This document shows positions 1 to 64,000 of a stretch of 64,000 bases of DNA, one piece after another; position 1 is the first letter of the stretch; each line of letters starts with the position of its first letter. The translations under genes were made by a program, and so were the position numbers. This DNA is from Pavona decussata (lineage: Eukaryota). Location: NCBI GenBank assembly GCA_977016875.1, contig CDRNST010000318.1, positions 1,612,001-1,676,000 on the forward strand, written 5' to 3'. A model generated the notes under the pieces. That model did not search any database, was not told the DNA's origin, and saw only the letters and a list, made by a program, of their open reading frames with translations.

Positions 1-225
1 CAAAAATGGTAATCAACTAGGTTAGTAAAAGCTGTCTGCAGAACAAAACTAACACAAAGGAAAATTGATTTTTGGTAAACAGTATGCACCACATTATTAC
101 ATCATCAAAAAAGAAACAATAAAACTGTACTTAGTCAACAGAAAAGTGCATTTAACGTGGCATGTTAAGCAACAAATCATCATTAAATTCAGTTGACTGT
201 TATGAATATAAATAATATTGGATAC

Positions 226-416
226 ATTGTTCCAGAAAATATCTCTATCCCTCCCATGGAAGGGTCTTTGGTCTGAACTTCCCCCACCCCCCTGAAAATT
301 CCAAATTTGCTTCACATACTTTTCCTTTACAAACTTTGACTTTTGCAACCCACCCCTCTCCCTCAGAATTGCTATTGACCTTCTGTGAGGGTGATGGGTG
401 GGATATTTTCTGGAAC
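226..416. mobile_element. MITE with TTCCAGAAAATAT terminal inverted repeats (intronic)
   Basis: gttccagaaaatat at the left end and atattttctggaac at the right; related copies at ~38055-38260, ~39270-39457, ~52473-52620 and ~63193-63337. Confidence 0.7.
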
Positions 417-473
417 TCAATAATATGAATCTGCTTACAAAGCCCATAATTCAGGATTGAACAACTGAAATAC

Positions 474-859
474 CTTTGACGTGGTTGACGTGAGAATCGT
501 GGATCTCCAGAACTTCGACCTCCATAGCCCTCGTGCCTAAAATCATCTCGCTTATCATATCTTCTGCTGCTGTCACGGTAACCACCTTCACGACCACCAC
601 GCCTGCCCCCTCTATCTCCCCCACGGTTCCTAGTCTTTGAAATCTCCACTCTCAATTTTCTATCGCCAAGTCGCCTTCCATCCATTGCTCTGACAGCTTC
701 ATTAGCATCACGGGAATCTTCAAACTCAACAAAGGCAAATCCAGGTGGATTACGCGCCACCCATACCTCACACAGAGTGCCATATTTGGAGAAAGTTCTC
801 CATAGTTCCTGTTTGTCACCAGTGTTTCCAAGACCTCCCACATAAACCTTTGTTGACAT
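474..859 (-). CDS. SRSF3: SR-family splicing factor, SRSF3/SRSF7-like (RRM + RG/RS-rich region); first coding exon, gene continues left of the window
   Basis: [11 protein letters not shown]...[21 protein letters not shown] is the SRSF3/7 RRM signature. Acceptor tttctttgtag ends at 865; donor AAG|GTATTT after 474. No CCHC knuckle follows the RRM in this exon, favouring SRSF3 over SRSF7. Confidence 0.85.
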
Positions 860-2539
860 GTCAACTACAAAGAAATGGTTGATTCAAACCGGTTTGAAAA
901 AATGGTATCAAAGGTGGGGGAGGGGGTATACTCTTCAGAATTTTTGTTGGGGGTATGCAGCTTGGTTCTCCAAACCCTGAGCCTCCTTCAGCCCACAATA
1001 TGTTATTTTCCGGTATCCTTTTTCAGACCTGGCCCCTAAAATTCATACCCATTTTCAGACCCGGTTTCTAGAGTCCATACCTGTTTCTGTAAAATACGTA
1101 CCTGTTTTCAGACTTTCAGACCAAAATTGTTAAAATCTATACCCTATTTCACACCAAAATGGCTCAAAAACTATACGCTTTGGTGTAGCACTACTTAACA
1201 CAGTCAAGTCTCGCCTCACAAATAAATAAATGTGTGGAAGTAACTCCTACTATTACAGACTCCCACCATTATGGAATTGGGGACACTTTAGCCTGTGAAC
1301 AGGCTCCCAGGTGGGGTATACGGCGAAAAGAAAAATCAGCGAGCCGGGCGAGCGGCGCGCAGTATGGGGGTGAGAAAAAAAGAAAGCTCCTCCTCTCCGA
1401 GCTTGATTTTTGTCTTCGCCCTAAAACCCCACTTGAGAGCCTGTTCACAGGCTACGGTCACTTCACCTGGTCCCAAACTAACATTTTTTATTGTTTTGCT
1501 CTTGTTCCAATGGACATCTTGGACATATTGAATACCATATTCTAACTTCTCTTTTATCATTATTGTCAACTGAAATGATGACAAACAGAAGAAAATAATA
1601 CATCATTCAATGGCATCCAAGTAGCCTCCCTCGCAGGCGAGCTAAGAAACAGCGTCTGCAAGGGAGGCTAATGTCCAAATTGTCCATTCTGATCTTCAAA
1701 GCACTTCCGCTGCACTATATTTAAATTGCTTTCATGGCATTTTAGTTGATTTTGTCATTTTTAATGTGACTGCCAGACTTGTGCCTTAGTGCAGTTGATG
1801 TTCCTTCTTCTTTAGATTGTAACAATATATAGTGACAACTTACAGTGTGAAATCTGGTCAATTTCACCGTACCCAACTGTTGTGCACTTTCACTATTACG
1901 GCCACCAAAAGATGGTCCCCAGATTGTCTGCTACAGTGAGAGTGGACTGTTTTTAGCTTATCTTAGGGAGTACCCCAAGCTTTAAAGACAGTTTGGAAGA
2001 ATAAATTACCTCACAGGAATGAAATAAAAATTAATAATCAAGTGACAGAACTACTATTTCTATGCAGTCAGCCTTGTTAACTTAATTAGCCAGTTGTTAA
2101 CGCCAATCCACCATAAAATAATAATGTTGAAAGTTGAAAGTATTAAAAATTCAGGAAGCAAGAAATTTCATTATAAAGCTCATATTTCCCTTTGTTGAAA
2201 AAAACAACAGCAATATTATATTGTTAAATCCATCAACTATAATGTTTACATCATAAAAGCGAAAGGGGTTTAGTAGTTCCTGACCATAATAAATATCATA
2301 AGGCTTACTTGTCTTTAAACTTACAAGTTTACAAGTTTCACTTTCAAAACCAAACGAGAATTCATAGACGGTTGAAATTTTCAGGAGTTCAACCTCAAAC
2401 AGCAAAATTTTTAGCAAGATAGCAAATAATCCAACCCACCTGCCTTTGAGAACTGTAAATAATAGTTTAAATCTTGAAAATATTGAAGGTTTACACTGAT
2501 TACTTCTTCGTATGTTTGTACTTTGTAGCACCCTTCACT

Positions 2540-2600
2540 ACAAACGGGAAGTGGAGAGTGTGACGTCAAAGTTTTAGTCACGTGAGTGGATCAGCTGGTA
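2540..2600 (-). promoter_or_regulatory. Putative promoter of the SRSF3-like gene (CRE and E-box)
   Basis: TGACGTCA at 2561-2568 and CACGTG at 2579-2584 lie upstream of a candidate 5'UTR exon donor (CAG|GTGGGT near 2440). Confidence 0.4.
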
Positions 2601-2744
2601 CCTGTTATGCGTTCACACAAGTCGTGAATATTAAATTGCATTGCTTCAATCAGAAGTACCCAACGACCCTTTTAGAGAAAATTAATCGTATATTGCACTA
2701 AACACTAGCTGAGTGTCCCTACGTCAATCTCGGTTACTATTTAA

Positions 2745-5600
2745 CGTTCCTGGGAAAAAAAGTTATTTACATAGAAGAGAAATAACATTGGGCCTAAAAT
2801 GGAGCCCTGAGGTATTCTTGAGCCAACAGGCAGAGTATCAGAGGTTTCATCCAGCACTGTTACACGTTGGTAGCGATCCATCAGGTAAGAGCTAAACCAC
2901 TGCAAGAGGCTGCCTACAAATCCGAACTCGTGAAACGTTTGCAGCAGGCAGCCGTGGTTCACCTTATCGAAGGCCTTAGACATATCCATACAGACACTGA
3001 TACAGATCATGTCCACCTGTTTTCCATCGTCTAGTAAGGAGCCCACGTGGTCCAAAACTTCTAAAAGGTTGGAGATGCATGGTTTCCCTCAAATAAATCC
3101 ATGTTGACAATCTCTTACCCCCCCCCCCCCGGGGGGGGGGGGCACTTGACCCATGTTTAGGTGCAGGGGTGCCGCTGGGGGTTTGAAACCCTGACCCTGT
3201 TTAGGACGAAAATAACCTTAAATCCCTACCCTGTGTAGGACAATGTCCTCAATTTTAAGACCCTATTTAGGACAGAGGACAACATCTAGCTCTTGTGTTA
3301 CACAAGTGTTTATTGGCAATAGTAATAACATTTAAAGGGCCACTGTCACTTACCGGACGTGATTTTCCACGCATTGAAACGCGAATACCAATTACAACCG
3401 ATAAAATAATACACTTCCTAGAAGTGATGGCGGAAAAGTCCCAAAATTTCGCATTAACAGCGGTGAACCTTAAGTGGAAACTCAATTGACGTGAAGCATT
3501 GCTCAGTAAAATAAATGCAGACTAACGTCTCTGATTTCGGATTGCCAAATACTCGACGACAGTCTTGCAACCATACCCTGTCTAGGACGGGTCCGGGACA
3601 GACTCGCTTGAAATTATATACCCTGTTCAGGACAGAGGGGCCAAAAACCATACCCTATCCAGCGGCACGTCCCCATATAGCCCATATAGGGGAGTACCCC
3701 CCCCCCCCCCGGGCTCTTACCACCTCGTACAGTATTTAAATACACATCGCTACAAGACTTTGGATACCAGTGGCAGTAAGGAGACGGGCCTGTAATTCTC
3801 TGTGCACTCGGCCTCACCCTTTTTAAAAACAGGAAGAAGCTGGTGCATTGGCAGCGCTTCCAGATGAAAGGGAGGGGGAGGAGGGGGTGTCATGGCCGAA
3901 AACTGATGCGAAGTAGGAGTTAAACAGATTGGCTATTTCCCGAGGATTTTCAGCTGAAGATCTTAACGGCGTACGACTACCTGGGTCAGTGGATGCATTG
4001 GCTGATATTGGCGTCGAGACTCGATCAGGAATAGTATGCGATTTGGAATTCAGCTTCAATATCGACAAAAAACGCTTTGGGTTTATGTTGAGTTCGGACT
4101 CGACGGAACCAAGAAACTCATCACGGCAGTGTTCCACAGCATGTACTTGTTTTAGCAAGTTTTTTAACTTCTCCCTTAGGTGGCTCGAGGGAGATAGTTT
4201 CAGCTTTTGTCTCATAGATTCGTTTTTCTTGATCAAATTAAGTATGGCACCAGACATCCAAGGTATGGGATTCCGTCCCTTAAGCCTGTTGGTCTGTATA
4301 TAGTCAGAGACCGCTACAAGAAACGTGTCTTTCCATTGATGCCAGTCTATTTATATCGTCATTGGCTATGATCAAAGAGAGGTTAATTGCTGACAGAGCC
4401 GTACACAGACCCTCAAAGTCGCCTTTTGCATAATCGCAGACAAATCTCAGGGTATTTGGTGGAGCTTTTATAAAAGCGTTAAACTGGAAAATAATGACGC
4501 TATGATATGTAAAAACCCCCGTATCTTTTGGAGACAATATATCGGTTACATTGAAACGGTTCGGCACGCTCGTGATTACAAGGTCAAGTATGACCCACCC
4601 ACGAGTGTTTTTTTATTGAGTTGTGTCAAGAGGTGGGCGTGAAGGGTTTCAATAAAGGCTAGTTCGTTAACACCCGATGCGCTGTCAATGGAGTCCCGGA
4701 GGATGTCTGGCAAATTAAAGTCACCCGAAATTAACATATTGTCGAACTGGTTACAAACTTCACGCAGAAAATTATCGAATACATCCATCCAACTTGGGCC
4801 TTCATTGGGTGGCCTATAGAAAAAAAAAACAGAATAAAATTATTTAACCAGTAAGCGTGGTGATTTTGCCAATGTTACAGCTCAGCTTCCGATTCAGGTT
4901 TAAATCCTTTGACAGCTTTTAAGGAGACTGTTTTGATTGCGATAAGAACTCCACCACCACCTCGATCAGACCGATCTCTCCTAAAAATTGTAAAGCCAAA
5001 ATGCATTATTTCAGAGTTGCTGATATTTTGGTTCAACCGTGTCTCATTGACACATAGAACGTCAGAGTTTTCGGCGTACGCCAGGTCCTGAAAGCGAAGT
5101 GAGGTTACACACGGATTGCCAGTTTGTTGTGCTGTCTTTGTGATAACTTTTTAAGCTTCTGGCATTCATCACGAGGCAATTGATCTTATCAGCAGTCGAA
5201 GGAGAAACCGGTCCAGGGTTAGGATTGATTTTACCAGACATCAAAAGGCGAAATTTAGCATCTGAGTTGTTGTTATAACAAACGTGGCACAGTTTCATTA
5301 CATGGCACAGTAACAAGTGTTGAAAATAGCAACGGCTTTCACAGAGTTCTTCGATTGACGACCTGATTCCCTTAACAATGTCAACAATCCATCGAAGGAG
5401 CAATCGTTCTCGGGAAAACGGCAATAAAAATTGTGAGAATGAAATAAGGTAAAACGAGTCCAAGACTAGCGGTACCTCCAAGACTACAGGTCGTTTGACC
5501 ACGAGTCATCCTTCTGTCATGATATCGTTTTAGCCCGTACGCATGCTCAAACCTCAAAACGTACCACATGGGAGACAAAATGACTACATTGTCATATATA
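2745..5600 (-). mobile_element. Degenerate non-LTR retrotransposon (CR1/L2-group, APE endonuclease + RT), 3'-truncated and frameshifted
   Basis: APE motifs CLVMNARSL, VNET, RRDRSDRGGGGVLIAIK, YRPPN and GDFNLPDI; RT motifs QHGF, DMSKAFDKVNHG and PQGSILGPMLFLFYVN. Many stops and frameshifts; breaks off before the YADD motif. Confidence 0.9.
3119..3713. mobile_element. Non-autonomous element with (C)n(G)n / (C)nGGG ends inserted in the LINE RT region
   Basis: Direct repeat CTCTTAC at 3112-3118 and 3714-3720. Removing the element restores the LINE reading LYEVVRDCQHGF. A decayed relative lies at ~913-1190. Confidence 0.8.
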
Positions 5601-6663
5601 TACATGACTGAATCTCAGTTTAAGTCAGTAAGGTGGAACTGAGGTGCCAACGAAAGGGATCTGTCTCATATGGTCTAGGGGCCGACTTTTCTCTCCCTCA
5701 CTGTCTTGTCGGGGACAAGGTATCGGAAAGCATCGCGGAACCATCTCCAGCTGGCATAAGCGAACTGCGGGCCGAAATCTCCTGGTGCATCGTCATGGTA
5801 CAACGCTCCGGCAAAGTGTCCAGAGGTACCGCTGTCGGCTGTATTTGCTCTCTTTTTCATCCATTTTGATATTAAGGCTTGCAAGTCGCCTGAAGACATC
5901 GTAGGGAAAAAAAGCGTTTCACTGTAAAATTGTCGACGGGCCGATTGTGTACTATTCATAGCCCTTGAAAATATAACATCGAAAAATAGATTTACCGCGC
6001 GCATGGGGGATCAAAGCTAGAAAATAAAAGCAGGTGTGGTTTTTAAGGTTAAACATTTTCATATTTCTCGTGGACAACGAAACCAAAACAGGAATAGGCA
6101 CATGCTAAGTTGATCAACCCAAAATTCCATCAGGTCGCATTGGTCACACTTTGCACGTGACAACGTTTTTTCAATAGAGTGTATACGAAGAAGAATACAA
6201 AACAAAAACGCGTTTTATAAATACGGGCTTTATTTAGAACACAAAGCTCGAAGAAAAAGCCAAGCTATTGCAATCCACAGAGTGAACTTACTATTCATAA
6301 TAAAACATAAAAGTTAAAAATCCGCAAAAACTCACTCTGTTACTGGCTAACTTTGAAAAAAAAATCCACTATAATTCTGATTGAAGGGATGATTATTGGA
6401 CGTGTTAGTTCATTCGTTTTTGAAGGAAAAAAAGAGTTCGAGAAAAACGGTTTTCAAATGTTTTGCTTTCACTAGTGTTGGCATAAAGGCATAAAAGGTA
6501 TGCGTTTTCAAACTAAAACAGATTAGCGTGCAGCACTTCAATTTCCCAGTTATTTTCTTCCCGACAAAAATGGTTTCAAAATTCGTGAAAAGTTTTATTG
6601 AAAATGCTAGCTACATGAGCGGTTAATAGATGAGATACAGAAAGCTAATGAGGAGTGGGCGGA

Positions 6664-9600
6664 TTATTGAATGTCCTGTCCATCAAGAAACGAAAGTAAC
6701 TTGTTCAGATCTGGGCAGCTTGATATCATATCGGGATACTTGTGTAAGACCTGCGGACATAAATAAGAAATAGCTACCCTTGGAACCTTGACTTCTCAAA
6801 CTCATTATTAGTTCATGAAAATTAAACAAAGGAAATCAAAACCTCGAAATTTTGCCTTGAATTTCTCCAATAATTATTATTGGTTTAAGAAGATATATCA
6901 AACACTCAGAAGAGTGCTTCGTCCGATTTTCAAACACTTTGAACTTGGTTTAAAAAACCTCTCGATGTTTGCAAATAGGATGAAACAATATTCCTCGTGT
7001 TTGATGTATTATACTTTTCTTATAATGAATCTTTACATCAACCAACTTTCTCTTCATCACAATGTGGCTTCCTCTTACCAAGCTTCATACTTTCTCATAA
7101 TTACAATTTGCTGAATTGCTTGCAACACTTTCGCAACGTTACCCGCAACACGCGTTACCCGCATTGCGCGCAACATAGCTTGCACCGCAGACGGAAGCAA
7201 TCGCCGGTGCCGTGCGTTTTCCCTGTTTGGCACCAATGTCACTTGGGACGTTTTTCCTGGAAATTTGATATTGGACGTTTCATTTTTTTTTTATTGTATT
7301 TCGTCACCCACATAAACAGAGCATATAAAACAAGTTGAAAAGAAATCGTTGCTAATTTCATATCAGTAAATGTGACAAGGAAGCCATATGAAGCTGTAAG
7401 CTTATATGAACAGACTTCCGGAGTAATACAGGACCCGAAGGCATTTTAAAAGGCCCGCTAACACGCAGTACAAAACACAGATTGCTACTCACAAGTCTAA
7501 TCTTTTCCACCAATGCATCTAGACGGCAGATTTCGGCCTCAGCTTTCTGAATATTCCCCTCAAGGACTCGAATCTGATTCAAAATACGATAAATACGGTT
7601 ACATGACTCGAGAACCCGGGTGTTGGAAAACCGATTAAAACTAATCTACGATAAAAAGCTTAACTAAGGTTTTCATCTCGCTCCTAAATGAATCTCAAAA
7701 GCTAATTATATAAGCTGATGATAAAGTAAATTCTAAGTCAAGACTGGGGAACAGTGATATTTTGGAAGAATCCTTATTGATTACTGAGTAATTAAGCTTG
7801 AATCAAAGTTCCCGTTAATCCCGGATTAGCTTAATCGGGCTTTGAACAGCTGGGCCCAGAATAACACAAAGGGAAAGGAGCTTCAAATGGTCGAGTTCGA
7901 TTCTCTTTAACTGACAGCAGAAGTCACGAGACGTAATCATTAAATTGAAACCTTATCAATCGCTGTCTAAAAGGCACCCAACGAAGAAACAATTTTTAAC
8001 AAACGGTTTAAATACTACTTTTAGAATAGATAAAGTCTAACGTCTAGGATTGCTTTTTATGTACTTCAATATCGGCCATACAGCTAATGAATTTACTCCA
8101 ATTTCTCACCTTGAAGCGACTAGGTCTCTGGAGTTTTTCTTCTTTTCCCCACCCCTCCCCTGAATTGAGGACTGATTCATCGCAGTGGGACCAGGGAGAT
8201 AGGAGAGAATTCTTTTGCAGGAGAAAATAAGAGCAAGGGAGGGGGGGGGGGGGGGGGGAGGAAGGATATTTTACCTTAGCATCAGTTCTGTACTTGTATT
8301 CTGTCATGTAGTCCTGTGTCTCCATTCGATATGCTACGGACTTTTCTTTTAACGTTTGTACCTACAGACAAAAACAAAATCAAACCACAAAACGTTTCAA
8401 ACTTTGCTCCGTTTATTGTCAAGATAGGCAGGGAAAATACCAGTAACTCATTTTTTCATCACCTTCTTCTCCAAGTTGAATTTTTCTGCCAGTACTTTGC
8501 CAAGAACCTCTTGTGTTGTGTTAAGATCCGGTTGGGCTTGCGACAGTTCGTCCAGCTTGGCTAGACTTTCTTTAAGTTGTTGTGACAAACTTTCTTTTTC
8601 TCCTTCCAATGCTTTGATCTCATCAGATAAGCGCTTAACATTTTCTGTTAGTTCCTAGTAAGAGAAGATACATAAAGATGAATATTAGCCGTCCGTTGTC
8701 AACAGATATCCTTGTATACGCAATTTCGTGTGCCGGAGAGAAAAATGGCAAAATAAACATCGTCTACAGCTTTTCTGCAATGGAACTGTGGTTTGTTATC
8801 AATGCGTTGAATAATAAACCAATTATCCTGCTCAATCTTACGGAATATGCCCTCGGCGGACAGCCTCGTCGGTTAAGTATGGGGCGATATTTCGCAGGAT
8901 AATTGTTAAACAACGGAGTAAAAAAGAAAATAAAACGTTAATAATAAATAACTGAACGTACTGTTATTCTCTCCTGCTGTTCGACCGTTTTCTCATACTG
9001 TTCTCCCAGAGATTCAAGTTTTGTCCAGGAATATTGTAGATTTTCCTTACTCTCCTCTAATTGTTGTTTTAGTGCAGTTATCTCACTTGACTTTCTTGCC
9101 ATTTCTCGGCGCAGCTTAGTCTCAGAACTTCTGGATTCTTCAAGCTCTGCTATGACTTTTGTCAGGGCCGACTTGTGCTCTTCCTCCAATACGACTCTGA
9201 GCAAAAAGAAAAGATAAAAGCCTTCACTTGTCAGCTACGAAGAAAATAGTGCATCTATGTCTGAACGTCCGTTTCCCTTCCCAGCGGCTCTTTAAACCAG
9301 AATATTTTTCCTATTTATGTAATGTGAAGCGACTAGGAGAGCTACTACTCCCCCCTGGATCGGATGCTACGCTAATACAGAATTACCTTCTTACTAATTT
9401 AGAAGGTTTCCCCAAGAGTTTCCTTGAGCCATTCACACACCCAAGGCCTGGTTGTTTGAAAACCGAGTAGTACCTTCTTTTCTCATGCTTTCACATATTA
9501 AAACTTAAAGTTTGCAATTCAAAACTGATGGAGAGAAAAAGTTAAAGTTAAAGCCTGGGTTCAAAGTTGACACTCATCCCAGTCTAGCGCAATCGTACTT

Positions 9601-12600
9601 TGAACAACCAGCCCCTGCGTGATAAAGCGTCGAATCATTACCACACCTTTCTTCTTGCAGTCTTCGGACGGTATCCTCTGCCTGGACCGAGGGGGCCTGG
9701 CTACTAACCAGTTCTGCCAATTGTTTTAAAGCTTCTTTAAGTCCCAGTGCCTGCTCGGTCAAAGACGGTGGTTTCTCATCAGTTTCGGAAGTCAGTCGAG
9801 AACATTCCAGCTCACTTTCGTGTTCTTCAAAGATGGGACTTAATTTCACGCAAAGATTGTCCACCTGAGAAATGAACAAACAAGTGTAATGTCGCCGCGC
9901 CTGTGTACATCTTGTCAAAGCAAACAGCGCGCAGGACATAGTTATTGTATTATTAATGACTCATTTTGATAAAGTTTTCAGAAATTCAAAGCACAAAACA
10001 CTCGATAGAAAGGACCAAGATTTTATTTTCAGTGTGAGTAGAATGCTGTGGAATATGTGGCAGACGAATTGAACTTCTGGTAAAGTCTTTATTCAAAGAC
10101 AAAGTTTAGCCATTTCGTGAAGTTATATAATGATAACTGTTGATTCAAAAGTTAAGGGGAAAATACCCAACAACAGCCTGTTTTCTGGTCTCTTATGAGT
10201 TTCGCCTGCTGCAATTACCATCTGGATTATTCCGTAGCAGAGAAAATTTCAAACAAGTCATCGTATCACTTACGGTTCGTAACTCTTGCTCGTTGTCTCT
10301 CATTGCTGTCGCTTCCAAAACACTTTGCACCAGTGACTTGGGAGGCGCAAAGTTTCCATCGCTGGGGGGACTTTCCATTTCCGATACCACCGTTTCCACT
10401 TTCTCCTCATTACCCTAAAATCAAAATAAAAGTAGTTTAAATAATAATTTCTCAAACAGTAAGCAATTTAGTCGACGAGAAACATTGTCTTTACATAGCC
10501 GACTGCAGAGTAAATGCGAAGTAGGGATACATTAGGGACGAAACCTTAATACATTATTGGTACGGGAACCCCCTCATGTAAGGTTGTAAGTCGGAAGGGA
10601 TGCAGCCCTTCTGCTCCCCCCCTCCCCCATCGGAAGTTCACTGTGAGTGACGTTTCGCAGTTTACCAAGGATAGCACATTAGTCACCAAAGCCGTGAGTT
10701 ATCTTTACGTCTTTACCTCCTGAAGACAAGGCTGGTTGCCAAGTTTGCAAATCCAGTCGTTGACTAGATCCGAGATCTCACTCAGCTCTTTTGAGGTCTC
10801 TGCTATAACTGCCTCCTGCTGCAAAACAATCCAGTGGGCCTGGGACTGAGTAGCGTCCAGTTCCTCCTGTTTATCTTGCAGAAGGCCCCTGAAAAACAAA
10901 TTTACCACTACTGAGGGGGGTGGAGAGGAAAATCCGCGCTATGCGATAGAGCCCAATGTCATTTTGATAAACAGCAGCAGCTGTCAATAATGAATAAGAT
11001 ATCACCTGTTTAACGCTCTAAATAAAAGATTTTCCGTACAGGCCTCTTTGCGTGACACTAGTATCAGTTCAAAGAGTAGCAAAAAAGCATTTGTCATGGT
11101 TTCGCTTCATAACGAGTTGTATAAAACGACAGTGCCGAATCTGTTCAATTTCCTAGAAGTTTATAATATTAAAGTCGGATTTCTGCGTTTACTACAAACT
11201 ATCTACCTTGAAGCAAAAATACGGGATAATCACTCAAGGCTTGAGAAATCATTCTCAGTTGCTCGTTATAAGAAAAAAAAATGTTGGTCATCGATCCAAA
11301 AAAGTCCGCCCACCCCTCATTCTAATAAAAAGCAACCAGATTCACGGCTCTACAATACAGTTACATGACTGTCTAACTATATATAGCTACCTTGAGTGCA
11401 TCATTTCCTCTACAAGTTCTTCATATTTCGCGGACTTGTTCTTCAACGATGCATCCAATTCTGTCCTCTCCAGATTACTCTGTTTTAACTGAAATATCAA
11501 AATCATATAGTAATCATGACAGATTTGCGGACGTTGTAAAGCTAAAGATGTTGAAAATGGCTTGATCCGGCGTGTTTTGGGACCTTAGAGTCCCCGTACC
11601 TGGCTCTCCATTTCGCTCAGCGTGATTTCAAGGTTTCTTCGTTCTTCTTCAGTGAATTCGTTCACTTCTTGCTGTTGTAACTGTATGTACTACAAAGGAA
11701 ACGATAAAAAACAGAGTTGAAAAATAAGCTTTTTATATTAAACTTTTTTTTTCTAAAAATTGTCAACCGTATTTTTGGATCAGGGTCAAGGCGAAGCCAA
11801 TTGTTTTCCAATATCCTTTGTTGGCCCGAAAATGGCAGAATTTTGTTTCAGTTCAACTAAAAACAATAGGTCTTGTAGCAAGAGCTCGGACGCGACTAGC
11901 CATTCTTAAAGTCTGCTTTGGGAAGAAAGCAGTCAAGTTGACTAATCTACAGCGCAGCTTCCTTTATATTTCTGTAAGTACCCGCTAAACGTGTAAGACC
12001 AGCTAGATTACAATGAGGAGTGCTTATGAGTTATGTGGCGCGAGCGCGCGTGGGACACCGTTCTTTGCGTGTACGAAAACGTTTGAAGACGTCTAGCTTG
12101 TGAAACGAAAACGGCAAAAATGACCACGTGACCACGATTTTCCCGCCTTTTTTCGCGTTTGCCGTTTCTACGTGAAAACAGGTTATTTCGCGTTTGCCGT
12201 CTACGTGAGAACTACGTAATTATTTCTTCCTTTTTTCTTATACATATAAGCACACACAAAGCTAAAGTCCAAAGCTTCACGCTATTTTACGTGAAACGAG
12301 AAACGGCAAGGTCACGTTTGCCGTTTCACGTAAACGCGACGGGTTTAAGGGTTGAAGGTCTGATAGTTTGCTTGTCCAAAAGTTAAAACGGTCAGGTGGA
12401 CCAAAAACTTTGGTTGCGTTTTCAGTGAAAACACAAGCTTGTAACACGCAAACTGAGCCTTCTAAATGCTACCGTGTTGGTGGGGGATCCCTTTAGAACA
12501 AAAACAAACATGTTTATAGTAACAGCCGTTTCCTCATACCTCCATCTGACCCAAGGCGTTTTCAAGATTCATCTTTAAATCAGCCATTTCTCGTTGCTGT

Positions 12601-15600
12601 CTGTTGATCAAATCCTCTTGCCTTGAGATTTCCATTTTATGGATGTCCAGTTCTGATGCTAAAAACTCATTTTGTCCAACTAGTTTCTCACACTGTTCTT
12701 TTGCCTCCTTTTCGTTATCTCTAGAAACAAAATTAAAACAAATTTATCTCTTTACTACCGGCAAGTTAACGCAGCTCAGCTCAGCTTTTCCCGAAGAGTT
12801 TAAATTTTTCGTCCCAAAGATCAATGTATTTGTACGCGACAGAAATCTTCGAGCGCCTCTGCTGTCAGCATATTTGTTATCGGTGTTGAGTCTCGACATT
12901 AGCGAGGACTTTAAAGACTTTAAAAACAACACAACACAAAACAAACAAACAACCACTTTTTTTTACAAAATAACAACAACTCTACTAGATATCGGATTTT
13001 ATCAATTCACAAGTTCCAATCAACCACAGCCCCCAGTTGTTCAAAGGGCGGATAATTTAATCCGCTGGATAGTTTGCTCTGATCCGGCAGATAAAATGTG
13101 TGCAAGATTTTCACGCTAGTCCTATAATTTGTGAATAGAGTAGAAGCATATGTCAAATTTAAGAATGGGATTGTGTGGAAAACTTGCCAAAAGTGTTGGT
13201 TGGAGAACATTTGCTCCGCTGGATGGTGACTTATCCAGTGGATAAAGTTATCCGCTCTTTGAACAACTGGGACCAGAGAGCTCTACAACATAACTCGCGC
13301 GCTACCTACTTTGATTTCTTGAGTTGATCTTCCACATCCACAACGTGTTTTTGGCTGTCTTCTAAAAGTTGCGAGTTTGTCTCCAAAGACAAACCAAGTT
13401 CATCTATCTGAAGATGATATATAAATAACAAATGTTATGCTGGTGATCCACTGAATAAACTGAACACATCGATAAAGAAATTATGAGAAGCGGCATAGGG
13501 TTAACAGGATCGCGTGGTGCGCGAAAGTAAAAGGTTAACCCATCCTGTTTTCACTACAAGCCCGAGGGCCCATTTCTTGTCCCAAATCCACGATAATTTC
13601 CCTAGCCGGAATCGGGCAGTTACAATATTTTTATTTACATAAAAGACAACATCTTACCTGGTACTGAAGAACCGTTTCGTTTTCCCTGCTCGAGGCCACG
13701 TATTTCTCTGCTTCAAAAGCAGCTTTCTGTCATGGAAAGATAAAGAAGGACGACTATTGTTTAAACTGTGTTGTTCAGTAAGCGACGCGACTTGCAACAC
13801 AATACCGAGGAGAACATTTCCGTTGCAACTTGCAGTAAACGAGGTACAATGCAGACGATGTAACTCGCAACGTAGCGAAACGGTACAAGACATAGTCTAC
13901 ATTTGATGAAACTGTCGTCCGTAGCCTGCGGTATCAGGCGCCTTTTCCAGCGCGGCGAGCGAAACAAAAAAGGGAAAAAGCGTCTGCTCTCACATGACAA
14001 GCTAAACTGGCTGCGGCAACAAAATGTTTCGTAGAAAGACGGTTTGAGGGGTGTTTATCCACACAAGCAATTTCGTCTACAAGGTGGAAGCTTTGTAAAT
14101 AAAAAAATAAATAAACTTGCCTCGTAACAATATAGCTGCGTACCTTAAGAAGCTAAATCATATTTTTAGGCTCAGTTTAAGAGTTTTAAGAAATGAAAAA
14201 CATTTTCCGTTTTTCCAATTATCATGTTAGTAAGTTGATTATAACGAGGGGGTGGGGTGGGGGGAGGGGCTAATATTATAAGCCTCGTGGTTCCTTCCTC
14301 TACCCCTGTATCTTTTAATTTCTCTTTCGTTAATGTATATTTTTTCTTTCTTTTGTATGTGGCAAATAAGTCAACTCAGTAGACGACAAGATTAAGGTTT
14401 CTATTGTTTGAAAGATAGATTGCTATTCAGGCAATCAGTTAAGAATTTCAGTAATCAGCTGCCATTGCAACTCACCTCTAACCTGTCCACCAATCCTTTT
14501 AATGTTACACAATGAGTTCTGCTTCTTTGAACTTCCTCTTCCTTCTGCTGCACAAGTTTACAGAGCCCGTGAACTTCACAAATGTTGTTATCTCTTTCTT
14601 GTGTCATATTTTCTATTCTCTGTTGAAGTTCTTTGTGTTGCTCAGTTAGCATTTCAAAGTCTTTAATTTGCGTTTTTAGTTTAGCCACGTGATCTTTCAA
14701 TTCAGCATTGTTTCTCCGGCTTTGGAACAGAAGTTCGCTCACAGCCTTCGTTTCTTGTTTGCTTTTTTGTAATTCCTTCTTCACGCCAGGAAGTTCCAAC
14801 AACAACTCTTGTAATTGATGACACTGCCCTTGTAGCTCGTTAAGTTCCTTTTGTTTGGATGCTAATTCCTTTTCAAGAATAGCAGCTGCTGAAGGAACAC
14901 TGTTATGAAGTGGCCTTTTATTCCTTGTTTGCTCCTAAAAGGTACAGTCAAATTGAAACAGTTTTAATTTACATGACTTAGAACACATATTTTGCCCAGT
15001 CTTAACCAAATGAGAGCACTGAAAATATAAAAATAGAACTGAAAATATAAGGGGGTAGAGGGTGGGGGAGGCAAAGCCTGTGCCCCTCCCCCTTATTTTT
15101 TTTCCCTATCACCATCTACCCTACTGTCCTTTATTTGTTATCATTGCAAACTTTAGGTTGGGTAACTGGGGATTTTTTGTATTTTATGTTGCAGCTATTT
15201 CTTGTAACAGAGCACTGAAAGTTAGCAAGAAAATCAGTGTGGGTTATGTTCACACCAGAATTTTAATTACCAGCCAATATAAATTGTCCAGAATGCTTAA
15301 AATTGAAATTATGATCAATGACTTTTGGTTTTCACCGAGTCTGTTTTTAACAGTGTGTGAAATTATTTTTTGGTAAGAGCTTCTTGATGATAGAACTTTG
15401 GAAATTCACCCAAACAAGCTACAAAATTCAGAGAAAAAAATTAAATGTTATTGGTGAAGGCATTACAGGAAACTTGCCTTCATCAACAGTGATAACTGCT
15501 TCTCAAGCCTCAATCTTTCTTTATTCATCTGTAGAATGATTGATTCATGATCCATTGTCCTTTGAGAAGGTTCTGTCTTCACCTTTGATTCATTCTGATA

Positions 15601-18176
15601 ACAGAAAATATAAATCAGTCTCAAAAAGATATTTTGCAGGCAAAATGCTTCCGTACAAAACAATATATATTTTATGCTAATCTGAAAATAATTGGCTTTG
15701 AATTTTTAAATTTGTGGGATAAGGGCAGGTGTTTTTAAAACTGATTTTCTTCATACTTCAAGTGTAACATTAATATTTAATCAATTTATTGTCAATGAAA
15801 TTCTCCATAGAAAAAAAATAAACCTAAAAAATATTTTTGCCATCTCATATATGCACATTCCATAAAGTTCCACATATTTCATAGGAGTCCAAAGGTTGGG
15901 TACAGAAATTTATTTTTAAAATTTAAAAATAATAGATCAAAACTTTGACAGAAATCCACAAAATTAATATGTTAGAAAAAATATCACCTCAGCCAAACAC
16001 TTTTTCTGAATAATTATGAAACAGATTGAAGAAATCTTGAATGATATTACAACAAAATATTCAGAATGCTATTGTTAGAAATAAATATTTTAAATACAAT
16101 TTTCATAATTCTAATTTTCTGACACTCAAAGAAGCCTGCAATCCTTGAGTCAGTAATTTCCAATCTATGCCTATTTCCAACTCCTGCTTTCTTTTCAGTC
16201 TTTGGGATTCACGTTAATGTAATTTGTGAAAAGAGCACCACATTATCTGGCCATTATTATTAAACAATAATATTGCTCGGTATTTTTCTCAAGAAAAAAG
16301 CCACCTCATAAACATGGTCATTAGCCACATGAGGTTACCATTTCTAGATCAACTCACAATATGGACTCTTAAAAGGAACTTACACAAAAATAATGTAAAC
16401 ACCTGATATCATCCCTTTGTACAGTTGAACCTCCGCTAATGGGCACCTCCCGTAGGCGGACACCTCTCATAAGTGGACACTTGGTCATGTTCTCAGCTAC
16501 ATACAAACACTACACTTTTAACCTCCTTTAAGCGCACACCTCTCTTAAGCAGACACTTTTTCTGGCCCCAAGGGTGTCCGTTTACGGGAGGCGTACACAT
16601 TAAACACCTTATTTTGGTTTCCAAATTCTTCCTTGATGAATGTCATTGCTTTTTTTGTGTGCCACCACCAAAAACCTAAACTTTGTCACACAACAGACCT
16701 ATCCAAACAAGTAAATGAATTAATAGCAGGGAACCCTTGAACAAGCACCTGGGATACTTATTTAAAGTTTAGTATAAGGCAGGAGGCTCCTAGTTTTTAT
16801 ATTATATTTTTTTGGGAGGAAGGGGGAGAAGGTTTCTTATTTACTTTTTCTTAAATTATGGCCATCTTTTTTTGCAATGTTAATAACATTTGCGATGAAG
16901 GGTAACCTGAGATTTAATATACAAAGCTGTACATATCATCCTTAGGCTAGTAAAAGCACACTTTGTATGCATAATACAAATGACATTGACCTGGAAATTG
17001 TACTGGTTGTTTGTATTGTAATGATGGAGTCAAAAGCAGTTCAACTTTGATACCGAATAGAATTGCCGATGACTGTATTGATGTGTGATAAACAATACCA
17101 ACAGAGGGGGGAGGGGGGAGTCAGGGGCATAGCCATTTATATGAGGGGGCTGGTGCTTATTTGATGGAGGAAGTGCTTCATAATATTTGAGTTATTCGAG
17201 TGCTTATACTATTTTTATTTATTATTAACTGCAGTATTTCTTGTTAGCTAATACATATACAGCCAAATTCCGACCTTTTCCACTTCTTTTAGAATTCTTC
17301 CAACAACCTTTTCCACAAAGTCTTCGACGGACACTTCTTCTTTGTGTTTGGTAGGAAGCAAATCATCCTCTTTAGGAGAGTCTTTATGGATTGGGGAGGA
17401 TATCTGCAGTGACTTGACTAAACTCGGCATCAGCTGGTCCAAGTTGTTTAAGGGAGCACTACGCCTCTTTGACCTTTGTTTCCGTTTAAGCAGTGTCCTT
17501 GTTGAAAGGTCGGAATGTCTGGATCTTTTTGGAGTACCATTGTTTACACGACTGTCCAAGACACTTTTGAGTGGGTGTCTGGAAGGGGTGACCAGTGCTG
17601 CCACCTGTCAATCATGTAATTTTAATGAGCATTTGTCACTGAGTTTCACAGCCAAAATTTGGCTGTGATGGTCAGTTTCATCATTCACACCTCAATTTGA
17701 CAGAAGCATCAAAATGATTCACAATTTATAGGGCGAGTTAAGTTTTCTTTGCAGAAAGTATTCCATCTATCACTGTGTTGTTTAGTTAATACTATTAATA
17801 AACTATCCTGAAGCCAGATCAGATTTTCTTTCTTCTAGCTTTCTACTCAAACAGAATTGACACGCGAAGCGGTGACAACGAACCGCAAAGGAAGGGAAAT
17901 TGATCAAGAGGGCACGTCGCGTGCCATTGTTAAAAGAAAAAAAGCGGTATTAAATCATAATTGGGAAGTATACATTGTTAATTAAAATTTAACATTTAAG
18001 TTGATTCAAAGATGAAAAACAGTTGAATTAACCACGTTCGCGATTTTGCATCAAAAGAAAACAAAACCTTTGACAATGTGAACCCGTCAAACTACTCATT
18101 TTTAAAATAAATACAAAGAATAAGAGATTACCCCAACGGGTAGATTTTCCTGATCTTCGTTCGGACTCCTCAGCAT
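6664..18176 (-). CDS. Long coiled-coil protein, Astrin/SPAG5-like; 17 exons, ~899 aa
   Basis: Phase-consistent exons 18176-18132, 17604-17275, 15594-15478, 14934-14476, 13726-13658, 13407-13310, 12720-12540, 11689-11600, 11488-11391, 10888-10717, 10414-10274, 9864-9647, 9196-8962, 8654-8463, 8361-8275, 7573-7493 and 6750-6664 (2700 nt). The C-terminus RVLEGNIQKAEAEICRLDALVEKIRLVLHKYPDMISSCPDLNKLLSFLD resembles the Astrin tail as I recall it. AATAAA on the minus strand at 6594-6599. Confidence 0.75.
12090..12350. repeat. Interspersed repeat/MITE with internal CGTTTGCCGTTT/AAACGGCAA motifs
   Basis: Several direct and inverted copies of cgtttgccgtttc-acgtgaaa within an intron. Confidence 0.45.
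13027..13276 (+). mobile_element. hAT-like MITE (CAG..CCCAGTTGTTCAAA TIR)
   Basis: TIRs cccagttgttcaaa / tttgaacaactggg; a near full-length sister copy lies at 53754-54000. Confidence 0.75.
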
Positions 18177-19244
18177 TGTTTACTAGTATAAGTTGTGTTG
18201 CATCGTAAATTTACAATCCTCTATTGTCCAACAAAGTTCAGCTGTTTTCGAACATGCAGTGAAGTTTGAAATGCACGCGTCTGCTAACAAAGCATTTGAT
18301 TGGTGGAAAGTTTGTGCGCCGAAAATGATGCCAGCGGACACTGATCTACTTCATATGAAATGTCACGAAAAAAGGCTTCACAATAGCTCACTGAGCTTTG
18401 CAGGAGGTGAGTACCTTTTTAATCGTCTATTGATTTATGACCAATATATTTTATTAAAATACACAGACGTAATTTCATCACAATTTTATTTCCGTCAATA
18501 GCATCCTTACAAAATTGTTATTTTTAATTTTACACAGCTAAGTAAATTGGCCACCAATTTTACTAAATTACTACTTTAAGTAAGCTTAAAGTTAAACTAT
18601 GAAACAACTATTAAACAATTAGATAAGCTTATATATAGCTGAGCTAATATCAAGAGCCAGAAGGAATTTTATGGCCTAAAGCTTAATAAATGTACACTTA
18701 AACAATAAATTCTTATACAAAGTAAATATATTATTGACAAGATTTCACGGTTGTATATATTAAGTTACATAAGTAATTAAGCTTAAATAAATTAAATTCC
18801 ATATTAATGTTTTCATCACCATTTCACGTATCAATGAGTAATGGTATTAACACAAGATTTGTTTAGTGATGGGTAAGCCTGAACAAGGTCCCACCTTCCC
18901 CTATATGGAAATATAATGACATTTTTCATTTAACAGAGCTGACATTGACATTCTAACCTACGTATAACCATTAAATCTTTTCTCCAGTATCTTTGTGAAC
19001 ACATGATAAATTAACAGAATAAAACAGTTCCTCCTTATTGGCTTATTTTTACCTTTGAATATACATGTATAGCTTTTTGTCATGGTAGCTGAACTGTCAA
19101 ATAAACAAACAAGTTTAAAAAAAAACTAGGGAGGAGACTACTTATAAGAAACTTATAAATAGTTATAAATTCTTGATTTACACGTTACATCACAAATAGA
19201 TTCTTGTTATGCAAATACCAGTTTTATAACAACTGAGACTATAG

Positions 19245-22200
19245 CTAAAGTGTCAATTTTGCAACCCATTTTGACAGCTCTCTTCTAAACTGGGCCCAGT
19301 CCTCTAGTCCAGCAGATGCCACATTGTGCGTTGGAATGGCAGGATCTTGAACAATCGGCAACGTGAATAGAGCTGGAAAATTCTCACGGGGATAGTCATC
19401 TGCCAGGTAATATTCGTTCCAGAAAACTCTGATAAGAGACAACAACAATGTTCAAGTTATATATTAAGTAAGACTAATGATAAAATCTAAAAATCCTTGG
19501 TGGGATTTGAACTGCGACATCAAAAAATGGTTACTAGTCCACAACAGTGGACTTAAGTAACCATTATTTTCCAATCCACCCTGAGTCACTGAATTTTTTT
19601 CAGTGGTCAGGATTCCCAGTGTCGTTTTTATTACTTACTGATTTGTCAGAGGATATGCTAATTTCTTTTGTTTTAGTGTGGATTTTCTTGGAGATCTAAG
19701 AAGGGTCCTAGGAGGGTTAAAGAAAATCTTCTGAGAGTGTGACTTGTTAAACTTACTCAAGTGATTCATCTCCAACCATGTCTGCTAGTTCTAAGAAAAC
19801 ATCCTTGTCTGCTCTGACGGCTTGAGTGTCACCTCCCCTGCAAGAGTACAATGATAATTAATTATAATGATAGAACTGCCTGTTATGATGGTTTTGTAGG
19901 ATAAAATCAAAAGAAGCAACTGTTCACAGAAGCTCTCTGTGCTAAAATCCTTCAAACTGTAATGATTGTCAGGTTTAGAAAAACAACAACGCAAGTTTGT
20001 TCAAAATACATACTCATGAACCACTTGACAAGCAGCTGTGACCAGCAGTGACAGCAGGTACTGACTGGGTTTGGATGAGGAATTCCGCCAGGCAACTGTG
20101 TTACTCCACGCCTTTACAATACGGATCAGATCCTTGCACTGGCAAGAAAAGAAGCAATAATATCCCTATTTATCAGTAACAATAGCTAGTCAGTTAATTG
20201 TTATCAATGACAATTATAGCTAATTGGTTTATAATGCAGATTATCTTGTGCTCAAGAACTGCTTCACTTTACAACATCACTCAGTTTCTTTGAGTAAAAA
20301 GGAATGATAATAATTTAACAATAATTTTAAAATTTATAACGTGCAAGTATCTATATAGATATAATCAAATGTGCGATAAAATGCTGATGCGAAAATTAAA
20401 GTTAAAAGACAGACTTGTTCTAAAAGAAGTTGGCATAAAAAAGAGAGACAAAGTCTGTCCCATCTGTAGATGGTCAGTGGGGGTTATTTTCTCATCCTCT
20501 GACAATTTTGGCCTTAACAGAGGAAATAGGATATTTGTTGAAAACAGTAAAGCTAGTACAGTTTTGTTTGAAAGGGGCATTTGATGGCGATTTTTCTACA
20601 AGAAAAAACACAAGGAAGGAAGAAATTAATTAAAGGATCACATAGTAAGTAAAATACCTTTGAATTCTGCAGAGAAATGAACTCTGTTTGTCTCTCACAG
20701 GCTGAAATGTTGTAGCTGAGGAACAAACAATACAAAACTTAATACAAAACTTTCTTACTAAAGGAGGAAATTTAATGTGATGGACAATATTCATTTTTCT
20801 GAATATCACAATGGACTTCAACATAAAGTCGAAAGGTTCTTGTGGAGTACCAAGTTTCCTGTGATTAGCAGTTCTCATGAAATCAAAATATTTTTGTTGT
20901 GCATGTTCCTTTTGTTACTTAAATTAAGTTGTGGTCACAGACAAAACTTTCTACCCTCCCACCCCTTCCCCTAAACCCGCCCACGTGGGATGGGGTCCCA
21001 TCCATCACTACTATAATATACTCACAAAATCTGTGCATCCCCTGGCTGAGACAAACACTGTTTGTATAACCCTTTGAAGCCACCCAATGGTTCCCAGTCA
21101 TTGACTGGCATAACCACCACATTGACACTATCGCATTTGAACAGAACCGCTGTTTGAGTCGTCATGAAGTCTGAGCATGGCGGCAGTTTGCTGGCTGTAG
21201 GCTGGTCATCATTTGCGCTGTCGGCTGTTTTGGAGCCTTCTTGTTTCAGCAACGTTTTGATAGTGAATACTATGGCCGGTAACCAACTCTTATGTTCGGT
21301 TCTGGGAAGGTCTGAGGGATAAAATAGTTTATCGGTCAGTGCAGTTATTTGTACAATGAATGCTGTGCCGTTAGCACTAAGAACACAAATGATGAATCAG
21401 AGAATTAACTCGGCAGTGTACATGTGTGTTGTAGTGGGAAGTGAACCTTGGATTTCCCACTGAGCGTTAGCCCAAGTAAGGAAAATGGAAGATCACACGA
21501 GGCAAAGAAAAATATCTTCGACCTCGGCGGCAATTCAGCCCACAACATTGTCGCAATTACCAAGAAAAGCAATTGTTTTTTTTTTCTTGACTTTTCTTCG
21601 CTTTTTTGCCCGTTTCAACTTTCTCTTGCCTTCACCATCTTTCCTGTGTCGAAAAGGATGAAGTCATACCAAACATGTCTGCATTATACCTTTTACAAAC
21701 ACTGCCAAGTCTAGCTCCTGATATCCTTTGATGGTTGTTCCCTGCCCAGCTGCACCAACCACTGAAATGCGACTGATACTAAATGGTAACTGTTCCTGTG
21801 GCACGGACAAAAGACAAATTGAAAACGCTATCAACTGTTTATAGGTTCTCCTTCCCTTACTGTTATTCCTAGGGGCTGTTGGACCCAACTATGAACTGTT
21901 TCAGTCGTCCATGACGCCCGCCTTCCGGGCCTTAGGGGCTCTGTTGCCTCTTCTGTAGAAGTCTTATGGCTCTTAATACACTCTTTTCGTGAGGAAGAAG
22001 TGCCTATAGAGTATTTTTGCTGTGGATTGAATCTGGCCAAACCAAAGAACTAGTCGCAATTAGGAGAAGTCCAGACAGTTTTCAGAACTTCCATGCGCTT
22101 GACCCAGCCCTTTCCCCAGGAGAAAACCGTTGTTGCTGAAAGGTTTACCATTAATATGCCTTTGTATTCGCCAAGAGTATCTACACCCTCTTACCATCAA

Positions 22201-25200
22201 GAAGGATTTCAATTTCTCTGCAACGTCTTGTTGTTTTTGAAGTTGTTCTTCCTCGGGCTGAGCGTCTTGGACGAGATCTTTTATACTGCTTACTTTCTTT
22301 CCATCAATCTAGTCAGAAACGAAAAGACGAGTCGTTAACCATGAAAATGCTTTTTACAACCTGTCTGTATATTGCGACCAAATTGTGACGCCTGCTGAAC
22401 GAAAAACTATGCGTTATAACATCGGACATTTCTCTCTCACTTCACTTCACTTCACTTCACTTTACTTTACTTCACTCTACTTGACTTTACTTTATGAAGG
22501 CAACTGATAGAAGATAATAACCTCGTCAACAGTGCTCTCAATTTCCGCGAGGTATTCATTGCTTTCACTGATCTCATTCTCTAGCTGTTGAATAGCTTGT
22601 TCTTTCTGCTTCAGTTCCTCCTGCCTGGCTGCTATCTCCTCATCTTTGTCAGCCAGTAATTGATCTTTCTCGGCAGTCACGTCTTCCAGTTGAAATTTCC
22701 TGTCAAACAATGAAAATTGCGTCATATCAGATTCCTTGGAAGATATTCTACAGGATTCTTCTTTGATAACTAATTGTGGCAAAGACGTAGAGTTTCTAAC
22801 CTTACAAAGACGAAAAAACTAGTTTGATGTCGAAATTGTTACGTACCCCCCCCCCCCCCCTTCCTTTAAGGAGAGCTGCCTTTACTGTTGAAGGGTCCTC
22901 GGAAGCCGTGTATAGGGTTGTAGTTTATAAACTAACCGCGGACAAGCTTTACTCTTTTTCTCGGGAAAAAGTCATCATTTTGAGAATAGATTTTGAAACC
23001 TGTACACTGCATTATTCCCTGTCTATTTAGTATAATGATTTTGCGCTGCAGTTTTGAATTGTTCGAGTTGTATGATGAGGCTGGCAGCCGTTCCTTACCA
23101 CTGAAGTGATTAGAGGCGCTGATTCCCGGGTTAAGGTCTTCCAGTTGCATGTTCAAATCCTTGCCCGCACTTTTTAGACCAACAGCCCAGCTTTCCATGA
23201 GGTGACCTTCTTTTCGTTTGTTTATAATGCTGCCTCCCCAATTTGATCTCAACTGTTGAACTATTTTACACTTTGGAAACTATTAAATCCCCTATTTGTT
23301 AGAATGACATCGATATGCTTTTCTACCCCTTTTACCTGAACAAAACGTTTCCAAGTGGTAAAGCATGCGAACTACTCATCGGAAGTTCACAGGTTTGACT
23401 TTTGTTGGGAGAACTCCCGTTTCCTTTCTCCGAGTATACCTGACTGAAAACATTCCACAATCAAAACGTGTCATCTTACCAGAAATTTTCAAGTGCTGCT
23501 TTTGCTTGCGCGTTCATCTCTCTCAACTTAGCAACGCTGTGTTTGTCAGAGTTGATGAGAAGAGGGTCGTAAACTTCATTTGTGTTTTTGATGACCAACC
23601 TAACACACGCGTGTTTGTCATCATCCAAGTACGGGCTGTAAGGATTCAACACCTAACAATACAATGCAAAGTAGCATTCCGTTACTTTATTCAGTCACTT
23701 TCATGTTGCAAAATAATTCAAAAACAACGAGAGAAAGAAGTCAATGGAATTCTTGAAAAGAACAACTTGTGATCTGGTGTAGAGCATTTTGGAAACGAAA
23801 TTGCGCGAACTTGAAAGAAGTTAGCCAATCTTTTTTCAAGTTGCAATCTACTGATTTCAACCCAGTCCATTTGTGGCCAGACACAGCCGTCTACAGTTTT
23901 ATCCCTTCACAGGGCTACCAAGCCCGAGGAACTATAAGGATAGAAGTCTAACAGTGATCAGCATCAAATTTCGCCTGGTAACATCAATGCTTATACAACC
24001 CCTGAGGTCATGAGAATTTAGGATATGATCACCCAAGGTGAATTTTCTTGTTATTTTAATAACTTCTTCCCAGTAATTTTATAAGAAAAGTATGAGGATA
24101 AGATAGGAGAATTTGTTCTTTTATGTTAATAGTTAAAGGGTTAAATAAAATAATTTCATTCCATTTCCATCTCATAATTTTTATTCTGGTTTCTGTTGAT
24201 AGAAAACGTTTTGAGTTTTTGACGGTCCCCACGACACCGATGAAGATGTTGGGAAGGCAATCCTAATCAAAGTTTGAAAAGGGCAATCAACCAGATTTTT
24301 TCCGATTATAACGTACCTCGTTTAATTCCAAAGTTGTGTTCATGGTCATCTCATCCTGACTGTAACAAAAAGCACTTCTACCAGGAACATCCCACGAATT
24401 GACTGTCACACTTCTGTTGTCATCCTTGAAACAAAACACACGGACACTCCATAGAATCTTCATGTAATAAGCGCTGTCTTCCAAGTCTGTGTGTTTACTC
24501 TTCGGATCAAATATCAAGCTGAAATCCAGCGTTTTCTTGTCATTGGAGCCAGGCTTGAGAGCTAAGGGTGACACATCCTCTATAAGGCATTCATTTCCCA
24601 TGTTGTTTGGAGGAGACCAGTTTGCTGTGTCAAATCCGAAGTAATAGTAAGGGTCAATGCTGGTGATCTTGACGCCGACGGAAACCATACCGCCTTTAGA
24701 GATGGCCTTGAGATCTTTGGTGCGGACAAACTTCTCAATTCCAAACGCTGAGCTGGAATTGCTGTCGCAGAAATGATGACTCACCTGTACTTCACGGCTG
24801 TCGCGTACGAAGAGAGAATAAGTCGCCTTAAATCTTAACATGGAGGGTTCTTCTCTGTGCAAATACACCGCGGCATGTTCAGGATGTTGTTCAGCGTTGT
24901 TCTTGGGCTCTCCTTTGGGGTAGAGTACAAGGTACCATTGCTCGCCGTACAGGGAAAACCTTGAGCTAGAGACGTGGCTAGTACGGGATGACAAATTTAT
25001 GACCAATTTGTCTTCAAAGACAGTATTCACCATTGAGCATTTGATCTCAACAAACAAATTATTCTCATCCAAGAAGCCCGAGTCGGGCTTCTGAATCTCT
25101 TCGACTGGAACTAACTTACTCCAGCCGATTCCGAATCCAACTTTAGGGAACTCGTCGTCTTCGCTTAAGTTTCCAGCTCTCACAGACTTCGACGGGTCTC

Positions 25201-25453
25201 TGTGGTTGATAACTTCGGCAGAAAAGTTCATCTTGCATTTTACTTTGTCGGTGAACTGTCCGCCTCCGAGCCACCTTAAAAACACACCAAACTGTCCTCC
25301 CTTGACAGCGCCTTGGAGACGCCATCTACACCCGGAGAAAAAGAACGGCTTTGAGTACACATTCGCACCAATTTCGGGAAAGTCTTCAAAGATGAAACTG
25401 AAACAACCAATATTATCCTCGAGAATTCTTGTATTGTGCAATCGTAACGCCAT
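19245..25453 (-). CDS. MATH x3 - coiled coil - OAS-like nucleotidyltransferase-fold fusion protein; 10 exons, ~813 aa
   Basis: Phase-consistent GT-AG exons 25453-24317, 23652-23480, 22699-22522, 22308-22195, 21795-21690, 21311-21026, 20715-20658, 20138-20014, 19837-19757 and 19428-19245. MATH motifs SKPFFFSGCRWRL..FGVFL..FGIGWSKLV and FSLYGEQWYLVLYPKG..AFGIEKFV. OAS motifs VVGAAGQGTTIKGYQELDLAVFV, CERQTEFI, KDLIRIVKAW, PSQYLLSLLV, VFWNEYY and PIVQDPAIPTHNV. Confidence 0.85.
21425..21535 (-). mobile_element. SINE-like interspersed repeat fragment
   Basis: ttccttacttgggctaacgctcagtgggaaatcc segment; a related fragment with a B-box-like tcgaaccc lies at ~26590-26735. Confidence 0.4.
22437..22492 (+). 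repeat. (CTTCA/CTTTA)n pentanucleotide microsatellite
   Basis: About 11 imperfect units visible directly in the sequence. Confidence 0.9.
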
Positions 25454-26096
25454 CTTGTCTACTAACCAGCAATGCGTTATTGAAAACAACCTTGAAGTGC
25501 CTTCGCTCACACCCGAAAAACCGCCAACGTGTACTTTGCCGGAATCCGCGGGCAAAACAACGGTAGACTCAGCCGTCAGCCGCCAAGATGAAGTACATGT
25601 ACTTAGGTGTTATTTCAATCAATTTATGAATTATGCGCTCAAAACACACTGCAATACAACATGTTGAGGTCTTTGCATCTTCTGGCGTTGAGGGCTCCAT
25701 TTTGTCAAGTACCCGAATTTAAGAAACCTGCAACAAGACGCTCTAAACTCTGAGGCTTTTTAAAAATTAATGAAACAAACGCGAATAAATAAGTCGTTCA
25801 TGTCATAGTTCGTGTGGCATTTTTTAAGCTCAATTAAACATTCTAGGAGCTAATGTTATCTTCTAGGAAAATAGCGTTCACCTAATCGTCTTTGTGGACC
25901 CGGTTTTTGCGTTGTTGTTTTGCATAATGGCAAGCTTAGTTTCTAAATTTTTTTCAGTTTTCTGGAAAAGGTCCAAAGTACCTGTTGTTGTTAGAAATAC
26001 GAAACAACTCCATCCCAGTAAACTGATATATCAGCTATACGGAAAAAAATACTTCTGTCAGAAATCATGCCAGCCAGTCGCCTTGCTCTCAAGTCG

Positions 26097-26248
26097 TTAG
26101 AGTGATTTTACTTGACCCGTGAAACAGAGAATAACAACTAGTACCAAATTAAATAGCTACAAGTAAACTAAAGAAGACAATGGAATTAGTGCATAATGGC
26201 GCGTAGTATCCTACTACCTATTTCACGGGTTAAGTAAAATCACTCTAA
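26097..26248. mobile_element. Short palindromic MITE
   Basis: ttagagtgattttacttgacccgtgaaa ... tttcacgggttaagtaaaatcactctaa, a ~28-bp TIR. Confidence 0.75.
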
Positions 26249-26891
26249 ACACTTTATCCACGTTTCGCTCTTTAGAAATTAAAATTTATGAGTGGTTTTT
26301 GACAAATGGCAATTATCCTGTTTTTGGCCAAAAATGTGCTAAATTATAGGAATCGGTTCTATATCACTATAGGATGAAATTACGTGAATTTTCAAAGAAA
26401 GAACGAGACGTTTATAGACATAAACAATCGTGCCACGAGGACATCTCGTGATTGTGGAAATATTTTTTGTTCATATTTTGGGTTTCACCCAAACCAAACT
26501 CTCTCACAGCAAAGCTTTTGTTCGACGCCCAAATTCTGGAAATAAAACAGTTTATACTGTCGAGATATTGACAGTCGTGAATGATAAATCAGAGAATTAA
26601 CTCTGCAATGTAATGCTAAAGTGAAACCTTGAATTTACCGATGAGCGTTAGGCGTGGTAAGGAAAGGGGAGAATACACAAGGCAAAGAAAAAAGCGAGAA
26701 TCGAACCCACGATGTTCGTATTTGATCAACCAGCCATACCAAGGACAAAATAACAACTTCTCTGATAAATGACCAACATAATAAAGGTCAAAATTTAGTA
26801 CTTGCGTTATTATGATTATTATCATCATCATCATCATTATTTATTTTTATTTTTTTATTTTTTTCGTGCAATACCATAGGCGAAATCACGT

Positions 26892-27022
26892 GGGGTGAGT
26901 TGCATAAAACTTAACGACGGGCGTAAATGCTATCGTCAGACGTTAAAATACTGAATGTGACTGGGCTGAAGGTCTGGCGTTAGCAGTTACGTCCGACGTT
27001 AAATTTTATGCAACTCACCCCT
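26892..27022. mobile_element. Fold-back MITE
   Basis: ggggtgagttgcataaaa ... ttttatgcaactcacccc, with extended internal complementarity. Confidence 0.7.
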
Positions 27023-27449
27023 GGAGACCGCAATTACACCCTAACAAGTTTGGCCTGGCTCAAGTCCCTGTTAGAAACAAATCACCTAAACTGCAGGAGA
27101 ACGCGTTACCACTTCCTTCGAATTTTTGCAAACGGTCTAACCCTACGTATTCTTACGAACTGGCAAATGTTCGGAGTGTTCCCTATAGTGACCTCTTTTT
27201 TCGGTTGAATTAGTCCATAAACGACGTCACAATAACACAATCACGTCCTGCGAGAGCAGACGCCTTTGCCGACTTTTTCCTCACTTTTGGTCATTCAAAG
27301 TCACGCGTGGTCATTGGTGGCGGCACTCACGGTCTTAGCTCCCCCCACCCCACCTCCCACCCTCCTCACTCTTTTAAGTCTTGCTTTCTAATTTCTAATT
27401 TGAGGTAAGCCCCCTGCCCCGCCTCAAAAGCCCTATCCAGACGAGGTCT

Positions 27450-27640
27450 GTGATTGGAGAACGAAACAATAGGTCATTGGTTGGGAACAATTGATCCCGC
27501 ACAGAAAACGATGGGAGCTACTGTATAAAGAGACCAATGAAAATAGAGGTCTGGAAGAGGTACTGTACTATCCAAAAGCCCCCTCCCAGTCTCAGAGGAC
27601 TTAGATTCTGTGACGTCAAGAGTTCACAAGTGAGCTGAAT
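27450..27640 (+). promoter_or_regulatory. Putative CYP core promoter
   Basis: Reverse CCAAT (ATTGG) at ~27453 and ~27476, TATAAA at 27524-27529 and TGACGTCA at 27611-27618, upstream of the ATG at 27664. Confidence 0.5.
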
Positions 27641-27663
27641 CTGGGTCTTCACCTCGGTAAATC

Positions 27664-30600
27664 ATGGAGTTTTCGACGGACATTATCAGAAAATTTGCAG
27701 TGTTTGAAAATCTGTGGATTGCATTGCTCGTTGGTGCGCTCCTGCTAATTGTTTGGTAAGTAGCAACACTTAGCTCGAGTAATCTTGCAAATTGTCCAGG
27801 GGCTTCGTATTCGCGTCGCTTCGCATGGTCAATTTCATTGTTTACTTTTTGCGATGTTTGGTCGAGTTTTTGACCTTGTGTCTTTCCGTTCCATGATCTA
27901 TCGGGTTAAAAGTTGTAGGAAACCTTACAATGCAAGGGCTCCCAATGCAAGTAACAGATCGAATTCCCAGGTCAAGTTCTGAAGTCGTCTCTCACCAGTA
28001 CAAAGGTCTATAAAGGGCGCACAAAGGCGACTGCAACGAAAACGTCACTTACAAATATAACTTCGTTCTATGTGTGCTACTTAACAATTTTTTTAACTCG
28101 TACAGAAACGGCGAACTACCCAAGAACCAAATTGGTAGGCGTGGCGTTCCAGTTAGATTCACCTCACGTTCTCCACAAAACCTTGAATCTGGTCAGCGAT
28201 TGTTTTTCTTCGATCATTAAACTTTTTGTTTTGCGGCGTTGCCGTCCCCCGTCGTCGTTGCTTAAGTTCCCTTAATTTTAGCCTCTGTTAACGTTTTTAT
28301 TGAGATTTGGCGTATTTTACTTAAAAGTTGTGAAATGATCTCCCCTGGTTCTCCTCAGTTCGCTATGCAAAACACTTCATCACATCTTGAATTTGATGGG
28401 GGGGAGGGGGCATACCCGAGAATTTGACCATTTTCCGTGCCCTGGGGTGAGGACTGTGAACTTTGCTCCTTTCTTCTTGTGTGGCAGAATACATGTGGTT
28501 CCTGATCCATGGTACAGTTCAAGGGGGAAAATGTCACTTTTCCAAGTGATTGGCTCGACAAAAAGGCTCTCGAGGAGATGAAATCTGGACGGGAATTGGA
28601 GGGGGAAGGGATCCTTATAAAAGTTTTTTTTTTGGGGGGGGGGAGGGGAAGGAGGTGTACAGGACATTGCTAATTCCTCAATGGGTGGAGGGGAGGGGAG
28701 GGGAGGGTAACCACATGTCATAGTATCTCCTCAATAGATGTAAGAAGAATTAAATCAGTCAATTCAGGCAGTAGTTATATTCATGAATAAACAAGTTGGG
28801 CTGCTGGTGCAGATGGTTGCCTCAGTGATTTTTTTGGATTAGTTGGACTTAAGGCAGTTGTATTATCATTATTGATTGATTATATCTGTCAGTTAGTAAG
28901 CATCATTGGTGTGATTGCTCAATTTTGCAGGCTGTATTTCACTGTACAGCCTGCTAAATTTGAAAATTGTTCCTTTCCTGTATGCTCGATTAACCTCAGA
29001 GATATACATGTACATGTAATATCTTACTAACCTCATTTTCTCAGTCCATACTGTAAGTTACGGATCCCTGTTTTTTCCCGTTGATTTATGGCCCGCATGC
29101 TTCGCGCTTGGGCCGTAAATCAACGGGAAAAAACTTGGTCCATAACTTTTGGTACGGATAACAGACTTGGTTGGTAAGAGGTATTTATACACGGTAAAAA
29201 TTCTTCCATAAATTACAAAAATCCTATGCTTAATAAGTACTAAGTCTATGTATTGAGAATGTATGAATAAATTATTACAACATAACAAATATATCTCTAT
29301 CTACAAGAACTGCTTTATTTTGAGTGCTGTGTCCCAGAATCATTAAAAAAGGGTGCAATAATTAAGTTTGTAAAGGAAATCGTCAAGTGATTCTGCTTGC
29401 CATAAATCGTAGGGCAAACTATTCTAGAGTACTGCATCACTAAATTGTTGCTTTTTTGATTTTATAACATTAGGTATGGATATTCTCCCTTTTCTGAGTT
29501 TAAGAAACTTGGAATACCAGGTCCTGCCCCATGGCCATTTGTTGGCAATCTTCCAGATTACAACAAGAAGGTAATACATTGTCTTAATTATAATAAATTC
29601 ATATCTTTGAATAAGTGCTGCTTGTAGATTCTACTCTAGACTGTTATGTCTTCTTCTCTTTTGCAGCCTGGTCAGGTCTTTTTGGTAGACAAGGAATTCG
29701 TAGAAAAATATGGAAGAGTTTGTGGGTAAGTCAAATAAATTTACATGTATGCAACTGACCAGTTTGAATTATGTGACAAGTGCTTCCACTATCTTGCAAC
29801 ATTATATTGATCAATTCTTTTGATTGATCCAACCAAATATGTATCATTCTTATCATATTAAATGTAGCCATGGAAGTTAAATCATGTATAATATAAATAT
29901 AGCAAGATTACACTGGTTCACCTGGTTTTGCTCTAGTATCAAATTATTATCGAATGGATGTTGATGGTAATCTGCTCTTTTACATGTACATCAACAGGTT
30001 TTATTTCGGACGCAACCCTACGTACTGTATTAGTGATCCTGACCTGCTTAAACAGATTCTTGTCAAAGAATTTGGTAAATTTGTCAACAGACCACTTGCA
30101 GTAAGTATTCATTTAAGGTATTTATTACGTCCTTGTTCAGGGATGTTGCTAAGAACCAGCTATGGCCTAATTTCATGGTCTGAAAGAGATCTTATCACCG
30201 GCTGAAATTTATACAGAGCACAAATACTTGAGGCTAATTTTAAAGGTGCACAGTCTAAACAAGCTAGCTGGGTTTATTAATGAGCCTGCTGAGGTTTTTC
30301 CTAGCTATATCGCTGCAGTGTTTGCAAGTCCACTTCAGCATTCTAAATGACAGCATACAGACCTAGTCTGTTTGATTGTTTTTCTTTATATGTGTTGACC
30401 ATTGTGGCTGTGATTCGTAAGAGTGATTCCTGATCAATTGAACTGTCCTTTTTAAGATTGCTGTTTTATGTGCTAGGCTATTGGTGGTTCAGCTGTTTTT
30501 ACAAGTAAAGGGCTGTTACAAGCCCGAGACGAGGACTGGAAGAGAATTCGTGTAACAATTACTCCAACATTTAGTGCTCTCAAGCTAAAGCAGGTTGGTT

Positions 30601-33600
30601 TCATCTTTACTGAGCCACATTTAAACATCCACTTACAGGAATTTCAGTTGTGTACAGTGTAGCAGATGAACACCAAGACTTCTTCAGATAAATGACACAA
30701 AATCACTGCCCCCAAAAAAGTGCCGCACATGTCACCAAAAATATCAAGTGCCACACTCCTCAACAGCAATGTGGCACTTATTTGGAGCAATGATATCATT
30801 AAGCTCTAGAATGGTGCTTATACATGTACAGAGAGTGTTGATCAAGGTACAAAATGTGAAGAGCAACATACATTAGTTCGTTTTAAACCAACCACGGAAA
30901 TTTATTCTCATAATTTAGAACAACCTTTTTCAGTTTGAAATGTCTATATTTACTCACTTTATTTTGCAGATCAAGTAGTTAACTTGTTTGATTTAGAAAA
31001 AGTTCTGTCTTATTTCCAAATAGGAAGTTCCAAATAAGCACCACCCTTAAATAAGCACTGCATCATGAGTTGAAAAATTCATGGGTTCATTTAAGCTGTA
31101 CAGAGTTAATTCTGAGATCTACATGTATCATTTGAATCAGTACTGCTAGCGGCATAGAATTCATTGCACTCTTCACATTCACACTGCTGCAATAGGCCCT
31201 TCTCCAAAATGGCAGCAACAGATTTGAATGGGTTAAAATTGAACTGACTGAAAAACTGATACCAGTACTGGAAAGAGCAATTTACTTTAGTAACCTTGCA
31301 CAGTTTCAGCACATTAGGTGTTATATCAGCTTAGGAAAAGTAACATGAAATTTGACAAATTTACAGACGTTTGTATGACTGGGGGTATTCGTCATACCCC
31401 CAGTCATACAAACGTGTGTACATTTTTCATTTTTCAACTTACATTTTCTCAGCTGATATTACACCTGATATGCTGAAACTTTGCAGGGTTACTAAAGTAA
31501 AAGTGCTCTTTCTATTTTGAATTTTCGGTCACCATTTTGGAGAAGGGTCTATTACCACCATAATCACCCACGACTTGCTCCTGTTGGCCTTGTAACTTAA
31601 TCGGTAGAGTAGCAGTTGATCAAATTTGGAGTTAATGGGTTTGATTCTTGCCGTTAGGCCAAAGATTTGTGTGCTAGCTTTGCAAAATCCATTGTTATTG
31701 TTATCCCAGGTTACACCATTGGTTCACCAGTCATGTGATACATTGTGCAAAAAGCTTGAAAAAATTGTTCAGTCGGGAGAAAAGGTGAATATGTGGAGGT
31801 GAGAACAATATTCATTATTAGACTGACAAGTTAATCCACAAAAACCAAACTCAAGAAAAAGATCGAAGCATATCACACAGAGTTCTACATTTATTATTTT
31901 CCCCTGTATTACCACACAGGATACTTTTGGCATTGTTAATTCTGGCGGTGCATTGCCTGCCTCAAGTCTCCTCCCTTTAGGTTAGTGGTTACCGCATTGG
32001 GCCAGAGCGTTTACCATTATCTTGTATTTTAACCGATTGAGGACGGTGCCTACTATTACAGGGGTATTTTTGCGCAATTTATTACTATGCGGGAAAAGCA
32101 GATCTTAGCAATGGCTATTGGAATCCAAAAAGAAAATTGGGGGTTAACTACGCATTTTTTAGAGATGAATTAAGAAATAATTATTCTAAAAAGGGCTTAA
32201 TTACAAAGCAATGTATGGTTTTTTTATGAAATTGAAGTTTTATTATCTCTGAAAAATGCATGGTTACCCCCAACTTTCTTTTTAAATACCAAGAGTGCTT
32301 GCTAAGTTCTGCTTTCTCTGCATAGTTTTAAACAGCGCAAGAATATCCCTGTATTAGTAGGCACTACCCTTAGTAAACCCAAGTATCTTGAGATGTGCAG
32401 AATATAACCCTTTAACCCCCAAGGCAAAACGACTTTTCTCCAGATTCAAGACTACAGACTCAATGTGCATGTATGATATACCATTTTAAAGCTACTCATG
32501 GGTGTAGTTCATAACTGATATAATTATGAACGTGAAAAGTTATGGCTTTGAGATAAATGACCTTAAAACGTAAAAATTTTAAAGTTCAAAAACGTCCCAA
32601 TCCTTGTGTATATTAGGTATACCTCCAAACTATAGCTCATTTTGCAGTTCTCAACATCTTCATTAATGTGAGAGCTGTCTTAAGACCCACAACGTCTAGG
32701 GGAAAAAAGTTGAAAAGTTATGGGGGTGGTCAACATATCACATATGGGAGGGGGTTAAGTTTTTATCCTTTTAATGAGTAGATCTTCACAAGATCATCTC
32801 CGTGTCAAAAATTTATAGAAATCTGTCAAATATTGAAAGAGTTATGAAATTATGTGCCAATTGGCACTCTTGGGGGCTAAAGGGTTAATCATTTGTATGT
32901 TTTCCTGACTAATATTTTTTTTGATAAGGCTTTATGGAAAGTTTACAATGGAAGTAATATTGGCGACAGCCTTTGGCATCCAGTCAGATGTGCAGACAAA
33001 TGTCAACGAACCTTACACTCCCAACGCAGAAGAGTTGTTTAAAACTCCAGCGTTGTCAGCTGGTTTGAGTAAGTTGTTCTTTTCTGGGAAATTTAAATGA
33101 TAGTAATGCATTAGATGTTTGACTGTTTGTAGTGTGCTTCCTAGTTACTAAGCAAGTGGCAGTATTACACATGAGCATGTTCAAAAGAGAGATTCAATGT
33201 CAGATTTCCTAACTTTAATTTATCTACCATAAAATTCAAAGGACATTTGTAGGAGCTTATATTGTATCTGAGGGCAATTCCCATGTACAAGGGAAAGCCC
33301 CAGGGGCTTATTTTATAGGAGCCGTTTTGGATTTCAAATTTGGGGATTTTTTTTCGGAGGGACTTATATAGGGTGAGGGGGGGAGGGGTGGTGCTTTAAG
33401 CATCAGGATATTAGAAAATCCAGAATTCTCAACAAGCGCACAAATTTTTTATTGGATCAACACATGCAGTTTCAAAATCATTGTTAATCTTTCAGAAACT
33501 GTCATTAAATATCCCACAATACCGAAACAATTCTTTGGTGCCAGAATTAATGACATTATTTTTGTGCCAACAGTACTTAGCTGCAAGTAGTTTGAAAATG

Positions 33601-34896
33601 GCTGAAAATAATTCTCAAGTCCAATGCAGACAGCATTTTCTTAGTTTAAAAGTTTATTGTCAAGTTTTGTCATTGTTATTTGCAGTGGTGTTACCATTTA
33701 TGAAGCCCATATTCCAGTTTTTTAGCACCTTCTTACTTCAGCTTGGTGCTACCAACCGAGCAAGATCTCTACAGTTCATGTTGGACACAACAAATGAGGT
33801 GATTCAGCTGAGAAGGCAGACTGGAGCTTCCCAGGTACCTATTGGAAATAAATGATGACGCTTCATTTACCTGAACTTAATTACTCTTGGTTGTCATTGT
33901 GTTAGTGTCTTGAGTCTCTTGTGTTTTTTTTTTTTTTTTTTTGCCACAAACAACAATTACAGATGGAAAAAAATGATGAAAATTGACGAAAGAAAATAAA
34001 TGGCGAGGAAACCTGAAAGAAACCACGAGGCTTATAAAGTCAGGCTTCCTCACTTTTAAAAAATAGCTATCTTATATTAGAATTACAATATGGACTTATG
34101 ATAATTAACTTTGACCGCGCACACGTACACACACGCACACACACGCACACACATATTAAGTAAGTTAGTTGAGAAATACAGCCTTACAGAAGTTAATACC
34201 TGGAGAGAAGAAAATCTTTAAGCTTTCTTTTAAAAGAAGCGGTGGAGGGAGAACTAGTTATGTCAGAATTTAGCGAATTATAAAAGTTTGGACCTTGAAA
34301 GTAAATTGAAAACTTCCTCGTGTTCGTTCTGCACAGTGGCAAGCGGAAGGACTGAGCATTCCTAGTATTATAATTATGGATTTGACTATTCAGTAAAAAA
34401 AAGGTATTGAATTTGGAAGGGAGTGTAGAGTTCTTGAATGAAAACATAAAAGTACCTAATTGAAACGAATGGATATCGTGAAATTTTAAGAGTTTAAGTT
34501 CCTTAAAAATAGGGCCAGTATGGGCAATGTATGTATCTAACTTTAAACAAACCATTTCCAGAAAAAAAGAGAGTAGTTCTTCTGTATTGGGTGATATTGA
34601 AGTCAGGTGGAGATAATAGTTTTCTTCATTTTACTTGTTTGAAGAGGAAAGATCTGTTAGAACTAATGCTTCGTGCGGAGGTCACTGACAGCGAAGGGCG
34701 ACCAGTTAGCAAGCTTAGTGATGAAGAAGTTCTGGCGCAGTCCTTCACATTTATCTTAGCTGGCTATGAGACAACAAGCAACGCTTTGGCCTACACAACG
34801 TATTGTCTGGCGATGAACCCTGATGTGCAAGAAAAACTCATTGACGAAATTGACAATGCTGTTGGGGATAGTGTAAGTACATTGCAAACTAAGTGG

Positions 34897-34941
<45 letters not shown>

Positions 34942-36603
34942 CGATGATGATAAGGGCAACATTGACAGTGAGGATGATGATGTTAATGATAGTGGTGATG
35001 ATGTATCAATGATTGGTTATCTCCTGGGGGGTCCCCTAGGAAAGAAGACCTTTTTATGGAGATTTGAATGATAAATTGCCCAGTATGGAGGGGGGAATGA
35101 GGCTTGTGTCTTACCCTGCAGGGAAAATATCAGCCTTTGTAAAACAAGAGGCCTTGCTCTAGTTGTTCTAAGTGAAGGGGAAGCAGATCACTGCACTTGA
35201 AGTTTCCTGGATTCATCTTGTGCAATGTGCTCTGAAGAGCACAATGACGGCAGATTTTGTTCATGCAAATCCATCCAATGTGATATATGCGTGCTATGGT
35301 ACCACAGTTCTTGTGATATGTTTAATGAAGATGATGCTGACCAAAGACGGCCTGGTAATTAAGTTCACTTTTTCTGTTATGACCCTCGGGGAGGGGGGAG
35401 GGGGGGGCAATGTCTTAACTTTGATCTTCTCAATATGTTCCCTTCCAAGACAAGAAAATTAGAACTTTCTGATGCTACCTTGCAGGAAAGTCCAGACTAT
35501 GATACAGTTCAGAATTTGGAGTATCTGGACATGGTGCTGTGTGAAGCATTGCGCCTGTACCCTCCTGCATTCAGGTATGAGACATCCCTTGTCCCAGCTC
35601 TGCTTTCCCAAACTCTGATTTTATTTATAGACAGAATGAAATAACTTGATCCAAGTTACTGTTTGTTTGTTTCATTCTATTACACCATAATTAAAGTAGT
35701 TTGACATATTTTTCTTTACATTGTTTAAATTTGATCTGTTACCTTTTTGGCTCACCCAGGTTCGGACGTGTTTGCAATGAAAGCTGTACATTAAATGGTG
35801 TGCACTTTAAGAAGGACATGGTGCTAATTGTTCCTGTGTACTGGTTACACCGTGACCCAGAATATTGGCCTGATCCAGAGAAATTTGACCCTGACAGGTA
35901 CAAAATACTTAATGCATATAATATTGAAATGCATAATTGAATGACCGATTGACTCACTGACTGATTTTTTGCAGATTTACAAAAGAGGCAAAACAGCAAC
36001 GAAACCCATATTGTTATCTTCCATTTGGCACTGGGCCGCGAACTTGCATTGGAATGAGGTTTGCATTGATGGAGGCAAAGATGGCACTGGTGCATTTGCT
36101 CAAGCGGTTTAGATTCCAGCGCTCTGAAGACACTGAGGTAAGGTCTACTTCGAAGTTTAACTCATCATTGACAAGCAGGTTTTTCAATTTGTGCTCTAAT
36201 GCAGATTCTAATTGAAAAAGTCCTCCCAATAATTGTTTTCAACTTAAGGCATAAGCTGGTTAAAAATAAGTGAGAGTGCTCGAGACTTTAAAAGCTCAAG
36301 ACAAATTGAAGGACCTGGTCATTCAAAACCAATACTACGTGGAAATTTGTCTGTGAAATCCAAATTGCTTCAAATTAACTCTTATTTGGCAAACAGACTC
36401 CCCACATGACAAAAAGTCCTGTGTTTATTTTTTGGTCTTGACGCAAATTCTGAGAATTGGCCTGATTTTTGCTTATTTAAGCTGGGTCCTTCGTCTATTT
36501 AATAGCTGATTGTATCTTTTTTCAGGTTCCTCTCGAACTTCAAGCATCAATAACAATGGCCCCAAAGAATGGGATTTATGTGAAACCCATTCTGAGGGCA
36601 TGA
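27664..36603 (+). CDS. Cytochrome P450, CYP3 clan (CYP3A-like); 13 exons, ~513 aa
   Basis: Exons 27664-27755, 29474-29570, 29667-29725, 29998-30100, 30477-30593, 31710-31798, 32929-33068, 33686-33834, 34645-34872, 35486-35574, 35760-35897, 35975-36137 and 36526-36603. N-terminal TM anchor, PGPAPWPFVGN, WKRIR, AGYETT, EALR, PDRF and heme motif FGTGPRTCIG. Confidence 0.95.
28014..28273. mobile_element. MITE of the AGGGAGCTTAAGCAACGACG family
   Basis: Right end cgtcgtcgttgcttaagttccct; a sister copy at ~46702-47062 carries both ends. Confidence 0.55.
31191..31553. mobile_element. Nearly fully palindromic MITE (AATAGRCC ends)
   Basis: aataggcccttctccaaaatgg / ccattttggagaagggtctatt TIRs with a central hairpin acgtttgtatgactggggg...cccccagtcatacaaacgt. 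Confidence 0.8.
31570..31660 (+). mobile_element. Decayed tRNA-derived SINE head
   Basis: A-box-like tgtaacttaatcggtagagtag and B-box-like gggtttgattct; no intact cloverleaf. Confidence 0.5.
32038..32403 (+). mobile_element. GGACGGTGCCTACT-family MITE
   Basis: Shares internal sequence with the elements at ~49188-49590 and ~59002-60177. Confidence 0.6.
32408..32884. mobile_element. piggyBac-like MITE
   Basis: (A)TAA-CCCTTTAACCCCCAAG ... CTTGGGGGCTAAAGGG-TTAA: CCC/GGG termini with a TTAA-type target site. Confidence 0.75.
33924..34555 (-). mobile_element. 5'-truncated LINE 3' end with poly(A) tail, antisense in CYP intron 8
   Basis: ORF HTGPIFKELKLLKFHDIH..HNYNTRN..SIYFQGPNFYNSL..FKRKLK is typical of a LINE ORF2 C-terminus; (CA)n at ~34118-34153; poly(T) at 33924-33942. 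Confidence 0.8.
34897..34951 (+). repeat. (GAT)n microsatellite
   Basis: About 18 units directly after the exon 9 donor. Confidence 0.95.
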
Positions 36604-38533
36604 AGGAAACATTGACTGCGTCAAACCAAATAACAACAAATGTACTCATTTTAATTTAGAAGAGTATGCAGAATGAAAACTGATCAAGATTGATGTAAAG
36701 CACGTAAACTTGATTTCTTACACTCATAAAAATAAATGAAAGCAGGGTGTGCTTACTTTCAAGTGAGAACGTATTTAATTAAGGAATGCTTGAATCAGGT
36801 TTATATACATTTACACATAATTTTCAGCTATTCAACAGTAATTGCACCACCCAAATATCCAGAACATCTGCAATGAATTTTCTTAGTTGCCAATTCACAC
36901 TACTGATTTACAATATTATTTCATTCACCTTGATAATAAAGGAGCTGGTTTTCCTGTTAGTGTGTGTGTGTGGTGTTCATCCTTAGCTGAAGGGGGTATA
37001 AAAGGGCAGGGGTGCTCATCTCATCCGAAGTCTTGAAAGGAATCCCTACAGGCTGGTTTAGACACTGCCTTTGATACCACTGTTAGATGAGGGGAATAAC
37101 ATTGGTGTCAAAGGAAGCTTTAGACAGTGGAATAAGCCCAAGCCAAATAAGAAATATGCCAGAGACAAGTTAGTTGTATTCAAATGAACGTTGAAATGTA
37201 GCTTTATTTTACGACCAGTACCTGCTATTTTCACTTATTCAAATTTTTAACGAGCTGCCTGTTACTCAGTACTGTGCTTACACTCAAGGGTCACCTTCCA
37301 ACTTAGTAATAATTACTTATTCCTTGCTATCCAGCTCTCGTACAATGTAACATGATCTCGGGTTGCCTGAGATTATGTGAGAGACTTGCAACATGACATT
37401 AGTGAGAGACTTGCAACATGACAAATCAATACAACAATTCACTGTCATCATCTTTTCTGTCCTGTGGTACTGTCACTGTGTACATGACCAAATATCTGTA
37501 ATACACCTGGATCGTCTCCGAACTCTTACCATTAATATAGACCTTTTTCATACATGGCAGCTGATAAATTATTCTTTTATTTTCATGAAAATTAGCCTTA
37601 CTAGCCTCGCTAGCATGTGCAAAATTCCATAGAATTTTTACTCTAAAACGTGGTTAGTTAGGCTAATTAACATATTTTGAAAATAATAATAAATTGGGAG
37701 CCATTTATGAAAAAGGTCTAGAGGATGGAAACACAAGCATCCCAACAGCATTTAATGAGAACTAGTCTATAAATAATTATCAATCTCAAAAACACATTGC
37801 TAGGTTGTTGAGTTGGCACTGTTTATTTATAGATTTCCCAACCAACATGTTAACCTAATAAGCTAAGAGGTCAATAAGTGAGAACAAAGTGAAAAAATAA
37901 TCAAAAGCTTTCAACTTACTCGAATGTCAAATTTGTTGTTCCATAACAGAAGAACTCCATAATATTACGTATGTACGAAATGTATAACATTGTGTTGCAT
38001 AATTGTCCACCATTAATTTCTGGACATTTGAAAATAATAATTTCCCAACAACTGTTTTGTCCCAGAAAATTTCCATACGTCCCCATGGAAAGTATTTTGG
38101 TTGGAAATCAATGCCCAAATTCCACGTAAGCTTTCCTTTTAAGACTACCCAATCCTCAACCCTCCACCCTCCCCTCCCCCACTTCTGAAATTTCCAACAA
38201 CCTTCCATGGGGACAGTATGGAGATTCCCTAGAACTAAAGATTTCAATACCCCCACAATAACTAACCTTGCACATCAACAACAATGAGCAATTGTATCTA
38301 CATATTGTTTTTTGTCTTAAAAATGCATTATTGACATTTAACACCTAATGAGCTTTAAACTGCGTCTAGACTAGTTAAAATTCTAAACTGATAAAAATTT
38401 CACTTAAGTGCACTTTGGAAAAGGGTAACGTTTTTCATGCTCAGTAACTACTGCAAGTGAGGACGTGCAAATTTTTTAAAAAGGATCCTCGGAAAAAGAT
38501 TCTTATCCGACGATGAAAGTGGATTTTCTAAAG

Positions 38534-42137
<3,604 letters not shown>

Positions 42138-42485
42138 TCAAAATATTGTAAAAGATTCCAATGGCGTTACGTGTAACCTCGTTCTCGTTTGAAACAAGCT
42201 CGTTCCACTCCTTCCCGGTTGGACCAAATCGACGCCACCCCTGCCCCCCTCTGCAACACCTCAATCAAGAATTTCTTGAGTAGACAGTTTGGTGTCGAGT
42301 ATCGCTGTATATTTTTTACGATTTGTGCTCTATTGTGCTGTTGTGAATGAAAATATACAGGGGAAATACGTCTGCGTTCGCAGGCTAGCATGTTAGCAAA
42401 CCGGGTTTTTTAATGTACGAATAGCCTCCAAACTGGTTTTCTACTGCACAAACCCGGTGTACGTATAAATAAAGAGGCTGCACTG

Positions 42486-42664
42486 AGTGGAACCTCTTTA
42501 TTACGGACACCAAGGGGACAGGAATAAGTGTCCGTATTATAGAGGTGTCAGTTTTAGAGAGGTAGGCTTTATATGGATTTCGGTCTCCCAGGGATCAAGT
42601 GAACTGTCCGTAATAGAGAGGTGTCCGTATTATAGAGGTGTCCGTAAGGAGAGGTTCCACTGTA
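42486..42664. mobile_element. Tc1/mariner-type MITE with internal GTGTCCGTATTATAGAG repeats
   Basis: agtggaacctc ... gaggttccactgta; related elements at ~16420-16592 and ~43682-43874 (TACAG...CTGTA). Confidence 0.65.
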
Positions 42665-43386
42665 GCAAAAGAAAAGTACGAGGAAACCTAGACTTGCTAC
42701 AAGTCGACCTCTTAAGTCATATAAAAAAGATTTTCGTAGCGAGCGAAGCGAGCGAGACCTCATTAGTCAACAAAGTTCTTCGAAGCGAGCGAGAAAAACG
42801 AGGTCGTGCAGCGACCAAGCGAGCGAATTTTAAAGGACTTTTAGAAAGGCTAGAGGACACCTAGAAGCAAGATGACTCCGCGCCTTATATACCGTCCCCT
42901 CCCTTTACTTTTTAAGCAGTTCCTTAACCAGTTGGCTTCACGTCCATTAGTCAATATGCTTATGTTACATGGCCCAGAATGTTCATGAAAAAATGTTCAT
43001 TTAAATTATTTCAGGGGTTATGAATTAACGAAGGGTGATGTCAAGACGTTTTATTTGCACATTAACTATTTGTGTAAAATTCATGTCGGTAATTTATGGA
43101 CAAGTCATATCCAGTGACATGATACAGGATCTCTTTAAGGTAGCAGATGTTTTGGAAATAAATAGTTACGTTTTATTTCCCCTGTCATTTTTAGCATACT
43201 GAGTTGATAAAGTTCAACGCCTCCTTAACCGATCACAGTCCCAGATTCTGGTTCGGATTCTTCAGTACTACGATCGTGGCTCAACAATTATAGAATTTTG
43301 AGGCGAAGTTTTTCAGTAATTAATAAAAACAAAGGACACGGTTGTAGATATTGCTGGCGAAAAATCTTCGGAGAGGTACCGAAGAA

Positions 43387-43433
43387 ATGGCTTGCAAGTT
43401 TACCATTACTTGCAGGAGAGATCATGAAGTCAG
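43387..43433 (+). CDS. Candidate alternative first coding exon A1 of Dispatched-like gene 1
   Basis: ATG..MACKFTITCRRDHEV + AG|GTAAAA; phase 2 matches the exon at 48687. Confidence 0.55.
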
Positions 43434-45720
43434 GTAAAATTAACGGCTTAAAGTTATCTATAAACGTTTCTAAGAGAAATAATTTTCGATTCACGGAGAA
43501 TTATAGCTAAACACGAGTTACCATATCATCTATCTTCATCTGAGTTACTGCTGGGAACCTGCGACGATCCATTTTCTTACTCCATATTTAATTAACACCG
43601 AAGCTTACAAAGAACGGTTAAAATCGCAGTGCATCAACCCGCCGAATCACCATCACACATACAGCGAGCAGTCAGCCGGTTTACAGTTAACTCTCGCCTT
43701 GCGGACACCTCGCTATTACGGACACCTCAATAATCAGACGGACAGCAGCTAAATCCCGGGCAAAAATATACTACAGACGTTTGGCTGAAATAAATTCCCG
43801 CTATCACGGACTCTCGCTATTAAGGACACTTACTCTCGGTCCCGAGGGTGTCCGCAATAAAGGAAGTTGGCTGTATTTGCGACTTGAAGGGCGTGAAAGT
43901 AGAAAAACAAATAGAAATGATTGATTGTTATCTATTGCTTGAATTGTAAATTAGCTCCAAGTAGTACTCATCCTTTTTCTTTTATTTTTAAGGGGATAAT
44001 GTTGGAAAATCTAAGTGCGAACCCGACAAATAAGCGCTTGTTCATTGAATAAGAACTGCCGCATTTTTCTCTAAAATTGACAATGCAACGAAAACTGCAA
44101 CCGCCTGAATTACGTTACCATTTTTAAAAGTTTAAATGATCCTCGAGAAATATTAGCCAAACACCACCAAAATTACTTCGTAATTTATTTAGAAAAGTAT
44201 ACATCCGTTCATTGTTTGGTTCAGGGTTCTTCATTTTCTCTAGCAGACGGTTTTTCTTTTAAATTTTAATAAATTTTGGACAAAAGTTTAAAAATTACCA
44301 TTTTAGGCTAACTGAACATAAATTTTAACTACCTAATAAAGGGGCTTGTCAGCCTTAACGCCTACGTGTTATGATAAATAGTGTTTACTTACCAAATAAC
44401 TGAAATTTATAGGAGCCCACGACCTCTTAAAGAGTTAGTTTTTTTTTTACAAATGAAATTTATTTCTTGGCAAGTCACTGAAACTGAAATTGAAATTTCT
44501 TTTTCGTTCACAAAACTATTGTAATTGTCATAGAAATGTCGGTTATGTATTTCTAGAAGTAACTTATTCCTTCACAGACCAATTCAAATTATCTTCTTAG
44601 ACTTCCTGCAGACGTCTCCTGTTCCCTTTATTGCACGCAGGCTAAATTATTTGTCCGCGGCGTAAAAGTCAGGTGTTGTCGGTCTTAGGGACTATCATTC
44701 CTGACAATTTGTCCAGGGGGTATTGAGTCTATTATTTAATGTCTTGAAGATTCATCTTAGCTTTAATTTTTTTGGCAGCAGCTGGACCGCTGATTATTTT
44801 GTGGTTTTCATTTAAAACAATGATGCTCTTATATTGCAGATTCAATTTGAGTTTGACAAAGATTACTGACTCTGTTCAAAACGCACAGTTTTCCTCTGTG
44901 TTTGAATGGGCTGAACACAGAAACTTATTTACAGGTATAATTTAAACTGTGCCATTGCATCATAAAATTTCTCTTGAAGTCAACCGCCCAATACGTCATG
45001 TATCTGTGTACAGTGGTGTTCAGCTGCAGTGCCCCGTGGTGGTGGTGGAAAGAAGAAAAGGGGGGGGGGGGGTGGGGAAGGTTGGCCCTGGGCAACTACA
45101 CAAGAGGGTATGGACTTCCTCTCTCTCTCGTACGTCACAGGGAGACAATTTCTCCGAAAGCTTTGCAAACTCTTTGAGCACAGTTAATGGTATGAACAAA
45201 AGGAGTGCCACCAGTTACCTGCAGTCAGGCGTAATTTGTAGTTGTTTGTTTTTCAAACAACTAAAAGGAAGAGGAGAGTTGAAAGCGGGAAGATTCATTA
45301 AAAGTTAATATATTCATGTTAAATTCATTTCGCATGCAATATTTACCAGCATGTTCTTGAAAAAAATATACTTATTTAAATTATTTTAGGGATTACGAAA
45401 GACGGAAGTCCATGGCAGCGTATTACACATTAAATTGTTCCCATTCAAAGAACACTTTGAAGAGCAGCGCAGGTGTTGATTCCTGTCAATTCTATTTGCA
45501 CGCAGAGCGAAGTCGCAGTCATTTTTACGGCTTAAAGCCAAGCTTCTACTAAACACCACAATCCATTTTGGTTACGTCTTTAGAAATATAATCATATTGG
45601 TTCGATGCTTATTGAATTTAACGAGGAATTGTTCGACCAATGTAAGACTGGAAATATGTAAACGGTATTGGTAGATCACCGGTTGTAAGTGGACCATCCT
45701 CCAAGACAGGCGGCGAAAAT

Positions 45721-45767
45721 ATGACTTCCAAGTTTGTCATTACTTGTAGGAGAGATCGTGATGTCAG
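45721..45767 (+). CDS. Candidate alternative first coding exon A2 of Dispatched-like gene 1
   Basis: ATG..MTSKFVITCRRDRDV + AG|GTAAAA; paralogous to A1, phase 2. Confidence 0.55.
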
Positions 45768-47311
45768 GTAAAAAGAAAGTAGCTTTAGGTTATTTATAAA
45801 CTTAAGCAAAAAAAAAAAAAATTCGAGTCGGGGAGATATTTTGCGGTATATGAATTAACATGCGATTTTCCACCGAGTTTTCAGCGGGAAACCTATATGT
45901 TATTCACTGTCAGTCGCTTTTCACTGAAGCGCTCAGAAAATGGCAGAAAACACGGTACTCTTTACTTTTGGAGGTGAATAACCGACAAAGAGTCGAACAG
46001 AGAGGAGCGTGAATTCTCCAGTATCTGTAATTTGAATTTTACTGATTCATCGGGGTTAAGCGAGAAGATGCGCCTTTTACAGTAAATAGGTTTAAGAAAG
46101 GTACATAAGTTTGTCATTATTTCAATTAATGTCGGAAAAATTCTGAAAGCTTCATTTTGTTCCCTTTTGAGTTTTTGCATAATAAACGCCGCAGCTTGCT
46201 CTGGATTGAAAATGTAAGTCAAAACAGACCAAGCTACGGTCTAATATCCATTTTAAAATTAGTTTTAAAATTAGACTGATTTCGAGGCTTATCGTTGTTT
46301 TAGCTAAAAAGTCAACAATACCAGAAAACTTTTTTTTAGAGAAAGGCATATCCGTTTAATTTTTGGTTTAGGGGTTTTCAAGGAAAGAGAAATTTCTTTT
46401 CATGATAAGTGTACAGATACCAATCTACTGCTTTTGTCTGTGGCATGAATTGTATATCGGTTAAAGGGCCCCGGATAAGTATCCACGGATATATCACGTC
46501 CAATTTATTTGTTCCCAGAACTATTGAATTCAGTGCCTATGCCATTATCCTTACAAAAAAGGAAATTGTTCAACTAGGACAAATATTCTGGTGTGAGGCT
46601 AAATCGTATCGATTTGTCCATTTGGCCGCAATATAATGGTTCCATTAATTCGCGCTTAAACAACTGAAACATTAGCTGCAGCCGGTGCTTAGTCAAAAAC
46701 TAGGGAGCTTTTGCAACGACGGCGACGGAAACGAGAACGTCAAAAAAGCAATAGGTTTGATAAGTAAAACAACAACTCTGCACGTGCATTACACTTTTTG
46801 ATACACTTCTCTGCCGTCACTGCACGACTAGGACGTGAAATTTTCTGACGGGACGTTTTCTGCAGGACGTAAACACACGACGAATTTTTGTTTCTCTTCC
46901 TAAAGTTGGGTGCAGTCTCCAAAAATTCAGCTCCAGGAAATTTCACCTGCATTTGACATTGACAGCGAGTTGGAATAATGGTGGCGACGTTTGAAAAAAT
47001 GCGAATTCATTTTAATAGTAACGTTTACGCTGCCTTCGCCGTCGTCTTTGCTCAAGCACCCTCCAGCTGATACGACCTGAAAAAACTAAAATGACGATCC
47101 GTGCTACTGGTTGTCAACCCGAGAATTGCATCTCATTTCTTCTTTCTCTTGAAAGGTTTTCGATTCTTACTAATGGGACAATATTACTGTCCATTAACAG
47201 CCAACGCGAAAGAAATATAATTACCGATTAGTTTCAAGTTTCCCAAAGGATTAACGACTCTGTTCAAAATACGCTTTTCTCTCGCGGTTTAACCTACTGT
47301 GTTAATATTTG

Positions 47312-50300
47312 ATGGCGAAAGCCCAACCAGCTGAACACAGAAGGTAATTTACCGAATTTCTGGTTATTGGAACTTGTCCTTCAGCAACTCTTTTGACAAA
47401 AGCCAAAGAAATTACCTAATTTAAAATTTGGCAGGCTGGTACCCATACCAGGGCACTAAAAAGGAGGTTGGTCAGGCATTCGTTTCTTCTTTCGTCAATT
47501 TAGCGCCCACCATTTTGTTTAAATGTATGCAGGGAGGCATAGGGAAAAAGCGCGGGAATTTGGCGACATGTCAAGCTTTCGTACATTGTAGGCAGTGTCC
47601 ATTAGGCCTTTCCCGACTGCGTTGGTAAAATCCTAAAGAAGTGGTCGAAAAAAATGCCCCAAAACGTGCCCAAAATGTCTAAATAGTGCTCAAAAGTTGC
47701 TCAAAAAGTGAAAAGTTTCCGCTAAGATTTTCGCTAATATGCACATTTTTACTACAGTAGTAACAATGTATCTTACAATCTATTTTTCATAACGTTAACT
47801 CAACGGGTTCTTGCGGAAGGTTGATAAAATATAAAAGATGTTTACTTACATAGAAAGTACACTTTAGCAATTCTCTATTACTAGTCGGTAATGCGATTTT
47901 CAGACTGGCGGATTTGTGTTTATTTAGCGGTCTTCATTCTGGTTTTTTTGTTTTGGCTGTCAGTAGCACGGATGAGGATGTCTTTTTTTCAGTGATGTGA
48001 ATGTGTTATGTAAAAAAACTTTACTATAAGAGGGTTTGGGTTAGGACCTAACCCTAACTCTGTACACCTAGGGAGTGGGGTACTCAGGTACATTATTGAC
48101 AAAGGGCTATAATCAAAGACTCGTTAGACCAACAAAAGCAAATATGGTTCAGAAATTAACCCCAAAAGGAGTTAAGAAGGAATCAGCTCCTGTCATCGCT
48201 TATTTACGTGAGGACTCCCCCCCCCCCCCCCCCCCAAACCTGGGACTGTATAAACACAAAATGTCTTCCAAAATGACATGGTTATTTTTCCTGGTGGTAC
48301 AGGTATGGCTCTACTGTGTCAACTGTATATGCTTTGACTGCAGAGCTACCAACCTCACCCCCTCAACATGCTGATGAAAATAGCAGTCATAATATTTTAT
48401 TCACGGAGCTTGTCTAGAAGTCTACTTTGGAGATTTTTTGATCGGTTAAAAAACTCTGCTGCGCCATGTTTTTTCAACCAACTTGTGGGTGTTTGGAAAT
48501 TGTATGAAACACTCTTTCTTTTATGAGGATATGGAGCAAATGTACTGTTTACTATAGAATCATTTCCGTAGCCTTAAGACCTCTGATGAGAACAACCTCT
48601 GATATTCCCTGCCACTTTCTTAGTTTACTTTCCATCCTGCACCAAGGATGATACTCGGTTAATGAAAAATTTTATTTCCTTTTTAGGTTTACCAAGTATG
48701 ATTTGCTTGCACTCTTGCTGGCCATCTTCATTCCAGTGATTGCTATAGTGCTGACTATGGTGGCAATTCTGCCGGCATTGGGAGCACCACCACTACCAAG
48801 CTTTGAGAAACCTACAAAAGTAAGCCAGTTTAAGGTTACTAGCAGCTAGGCCTGAGCATTATTAAAGTATTTTAAATTGTAATGAAGTATTCCCTAAAGT
48901 CTGCAGAATAGACCTATTCGGCTAATGCAATGTTGTACCCAATTCAAATCCTTTGGGGATAAAATGTTTTGTTCTAAGTATTTCCATATCATTTAAATGT
49001 GAATGCTACATTATAATGCAGATGCAATAAACAAAGAATCTTAACCCCGGGGGATCTGAATTGGGGTACAACATTGAGTTAGCCGAATGGGTCTATTGCA
49101 TTGCTCTTAGTAATTAAATATCTTATAGCCTATGCTACTCCAGTTTAATATATTTAATTCAGTTTTCATTTCTAAAATTGTCGCTCTTAAGGACGGCACC
49201 TCCTTTTGCTACTGCGCATGTATTCTGCGCATCTCATGATGGTCTGAAAAACTCTGATTTCTTAAGGACGAAAGCCACGCAATTCAAAGGTATTTTTGCG
49301 CAGTTTATGACTATGCAGGAAAAGAAGATTTTAGTAAGGGCTATTGAAATCCAAAAAGCAAATAATTGGGGGTAACCATACATTTTTTAGTAGAAAATTA
49401 AGCTACAGTTTGGGAAAAAATGCATACACGAACTATGTATTTGAAAGCTTTTTAGCATTATGTTATCTCTGAAAAATGCTTGGTAACCCCCTCTTTTCTT
49501 TCAGGATTAAAGTAGCTCTTACTAAGATCTTCTTTACCGGCCTAGTCATAAAGCGTGAAAAAAAACTATTGTCCTAGGAGGCACTGTCGTAAATTTTTTT
49601 TTTTTTGGTAATTCAACCAGCTCCTTGCCAGAGGTTTGAATTAACTGATTTTGTGGAAGATAGTTGTAGCTCCTTGAGAGCTTTATTCATCATTGCTTAA
49701 TATTTCCCAGGGATTTGAACCAAGAGGCACGGAACTGAGTAACCAGATTGTGACGGATGGGAATGTTCGAAAAGCACTGGGAAAAAAAACCCTCTTACGG
49801 AAACCTCCTAGAGCACAAGAATTATCTGAGGACAAAGCAAATAATGGTCTTGGTTCAGGCAAGCGCAAACGGCGCTCAGTGCAAAGTTCCCTTCAACCTC
49901 CTCTCTACGAAGGTTCTGTAATTGAGTCCATGGTGTTTGTCTACAAATCCTCAGACCCACATAAAAACTTGTTTGAGGCAAGCAAGCTTAAGACCATTTG
50001 CGCCATGGACACTAACATTGTACGCTTCCACCCATCTTTCAAGCAAAACTGTCTTTATTTTTTTAATAATGGATCTAACAGCCGGGAATGTTACTCAAGT
50101 TGGTCTTTGGGAAATTATGTCGCATTGCTCAACAACCGTGGAACTTGTCAAGATATAACTGATGATGATGTGTCAAAGGTGAAAGCGCTGCTGCAGAATT
50201 GTTCGTCTTATTTTGTCAAGCAGACGCTCAAGGAAGACTGCCGATATCCATTGGCAAATGAAACAGCCAGCTCAAACTGCCCATCAGTACCAGCGCACTG

Positions 50301-53300
50301 CATCAAACACAATGCAGTGTACAACATTTTCCAGTATCTTGTAGACAACGAGTTCATGACTATACCGGATCAATCTTTCCTCAAATACACTTTATCCATG
50401 CCACCTGTCTACTACGGGGTGGAGTTTTTTTATGAAGAGTTGTACAGCAAGTTGAAGGGCAGCACCAATGTCAAAGAGGGAGTTGAAATAGCGGCATTTA
50501 GATTTTGGAATTTTAAGTATGACAAATTTGCAAAGGAGCTCTTTGTTGAGATAATATTCCCTGCTCTTGCAATAATTGTTGTGTTTGGTGTCATGTGGTT
50601 TTTCCTTGGTTCTTTTATTCTCACTTTCTGTGGCCTTTTTTGTGTAATTTATGCAATTGGTCTTTCGTATTTTCTTTATAACGTTGTTTTCGGCATGGAT
50701 TTTTTTCCCTTTCTTAATGTCCTCACATTTGTCTTTTTGGTGGGCATTGGAGCAGATGATGCATTTGTGTACTATGACATATGGAGGCAGACACGGGCTG
50801 CAAACCCTAATGCAAACATCATGCAATTGACATTGAAGACTTTGCAATATTCTGCACTTTCCATGCTGGTTACTAGTTTGACAACAGCATCAGCATTTTT
50901 TGCTAGTATATCTTCCACCATTACAGCCATCAAGTGCTTTGGAATATTTGCAGGAACATCCATCTTGACAAACTATTTGCTTATGATAACATATTTCCCA
51001 GCCGTTGTAGCTCTGCATGAGAAGTGGGTGATGAAATACAGTGATGGTGAAAGCTCAGATGTTTCGCCTTCAGGTGAGCTAACAGATGTTGGAACTGCTG
51101 AAACTGTGGAAGCGCCAAAAGCACAAGACATGTCAGAAGGCAGAGAAGCGAACAAAAGCCATAAAACTCAAGAGAAGACAAGCTTCTGTATTTTACAGGT
51201 TGCTGATTTTCCATGCTCCCTTGCGGTATCAGCAATGGGTGCTGTGCAAAGATTTGGCTCCAAGATCTTTGGTCGGTGGTTGCCGTTCGTGGTTATCAAG
51301 TTTCACTGGATTTGGATAGCCCTGCTAATCTGTCTTACTGCTGGCTTTTTGTGCGTCAACTTTGTAAAACCTGGTCTTCACCTGCCGGAGAGTGATGAAT
51401 TCCAAGTATTTTCTGATTCGCATACACTGGAAAACTACAACTTAAACTACAAGAGATTCTTTCGGTTTGAGCAAAGTGGAAGTATGGAGATACAGCTGAT
51501 CTGGGGGATCAAACCTGTTGATAATGGTAACCACTTTAATCCAGATGACAAAGGAACCCTTGAATTTGATGAATTGTGGTCGTTGGGTGGTCTCCTTTCC
51601 ACAGAGGGGCAACAGTTCCTGCGCTCTCTATGTTCATCCGCTGAGAAGCAGTCATTCTTTGCTGCATTTTCTGGGGATTTGGGATGTCCAATGGAAGCAT
51701 TAATAACAGCGTGTGCCACTGGCCCCGATGCATGTTGTGGAAAGAATGCTAGCTTTCCTTTTCCGGCTGGTGTTGCTGAGAAATGTCTTCTAGCATTTGC
51801 ATTAAGTGGAGAGGAAACAGGGTTGCTGTTTGACGCTAATAGTGGAAAAGTGAAAGGTTTTAGAATGGGGATCATTGCAAACCAATCATTTACAACAGCC
51901 TTTTCTGTGATAGATGGTTTCTATGACACAGTAAATTCTTGGGTTAAAACTGAAATGTCCAAAGCACCAGCTGGATTGCAAAATGCTTGGGCAGGCAGTT
52001 GGGGGTTCAAGTTTTATGGCCTACAGATTGGCCTCTCGGAGGGCACCTATTCGTCATTAGGCATATCAGTAGCTGTATCGTTTGTTGTAATGTTGCTTAC
52101 AACACTCAACATCTTCATCAGCATCTATGCGATCATCACCATTATTGGAGTTATTGCAATCACTATTGGATCTCTGGTGCTGGCAGGCTGGCAGTTGAAT
52201 ATTTTAGAGTCTATTGTGATGTCAGTGGCTGTGGGGCTTTCAATTGACTTCACCATGCACTATGGCGTAGCGTACAGGTTGGCTCCTGATAAAAGCAATA
52301 AAGAAAGCAGGGTGCGCTACTCACTAGTGCACATTGGATCGGCAATCACCATGGCAGCGCTGACAACCCTTCTTACAGGTGACAAATTTTTTCATATTCT
52401 CTCTCGTTGCTTTCTATTCTTTTAAGCTGTTGACAATAATATTGCCATACAACATTGCATAACTCAGTATTATGTGGTTCCAGAAAATATCCTCCCTCCT
52501 ACCATAGAAGGTCATTACAAATTAAAGGAGATAAGGGGCCACAAGGACTAACGTTTTCCGAAAGGAAAGTATGAAGCTACGTTGTAAATTTCAGTGTAAT
52601 GGATATTTTTTGGAACAGTGCACTGCAGCTAGTCACAGAGCAGGGTACATTGACCTAAATTTGAATTTTTTTTTTCATAGCAAGACTAAGGGTGCGTTCG
52701 ATTGAACCTAATAAGATTATTTCGGGATAGAAATAGATACGATGCCTACCAAAAATCACTCAAAATGGCTCTTAAATTATTGCCGGTGTATCAGCGAAAG
52801 TTTTCAGATATATCTTCCCAAATTCACGTGAAAAGAGAAATCTAATAGCTATTCCGCTCAGTTATAGTCTTTTTCCGGAATATGGTCAATCAAACGCAAC
52901 ATTATATTCTGCAACCATCAGACTTTCTTAAGCCAGGTTTAATTATGCTGTATGATTTGTCGTCCTGGCAGTGTTGGAGCACAAATTGTACAGTGTATTT
53001 AGACACCCAATTTCGATTTTGAATTTTGAAGTTTGAGCAAAAGAGAGGCTGTCCACAGTCTAGTGACATCACCAAGTCTTCAGTTGCATGAGCAATGTCA
53101 GGCAAGACAGAATGCCTCTGGACTAGAATTAATTGTCTGTTTCCTTTGTTTCAGGCTTGATGATGATGCCTGCGACAGTTCTGGCGTACTTTCAGCTTGG
53201 TCAATTCTTGATGTTGGTCATGGTTTTCAGTTGGTTTTATTCCACCTTCATTTTCTTATCCATCTGTGCTGTGATTGGTCCAAAGGACAATTTTGGACAA

Positions 53301-53504
53301 CTGAGCATCTCTAATCTGTTTCGTCGATGTTGCCGAGGCAAAGATGAAGTCTCGAAGGAAACCGCTACTGATAAGAAAGAGCATGTTATCTTAAACCAAA
53401 GTGCTGTCGGTGATCGGGCTTCAGAACAAGTTAACGTTGCTACCTTGAACCCAAATGCTGTCAGTGATGTGCCTCCAGGAAAAGCTTATGACAGCATGCT
53501 GTAA
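47312..53504 (+). CDS. Dispatched-like 12-TM SSD/RND protein, copy 1 (~1060 aa)
   Basis: Exons 47312-47343 (one candidate first exon), 48687-48819, 49711-52378 and 53155-53504. Motifs PSFEKPTKGFEPRGT, SWSLGNYVALLNNR..C, GIGADDAFV, VTSLTTASAF, GLSIDFTMHYG and YFQLGQFL. Confidence 0.9.
48908..49097. mobile_element. AATAGACC-type palindromic MITE present only in Dispatched copy 1
   Basis: atagacctattcggctaa / ttagccgaatgggtctat TIRs; the paralogous site at ~58860 is empty. Confidence 0.8.
52690..52900. mobile_element. Harbinger-like MITE shared by both Dispatched copies (also ~63405-63630)
   Basis: gggtgcgttcgattga ... tcaatcaaacgcaac. Confidence 0.6.
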
Positions 53505-53733
53505 AGGTTAAATGATAACTGCGATACTATATAGAATGTGTGTAACTACTACTAACCGAGATTATCCACACCGTGAAAAAGGAGTCTTGTTTTACTTCAC
53601 GAGGGCTACTGTAAATATCACAATTCCCTTGTCTCGATCTATCTGCAGAGAAAGTTAATTGTTTCTCTGATCAATTGCTAAGAATCCCCTATTGACTGTA
53701 AATAGGCCGTTGATTTATAGCAAGCCAAACTGA

Positions 53734-54157
53734 GGGTACGTTCCTTTATGACCCAGGCCCCAGTTGTTCAAAAGGCGGATAGTTTTGTCCACTGGATAGG
53801 TCGCTATCCGGCAGATAAAATGTGGGCAAGATTTTCCCAATAGCCCTATAATTTGTGGATAGATTAGAAGCATATGTGAAATTAAAGTATGGGATTGTGT
53901 GGAAAACTTGCCAAAGGCGTTAGTTGGAGTACATTTGCTCCGCTGGATAGTGACTTATCCAGTGGATAAAGTTATCCACTCTTTGAACAACTGGGGCCTG
54001 ATCAGGATCAATGATCCAAGATCACTCGGATCAGGGTGCATCAAGGGAACCGACGAATCCACTCTGTGTAAGGATTCGTCGGTTCCTTTGATGCACCATG
54101 ATCCGAGTGTTCTTGGATCACTGATCCTGATCTGGATCATCCCAAAGGAACGCACCC
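53734..54157. mobile_element. PIF/Harbinger-like palindromic MITE carrying a nested hAT-like MITE (53754-54000)
   Basis: TGA-GGGTACGTTCCTTT ... AAAGGAACGCACCC-TGA (3-bp TSD, GGG/CCC ends); the inner element is caggccccagttgttcaaa ... tttgaacaactggggcctg. Confidence 0.8.
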
Positions 54158-55679
54158 TGAGATAACGCATTAGTGCTGGGAACGTTTAATACTCGCTAGT
54201 TTTGTCAGTGCTGTTTTGTTTTGCAGTTTATTTTTATTATTGTCATAAGTTAATATATTGAACCTTTGTATTCATTTTTAAATATAATTTTTTGAGTTTA
54301 TTTTATAGGCAAATTTACTCTCCTGGGTTGTTCACTTTGTATTGATCATTTCTAATATAAATGTAAATTAAGGTTGAAATGCCACTGCAAAAACCGTGAT
54401 CGATCAATCTTGCTCTACGTTGGATCAAACAGGATAGTGATCAGTAAAAATCGATAAAAATAGGTCAAGTAGAAATGAAAGTCAAAAGGACCACTGCAAG
54501 GACTGATCAAATAACGTGAAAGGCTAGAGTGGACGATATTTCGACTGGCCAATACCAGTCTTCATCAGGTTTATTAGTAAAACTCACGAATTCATAGAAT
54601 ATATATGTTGTAAAATAATAACCGGAAGTACTATGATATGACGTGGTATGGTGTAGCTAGATAAGCAAACAGAAAAACAAAAATTGTATACCAGATTTTA
54701 GTCCGTCACGTTTGTTTTAAAATGCCTAGAGGCTCTAGCCAACCCTTGAGCCTTAAAATCAAAATTGACTATCGTAGCTTCATTATAAGCAGTAAAGGTG
54801 GAATCCTTAGAGGAAGACACGAACTAGGCTACTTTGTGAAGAACCTTTTTGTACCACTCCTCATACAATGGTTTGCCTTCGCAGAAAAGAAGAGTATGAA
54901 GTGTTTAGTGAATGTAGTTAATTAAGATGAAACTATTATTGCGTTCGAGGTAGAAAGAACGCACTCCTATGCAGTTTGGAATCGAGATTGCATTGTCATG
55001 ATGGGATAGTAGATCGATGTCATCAACGAATGGATGTGGTATCCCCATATCCCCCGCCGATTTTTGCGGGGGCGGATGACATCATCACCAACTTGGCAAA
55101 GTTGATTATGACTACTTGGATGCGGGCAAAATAGTGCTCTGATTGGACTTACTACAAGGCAACCAGCTGTTAATATTGTACCAGAAGATGTGCCAAATTG
55201 ACTTCAATATTGTGCATGTTGTATGTATTAATTTATTCCTTTTATCTTGAGGGCCGTAAGTTAAAAAACTGTAATAGACTCATAAATGATAATAGGTTTA
55301 ATATTACGCCTCTCCCTTTAAATAAATTGTATTGTATATCACCCAAGTTTCAATGACTTGTGTACACGTCACCTGACAAAGGTTTGACCTAAGAAAATAT
55401 GACAGTGCCTTGTCCTGCTTTCAGCAAGAACGGTAAATCACGAAAGCTTTAATGTGAGCTTGTGATTCACCTTACGTGCAGAGCAACTTGCGCTGAATGT
55501 CTTTCACCTGTCATGAACGTGAAATGCCGAGAACGTGTGGTACTTGACCGCGAGCTTTTACTTCAACGGTAATTCCACATTGTGCAAGTTGAACGGGTTG
55601 GAATAACTACAAAGGTTACTAGGTCAGACAACGTAAAAAAGTGCATATAATTAAACTTCCGGTAATCCGGGTTAATAAC

Positions 55680-55710
55680 ACCCATGACGTCACATCTCTT
55701 ATAAGCAGAA
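55680..55710 (+). promoter_or_regulatory. Putative promoter of Dispatched-like copy 2 (CRE + TATA-like)
   Basis: TGACGTCA at 55685-55692 followed by TTATAA at ~55699-55704, about 60 bp before the ATG at 55766. Confidence 0.5.
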
Positions 55711-55765
55711 GGTGAAGTTGAAATCTGTGATTGAAGCTCGTGAGCCAAGCGGTTGTCATACAGAA

Positions 55766-58700
55766 ATGGGTAAAGTAAGGGTTGGTTGCTCGCCTAATTT
55801 AAGGTAAGAGCTTTGGTTTTCGGTAGGTTTTGACAGAAAATTCGTTGCTTGAGCTAGACTTCAGTTAATTGTAGTTTAAGTATTGACTCAGCTGTTGTTA
55901 TTGATCTAGAGCGCTTTTCATGCACTATGGTATTGCTAAGATTTCAGCAAATTGTAGGATATGGTAGAGATTGTGCTGTAAAATTTTGTTCTTTCGTTTG
56001 AAAATATCTTGCGCCCTGTTAAGTCGATCGAATTTAAGTCTACAAGTTGCAATACGATTGTTTTGCCTCCCAGGGATTTGGTACAAAAATTGAAATAAGC
56101 TGAAAGGGGGAAGTATCACGCAAATTTGCTGTCATTTCAAAACCCAAAAATGTTTGTCTGTCAGCAGAAACAACGAAATAATTGTCAAGTTTGTTATAAA
56201 TTATCACCCCAGTGCAATAAAACTGTCGATTAGTGCCTCTGGCCAGAGACAGAGTAGGCCGGTATGGATTGAAACTTGAAAAATGTCAGGCTTATGTTTT
56301 TCAAGTTCTCGCATTTTTGTTTCCAAAATGCGCTAGAACAGATCACGAGTTGTTCCTTTCAAGAATTGAGTTGATTTATTTCCTCTTGTCATTCTAGAAT
56401 TATTTGTCAGCTGATTGAAGGTCTTATTTCATCATTTTTTACCAAATATATCAAAAAACCCATGATACTTCCCCTTTAAGTACAGAATATTTATGCAACC
56501 GTTGCTGGGCGTTTGTGAACAACAAGAATGATTATTCTTTCCTGAAAAGAATCCGAGAAATAGCAGAATGACTTAAAAATATACTATATTCAATGCAACG
56601 TATTTTTCAAAACTCTTTCTGATCATTTAAGTCCCGGTTTGGACGCCGTGGGAAAAAAAAATAATCGCCCCCGGCTATCATTCGAGGAAATAGGGCTCAT
56701 GTGTGTAGCGTCTAAATCAAAGCCGGTCCACAGCCGTTATTTCCAGCTAAGCCAGGCCGGAAAAACGGCTGAGCAGATCTTTATTGGCCGTTCTGAATTG
56801 ATTCAGACGCCGTACTTCAAATGAACTTAATTCATTGAAGCTTAATTCGATTCGGCTCATATGAAGTACCGAAAGGGGGCAATTATTCGAGGGAGGCGAT
56901 TATTTCAAATATTTCTCACAGGAAGTCGTGCCCTAAATATTTTGTTTTATTATACCGTTAAATAAAAAAAAACTAATCACTTCAAAAATAAACCGAACAT
57001 GGGCTTTTCAACTGTTTCAGTTTCATTGATTAATCAGTGTTCAATGTCAATGTCTTCGGCATCAGAGCCTGAATCATCACTGATCACTTTTACTGGACCA
57101 GACTCCATTTCAGCTTCATCATCCAGATTTACCGCTATGCAGATCCCTGCAAATGGGTTGGTGCGAGGAGCTGTGACGATGTCAGTTAAAGACTGTGGGG
57201 GGGGGGGATTATTTTCAACATTTTCGTCAAAGGGGGGGGGGGGGGCGATTATTCGAGAGAGGCAATTAATAGAGGGATGCCTATTATTCGAGGAAATACG
57301 GTAGTATGCTTCTGTGAATTAAGTGCGGCGTCTGAATAAATTCAGCCACGTTTAATTAATTTAAGTGGATCTAAATTTGAATTTGATTCTGCTCATGTAA
57401 AGTACAATGTCTGAACTGGGCCTAAGGATGCCAAAATGTCCATTTGCTGCAAACTGTTCGAGAAGACTTCAATTTTATTGAAGGAAATTATTAAGCTGCC
57501 CTTCAACAAGAATTTGTAATCATGTTGTGATCTGTGACACCATGACACCAAAATGTTAAGCAGTTAAAGGGAGAAACAATAATTTTGTTGATGCCTGCAG
57601 CTCAGATTCACCTTACACTTCTTTTGTGCTCTTGTTACTATGGTCATGGAATCTTTGATTGTGATAACACCTTTTTACTTCTTTATTTTTGACAAACTGG
57701 CACTTTGCAATAATTCATAGTCATATAATATCCCAGTCTTCTCTTTCTGGTCATGCGCATTACTGTAACATAAATACAAGTGCCGTAATGTATTTACAAA
57801 GACATGAAGTTACATCCTTGAATGCTTTAGAACAGAACAAAGCATTTTAAGACCTTTTCTATTTGTTAATTACAAAATTGTGCCACCAAACTGGTTTACC
57901 TGCTGTAAGCAACCACCCAAAAGATCAAGCCCAGGTCATCACTTATTTGCCAAGCATCCGTAATTTCTAACTTGTTTATAAATGAGCGAATGGTGAAAAC
58001 AGCAAGAACAGTACTGATACTGAATCCTGCAAGGGACTGTGTACCATACATCACTGGCATCTTTTACAAACACAAATTTATGTAAAAACCAGGAAGAAAG
58101 CACTAAAATTTGGAGGTATATTTGAGGTTGACTTGAACTTGAGTCAGGCTCAAACTTGGCTTGTACTCCATGTACAAGCAAACTTGTTTGACCTTTGTAT
58201 GTGCGTCATGTTTATTTGCATTCAGTTTTTCAGGGATGTTATGATGTTGTCATTTTGTTGTGGTAATGTGGGTGTCTGTATCACAGGTGATGTTTTATTT
58301 CTGTGATCTGAATGTCTTATGACAAAAACCTTACTGTGATAGGGTTTGGATTATGGCCTAACCCTAACTCTGTACACCCAGGAGTGGGGAGGGAGGGGGG
58401 GTCCCGGGGGGGGGGTACTCAGCTACATTATAGACAGAAGGGTATGAATGATGTCAAGTTGTCAGTCCTACAATTAAAGGTTGTCTAGTCTAACAAAAAC
58501 AAAGATGATCCAGAACTTGACCCCAAAAGTCAGAAGGAATTAAGGAGGAATCAGCCCCTGTTAATGAAAAATTTTATTCCCTATTTAGGTTTACCAAGTA
58601 TGATTTGCTTGCACTCTTGCTGGCCATCTTCATTCCAGTGATTGCTATAGTGCTGACTATGGTGGCAATTCTGCCGGCATTGGGAGCACCACCACTACCA

Positions 58701-61700
58701 AGCTTTGCGGACCCTACTAAAGTAAGCCAGTTTAAGGTTACTAGCAGCTAGACCTGCAACCTTTTTCCCAGGAAGAGGAGAGACCCTGGAAAAGGTTGTT
58801 AGGTCTGAGCATCATTGAAGTATTATGAATTCTTGTCAAATATTCTCTGAAGTCTGCAGAATTTCTTTGTTCTTAGTAAAATTCATCTTATAGCCAAATG
58901 TTACTCCATTTTAAAATATTGATTTCATAATTGAATAATAAAAATTATTTATTTCACTTTCTGAGTTTTTATTTTTCAGTTCATTTTTAAAATTGTTGCT
59001 ATTAAGGACGGTGCGTCCTTTTGCTACTGTCCATGTATTCTGCGCATCTCATGATGGTCCAAGAAACTCTGATTTCTTCAGGTTACCCTATACCTTCAGA
59101 GGTGTCTTCAGAGCTGTCTAGTGTCCAAGTGATGTAGCACGTCTGGTTTAAACTGTAGATACCTGACCCCTTATATCAAATTAAAGTTTATAGAGCTGGC
59201 TATCAAACTAAACCAAGAATTTTGAAATAAAAGGAATTGCCGAATTTTTAGTGCTGTTTTCTCGAATGAATTTTTTCACTTGGAGGAGCCACTTCCAAGA
59301 GCTAAAACTCAAATGGAATTTGTTCGTTTGCCTTCAAATTCGAACAGTAGCTAGTTCAACACATAAACAACAAAAACGTTTGTGTCTGCGAATTTTTCCT
59401 TTCGAAATATTTTTTTCTCCTAGAGCGATTTTTGTACGATCACTCCCCTTTTTTTTTTCATCCTGTTTCGAAAATGCTCTATAACTTTTCATTGCGATTG
59501 AATATGGCAAAACGCAAGCACGTTTTTTTAGCGCTTTGGGTCTGGAAACTGAGGAGCAAATTAAACTAGCAGAAAACAAAATTTGCTTTGACTTGTAGCT
59601 TTAAAAAGGTGATTCAGACGCTCGTATTGAGAGGTCGTGAAAAATTCGACAATTCATTTTATTCCAAAATTCTTGGTATACAGTTGACTCCCGATAACCA
59701 AGTTATTGGGAGTTGACTGTAGTTTGATAGCCTGCTCTACAAGCTTTAATTTGATATAGGGGTTTAGATATCTACAGTTTAAACTGGATGCACTACATCG
59801 CTTAAACGCGAGACACCTCTGAAGGTATATGGTAACCTTAAGGATGAAAGCCTCGCAATTCAAAGGTATTTTTACGCAGTTTATGACTAGGAGGAAAAGA
59901 AGATCTTAGTAAGGGCTATCGAAATCCAAAAAGAAAATAATAATTTTTGGGGGTAACCATGCACTTTTCAGAGAGATTTAAGCTTCAATTTGAGAAAAAA
60001 ATCCATACATGAACTATGACAGTATTTGAAAGCTTTTTAGCACTATACTATCTCTGAAAAATATCTGGTGACCCCCAATTTCCTTTTGGGATTTCAATAG
60101 CCCTTACAAAGATCTTCTTTTTCCTGCCTAGTGTAAACTGCAAACAAATACCTCTGTATTAGAGGGCACCCTCCTTAATACACATTGTAACTTTCTTTTG
60201 CATTGTTCCCCTACGTTATTTTAGTTCCATGTCAATACATTGATTTTCCTACAACACATATTTTTGTATCATTGTAACCAACCGACATGATTTAGTGTTT
60301 TCAAATTAATATATTTTCCCAAACTAAAGCCGTTGAATTTAACAAGATCCTTGCCAGAGATTTGAATTAACTGATTTTGTGGAAGATAGTTGTAGCTCCT
60401 TGAGAGATTTATTCACTGTTGCTTAATATTTCCTAGGGATTTGAACCAAGAGGCACGGAACTGAGTAACCAGATTGTGACGTTTGAGAATTTTTACCAAG
60501 CAATGGGAAAAACACTCTTAGGGTATCCTCCTAGAGCACAAGTATCTTCCCAGGTCAAAGTAAATAATGGTCTTGGTTCAGGCAAGCGCAAACGGCGCTC
60601 AGTGCAAAGTTCCCTTCAACCTCCTCTCTACGAAGGTTCTGTAATTGAGTCCATGGTGTTTGTCTACAAAGCCTCAGACCCACATGAAAACTTGTTTGAG
60701 ACAAGCAAGCTTAAGACCATTTGTGCCATGGACACTAACATTGTGCGCTTGGATCCATCTTTTAAGCAAAACTGTTTTTATTTTAGTGATGGAGTTAAAA
60801 CAGAATGTTACTCAAGCTGGTCTTTGGGAAATTATGTTGCATTGCTCAACAACCGTGGAACTTGTCAAGATATAACTGATGATGATGTGTCAAAGGTGAA
60901 AGCGCTGCTCCAGAATTGTTCATCTCATTTTGTCAAGCAGACGCTTAAGAAAGACTGTCGATATCCGTTGGCAAATGAAACAGCCAGCTCAAACTGCCCA
61001 TCAGTACCAGCGCACTGCATCAAACACGCTGCAGTGTACAACATTTTCCAGTATCTCGTAGACAATGAGTTCATGAGTACACCGGATCAATTTTTCCTCA
61101 AATACACTTTATCCATGCCACCTGTCAACTACCAGGTGGAGTTCTTTTATGAAGAATTGTACAACAAGTTGAAAAGCAGCACCAATGTCAAAGAAGGGGT
61201 TGAAATAGCGGCATTTAAATTTTGGAACTTTAAGTATGACCAATTCAGGAAAGAGCTTTTTGTTGAGATAATCTTCCCTGCTCTAGCAATGATTGTTGTG
61301 TTTGGTGTCATGTGGTTTTTCCTTGGTTCTTTTATTCTCACTTTCTGTGGCCTTTTTTGTGTAATTTATGCAATTGGTCTTTCGTATTTTCTTTATAACA
61401 TTGTTTTCGGCATGGATTTTTTTCCCTTTCTTAATGTCCTCACATTTGTCTTTTTGGTTGGTATTGGAGCAGATGATGCATTTGTGTACTATGACATATG
61501 GAGGCAGACACGGGCTGCAAACCCTAATGCAAACATCATGCAATTGACATTAAAGACTTTGCAATATTCTGCACTTTCCATGCTGGTTACTAGTTTGACA
61601 ACAGCATCAGCATTTTTTGCTAGTATATCTTCCACCATTACAGCCATCAAGTGCTTTGGAATATTTGCAGGAACATCCATCTTGACAAACTACTTACTGA

Positions 61701-64000
61701 TGATAACATATTTCCCAGCCGTTGTAGCTCTGCATGAGAAGTGGGTGATGAAATACAGTGATGGTGAAAGCTCAGATGTTTCGCCTTCAGGTGAGCTAAC
61801 AGATTTTGGAACTGCTGAAACTGTGGAAGCACCAAAAGCACAAGACATGTCAGAAGGCAGAGAAGCGAACAAAAGCCATAACACTCAAGAGAAGACAAGC
61901 TTCTGTATTTTACAGGTTGTTGATTTTCCATGCTCCCTTGCAGTATCAGCAATGGGTGCTGTTCAAAGATTTGGCTCCAAGATCTTTGGTCGGTGGTTGC
62001 CATTTGTGGTTATCAAGTTTCACTGGATTTGGATAGCCCTGCTGGTATGTCTCACTGCTGGCTTTTTGTGCGTCAACTTTGTAAAACCTGGTCTTCGCCT
62101 GCCGGAGAGTGATGAATTCCAAGTTTTTTCTGATTCGCATACACTGGAAAACTACAACTTAAACTACAAGAGATTCTTTCGGTTTGAACAAAGTGGAAGT
62201 ATGGGGATACAGCTGATCTGGGGGATCAAACCTGTTGATAATGGTAACCACTTTAATCCAGATGACAAAGGAACCCTTGAATTTGATGAATTGTGGTCAT
62301 TGGGTGGTCTCCTTTCCACAGAGGGGCAACAGTTCCTTCGTTCTCTATGTTCATCCGCTGAGAAGCAGTCATTCTTTGCTGCATTTTCTGGGGATTTGGG
62401 ATGTCCAATGGAAGCATTAATAACAGTGTGTACCACTGGCCCCAACGCGTGTTGTGGAGAGAACGCTAGCTTTCCTTTTCCAGCTGGTGTTGCTGAGAAA
62501 TGTCTTCTAGGATTTGCCGCATCAAGTGGAAAAGAAACAGGCTTGCTGTTTGACACTGATAGTGGAAAAGTGAAAGGTTTTAGAATGGGGATAATTGCAA
62601 ACCAACCATTTACAACAGCCTTTTCTGTGATAGATGGTTTCTATGACACGGTAAATTCTTGGGTTAAAACTGAAATGTCCAAAGCACCAGCCGGATTGCA
62701 AAATGCTTGGGCGGGCAGTTGGGGATTCGGGTTTTATGGCCTACAGATTGGCCTCTCAGAGGGCACCTTTTCGTCATTAGGCATATCAGTAGCTGTATCG
62801 TTTGTTGTAATGTTGCTTACAACACTCAACATCTTCATCAGCATCTATGCGATCATCACCATTATTGGAGTTATTGTAATTACTATTGGATCTCTGGTGT
62901 TGGCAGGGTGGCAATTGAATATTTTAGAGTCTATTGTGATGTCAGTGGCTGTGGGGCTTTCAATTGACTTCACCATGCACTATGGCGTAGCGTACAGGTT
63001 GGCTCCTGATAAAAGCAACAGAGAAAGCAGGGTGCGCTACTCACTGGTGCACATTGGATCGGCAATCACCATGGCAGCGCTGACAACCTTTCTCACAGGT
63101 GACAAATTTTTTCATATTCTCTCTGGTTGCTTTCTATACTTTTAAGCTGTTGACAATAATATTGTCATACAGCATTGCATAACTCAGTATCAAGTGGTTC
63201 CAGAAAATATCCTCCCTCCTACCATAGAAGGTCATTACAAATTAAAGGAGATGAGGGGCCACAAGGACTAACGTTTTCAATGGAAATTATGAAGCTACGT
63301 TTTAAATTTTAGTGTTATGGATATTTTTTAGAACAGTGCAATACAGCTAGTCACAGAGAAGTGAACATTGACCTAAATTTGAAATTTTGTTACACAGCAA
63401 GATTAGGGTGCATTCGATTGACCCTAATAAGGCTACATTTATTCCGGAATAGAAATACATGCGATGGCTACCAGAAATCACTCAAAATGGCTCTTAAATT
63501 ATTACAAGTGTATCAGCCAAATTTTTGAGATACATCTTCCCAAATTCATGTGAAAAGAGAATAATTATTGTAATAGCTATTCCACTCAGTTATAGTCTTT
63601 TTCTGGAATGTGGTCAATCAAATGCAACCTAACATTCTTTACTGCAACCATCTTCTTAAGCCCGGTTTAGACGGTACGATTTGTCGGCCTGACAGTGTAG
63701 GACCACAAATCCACACAGTGTATTTGGACACCCAATTTCGATTTTGAATTTTGTTTGAGCAAAAGAGAGGCTCTCCGCAGTGTAGTGACATCACCAAGTC
63801 TTCAGTTGCACGAGCAATGTCAGGCAAGACAGAATGCCCCTGGACTAGAATTAAAGCATTGTCTGTTTCCTTTGTTTCAGGCTTGATGATGATGCCTGCG
63901 ACAGTTCTGGCGTACTTTCAGCTCGGTCAATTCTTGATGTTGGTCATGGTTTTCAGTTGGTTTTATTCCACCTTCGTTTTCTTATCCATCTGTGCTGTGA
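55766..64000 (+). CDS. Dispatched-like 12-TM SSD/RND protein, copy 2 (3' end beyond the window)
   Basis: Exons 55766-55803 (MGKVRVGCSPNL, phase 2), 58589-58721, 60437-63098 and 63881->64000. Highly similar to copy 1 with the same motifs. Confidence 0.9.
56867..57303. mobile_element. Tc1/mariner/pogo-like deletion derivative nested in another repeat
   Basis: TACCG...attattcgagggagg left end and attattcgaggaaatacggTA right end; flanked by attcagacgccg / cggcgtctgaat inverted halves of an older element. Confidence 0.5.
58757..58798. mobile_element. 42-bp mini-MITE with ~9-bp TSD (MuDR-like), copy-2 specific
   Basis: caaccttttt-cccagg ... cctgg-aaaaggttg flanked by ctagacctg / ttaggtctg; copy 1 has a single ctaggcctg at ~48846. 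Confidence 0.7.
59081..59837. mobile_element. Kolobok-like MITE with ~130-bp TIRs inserted at TTAA, copy-2 specific
   Basis: ggttaccctataccttcagaggtgtct ... agacacctctgaaggtatatggtaacc-TTAA; empty site cttaagg at ~49261 in copy 1. Confidence 0.85.

Follow-up and report, generated by a model that had tools for sequence, protein, structure and literature searches.

Positions 19245 to 25453 of the window, by which we mean the whole 64,000-nt stretch of DNA analysed (Pavona decussata, GCA_977016875.1, contig CDRNST010000318.1, 1,612,001-1,676,000, forward strand), hold one intact, transcribed, single-copy stony coral gene, which lies on the minus strand (25453..19245); all coordinates below are window positions. 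Its ten exons join in phase into 2,442 nt, that is, 813 codons and a TAG stop, and a script check found GT..AG ends at 9 of the 9 introns and no internal stop in any exon, so that the preliminary description of ten GT-AG exons forming a single open reading frame of about 813 residues was borne out. The order of domains in the encoded protein is MATH, MATH, a divergent MATH-like sandwich, an acidic coiled coil of about 100 residues, and a complete OAS-family nucleotidyltransferase (NTase)-fold domain. Neither a signal peptide nor a transmembrane feature was seen in the models, and the 813-aa protein is of the cytosolic type. The exons and domains are as follows.

24317..25453, minus strand: exon 1, aa 1-379, with the start codon, MATH domains 1 and 2 and most of the third beta-sandwich (open reading frame and phase, RNA contigs)
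25040..25402, minus strand: MATH domain 1, aa ~18-138 (best Pfam MATH_2/MATH stretch, 18-138)
24614..24991, minus strand: MATH domain 2, aa ~155-280 (second Pfam MATH_2 stretch)
24317..24607, minus strand: first part of the third, divergent MATH-like beta-sandwich, aa ~283-379, which runs on into exon 2
23480..23652, minus strand: exon 2, aa 380-437, end of the third sandwich and start of the long helix (phase, RNA joints)
22522..22699, minus strand: exon 3, aa 438-496, coiled-coil segment with the heptad-rich peptide
22195..22308, minus strand: exon 4, aa 497-534, linker and N-terminal helix of the OAS-like domain
21690..21795, minus strand: exon 5, aa 535-570, P-loop G548-A549, Q552 and acid pair E561/D563 (translation and alignments)
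21026..21311, minus strand: exon 6, aa 570-665, remainder of the NTase N-lobe, with the third-Asp strand C-D-S631-V-N633-V-V
20658..20715, minus strand: exon 7, aa 665-684, counterpart of the OAS1 dsRNA-contact helix (R195/K199/T203 correspond to T675, S679, S683)
20014..20138, minus strand: exon 8, aa 685-726, first part of OAS1_C, holding R690, K693 and Y711
19757..19837, minus strand: exon 9, aa 726-753 (phase; joint 19836/20013 in runs X1, X4 and X7)
19245..19428, minus strand: exon 10, aa 753-813 and TAG, second part of OAS1_C, with the invariant D-P-A-x-P-x-x-N-V-A motif

Exon 1 begins with MALRLH or MSxRL in all of the orthologous proteins. The borders of exon 2 are marked in RNA contigs by joints at 24315/23650 and 23479/22698, and the exon 3 donor, GTTATT, is weak, yet it is used in X4 record 14. 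The heptad-rich peptide that had been placed within exons 2-4 was located in exon 3, for which all Pfam matches to coiled-coil families were sub-threshold; complex prediction with three copies of the coiled coil scored 0.00, which carries no weight either way. In the model of the Montipora orthologue the long helix begins at residue 416, and the alignment of this orthologue with OAS2 begins at residue 513; the OAS-domain model has helices at 11-18 and 22-42.

RNA evidence was drawn from Logan contigs of runs X1, X4 and X7, which come from three studies. The RNA nature of these runs is presumed, and their contigs are informative all the same because intron-less contigs cannot derive from this genomic DNA. 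Contigs of all three runs contain joints with CT..AC ends (GT..AG on the minus strand) at the predicted borders, and both junctions singled out in the preliminary description, 22522/22308 and 22195/21795, are present in RNA contigs. X4 record 14, a contig of 1,481 nt, leads from exon 1 in the MATH part to exon 8 or beyond in the OAS part; its matching pieces, namely exon 1 (24315-24627), exons 2 to 6, and exon 8, are continuous in the record, and exons 7 and 9 fit the gaps in record coordinates together with the joints 20138->20658, 20715->21026 and 19836->20013. That the MATH and OAS parts belong to one gene is further supported by the collinear ten-exon layout in other cnidarians and by RefSeq models of 813-851 aa that carry both. 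The idea that neighbouring MATH and OAS genes were wrongly joined in annotation draws on 2007 Nematostella models in which MATH and OAS1_C sit in two different proteins, and it can be dismissed: one intron-less contig spans exon 1 to exon 8 or beyond with exactly the predicted junctions, both domains are encoded in the 817 aa of a 3.4-kb Pocillopora-type transcript contig and again in the 819-aa RefSeq model now current for Nematostella, and the old division of the Nematostella locus falls where there are assembly gaps and an open reading frame within an intron. Differences in the RNA contigs comprise 34 synonymous and 5 non-synonymous changes, of which the OAS-like exons contribute 19 and 3, respectively, and the gene is therefore under purifying selection.

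Full-length orthologues of 813-851 aa with MATH and OAS1_C were found in Montipora, Pocillopora, Stylophora, Nematostella (LOC5509230), Xenia and Rhopilema, where databases name them "uncharacterized protein"; a model from Actinostola has 769 aa, without part of exon 6. The collinear exon series recurs in Nematostella and in two contigs, one octocoral-like and the other medusozoan-like. Because architecture and exon structure are common to Hexacorallia, Octocorallia and Scyphozoa, the fusion of MATH and OAS is, as judged by sequence, pan-cnidarian, predating the split of the main cnidarian classes and older than the divergence of Anthozoa and Medusozoa. The gene is single-copy in the coral genome, where exon 10 is the sole PF10421 match genome-wide. 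The preliminary description named no characterised MATH-OAS fusion, and no description of a MATH-coiled coil-OAS architecture was found in the literature, and the RefSeq locus names were likewise unmatched there.

Several database models at these loci differ from the full-length protein. In old Nematostella entries the gene is spread over three models: a protein with MATH, another with OAS1_C, and a chimeric 7tm_1 model. The RefSeq protein of Nematostella does contain exon 6, which in the 2007 assembly falls within or close to gaps. For Stylophora, GenBank model PFX28525.1 omits two exons, and RefSeq XP_022785811.1 differs from other orthologues over the segment omitted there. Candidate stand-alone MATH proteins, which were open reading frames of 380-445 aa that made up most of the matches to exon 1, were rejected as exon-1 frames read through into intron 1. 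Downstream of L005 and L006 (~28% identity), an exon-2-like match was the only one within the DNA searched.

Pfam searches of the coral protein were run exon by exon, and exon 1 matched MATH_2 at 1.2e-21 in two stretches; exon 1 alone had no PDB match. In the model of the Montipora orthologue, MATH1 (residues 13-146) matched the USP7 TRAF-like domain with Z 12.7-13.9 and the SPOP MATH domain with Z ~12, and MATH2 (residues 140-268) matched SPOP MATH with Z 12.4-12.6; taken together, domains 1 and 2 gave Z 11-14 against USP7, SPOP and TRAF folds. The third sandwich occupies residues 289-407 of an AF2 orthologue model, with about 8 strands and pLDDT mostly 81-95. It had no Pfam or PDB sequence match, and the fold search was dominated by domains 1 and 2; hhalign aligned domain 3 with domain 1 at a probability of 52% (E 1.4e-4), with 70 columns in register. 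Nothing was obtained by hhalign for domain 3 versus domain 2, nor for domain 1 versus domain 2, which means that the method is insensitive at this alignment depth. Thus, of the three MATH domains first proposed, two are clear from Pfam and fold, and the third, on the predicted model and the hhalign alignment, is likely a divergent MATH domain.

TRAF adaptors proper have a RING and TRAF zinc fingers, with the coiled coil N-terminal of a single C-terminal, trimer-forming MATH domain. Coral domains 1 and 2 share the MATH beta-sandwich with USP7, SPOP and TRAF1-6, and the coral protein resembles TRAFs in having a coiled coil next to its MATH region. In contrast to these proteins, the coral protein has three tandem MATH-type domains, the third beyond the reach of Pfam, and Pfam found in it no RING, zinc finger (zf-TRAF), BTB, USP or other ubiquitin-pathway domain; its coiled coil follows the MATH domains rather than preceding them, which is the reverse of the order in TRAFs. 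TRAF-type signalling, as first proposed for the protein, was accordingly not supported as stated; its MATH domains, moreover, are no closer to those of TRAFs than to those of USP7 and SPOP.

At the C-terminal end, exon 10 matched Pfam OAS1_C at 3e-5 over profile positions 110-169 (24.1 bits against a cut-off of 19.9) and OAS2 in the PDB at 0.0012, and exon 8 gave a sub-threshold OAS1_C match (0.0034, profile positions 44-76) that is collinear with that of exon 10; exon 6 alone had no Pfam or PDB match. Orthologues scored 46-63.6 bits against OAS1_C. For structure comparison and residue mapping the analysis used the Montipora orthologue (P0071), which is 73-92% identical to the coral protein per exon. 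With phmmer it matched OAS2 (2.7e-16), OAS1 (1e-14), OASL (3.3e-8) and OAS3 (4.5e-4), with no DZF, TUT or cGAS match, and it aligns with residues 45-327 of OAS1, covering both lobes. OAS1 (E 2.6e-10) and OASL were the top Foldseek matches of its model, the OAS domain of which is of moderate confidence (pLDDT 69). The DZF pseudo-NTases NF45 and NF90 are close structural neighbours (E 3e-8) and, similarly, non-catalytic NTase-fold scaffolds; however, their TM of 0.44-0.52 is lower than the 0.63 reached by OASL and human OAS1, their sequence similarity is sub-threshold (DZF_N Pfam at 0.02 only), and they have no MATH domains. Pfam, phmmer and fold search therefore agree with the original assignment of this domain to the OAS family, not to DZF proteins or TUTases. 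Its most conserved part is the C-lobe, in which 37 of 158 columns are invariant and the DPAxPxxNVA loop is conserved. R690, K693 and Y711 correspond to R210, K213 and Y230 of OAS1, the last two of which contact donor ATP; R690 and Y711 do not vary among Cnidaria, and position 693 holds either Lys or Arg.

Residue correspondence, obtained from a HMMER alignment of the orthologue with OAS1 (~20% identity) and from the family alignment, is moderately reliable. The reference catalytic signature consists of a P-loop G-S, D-x-D and a third Asp (S63, D75, D77 and D148 of human OAS1), and in the coral the sequence alignment gives G548-A549, E561-x-D563 and S631/N633 instead. The P-loop G62-S63 of OAS1 has thus become G548-A549, with Ser63 replaced by Ala, and Lys66 is replaced by Gln at Q552; the acid pair corresponding to D75/D77 is present as E561/D563, with Asp75 replaced by Glu, a residue that can act as a metal ligand in cGAS. 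The site of the third Asp is ambiguous between 631 and 633, both of which are non-acidic in the coral (S631, N633): Asp stands at 633 in Pocillopora, Stylophora, Actinostola and Nematostella, at 631 in the octocoral-like sequence and Rhopilema, and at neither in the coral and Montipora. Active-site states vary widely, from GA / E-L-D / S-V-N in the coral to GP / Q-A-Q in Nematostella, DA / Q-C-N in Xenia, E-C-H in an octocoral-like transcript and E-L-N in a medusozoan-like locus; the metal-binding acid pair has been lost outright in Nematostella, Xenia and others, and none of the catalytic acids is kept in every member of the family. The dsRNA contacts K60, R195 and K199 of OAS1 align by HMMER with V547, T675 and S679, none of them basic, and these positions are not kept as basic residues across the family. 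The OAS-like domain is acidic in anthozoans (pI 4.3-5.1, ~5 in the coral) and basic in Rhopilema (pI 8.3). Compared with OAS1, OAS2 and OAS3, the coral protein is similar in that both lobes align and the R210/K213/Y230 counterparts and the DPxxPTxN loop are kept; it differs in its ~530 extra N-terminal residues, its acidic domain, the replacements of Ser63, Lys66, Asp75 and the third Asp (by Ser or Asn), and the disappearance of the acid pair in several orthologues.

On balance, these data lead us to lean towards a role of the OAS-like domain as a folded, non-catalytic scaffold or ligand-binding module that would make no 2-5A, by analogy with OASL. Since Nematostella, Xenia and others have lost the acid pair from a protein that is conserved in other respects, a function common to the family cannot need catalysis, and the proposal that the protein bypasses 2-5A is compatible with the catalytic residues seen to be lost in sequence. 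The coiled coil would multimerise the protein and the three MATH domains may recruit partners bearing peptide motifs, a logic that would parallel vertebrate OASL, with its inactive OAS-like domain and protein-interaction module, as well as the pseudo-NTases NF45/NF90. The retention of E561/D563 in the coral is a point against the scaffold reading, and the conserved counterparts of R210, K213 and Y230 could still permit nucleotide binding or weak catalysis. The reading is further limited by a residue mapping that was made with the Montipora orthologue and depends on ~20% sequence identity and on the model with pLDDT 69. Vertebrate OASL similarly combines an OAS-family fold whose catalytic site is incomplete with a protein-interaction module. 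Unlike OASL, where this module consists of two C-terminal UBLs, the coral protein carries it at the N-terminus (three MATH domains and a coiled coil), has no Pfam UBL match and ends with the OAS1_C lobe; its counterparts of OAS1 K60, R195 and K199 are not basic, and it belongs to the cnidarian lineage, in which the fusion arose independently.

A non-catalytic sensor of dsRNA or other nucleic acid, in which the OAS-like domain would bind viral RNA like OASL and the MATH domains would signal to TRAF-type or ubiquitin machinery, would fit the OAS family membership, the place of the OASL OAS-like domain among the best structural matches, the basic domain of Rhopilema, and the fusion of adaptor domains including TRADD-N to OAS in cnidarians and deuterostomes (PMC8195603). 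Nevertheless, we regard it as unlikely, and the RNA sensor originally proposed fared poorly: the active site is degenerate and variable among orthologues, the dsRNA-contact counterparts are V547/T675/S679, and the anthozoan domain is acidic. In addition, no ISRE or NF-κB consensus site lies within 2 kb of the 5' end, and window counts are near chance; in the portions of the Nematostella poly(I:C) and immune-cell tables covered here (PMC8476169, PMC13319465), canonical OAS1 is the only OAS1_C gene. The "OAS1" that has been studied in Nematostella (NVE18470 / XM_001635365) was considered and set aside as a different gene, whose qPCR primer does not occur in the orthologous locus.

TRADD-N binds the MATH domain of TRAF2. 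Fusions of OAS to TRADD-N and to other adaptors were described by Kaur et al. (2021) from cnidarians, hemichordates and cephalochordates, with the statement that an expansion of MATH domains does not accompany that of TRADD-N (PMC8195603). Such fusions resemble the present gene in joining OAS to an adaptor domain of TNFR/TRAF vocabulary in early-branching animals; those listed there involve TRADD-N and not MATH, and both kinds are known from sequence. More speculatively, and with a lower probability than the sensor, the protein might be an independent pan-cnidarian counterpart of OASL, whose catalytically dead OAS fold, with its conserved counterparts of R210, K213 and Y230, would receive a nucleotide messenger or nucleic acid and whose coiled-coil oligomers would, once this is bound, present at least nine MATH domains to partners with MATH-binding motifs, for example, TRADD-N-type adaptors, which are expanded in cnidarians. 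If true, this would constitute a route of signalling from OAS to adaptors without 2-5A or RNase L.

An active nucleotidyltransferase, making 2-5A or another oligonucleotide while tethered to MATH domains, is improbable. It would apply at least to lineages with E-x-D/E and the third Asp, such as Pocillopora, Stylophora and Actinostola, which retain E-x-[DE] and the third-strand D, and both the conserved counterparts of R210, K213 (as Lys or Arg) and Y230 and the strong purifying selection are in keeping with it; against it are the non-acidic third-acid candidates and the Ser-to-Ala change of the P-loop in the coral, and the loss of the acid pair in Nematostella, Xenia and others while the rest of the protein is conserved. 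Equally doubtful is a housekeeping or otherwise non-immune adaptor, whether for substrates of a ubiquitin ligase or deubiquitinase, with MATH used as in SPOP or USP7, or as a DZF-like dimerisation module of RNA metabolism, with the OAS fold serving solely as an interaction surface. The absence of any ubiquitin-pathway domain, a sequence that resembles OAS and not DZF, and the lack of direct support for any particular partner count against such a role, for which one may cite the MATH domains, whose matches to USP7 and SPOP equal or exceed those to TRAFs, the structural proximity of DZF proteins, expression in unchallenged samples of several studies, and a gene that is single-copy and conserved, not expanded or fast-evolving like many immune receptors, and that is not among the entries covered of the Nematostella immune lists.

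OAS proteins count among the most ancient antiviral factors of animals, and the gene bears on how OAS was wired before interferon and RNase L. Established assays in Nematostella include shRNA knock-down and poly(I:C) treatment. The gene corrects database models of Nematostella and Stylophora. In Cnidaria a single-copy domain of the OAS family has remained fused to MATH domains and a coiled coil, and its catalytic residues have drifted; under the scaffold reading, the gene would be, after OASL, a candidate second example in which an OAS fold has been redeployed as a module without enzymatic function.

The window, which contains no N bases, carries the gene on its minus strand, and the ten exons run from an ATG at 25453 to a TAG at 19245.

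Exons of the MATH-OAS gene (all minus strand, GT..AG)
exon 1, 25453-24317
exon 2, 23652-23480
exon 3, 22699-22522
exon 4, 22308-22195
exon 5, 21795-21690
exon 6, 21311-21026
exon 7, 20715-20658
exon 8, 20138-20014
exon 9, 19837-19757
exon 10, 19428-19245

Together they make 2,442 nt (813 codons plus a stop), with fitting phases and no internal stops. Exons were queried singly and never joined, and whole-protein questions were asked of natural database orthologues. Six studies, covering one coral species and 'coral metagenome' metatranscriptomes, supplied sequencing runs that partly cover the gene; contigs of four runs were aligned to 19500-25499. In X1, X4 and X7 (three studies), CT..AC joints, GT..AG on the gene strand, skip introns at the predicted borders, in agreement with the ten in-phase exons and ~813-aa ORF of the preliminary description. 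One X4 contig (record 14; 1,481 nt) carries in one unbroken record exons 2-6, exon 8 and the 3' portion of exon 1 (24315-24627), and includes both the weak donor GTTATT at 22522 and the 22195/21795 junction; the 22522-22308 and 22195-21795 junctions had been singled out for an RNA check. Exons 7 and 9 are compatible with its coordinate gaps and with joints 20138->20658, 20715->21026 and 19836->20013. Because this contig spans exon 1 to the OAS exons, the MATH and OAS parts lie on a single spliced molecule, and the proposal that they form one gene is upheld. X10, a true metatranscriptome, yielded only unspliced contigs, which differ from the window at many sites and are probably DNA or pre-mRNA from a related genotype. 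The 39 best-supported coding differences between contigs and window comprise 34 synonymous and 5 non-synonymous ones (19 to 3 in the OAS-like exons), which points to purifying selection on both halves. Searches with exon 1, exon 6 and Pfam PF10421 each found no locus but this one in the 602-Mb genome. On the 5' side, RNA contigs extend past 25499, and the exon 1 frame stays open for 34 codons before the ATG (25454-25555), a stretch read as 5' UTR because all orthologues begin at the equivalent Met.

Intron 1 holds an extremely abundant repeat (23900-24300; summed contig word depth 23,000-125,000 versus 5-20 on exons, four runs) that shows no clear terminal inverted repeat. Contig joints of X1 and X10 skip 23948->24143/24147, suggesting a ~195-nt insert that some alleles or relatives have and others lack. 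Intron 5 holds another repeated and transcribed element (21300-21500; X10 depth up to about 3,000), with numerous loose contig ends at 21452-21484.

Profile searches of the window exons found both expected families. MATH_2 matches two stretches of exon 1 (1.2e-21), and OAS1_C matches exons 8 and 10, collinear along the profile, with exon 10 exceeding the curated cut-off. Residues 1-445 of the Montipora orthologue were modelled with AlphaFold (40-row alignment, pLDDT 88, pTM 0.84); the model has three beta-sandwiches (about 3-151, 166-275 and 289-407) ahead of a long helix from residue 416. The first two resemble the MATH domains of USP7, SPOP and TRAF in a fold search (Z 11-14), which bears out the two clear MATH domains first described. 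The third, described as a divergent MATH domain, is a beta-sandwich in the model and can be aligned with domain 1 in register (hhalign: E 1.4e-4, probability 52%), but has no sequence match in Pfam or PDB; it is MATH-like, not proven. The coiled coil is predicted from a helix, sub-threshold coiled-coil family matches and composition (pI about 4.5), and trimer prediction returned no verdict.

The C-terminal domain was assessed on the Montipora orthologue, which shares 73-92% identity with the window per exon. Its PDB sequence matches are OAS2 (2.7e-16), OAS1 (1e-14 over residues 45-327), OASL (3.3e-8) and OAS3, and OAS1_C scores 59 bits versus 15 bits for DZF_N. A moderate model (pLDDT 69) ranks OAS1 and OASL first (TM 0.63), then NF90/NF45 (TM 0.44-0.52), CdnC and TUT7. 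By sequence comparison and modelled fold the domain is of the OAS family, and a DZF or TUTase identity, raised earlier as one possible refutation, is not borne out, OAS being closer on both counts. A six-frame OAS1_C search of the 602-Mb assembly matched only this gene's last exon; this coral may be without a canonical OAS, although such a search easily misses exon-split genes. Nematostella has a separate canonical OAS1.

A library-wide search with exon 1 gave 43 matches; the best, ORFs of 380-445 aa, were rejected as separate proteins, since their reading frames run from exon 1 on into the intron. Contigs of relatives were queried by tblastn with window exon peptides, and a longer natural ORF served as the query that found full-length proteins.

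Exons found in contigs of relatives (tblastn)
L002, octocoral-like: all ten, in order
L007, Nematostella: nine, with exon 6 in a stretch of assembly gaps
L008: exons 1-5, to the end of the sequence covered
L009, medusozoan-like: exons 1, 2, 5, 8 and 10

Full-length orthologues (all MATH_2 + OAS1_C)
Montipora foliosa, XP_068677758.1, 813 aa
Montipora capricornis, XP_068750336.1, 813 aa
Pocillopora damicornis, XP_027036682.1, 817 aa
Stylophora pistillata, XP_022785811.1, 814 aa
Actinostola sp., KAK3710133.1, 769 aa, without part of exon 6
Nematostella vectensis, XP_048581979.1, 819 aa
Xenia sp., XP_046840381.1, 815 aa
Rhopilema esculentum, XP_065054275.1, 851 aa

The proposed survey across Cnidaria thus shows the fusion to span Hexacorallia, Octocorallia and Scyphozoa; all eight proteins are named 'uncharacterized' or 'hypothetical', and no non-cnidarian protein with both parts was found within the sensitivity of these searches. 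In the 2007 Nematostella models (DS469641.1, L007:10001-21924) the orthologue is split into a 457-aa MATH, a 536-aa '7tm_1' and a 162-aa OAS1_C protein, and the current RefSeq model XP_048581979.1 (819 aa) holds both domains. The '7tm_1' model starts in intron 1 and overlaps exons 2-5, so a GPCR-like ORF apparently lies within that intron on the same strand. In Stylophora pistillata, GenBank PFX28525.1 (756 aa) is without the exon 7-8 segment, and RefSeq XP_022785811.1 (814 aa) shows an unrelated-looking stretch where exon 7 and the beginning of exon 8 should be; both deviations look like local splicing errors of the models, not biology. Directly upstream of the octocoral-like orthologue, on the same strand (L002:1-8265), lie a very large sacsin-like gene (PF25794) and a HEPN-domain ORF; sacsin is listed alongside OAS among domains of cnidarian conflict-system fusions (PMC8195603).

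Residues were mapped by HMMER alignment with human OAS1 and by family alignments.

Active-site and RNA-contact residues, human OAS1 and window
G62-S63: G548-A549
K66: Q552
D75: E561
D77: D563
D148: S631 or N633
K60: V547
R195: T675
K199: S679

Two positions, two residues apart on the same face of a strand, could correspond to D148, and both are non-acidic in the window protein. No catalytic acid is invariant across orthologues: Nematostella has Q-A-Q at the acid pair, Xenia Q-C-N, one octocoral-like transcript E-C-H and one medusozoan-like locus E-L-N, and pocilloporids and Actinostola retain E-x-[DE] and the third D. Domain pI is 4.3-5.1 in anthozoans and 8.3 in Rhopilema. The C-lobe is conserved (37/158 columns invariant, including the R210 and Y230 equivalents and a D-P-A-x-P-x-x-N-V-A loop), and the K213 position is Lys or Arg. 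Judged from these residues, the shared function of the family cannot rest on making 2-5A, and the enzyme is most probably dead in this coral.

The strong constraint on the OAS-like domain indicates that its fold has some role. The nearest parallel is OASL, in which an inactive OAS-like domain is joined to a protein-interaction module, with the DZF pseudo-NTases second, and by this analogy the coral protein is read as a multimeric scaffold, in which the OAS-like module would bind some ligand or partner and the MATH domains would bring in peptide-motif proteins. TRADD-N partners with MATH, and cnidarians have been noted to carry TRADD-N-OAS fusions (PMC8195603); a TNFR/TRAF-style signalling link for the coral protein is suggested only by this vocabulary. 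Antiviral work in Nematostella has dealt with another OAS gene, the canonical one (NVE18470 / XM_001635365), no MATH-OAS gene is among the rows listed from the antiviral tables, and no ISRE or NF-kB consensus was found near the gene's 5' end.

In line with the preliminary description, which named no characterised MATH-OAS fusion, we found no description of the domain combination or locus names in the full-text literature. PF10421 defines the OAS superfamily in a broad survey of eukaryotic OAS and CD-NTases (PMC10732462), in the consulted portion of which a MATH fusion is not mentioned. The sequences are already known, orthologue models being present in RefSeq; what seems to be undescribed is the architecture, conserved in a cnidarian family whose catalytic residues drift. 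We rate its kinship as being with OAS-family pseudoenzymes and adaptor fusions, and the family is directly testable in Nematostella.

Follow-up and report, generated by a model that had tools for sequence, protein, structure and literature searches.

Our analysis of a 64,000-nucleotide stretch of Pavona decussata DNA (the window, by which we mean that whole stretch) reveals a gene encoding MATH domains, a coiled coil and an OAS-like domain, in this order from the N to the C terminus, and the residues of the OAS-like domain indicate that it is quite probably a conserved pseudoenzyme. A metal ligand has been lost, the gene is expressed and the domain is strongly conserved; taken together, these observations make it most likely that the protein works as a non-catalytic sensor or adaptor, and we infer both the loss of catalysis and the adaptor role.

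A transcribed MATH-OAS gene

The gene lies on the minus strand and comprises 10 coding exons (Table 1), all with GT-AG borders, with phases that stay consistent when tracked exon by exon and with one terminal stop, giving a predicted protein of 813 aa when the first Met in exon M is taken as its start. Searched against Pfam, exon M matches MATH_2 (1.1e-21, in 2 stretches) and MATH (1e-9). Evidence for expression comes from Logan contigs of public runs placed on positions 19200-25199. A 2412-nt RNA contig (X1 record 3) joins exons M, cc1, cc2, N1, A and B exactly at the modelled borders, a spliced RNA contig confirms the exon M donor site (24316), and other RNA contigs join exons D, E and F; at all joints in the RNA contigs the plus strand shows CT..AC, corresponding to GT..AG in the direction of the gene. 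A separate transcript fragment, P0014/L004, joins exons B, C and D directly. The gene is real and transcribed as modelled. Peaks of intronic RNA depth found no explanation when the gene region was scanned against Rfam and for repeats.

A related coral supplies a natural spliced counterpart, the JGI metatranscriptome contig L014, with an uninterrupted ORF (L014:1064-3157) that spans the MATH domains, the coiled coil and exons N1-A-B and ends in a retained intron. We used this ORF as a stand-in for the N-terminal two thirds of the window's protein and searched the window's exons singly.

Table 1. Coding exons and active-site features of the MATH-OAS gene, in window positions
Feature	Position	Strand	Content and evidence
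Exon M, first coding exon	24317..25453	(-)	379 aa from first Met; MATH/TRAF-C-like domains
cc1, linker exon	23480..23652	(-)	In spliced contig X1 record 3; GT-AG borders and phase checked
cc2, coiled-coil exon	22522..22699	(-)	Pfam: weak coiled-coil-type matches only; joint 22308/22522 in RNA contigs
N1, OAS-like exon (N-terminal helices of NTase lobe)	22195..22308	(-)	Joints 22308/22522 and 21795/22195 in RNA contigs
Exon A, OAS-like: P-loop VVGAAGQGTT and strand ELDLAVFV	21690..21795	(-)	Aligns to human OAS1 residues 51-82; kept in orthologous loci
Exon A, G-A-A codons	21756-21748	(-)	
Exon A, E-L-D	21717-21709	(-)	
Exon B, OAS-like, reads FKCDSVNVVVMPVNDW	21026..21311	(-)	Joint 21311/21690 in RNA contigs
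Exon B, hairpin FKCD-SVNVVVMPVNDW	within 21026..21311	(-)	
Exon B, turn Asp of KCD	21132-21130	(-)	
Exon B, Val at D148 position	21117-21115	(-)	
Exon B, family-wide N-D of P-x-N-D-W	21102-21097	(-)	
Exon C, OAS-like: helix matching OAS1 R195/K199 region, here T and S	20658..20715	(-)	Spliced to B and D in transcript fragment P0014/L004
Exon D, OAS-like: LIRIVKAW and PSQYLLSLL	20014..20138	(-)	Joint 19837/20014 in RNA contigs
Exon D, Lys equivalent to OAS1 K213	20114-20112	(-)	
Exon D, Gln of PSQYLLSLL	20063-20061	(-)	
Exon E, OAS-like	19757..19837	(-)	Joints 19428/19757 and 19837/20014 in RNA contigs; conserved in orthologues
Exon F, OAS-like: DPAIPTHN motif and stop codon 19247-19245	19245..19428	(-)	Pfam OAS1_C

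Both lobes of the OAS fold are present

The domain belongs to the OAS superfamily, as it has both the OAS1_C lobe and the N-lobe fold. The C-terminal lobe is recognized from exon F alone, which matches Pfam OAS1_C (PF10421) with 27.1 bits (cut-off 19.9; E 3.8e-6), and the LIRxVKxW, QY and DPAxPxxN motifs are retained. The fold test of the N-lobe was done on the spliced orthologue L014, which has an NTase N-lobe of the Pol-beta type: searches with it match CdnC and OAS1, its AlphaFold model has a pLDDT of 90 and a pTM of 0.82, and the residues corresponding to exon N1 form helices 9-16 and 20-40. When this model is submitted to Foldseek, pig OAS1 is the best match (3.6e-6), the DZF domains of NF90/NF45 take ranks 2-8, and the top matches also include OASL, OAS2, OAS3 domain I and CdnC. 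The match of the N-lobe to CdnC fits the reported nesting of the OAS superfamily within bacterial clade C CD-NTases (PMC10732462).

Searched against Pfam, exons A, B and N1 give no match, and neither the exons nor the L014 ORF match the DZF family there, so the likeness to that family is structural only. Exon B alone has no match in the PDB, where the exon-B profile A3 finds chance-level matches only (e.g. Als9 and Cdc45, E >0.2). A word search with the Oscarella protein P0019 returned 5 proteins and zero coral transcripts, and a profile search of 1.84 billion representatives returned exon-sized ORFs and no full-length coral protein.

The active site lacks its third metal ligand

Synthesis of 2-5A by OAS1 depends on D75, D77 and D148, which act as metal ligands (PMC6019448). 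The sole match of exon A in the PDB is OAS1 (4ig8 residues 51-82, E 0.028), and the ungapped alignment lays VVGAAGQGTT on KGGSSGKGTT and ELDLAVF on DADLVVF, with A15/A16 on S63/S64, Q18 on K66, E27 on D75 and D29 on D77. The first two metal ligands ([DE]-x-[DE]) are thus present in the window gene as E-L-D, and the serine of the P-loop G-S (OAS1 S63) is replaced by Ala. Glu as the first metal ligand is compatible with activity in cGAS-type enzymes.

The D148 position was assigned through intermediate relatives, since exon B has no direct match in the PDB or Pfam. Profile A1, built from 15 exon-B orthologues and run against the 1.84 billion representatives, matches the Oscarella pearsei OAS P0019 (9e-11), the Mnemiopsis leidyi MATH-OAS P0026 and the Branchiostoma adenylate-kinase-OAS fusion P0022, along with exon-sized matches, and P0019 in turn aligns with pig OAS1 (9.4e-13), placing YDVDLLPTYD on VEFDVLPAFD. 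A comparison of the coral-clade profile (A3) with an intact-family profile (A4) (probability 99.84%, E 3.8e-30) aligns Val with the invariant Asp of the family, Ala with the serine of GS and E/D with D-x-D. In a 35-row exon-B alignment the block F-K-C-x-x-x-x-V-[V/D]-x-x-P-x-x-D-W is ungapped, leaving no space for a register shift at the D148 position. The third metal-ligand carboxylate is therefore Val in the window gene, and as the domain fails two features that define an active synthetase, we do not class it as an OAS enzyme. The Lys equivalent to K213 (in LIRIVKAW), the Q-Y and the DPAxPxxN motif are kept in the window gene; in OAS1 this Lys and the Gln-Tyr contact ATP.

A previous inspection of these letters (the sequence-only reading) had proposed the changes GS>GA, DxD>ExD and third Asp>Val in an otherwise intact ORF. 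Its positions for E-L-D and the Val codon proved exact when the DNA was re-read (Table 1), alignments with OAS1 of human and pig, and with the intact relatives, uphold all three substitutions, and the exon borders, phases and single stop of the gene model bear out the intact frame.

A clade-wide loss and a drifting P-loop

The third Asp is missing throughout the coral-like clade. In the 35-row alignment, the third-Asp site is V, T, A or S in every one of the 18 coral-like sequences, whereas the Asp is kept in 15 of the 16 sequences outside that clade, including those of Oscarella, Geodia (OAS1Aa) and Mnemiopsis (MATH-OAS). The amphioxus (Branchiostoma) protein P0022 has Thr at this site and lost its third Asp independently. 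In the tree, all 18 coral-like sequences group together (ultrafast bootstrap 100, SH-aLRT 99), and the stem leading to their clade is long, at 1.23 changes per column; this fits a single loss followed by rapid change.

The exon A motifs, compared at those loci where exon A could be recovered, have diverged to different degrees. The window, L001-L003, L017 and L019 read GAAGQG with ELD, L005 and L014 read GAVGQG with ELD, L024 reads GASAQG with ELD, and L008/L009 read GSAGQG with EVD; the G-S serine is accordingly found only in L008/L009, with Ala in its place in the other loci just named. The divergent MATH-linked relative L010 reads DAYGQN..QCN..VIVSL, having lost all motifs, with Ser at the third site, and retains the same domain order. 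Clade members with a readable exon A all lack the third Asp, and all but L010, with its QCN, also have Glu for the first Asp; because the L008/L009 lineage still has GS, the serine was lost later and in some lineages only. Such drift of the motifs is the pattern that would be expected once selection for catalysis stops.

The domain as a whole is under purifying selection. Summed over per-exon codon alignments of the seven OAS exons, dN/dS against the window is 0.106 for L003, 0.080 for L001, 0.075 for L002, 0.075 for L005 and 0.086 for L008, at dS values of 0.18-1.3, from which we conclude that the OAS-like domain is functional as a protein. Among sequences with an overall identity of 75-100%, the invariance of E-x-D says little about a role for those residues.

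Alternatives to a non-catalytic adaptor

If the domain is functional as a protein and yet not an evident synthetase, what does it do? The sequence-only reading had suggested an RNA-binding scaffold without catalysis, convergent with OASL, and we consider this, read as dsRNA binding in the manner of human OASL, unlikely. The domain has the OAS fold, the OAS-like domain of OASL is among its top structural matches, signalling by a dead OAS-like domain has a precedent in OASL (PMC6307210, PMC6019448), and the two Lys of K-x-K-x-LIR (the OAS1 K204/K206 region) are retained. However, the equivalents of R195 and K199, two residues with roles in the dsRNA groove of OAS1 (PMC6019448), are T and S here (ungapped, via P0019 to pig OAS1), an absence that extends to the intact sponge relatives, and the OAS exons sum to a net charge of -7, where the domains of Oscarella, Geodia and Mnemiopsis range from +3 to +8 (+5 in Mnemiopsis). 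The other triad-deficient protein, amphioxus P0022, has a net charge of -6. The OASL-type tandem ubiquitin-like domains at the C terminus are also absent, with the coral protein ending 60 residues past the OAS1_C motif, and its partner is instead an N-terminal MATH array, so the protein is not an OASL. The proposed RNA-binding role finds no support in these comparisons, dsRNA binding by the coral domain being unlikely, and the proposed likeness to OASL stands as an analogy between dead OAS-like domains fused to signalling modules, one that does not extend to the fusion partner, which here is the MATH array and a coiled coil.

A non-catalytic role also presupposes that no other residue has taken over from the third Asp, and we considered three candidates. 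In intact relatives a Gly, Ser or Ala at a turn stands opposite the Asp of KCD, and P0027 has this Asp together with the catalytic one (CDGLDIDL); in the L014 model, which covers the N-lobe, a turn linking strands 130-134 and 137-145 holds C-D, and the Val lies inside strand 137-145. Its place at a hairpin turn, and the presence of the catalytic Asp alongside it in P0027, rule out the KCD Asp as a migrated residue. The VND Asp is the D of P-x-x-D-W that the whole family shares, OAS1 included, and the residue two places before the D148 site is N, D, K or I, without conservation; we therefore rejected all three. In the sequence alignments, no other acidic residue replaces the third Asp. The sequence-only reading had named a KCDS or VND Asp at the D148 position as one finding that would overturn it, and neither lies there. 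Its view of the domain as a probable pseudoenzyme has been strengthened by the clade-wide loss of the third Asp, the lack of a replacement acid, the drift of the P-loop, purifying selection and transcription; the dN/dS values and residue conservation across coral orthologues that it had proposed as checks likewise agree with it.

It is improbable, on this evidence, that the domain is still an enzyme with a non-canonical site, in which E-x-D would act together with water, a backbone atom or a distant residue, perhaps with an altered chemistry or product. Such a site would account for the strong selection on the domain, for the retention across the clade of E-x-D, the K213-equivalent Lys, Q-Y and DPAxPxxN, and for the G-S of L008/L009, and migrated catalytic residues occur in some nominal pseudoenzymes (PMC10211241). 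It sits badly, however, with the near-universal third Asp of the outside relatives, a residue named as a required ligand (PMC6019448), with the free variation of this site within the clade and the unconserved residue two places before it, with the turn position of the KCD Asp, and with L010, which retains the domain order without any of the motifs. A decaying or mis-assembled gene, which the altered motifs alone might suggest, is ruled out for practical purposes by a frame intact across 10 exons, the same substitutions in many independent assemblies and transcripts, a dN/dS of about 0.08, spliced RNA contigs that cover the gene and the natural spliced ORF of L014 in a related coral.

Relationship to known OAS-fold proteins

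In its mode of action, the coral domain may come nearest to OASL or to the accessory domains found in OAS2 and OAS3. OASL (PDB 4xq7), OAS2 domain I and OAS3 domains I/II resemble it in combining an OAS fold with a degenerate metal-ligand triad, within a larger signalling protein and retained under selection; in the coral domain the degeneracy amounts to one of three ligands lost. In OASL proteins, signalling has been reported to shift between an enzymatic and a non-enzymatic mode along with the triad residues (PMC6019448). The differences are also clear: OASL has two C-terminal ubiquitin-like domains and binds dsRNA via a basic groove, whereas in the coral protein the partners are MATH domains at the N terminus and a coiled coil, two of the three carboxylates remain (as E-x-D), the R195/K199 equivalents are missing and the net charge is acidic.

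The DZF domains of NF45/NF90 (ILF2/ILF3; PDB 4at7-4atb) share the OAS-like NTase fold of the coral domain but have different domain partners. They are not known to carry catalytic carboxylates and act by dimerising. The titles of their PDB entries list complexes with ATP, UTP and CTP, suggesting that some of them bind nucleotides.

An architectural counterpart comes from a ctenophore. The Mnemiopsis leidyi protein P0026 (member P0034 = KAL5263144.1, annotated as 'hypothetical protein') consists of MATH domains, a linker and an OAS-like domain, collinear with the coral protein; BLASTP aligns the MATH regions of the two at 9e-18 and their linkers plus N-lobes at 5e-21, and in Pfam the ctenophore protein matches MATH_2, NTP_transf_2 and OAS1_C. 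Unlike the coral domain, it keeps the complete catalytic set, with G-S, D-I-D and L-D-V-D-L-I-P. The sponge OAS proteins (Oscarella P0019/P0046; Geodia barretti OAS1Aa, P0049) and vertebrate OAS1 belong to the same superfamily and share the words LIRIVK and VQDPA with the coral domain. Unlike the coral fusion with its missing third Asp, these proteins stand alone, and their G-S, D-x-D and third Asp are all intact.

A model for signalling without catalysis

The carboxylate equivalent to D148, which in OAS1 holds the catalytic metal, has been swapped for a small hydrophobic or polar residue since the clade ancestor, and in the window's lineage the P-loop serine has gone as well. Without this ligand, two-metal nucleotidyl transfer should fail. 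Why, then, keep the domain? With the third ligand gone, it is probably kept for a binding or conformational role, and the output would run via coiled-coil oligomerisation and the TRAF-like MATH domains, not via a nucleotide second messenger, as we infer from the domain architecture only. The pocket is incompletely degenerate, since E-x-D is kept in all but L010, the ATP-contacting Lys and Gln-Tyr are kept, and G-S persists in one lineage. Because E-x-D, the Lys matching K213 and the Q-Y pair have all survived, the domain may bind nucleotides without turning them over, as some DZF and MiD51-type proteins do.

Vertebrates have several OAS-family domains that signal without 2-5A, namely OASL, the accessory domains of OAS2 and OAS3, and the DZF proteins. 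Corals are reported to have OAS genes but neither interferon nor RNase L (PMC6307210). The literature searched, the coverage of which is incomplete, describes neither MATH-OAS fusions nor this pseudoenzyme. We speculate, tentatively and with rather more doubt than conviction, that the MATH-OAS fusion, present in a ctenophore and in stony corals, represents an old, pre-bilaterian wiring of an OAS sensor directly to TRAF-like signalling, in which stony corals independently made the enzyme a ligand-gated adaptor in the manner of OASL. If so, the ctenophore protein, with its complete site, and the coral protein would form a natural active/inactive pair, and an OASL-like transition would have taken place in animals without interferon or RNase L. 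As a probable pseudoenzyme, the coral gene would be a cnidarian case of an inactive OAS-family protein with a different output module (MATH/TRAF-C and coiled coil), and, alongside a ctenophore relative with the full catalytic set, could offer a system for tracing how an OAS-type enzyme becomes an adaptor. The gene is, in addition, a candidate for a role in the antiviral or stress signalling of corals.

Relatives of the coral OAS-like domain

Among the relatives of the coral OAS-like domain, a ctenophore protein shares the domain order of the coral gene: in Mnemiopsis leidyi KAL5263144.1, MATH domains are followed by a linker and then by the OAS-like domain. Unlike the coral gene, it has G-S, D-I-D and the third Asp all present, and it serves as the coral gene's natural, active-looking counterpart.

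The third Asp has also been lost in amphioxus. Branchiostoma lanceolatum CAH1264557.1 consists of three adenylate-kinase domains followed by a C-terminal OAS-like domain, in which G-S and D-V-D are present and the third-Asp site is Thr; the OAS-like part has a net charge of -6. This loss is an independent event, in a fusion of another kind. In the divergent MATH-linked locus L010, all catalytic motifs are gone (DAYGQN, Q-C-N, and Ser at the third site) and the OAS1_C motifs are retained. Its OAS-like domain is interrupted by very short introns.

Features and relatives considered (coordinates in the window unless a contig or accession is given)
Feature	Location	Strand	Description
Reverse-transcriptase-like and endonuclease-like ORFs	2744-5505	minus	
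A-B intron repeat	21370-21600		interspersed repeat between exons A and B
Further copy of A-B repeat	26580-26692		75% identity
M-cc1 intron peak	23800-24200		extreme RNA depth between exons M and cc1
Cytidylyltransferase-like frame	41184-42137	minus	318 aa, putative motif
Tandem frame 1	49678-52422	plus	~900 aa
Tandem frame 2	60437-63142	plus	~900 aa
L010	L010:2178-3606		Logan contig
P0026 / P0034	KAL5263144.1		978 aa, annotated 'hypothetical protein'
P0022 / P0033	CAH1264557.1		annotated 'AK5'

A repeat and a probable repeat in the introns of the coral gene

Across four RNA-type runs, summed contig depth at the M-cc1 intron peak reached 20,000 to 116,000, against ~20 on the exons, with numerous loose ends at 23948 and 24121. 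The peak looks like a transcribed, genome-wide repeat of ~170 nt; it matches nothing in Rfam and occurs only once in the window. Depth was also high over the A-B intron repeat in coral metatranscriptome runs, and the orthologous locus, L003, carries two copies of that repeat.

Other open frames in the window

Judged by their translations alone, the reverse-transcriptase-like and endonuclease-like ORFs are probably the remnant of a non-LTR retrotransposon. The 318-aa frame carries a putative cytidylyltransferase-like motif resembling that of ethanolamine-phosphate cytidylyltransferase. The two tandem frames are closely similar to one another.

Follow-up and report, generated by a model that had tools for sequence, protein, structure and literature searches.

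The window analyzed here, a 64,000-nt stretch of the Pavona decussata genome, contains two genes in tandem that encode transporters of the coral 'Dispatched homolog 1-like' type. Upstream of gene 1, a first-pass annotation had placed three short ATG-bearing exons, A1, A2 and B2, described as alternative first exons that arose with a duplicated promoter module and provide one transporter with several N-termini. The question raised by this locus is which of these exons are leaders of the transporter genes. We consider it reasonably probable that gene 1 is served by A1, a leader of the A-type class, and gene 2 by one of a different, C-type class, that A2 is a duplicate copy, and that B2 is non-coding.

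Two Tandem Dispatched-Like Genes

The exons of the gene bodies to which we refer are the following:
48687-48819, + strand: TM1 exon of gene 1, shared; read from the sequence, with RNA contigs ending or joining exactly at its borders and a match to the TM1 of orthologues
49711-52422, + strand: large exon of gene 1, with the first extracellular domain, the sterol-sensing domain and more TM segments
58590-58722, + strand: TM1 exon of gene 2, read from the sequence and 96% identical to 48658-48854

Both genes matched the Pfam profiles Sterol-sensing (55 bits), Patched (51 bits) and MMPL above the cut-off of each profile. A PDB search detected DISP1 at E = 9e-172 and Drosophila Dispatched at 2.5e-98, with PTCH1 and NPC1 reaching only 1e-9 to 1e-7. 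Judged by these homologies, the gene body is a clear relative of Dispatched and more distant from Patched and NPC1. Pattern matching revealed the motifs GIGADD and GLSID, of the GxxxDD and GxxxD type, in both genes; these are presumably the intramembrane acidic motifs of TM4 and TM10 known from DISP1. Moreover, RKRR followed by S, a putative furin-type site in the first extracellular domain, occupies 49864-49875 and 60587-60598, and most coral homologues have it as well. The coral body shares the sterol-sensing domain, the TM4/TM10 motifs and the basic RKRR/S site with vertebrate DISP1 and Drosophila Dispatched, whereas its cytoplasmic N-terminus comprises only 11-16 residues; the retrieved DISP1 sequences of vertebrates have more than 120-240 there. 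Full-length coral relatives have ~1030 residues in total. RefSeq entries named 'protein dispatched homolog 1-like' from Montipora capricornis, M. foliosa, Acropora palmata and A. muricata showed 65-69% identity over the large exon, and a further, more distant coral Dispatched-like clade exists at the level of 39% identity. By sequence, the two genes belong to a clade of Dispatched paralogues that is expanded in corals. When proteins were searched by words taken from the N-terminal part of P0020, three clusters only were returned, none of them from Pavona decussata, and the same search with the TM1 open frame returned one unspliced fragment only.

A Tandem Duplication Upstream of Gene 1

The region upstream of the gene 1 TM1 exon comprises two units with the following features:
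42972-45343, + strand: duplication unit 1 (A1 and the B1 relic), by colinearity with 45344-47354
43195-43433, + strand: A1 exon as found in RNA, with a 192-nt 5'UTR part and the coding part 43387-43433
44861-44934, + strand: B1, conserved non-coding stretch, paralogous to the B2 surroundings by shared islands
45344-47730 (right end approximate), + strand: duplication unit 2 (A2 and B2), colinear with unit 1
45721-45767, + strand: A2, intact paralogue of the coding part of A1, 47 nt encoding MTSKFVITCRRDRDV and then a split Arg; use putative
47312-47343, + strand: B2, proposed third leader, probably non-coding, encoding MAKAQPAEH and then a split Arg

Colinear blocks of 42972-44934 and 45344-47354, with offsets of 2321-2420 and BLAST E-values of 3e-25, 2e-6 and 2e-5, delineate a 2.4-kb tandem duplication and bear out the order A1-B1-A2-B2 proposed earlier. 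The duplication is real and old, with a unit of ~2.37 kb, and A1 and A2 are its products: A1/A2 and B1/B2 sit in colinear 2.4-kb units, and B2 bears no relation to exon A. Contig depth points to a high-copy repeat insert in each unit, at ~43680-43880 in unit 1, where inverted repeats were also seen, and at ~46716-47050 in unit 2, where the repeat is a different one. An Rfam scan of 42000-49000 gave a single match to a miRNA family, far under the gathering score, which was judged to be due to chance.

The exon coordinates and AG/GT donors given for A1, A2 and B2 in the first-pass annotation proved exact, and all three exons are indeed in phase 2, each forming an AGG arginine codon together with base 1 of the TM1 exon. 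A multi-copy repeat had been named as an explanation to be checked for A1 and A2: the core of exon A occurs exactly twice across the 602-Mb genome, which rules out a repeat family as the explanation.

A1 Is a Coding Leader and Probably an Internal Exon

The coding part of A1 (43387-43433, 47 nt) encodes MACKFTITCRRDHEV followed by a split Arg and ends with AG/GTAAAA. RNA evidence was taken from assembled contigs of four runs, presumed to be RNA. One contig of one run only, the RNA-type contig X1, carries the A1 junction: it follows 43193-43431 and then 48685-48820, the joint skips 5253 nt with GT..AG borders, and the contig depth at the junction 43433/48687 is 20. A1 is a genuine coding leader, ATG-bearing, in phase 2 and spliced to the TM1 exon; since the first 119 nt are identical in both TM1 exons, the X1 contig cannot strictly assign A1 to gene 1 as opposed to gene 2. 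The two TM1 exons differ at four positions among their last 15 nt (48806-48816 and 58709-58719). RefSeq proteins of Montipora, Acropora, Oculina and Stylophora start with peptides matching A1 ahead of the same TM1 exon. The splicing of leaders to TM1, which had been claimed for all three exons, was thus observed for A1, but not for A2 or B2, for which no junction was found in the four runs.

A strong acceptor is located at 43194/43195, with pyrimidines at 17 of the 20 bases upstream and AG at 43193-43194. The X1 contig continues for 335 letters upstream of this boundary, a portion that may be an assembly chimera, and contig cover over 42900-43192 was absent in all four runs. The 192-nt stretch 43195-43386, which starts precisely at the acceptor boundary, contains no ATG, as compared to six ATGs in the 179 nt immediately upstream. 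A1 is probably an internal exon, the second in its transcript, and not a first exon: we infer an upstream non-coding exon that would be joined to A1 at 43194/43195. As A1 appears to be entered via an acceptor, with 335 nt or more of transcript ahead of it, the earlier terms 'first exon' and 'duplicated promoter module' are probably wrong.

The Leader of Gene 2 and the Leader Classes of Stony Corals

In the gene family, the coding start lies in an exon of 12-16 codons in phase 2, followed by the TM1 exon; the last two bases of the leader, AG, and the first base of the TM1 exon together make up an Arg codon. One invariant cysteine is found 5 or 7 residues ahead of the split Arg. The leader of gene 2 follows this layout:
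55766-55803, + strand: C-type leader of gene 2, encoding MGKVRVGCSPNL and then a split Arg, phase 2, AG/GTAAGA

In the 814-nt X9 and X12 contigs, the loose end ahead of the TM1 exon corresponds to 55768-55797 with one mismatch, and the gene 2 leader was hence seen in RNA-type contigs from two runs of two studies. Orthologues were recognized in the leaders of Oculina, Montipora X2 and Acropora X2/X4 as well as in two other coral contigs, L004 and L005, where the leader is conserved in flanks that are otherwise unalignable. Within ~6 kb upstream in L004 and L005 (among the metagenome contigs L003-L007) all leaders were of the C-type, and nothing resembling A or B was present; a search upstream of gene 1 found no C-type relic. 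Two leader classes can be distinguished in stony corals: A-type, MA.KF...C....VR or similar, and C-type, MG(K/R)...C...LR. Annotated isoforms with different leaders on one TM1 exon are known from Montipora (X1/X2), Acropora palmata (X1/X2) and A. muricata (X1-X4). The earlier proposal of alternative leaders for one transporter is in line with the isoforms annotated in these relatives, whereas at the locus studied here only the joining of A1 to TM1 was seen.

B2 Resembles a Chance Reading Frame

B2 comprises 32 nt in phase 2 and ends with AG/GTAATT. It shares two exact islands of 14 and 13 nt with B1 (44868-44881 and 44910-44922 in B1, 47256-47269 and 47330-47342 around B2), which have no other occurrence within the window. 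The ATG of B2 sits in a 32-nt stretch that is absent from B1, and B1 lacks a GT at the position homologous to the B2 donor. B1 had been regarded as a disabled copy of B2 on account of its ATG GGC TGA; this no longer holds, because without the 32-nt stretch the ATG GGC TGA is not a mutated form of the B2 reading frame.

Mini-ORFs, defined as stop-free frames starting with ATG and ending in phase 2 with AG/GTR, occur in the window at a rate of 0.32 per kb, from which 1.2-1.7 are expected in the 5.25-kb intron between A1 and TM1. Three are present there, namely A2, the previously unflagged 45897-45973, and B2. As mini-ORFs occur at chance frequency, the phase match of B2 carries no weight. Furthermore, B2 has no Cys, although every genuine leader examined has one, its start context is weak (T at -3), no orthologue was detected among the coral N-termini examined, and no B2 junction was present in the contigs of the four runs. 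B2 was also considered as an in-frame cassette exon behind A1 and rejected for want of a frame-keeping acceptor. These properties speak against the proposed third leader, and it is very improbable that B2 is a coding exon; most likely the similarity between B1 and B2 reflects a small conserved non-coding block.

Conservation and Possible Use of A2

The donor of A2, AG/GTAAAA, is identical to that of A1, and the two exon copies are identical at 40 of 47 positions, compared to 195 of 326 in the flanking part of that local alignment (Fisher p = 4e-4). A2 keeps ATG, frame, cysteine and donor and is conserved above its neutral flanks, which speaks for either constraint or gene conversion. Six base changes alter the amino acid in five codons of A2 relative to A1, and one further codon carries a synonymous change; with mostly non-synonymous changes, the conservation is not clearly at the protein level. 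The start of A2 has an A at -3, and candidate AG acceptors are found at 45505-45506 and 45582-45583. The AG homologous to the acceptor of A1 has been substituted and lost, and the would-be 5'UTR of A2 contains upstream ATGs at 45605, 45640 and 45656. No A2 junction was detected in the contigs of the four runs, in which only unspliced low-depth contigs covered A2; as contigs lose rare variants, missing A2 or B2 junctions are weak evidence. An X12 record joining 45826 and 48493 via 39 foreign letters was taken as a repeat or foreign contig: the letters are absent from the window and splice signals are missing. Inclusion of A2 as an in-frame cassette exon behind A1 was likewise rejected, since the frame is kept only with acceptors that have poor pyrimidine tracts. 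That A2 is used at all appears possible, though somewhat doubtful.

The observations on A2 and B2 may be explained in several ways. That A1, A2 and B2 are three promoter-linked alternative first exons giving three N-termini, as in the full earlier model, would suit three intact phase-2 ATG exons with good donors, the use of several leaders in relatives (four annotated isoforms in A. muricata) and the exact B1/B2 islands, which suggest some constraint. This model has nevertheless become highly unlikely in view of the missing A2 and B2 junctions in four runs, of a B2 that is at chance level, devoid of Cys, weak in start context and without orthologue, and of the apparent entry into A1 via an acceptor, by which A1 would not be promoter-proximal. 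If B2 is no exon, A1 and A2 might still be mutually exclusive leaders, selected either through splicing from one shared upstream exon or because A2 has a start site of its own, with A2 used in unsampled stages or tissues. The retained ATG, frame, Cys, Arg-Arg-Asp core and identical donor, the A at -3 and the candidate acceptors would be in accordance with such use, as would the 85% identity of the exon as compared to 60% in its flanks; we regard it as unlikely, given that no A2 junction occurs in the four runs, that the counterpart of the clean A1 UTR contains three upstream ATGs, that the homologous acceptor AG is substituted and that non-synonymous changes outnumber synonymous ones.

Alternatively, the conservation of A2 might be due to a short, more recent gene-conversion tract from A1 instead of selection, A2 being a dead relic. 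The conserved tract is short (~43370-43465) and reaches ~30 nt into the intron, changes are few at synonymous and non-synonymous sites alike, as conversion predicts, and the UTR part of A2 has decayed; yet with seven differences in 47 nt any conversion would itself be old, and ATG, donor and frame of A2 have all survived since. We hold this explanation only tentatively and as rather unlikely. A more far-reaching scenario, which seems improbable, is that the alternation of A-type and C-type leaders is ancestral and retained in Montipora and Acropora, that in the Pavona lineage the body copy (47934-55348) came between them, so that each daughter gene inherits one class and subfunctionalisation follows, that A was re-duplicated with A2 becoming stage-specific, and that the juxtamembrane cysteine is S-acylated and tunes sorting.

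In the reading preferred here, with A2 a duplicate copy and B2 most likely non-coding, gene 1 uses A1 and gene 2 the C-type leader at 55766-55803, both of them seen in RNA-type contigs, and these leaders supply a short cytoplasmic N-terminus with the invariant cysteine, which might have a role such as S-acylation.

Comparison With Known Systems

The isoforms of Montipora and Acropora have the same layout, i.e., an ATG exon of 12-16 codons, a split Arg and the TM1 exon, with at least two leaders per body; their A-type leaders resemble A1 and A2, and their C-type leaders resemble the leader of gene 2. In these relatives, according to computed gene models, one body bears both classes, whereas in Pavona decussata the two tandem bodies have a leader of one class each, A-type or C-type, and there is a second copy of the A-type leader. 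The logic of UGT1A or protocadherin loci, which had been invoked for this locus, is a loose likeness: UGT1A and the clustered protocadherins likewise have duplicated 5' exons of compatible phase upstream of a shared exon, but those exons each have their own promoter, encode a whole domain and are in many cases proven in use. By contrast, the coral leaders contribute 10-16 residues ahead of TM1 and no domain, and a single proposed exon, A1, was seen spliced, apparently as an internal exon. As a kind of gene layout, the coral leader arrangement is ordinary.

Significance

Dispatched releases lipid-modified Hedgehog ligands. Corals possess an expanded Dispatched-like clade that is unstudied. The idea of alternative leaders holds for the gene family and is only partly shown at this locus. 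For annotation, the analysis provides a corrected start of gene 1, namely A1 with a probable non-coding exon ahead of it, and of gene 2 (55766-55803). It also cautions that chance alone produces a tiny ATG exon of matching phase roughly every 3 kb in this genome. If the choice of leader exchanges the short N-termini and the invariant cysteine is lipid-modified, the leaders would provide a simple handle on the sorting or regulation of these transporters.

Gene bodies

Two Dispatched-type transporter genes were found in tandem on the plus strand of the window, with 93-96% identity between the exons of gene 1 and gene 2. Each comprises a coding exon for the first transmembrane segment (TM1 exon) and a large exon:

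48687-48819, plus strand: gene 1 TM1 exon
about 49711-52422, plus strand: gene 1 large exon (2.7 kb)
58590-58722, plus strand: gene 2 TM1 exon
60437-63142, plus strand: gene 2 large exon

Judged by their sequences, both gene bodies are clearly Dispatched relatives: Pfam recognized sterol-sensing and Patched domains, the search against solved structures returned DISP1 as best match (E = 9e-172, as compared to 1e-9 for PTCH1), and GIGADD and GLSID motifs are present. The closest named proteins belong to the stony corals Montipora, Acropora, Oculina and Stylophora. DISP1 activity needs a furin-type site, and RKRR followed by Ser, located early in the first extracellular domain (49864-49875 in gene 1, 60587-60598 in gene 2) and recurring in most coral homologues, is a candidate site of this type. 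The duplicated gene segment spans 47934-55348 and 58250 to about 66074, the second copy running past the window end on the same contig; all the small 5' exons lie outside it. The arrangement is not simply head-to-tail, as the copies are parted by a 2.9-kb spacer (55349-58249) with the gene 2 leader inside; moreover, a 465-nt stretch in the leader intron of gene 1 (48194-48657) is absent from gene 2. Elsewhere in the window, open frames resembling cytochrome P450 exons were observed at about 29460-36210 on the plus strand, one of them with the heme-binding signature FGTGPRTCIG (about 35961-36212, plus strand).

Splicing and upstream boundary of A1

The first-pass annotation had proposed three alternative first exons of gene 1, namely the paralogous 47-nt exons A1 (43387-43433) and A2 (45721-45767) and the exon B2 (47312-47343). 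Sequence checks found all of its coordinates correct, and A1, A2 and B2 each start with ATG, are free of stops and end with AG|GT in phase 2, the AG and the initial base of the TM1 exon together forming an AGG (Arg) codon. RNA evidence was sought by placing Logan contigs from four runs of three studies, presumed to be RNA, on 42900-48880; since assembled contigs lose minor variants, a missing junction is weak negative evidence. A 742-nt contig of run X1 (depth 20) matches 43193-43431 followed by 48685-48820; the 5253 nt left out at this joint are bounded by GT..AG, so A1 is spliced to a TM1 exon. A 218-nt contig of run X12, which contains A1 up to 43435 and 8 extra letters, fits the same joint. 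The body downstream of A1 in the junction contig is not strictly assignable because the two TM1 exons do not differ over their first 119 nt. In each of the four runs, unspliced contigs of low depth (2-6) are scattered throughout the intron between A1 and TM1, with none in 42900-43192, which looks like pre-mRNA starting at or upstream of A1.

That A1 is a first exon with its own promoter, as had been suggested, is doubtful. The match of the X1 contig ends at 43193 on a very good acceptor (17/20 pyrimidines, AG at 43193-43194), and the contig continues upstream with 335 further letters that have no match in 42900-43192. These letters may represent an assembly chimera. Independently of them, no ATG occurs in the 192 nt between 43195 and the A1 start codon, as compared to six in the 179 nt just upstream, a pattern that would be expected of a real 5'UTR boundary. 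A1 is thus probably not a first exon, and we consider a non-coding exon upstream of it somewhat favored. This exon may be located in the 42140-42900 interval, because the adjacent 41184-42137 is occupied by a head-to-head open frame. The latter, a single frame of 318 codons on the minus strand about 1.25 kb from the A1 ATG, has two cytidylyltransferase-like domains and looks like an ethanolamine-phosphate cytidylyltransferase (PCYT2).

Leaders in other corals and in gene 2

Full-length coral relatives carry very short leaders ahead of the conserved TM1 segment, which fall into two classes.

Leaders of coral Dispatched-like proteins (X1, X2 and X4 denote RefSeq isoforms)
A-type, Montipora X1: MARKFVFACGNGVR
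A-type, Acropora palmata X1: MAPNSAVSCIRDSRVR
A-type, Oculina: MAGIVCRRNHQVR
A-type, Stylophora X1: MMGITCQRNKKIR
C-type, Montipora X2: MGRLKLGCSRKLR
C-type, Acropora X2/X4: MGKVRIECSGKLR
C-type, Oculina: MAKIIVNCWPNLR

A1 (MACKFTITCRRDHEVR) and A2 (MTSKFVITCRRDRDVR) resemble the A-type leaders, and all leaders of either class that were seen have a cysteine 5 or 7 residues ahead of the Arg at the junction. Within one species both classes precede identical TM1 sequence and are labeled by NCBI as isoforms of one gene; the Montipora C form was independently seen in the Logan transcript P0130, and four isoforms are annotated in A. muricata, where an additional leader and an in-frame cassette also occur. 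On the basis of the identical TM1 sequence, the annotated isoforms and P0130, alternating phase-matched leaders can be regarded as a trait of the Dispatched-like gene family in Acroporidae. This alternation has already been captured there by automatic annotation, and our literature search found no paper discussing it.

For gene 2, 814-nt contigs over the TM1 exon were seen in runs X9 (depth 112) and X12 (depth 51), in which this exon is preceded by 32 foreign letters that match 55768-55797 with one mismatch. The contigs join a previously unannotated exon to the TM1 exon of gene 2 in two runs:

55766-55803, plus strand: gene 2 leader exon, 38 nt, ATG start, encoding MGKVRVGCSPNL plus a split Arg; phase 2, AG|GTAAGA, strong start context

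This exon is a C-type leader. In two further coral contigs from metagenomes, L004 (MAKVRTSCSPNV) and L005 (MGKKVMCGCWPNL), nothing but the C-type exon could be aligned over the 6 kb that precede the TM1 or large exon. In the Pavona genome, the A-type leader accordingly goes with gene 1 and the C-type leader with gene 2, the body of A1 not being strictly assigned owing to the identical beginnings of the TM1 exons.

Status of A2 and B2

The tandem duplication proposed for the region of the small exons is real: local and global alignments gave a colinear chain of 42972-44934 with 45344-47354 at offsets of 2321-2420 nt (top block E = 3e-25). The spacers have diverged, as had been noted, to about 60-63% identity between units, and each unit contains a different high-copy repeat insert (about 43680-43880 and 46716-47050; contig depth in the hundreds to thousands in each of the four runs). 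Many loose contig ends occur at both repeats; the former consists of short units containing GTCCGTA and occurs inverted at 42490-42660. Exon A itself does not belong to a multi-copy repeat, which the first-pass annotation had named as a finding that would refute it: its 34-nt core, with up to 3 mismatches allowed, has no copies in the 602 Mb besides A1 and A2, and the 200-nt stretches round A1 and round B2 are single-copy at high identity.

A2 is a plausible leader, and we lean moderately against its being in real use. Its start codon and frame are kept, as are the conserved Cys, the Arg-Arg-Asp core and an identical donor; it has A at -3 and is conserved above its flanks (40/47 identities between A1 and A2, as compared to 195/326 in the flanks; Fisher p = 4e-4). 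However, the conservation looks nucleotide-level and, as in a short conversion tract, continues into the intron for about 30 nt, and the two exons differ non-synonymously in five codons (six base changes) and synonymously in one. Furthermore, A2 has a substitution in the AG that corresponds to the A1 acceptor; other AGs are available at 45505-45506 and 45582-45583. Three upstream ATGs occur in the part of A2 that corresponds to the ATG-free UTR of A1, and use as an in-frame cassette behind A1 would require poor acceptors. No contig joins 45767 to 48687 in the four runs; only continuous unspliced contigs (depth 2-6) cover A2.

B2 is probably a chance mini-ORF, and its role as a coding leader is very unlikely. 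Likewise, no contig joins 47343 to 48687 in the four runs, B2 being covered only by continuous unspliced contigs of depth 2-6. It has no Cys and T at -3, and no counterpart was found among the retrieved coral N-termini or in L004 or L005. Phase-2 ATG mini-ORFs ending in AG|GTR number 45 in the window, both strands counted (0.32 per kb without the four named ones); the 5.25-kb intron would be expected to hold 1.7 at the window rate or 1.15 by Markov resamples, and three were observed. One of these three (45897-45973, 25 codons, ending in AG|GTGAAT), which had not been flagged, exemplifies this background. B1, which had been read as a disabled paralogue of B2, has two exact islands of 14 nt (44868-44881 and 47256-47269) and 13 nt (44910-44922 and 47330-47342) in common with it; the B2 ATG lies within 32 nt that are absent from B1. 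The islands have no other occurrence in the window, share no reading frame and have flanks only about 60% identical; together they make up a small conserved non-coding block.

Proposed expression of the leaders

We propose that gene 1 transcription most likely starts upstream of 43195 and that the A1 exon would provide the start codon, 15 residues and the split Arg. Its donor would be joined to the acceptor of the TM1 exon, which lies 5.25 kb further on, and A2 and B2 would therefore be spliced out as intron. The leader would form a minimal cytoplasmic N-terminus of the transporter with a cysteine as its sole invariant feature, for which we infer S-acylation. Taken together, the model of alternative leaders fits the gene family in kind and was overstated for this locus, where A1 alone of the three was seen joined to TM1. 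The A-type/C-type alternation of the family seems here to be split between two transporter bodies; the duplicated segment excludes all leaders, and the C-type leader lies in the spacer.
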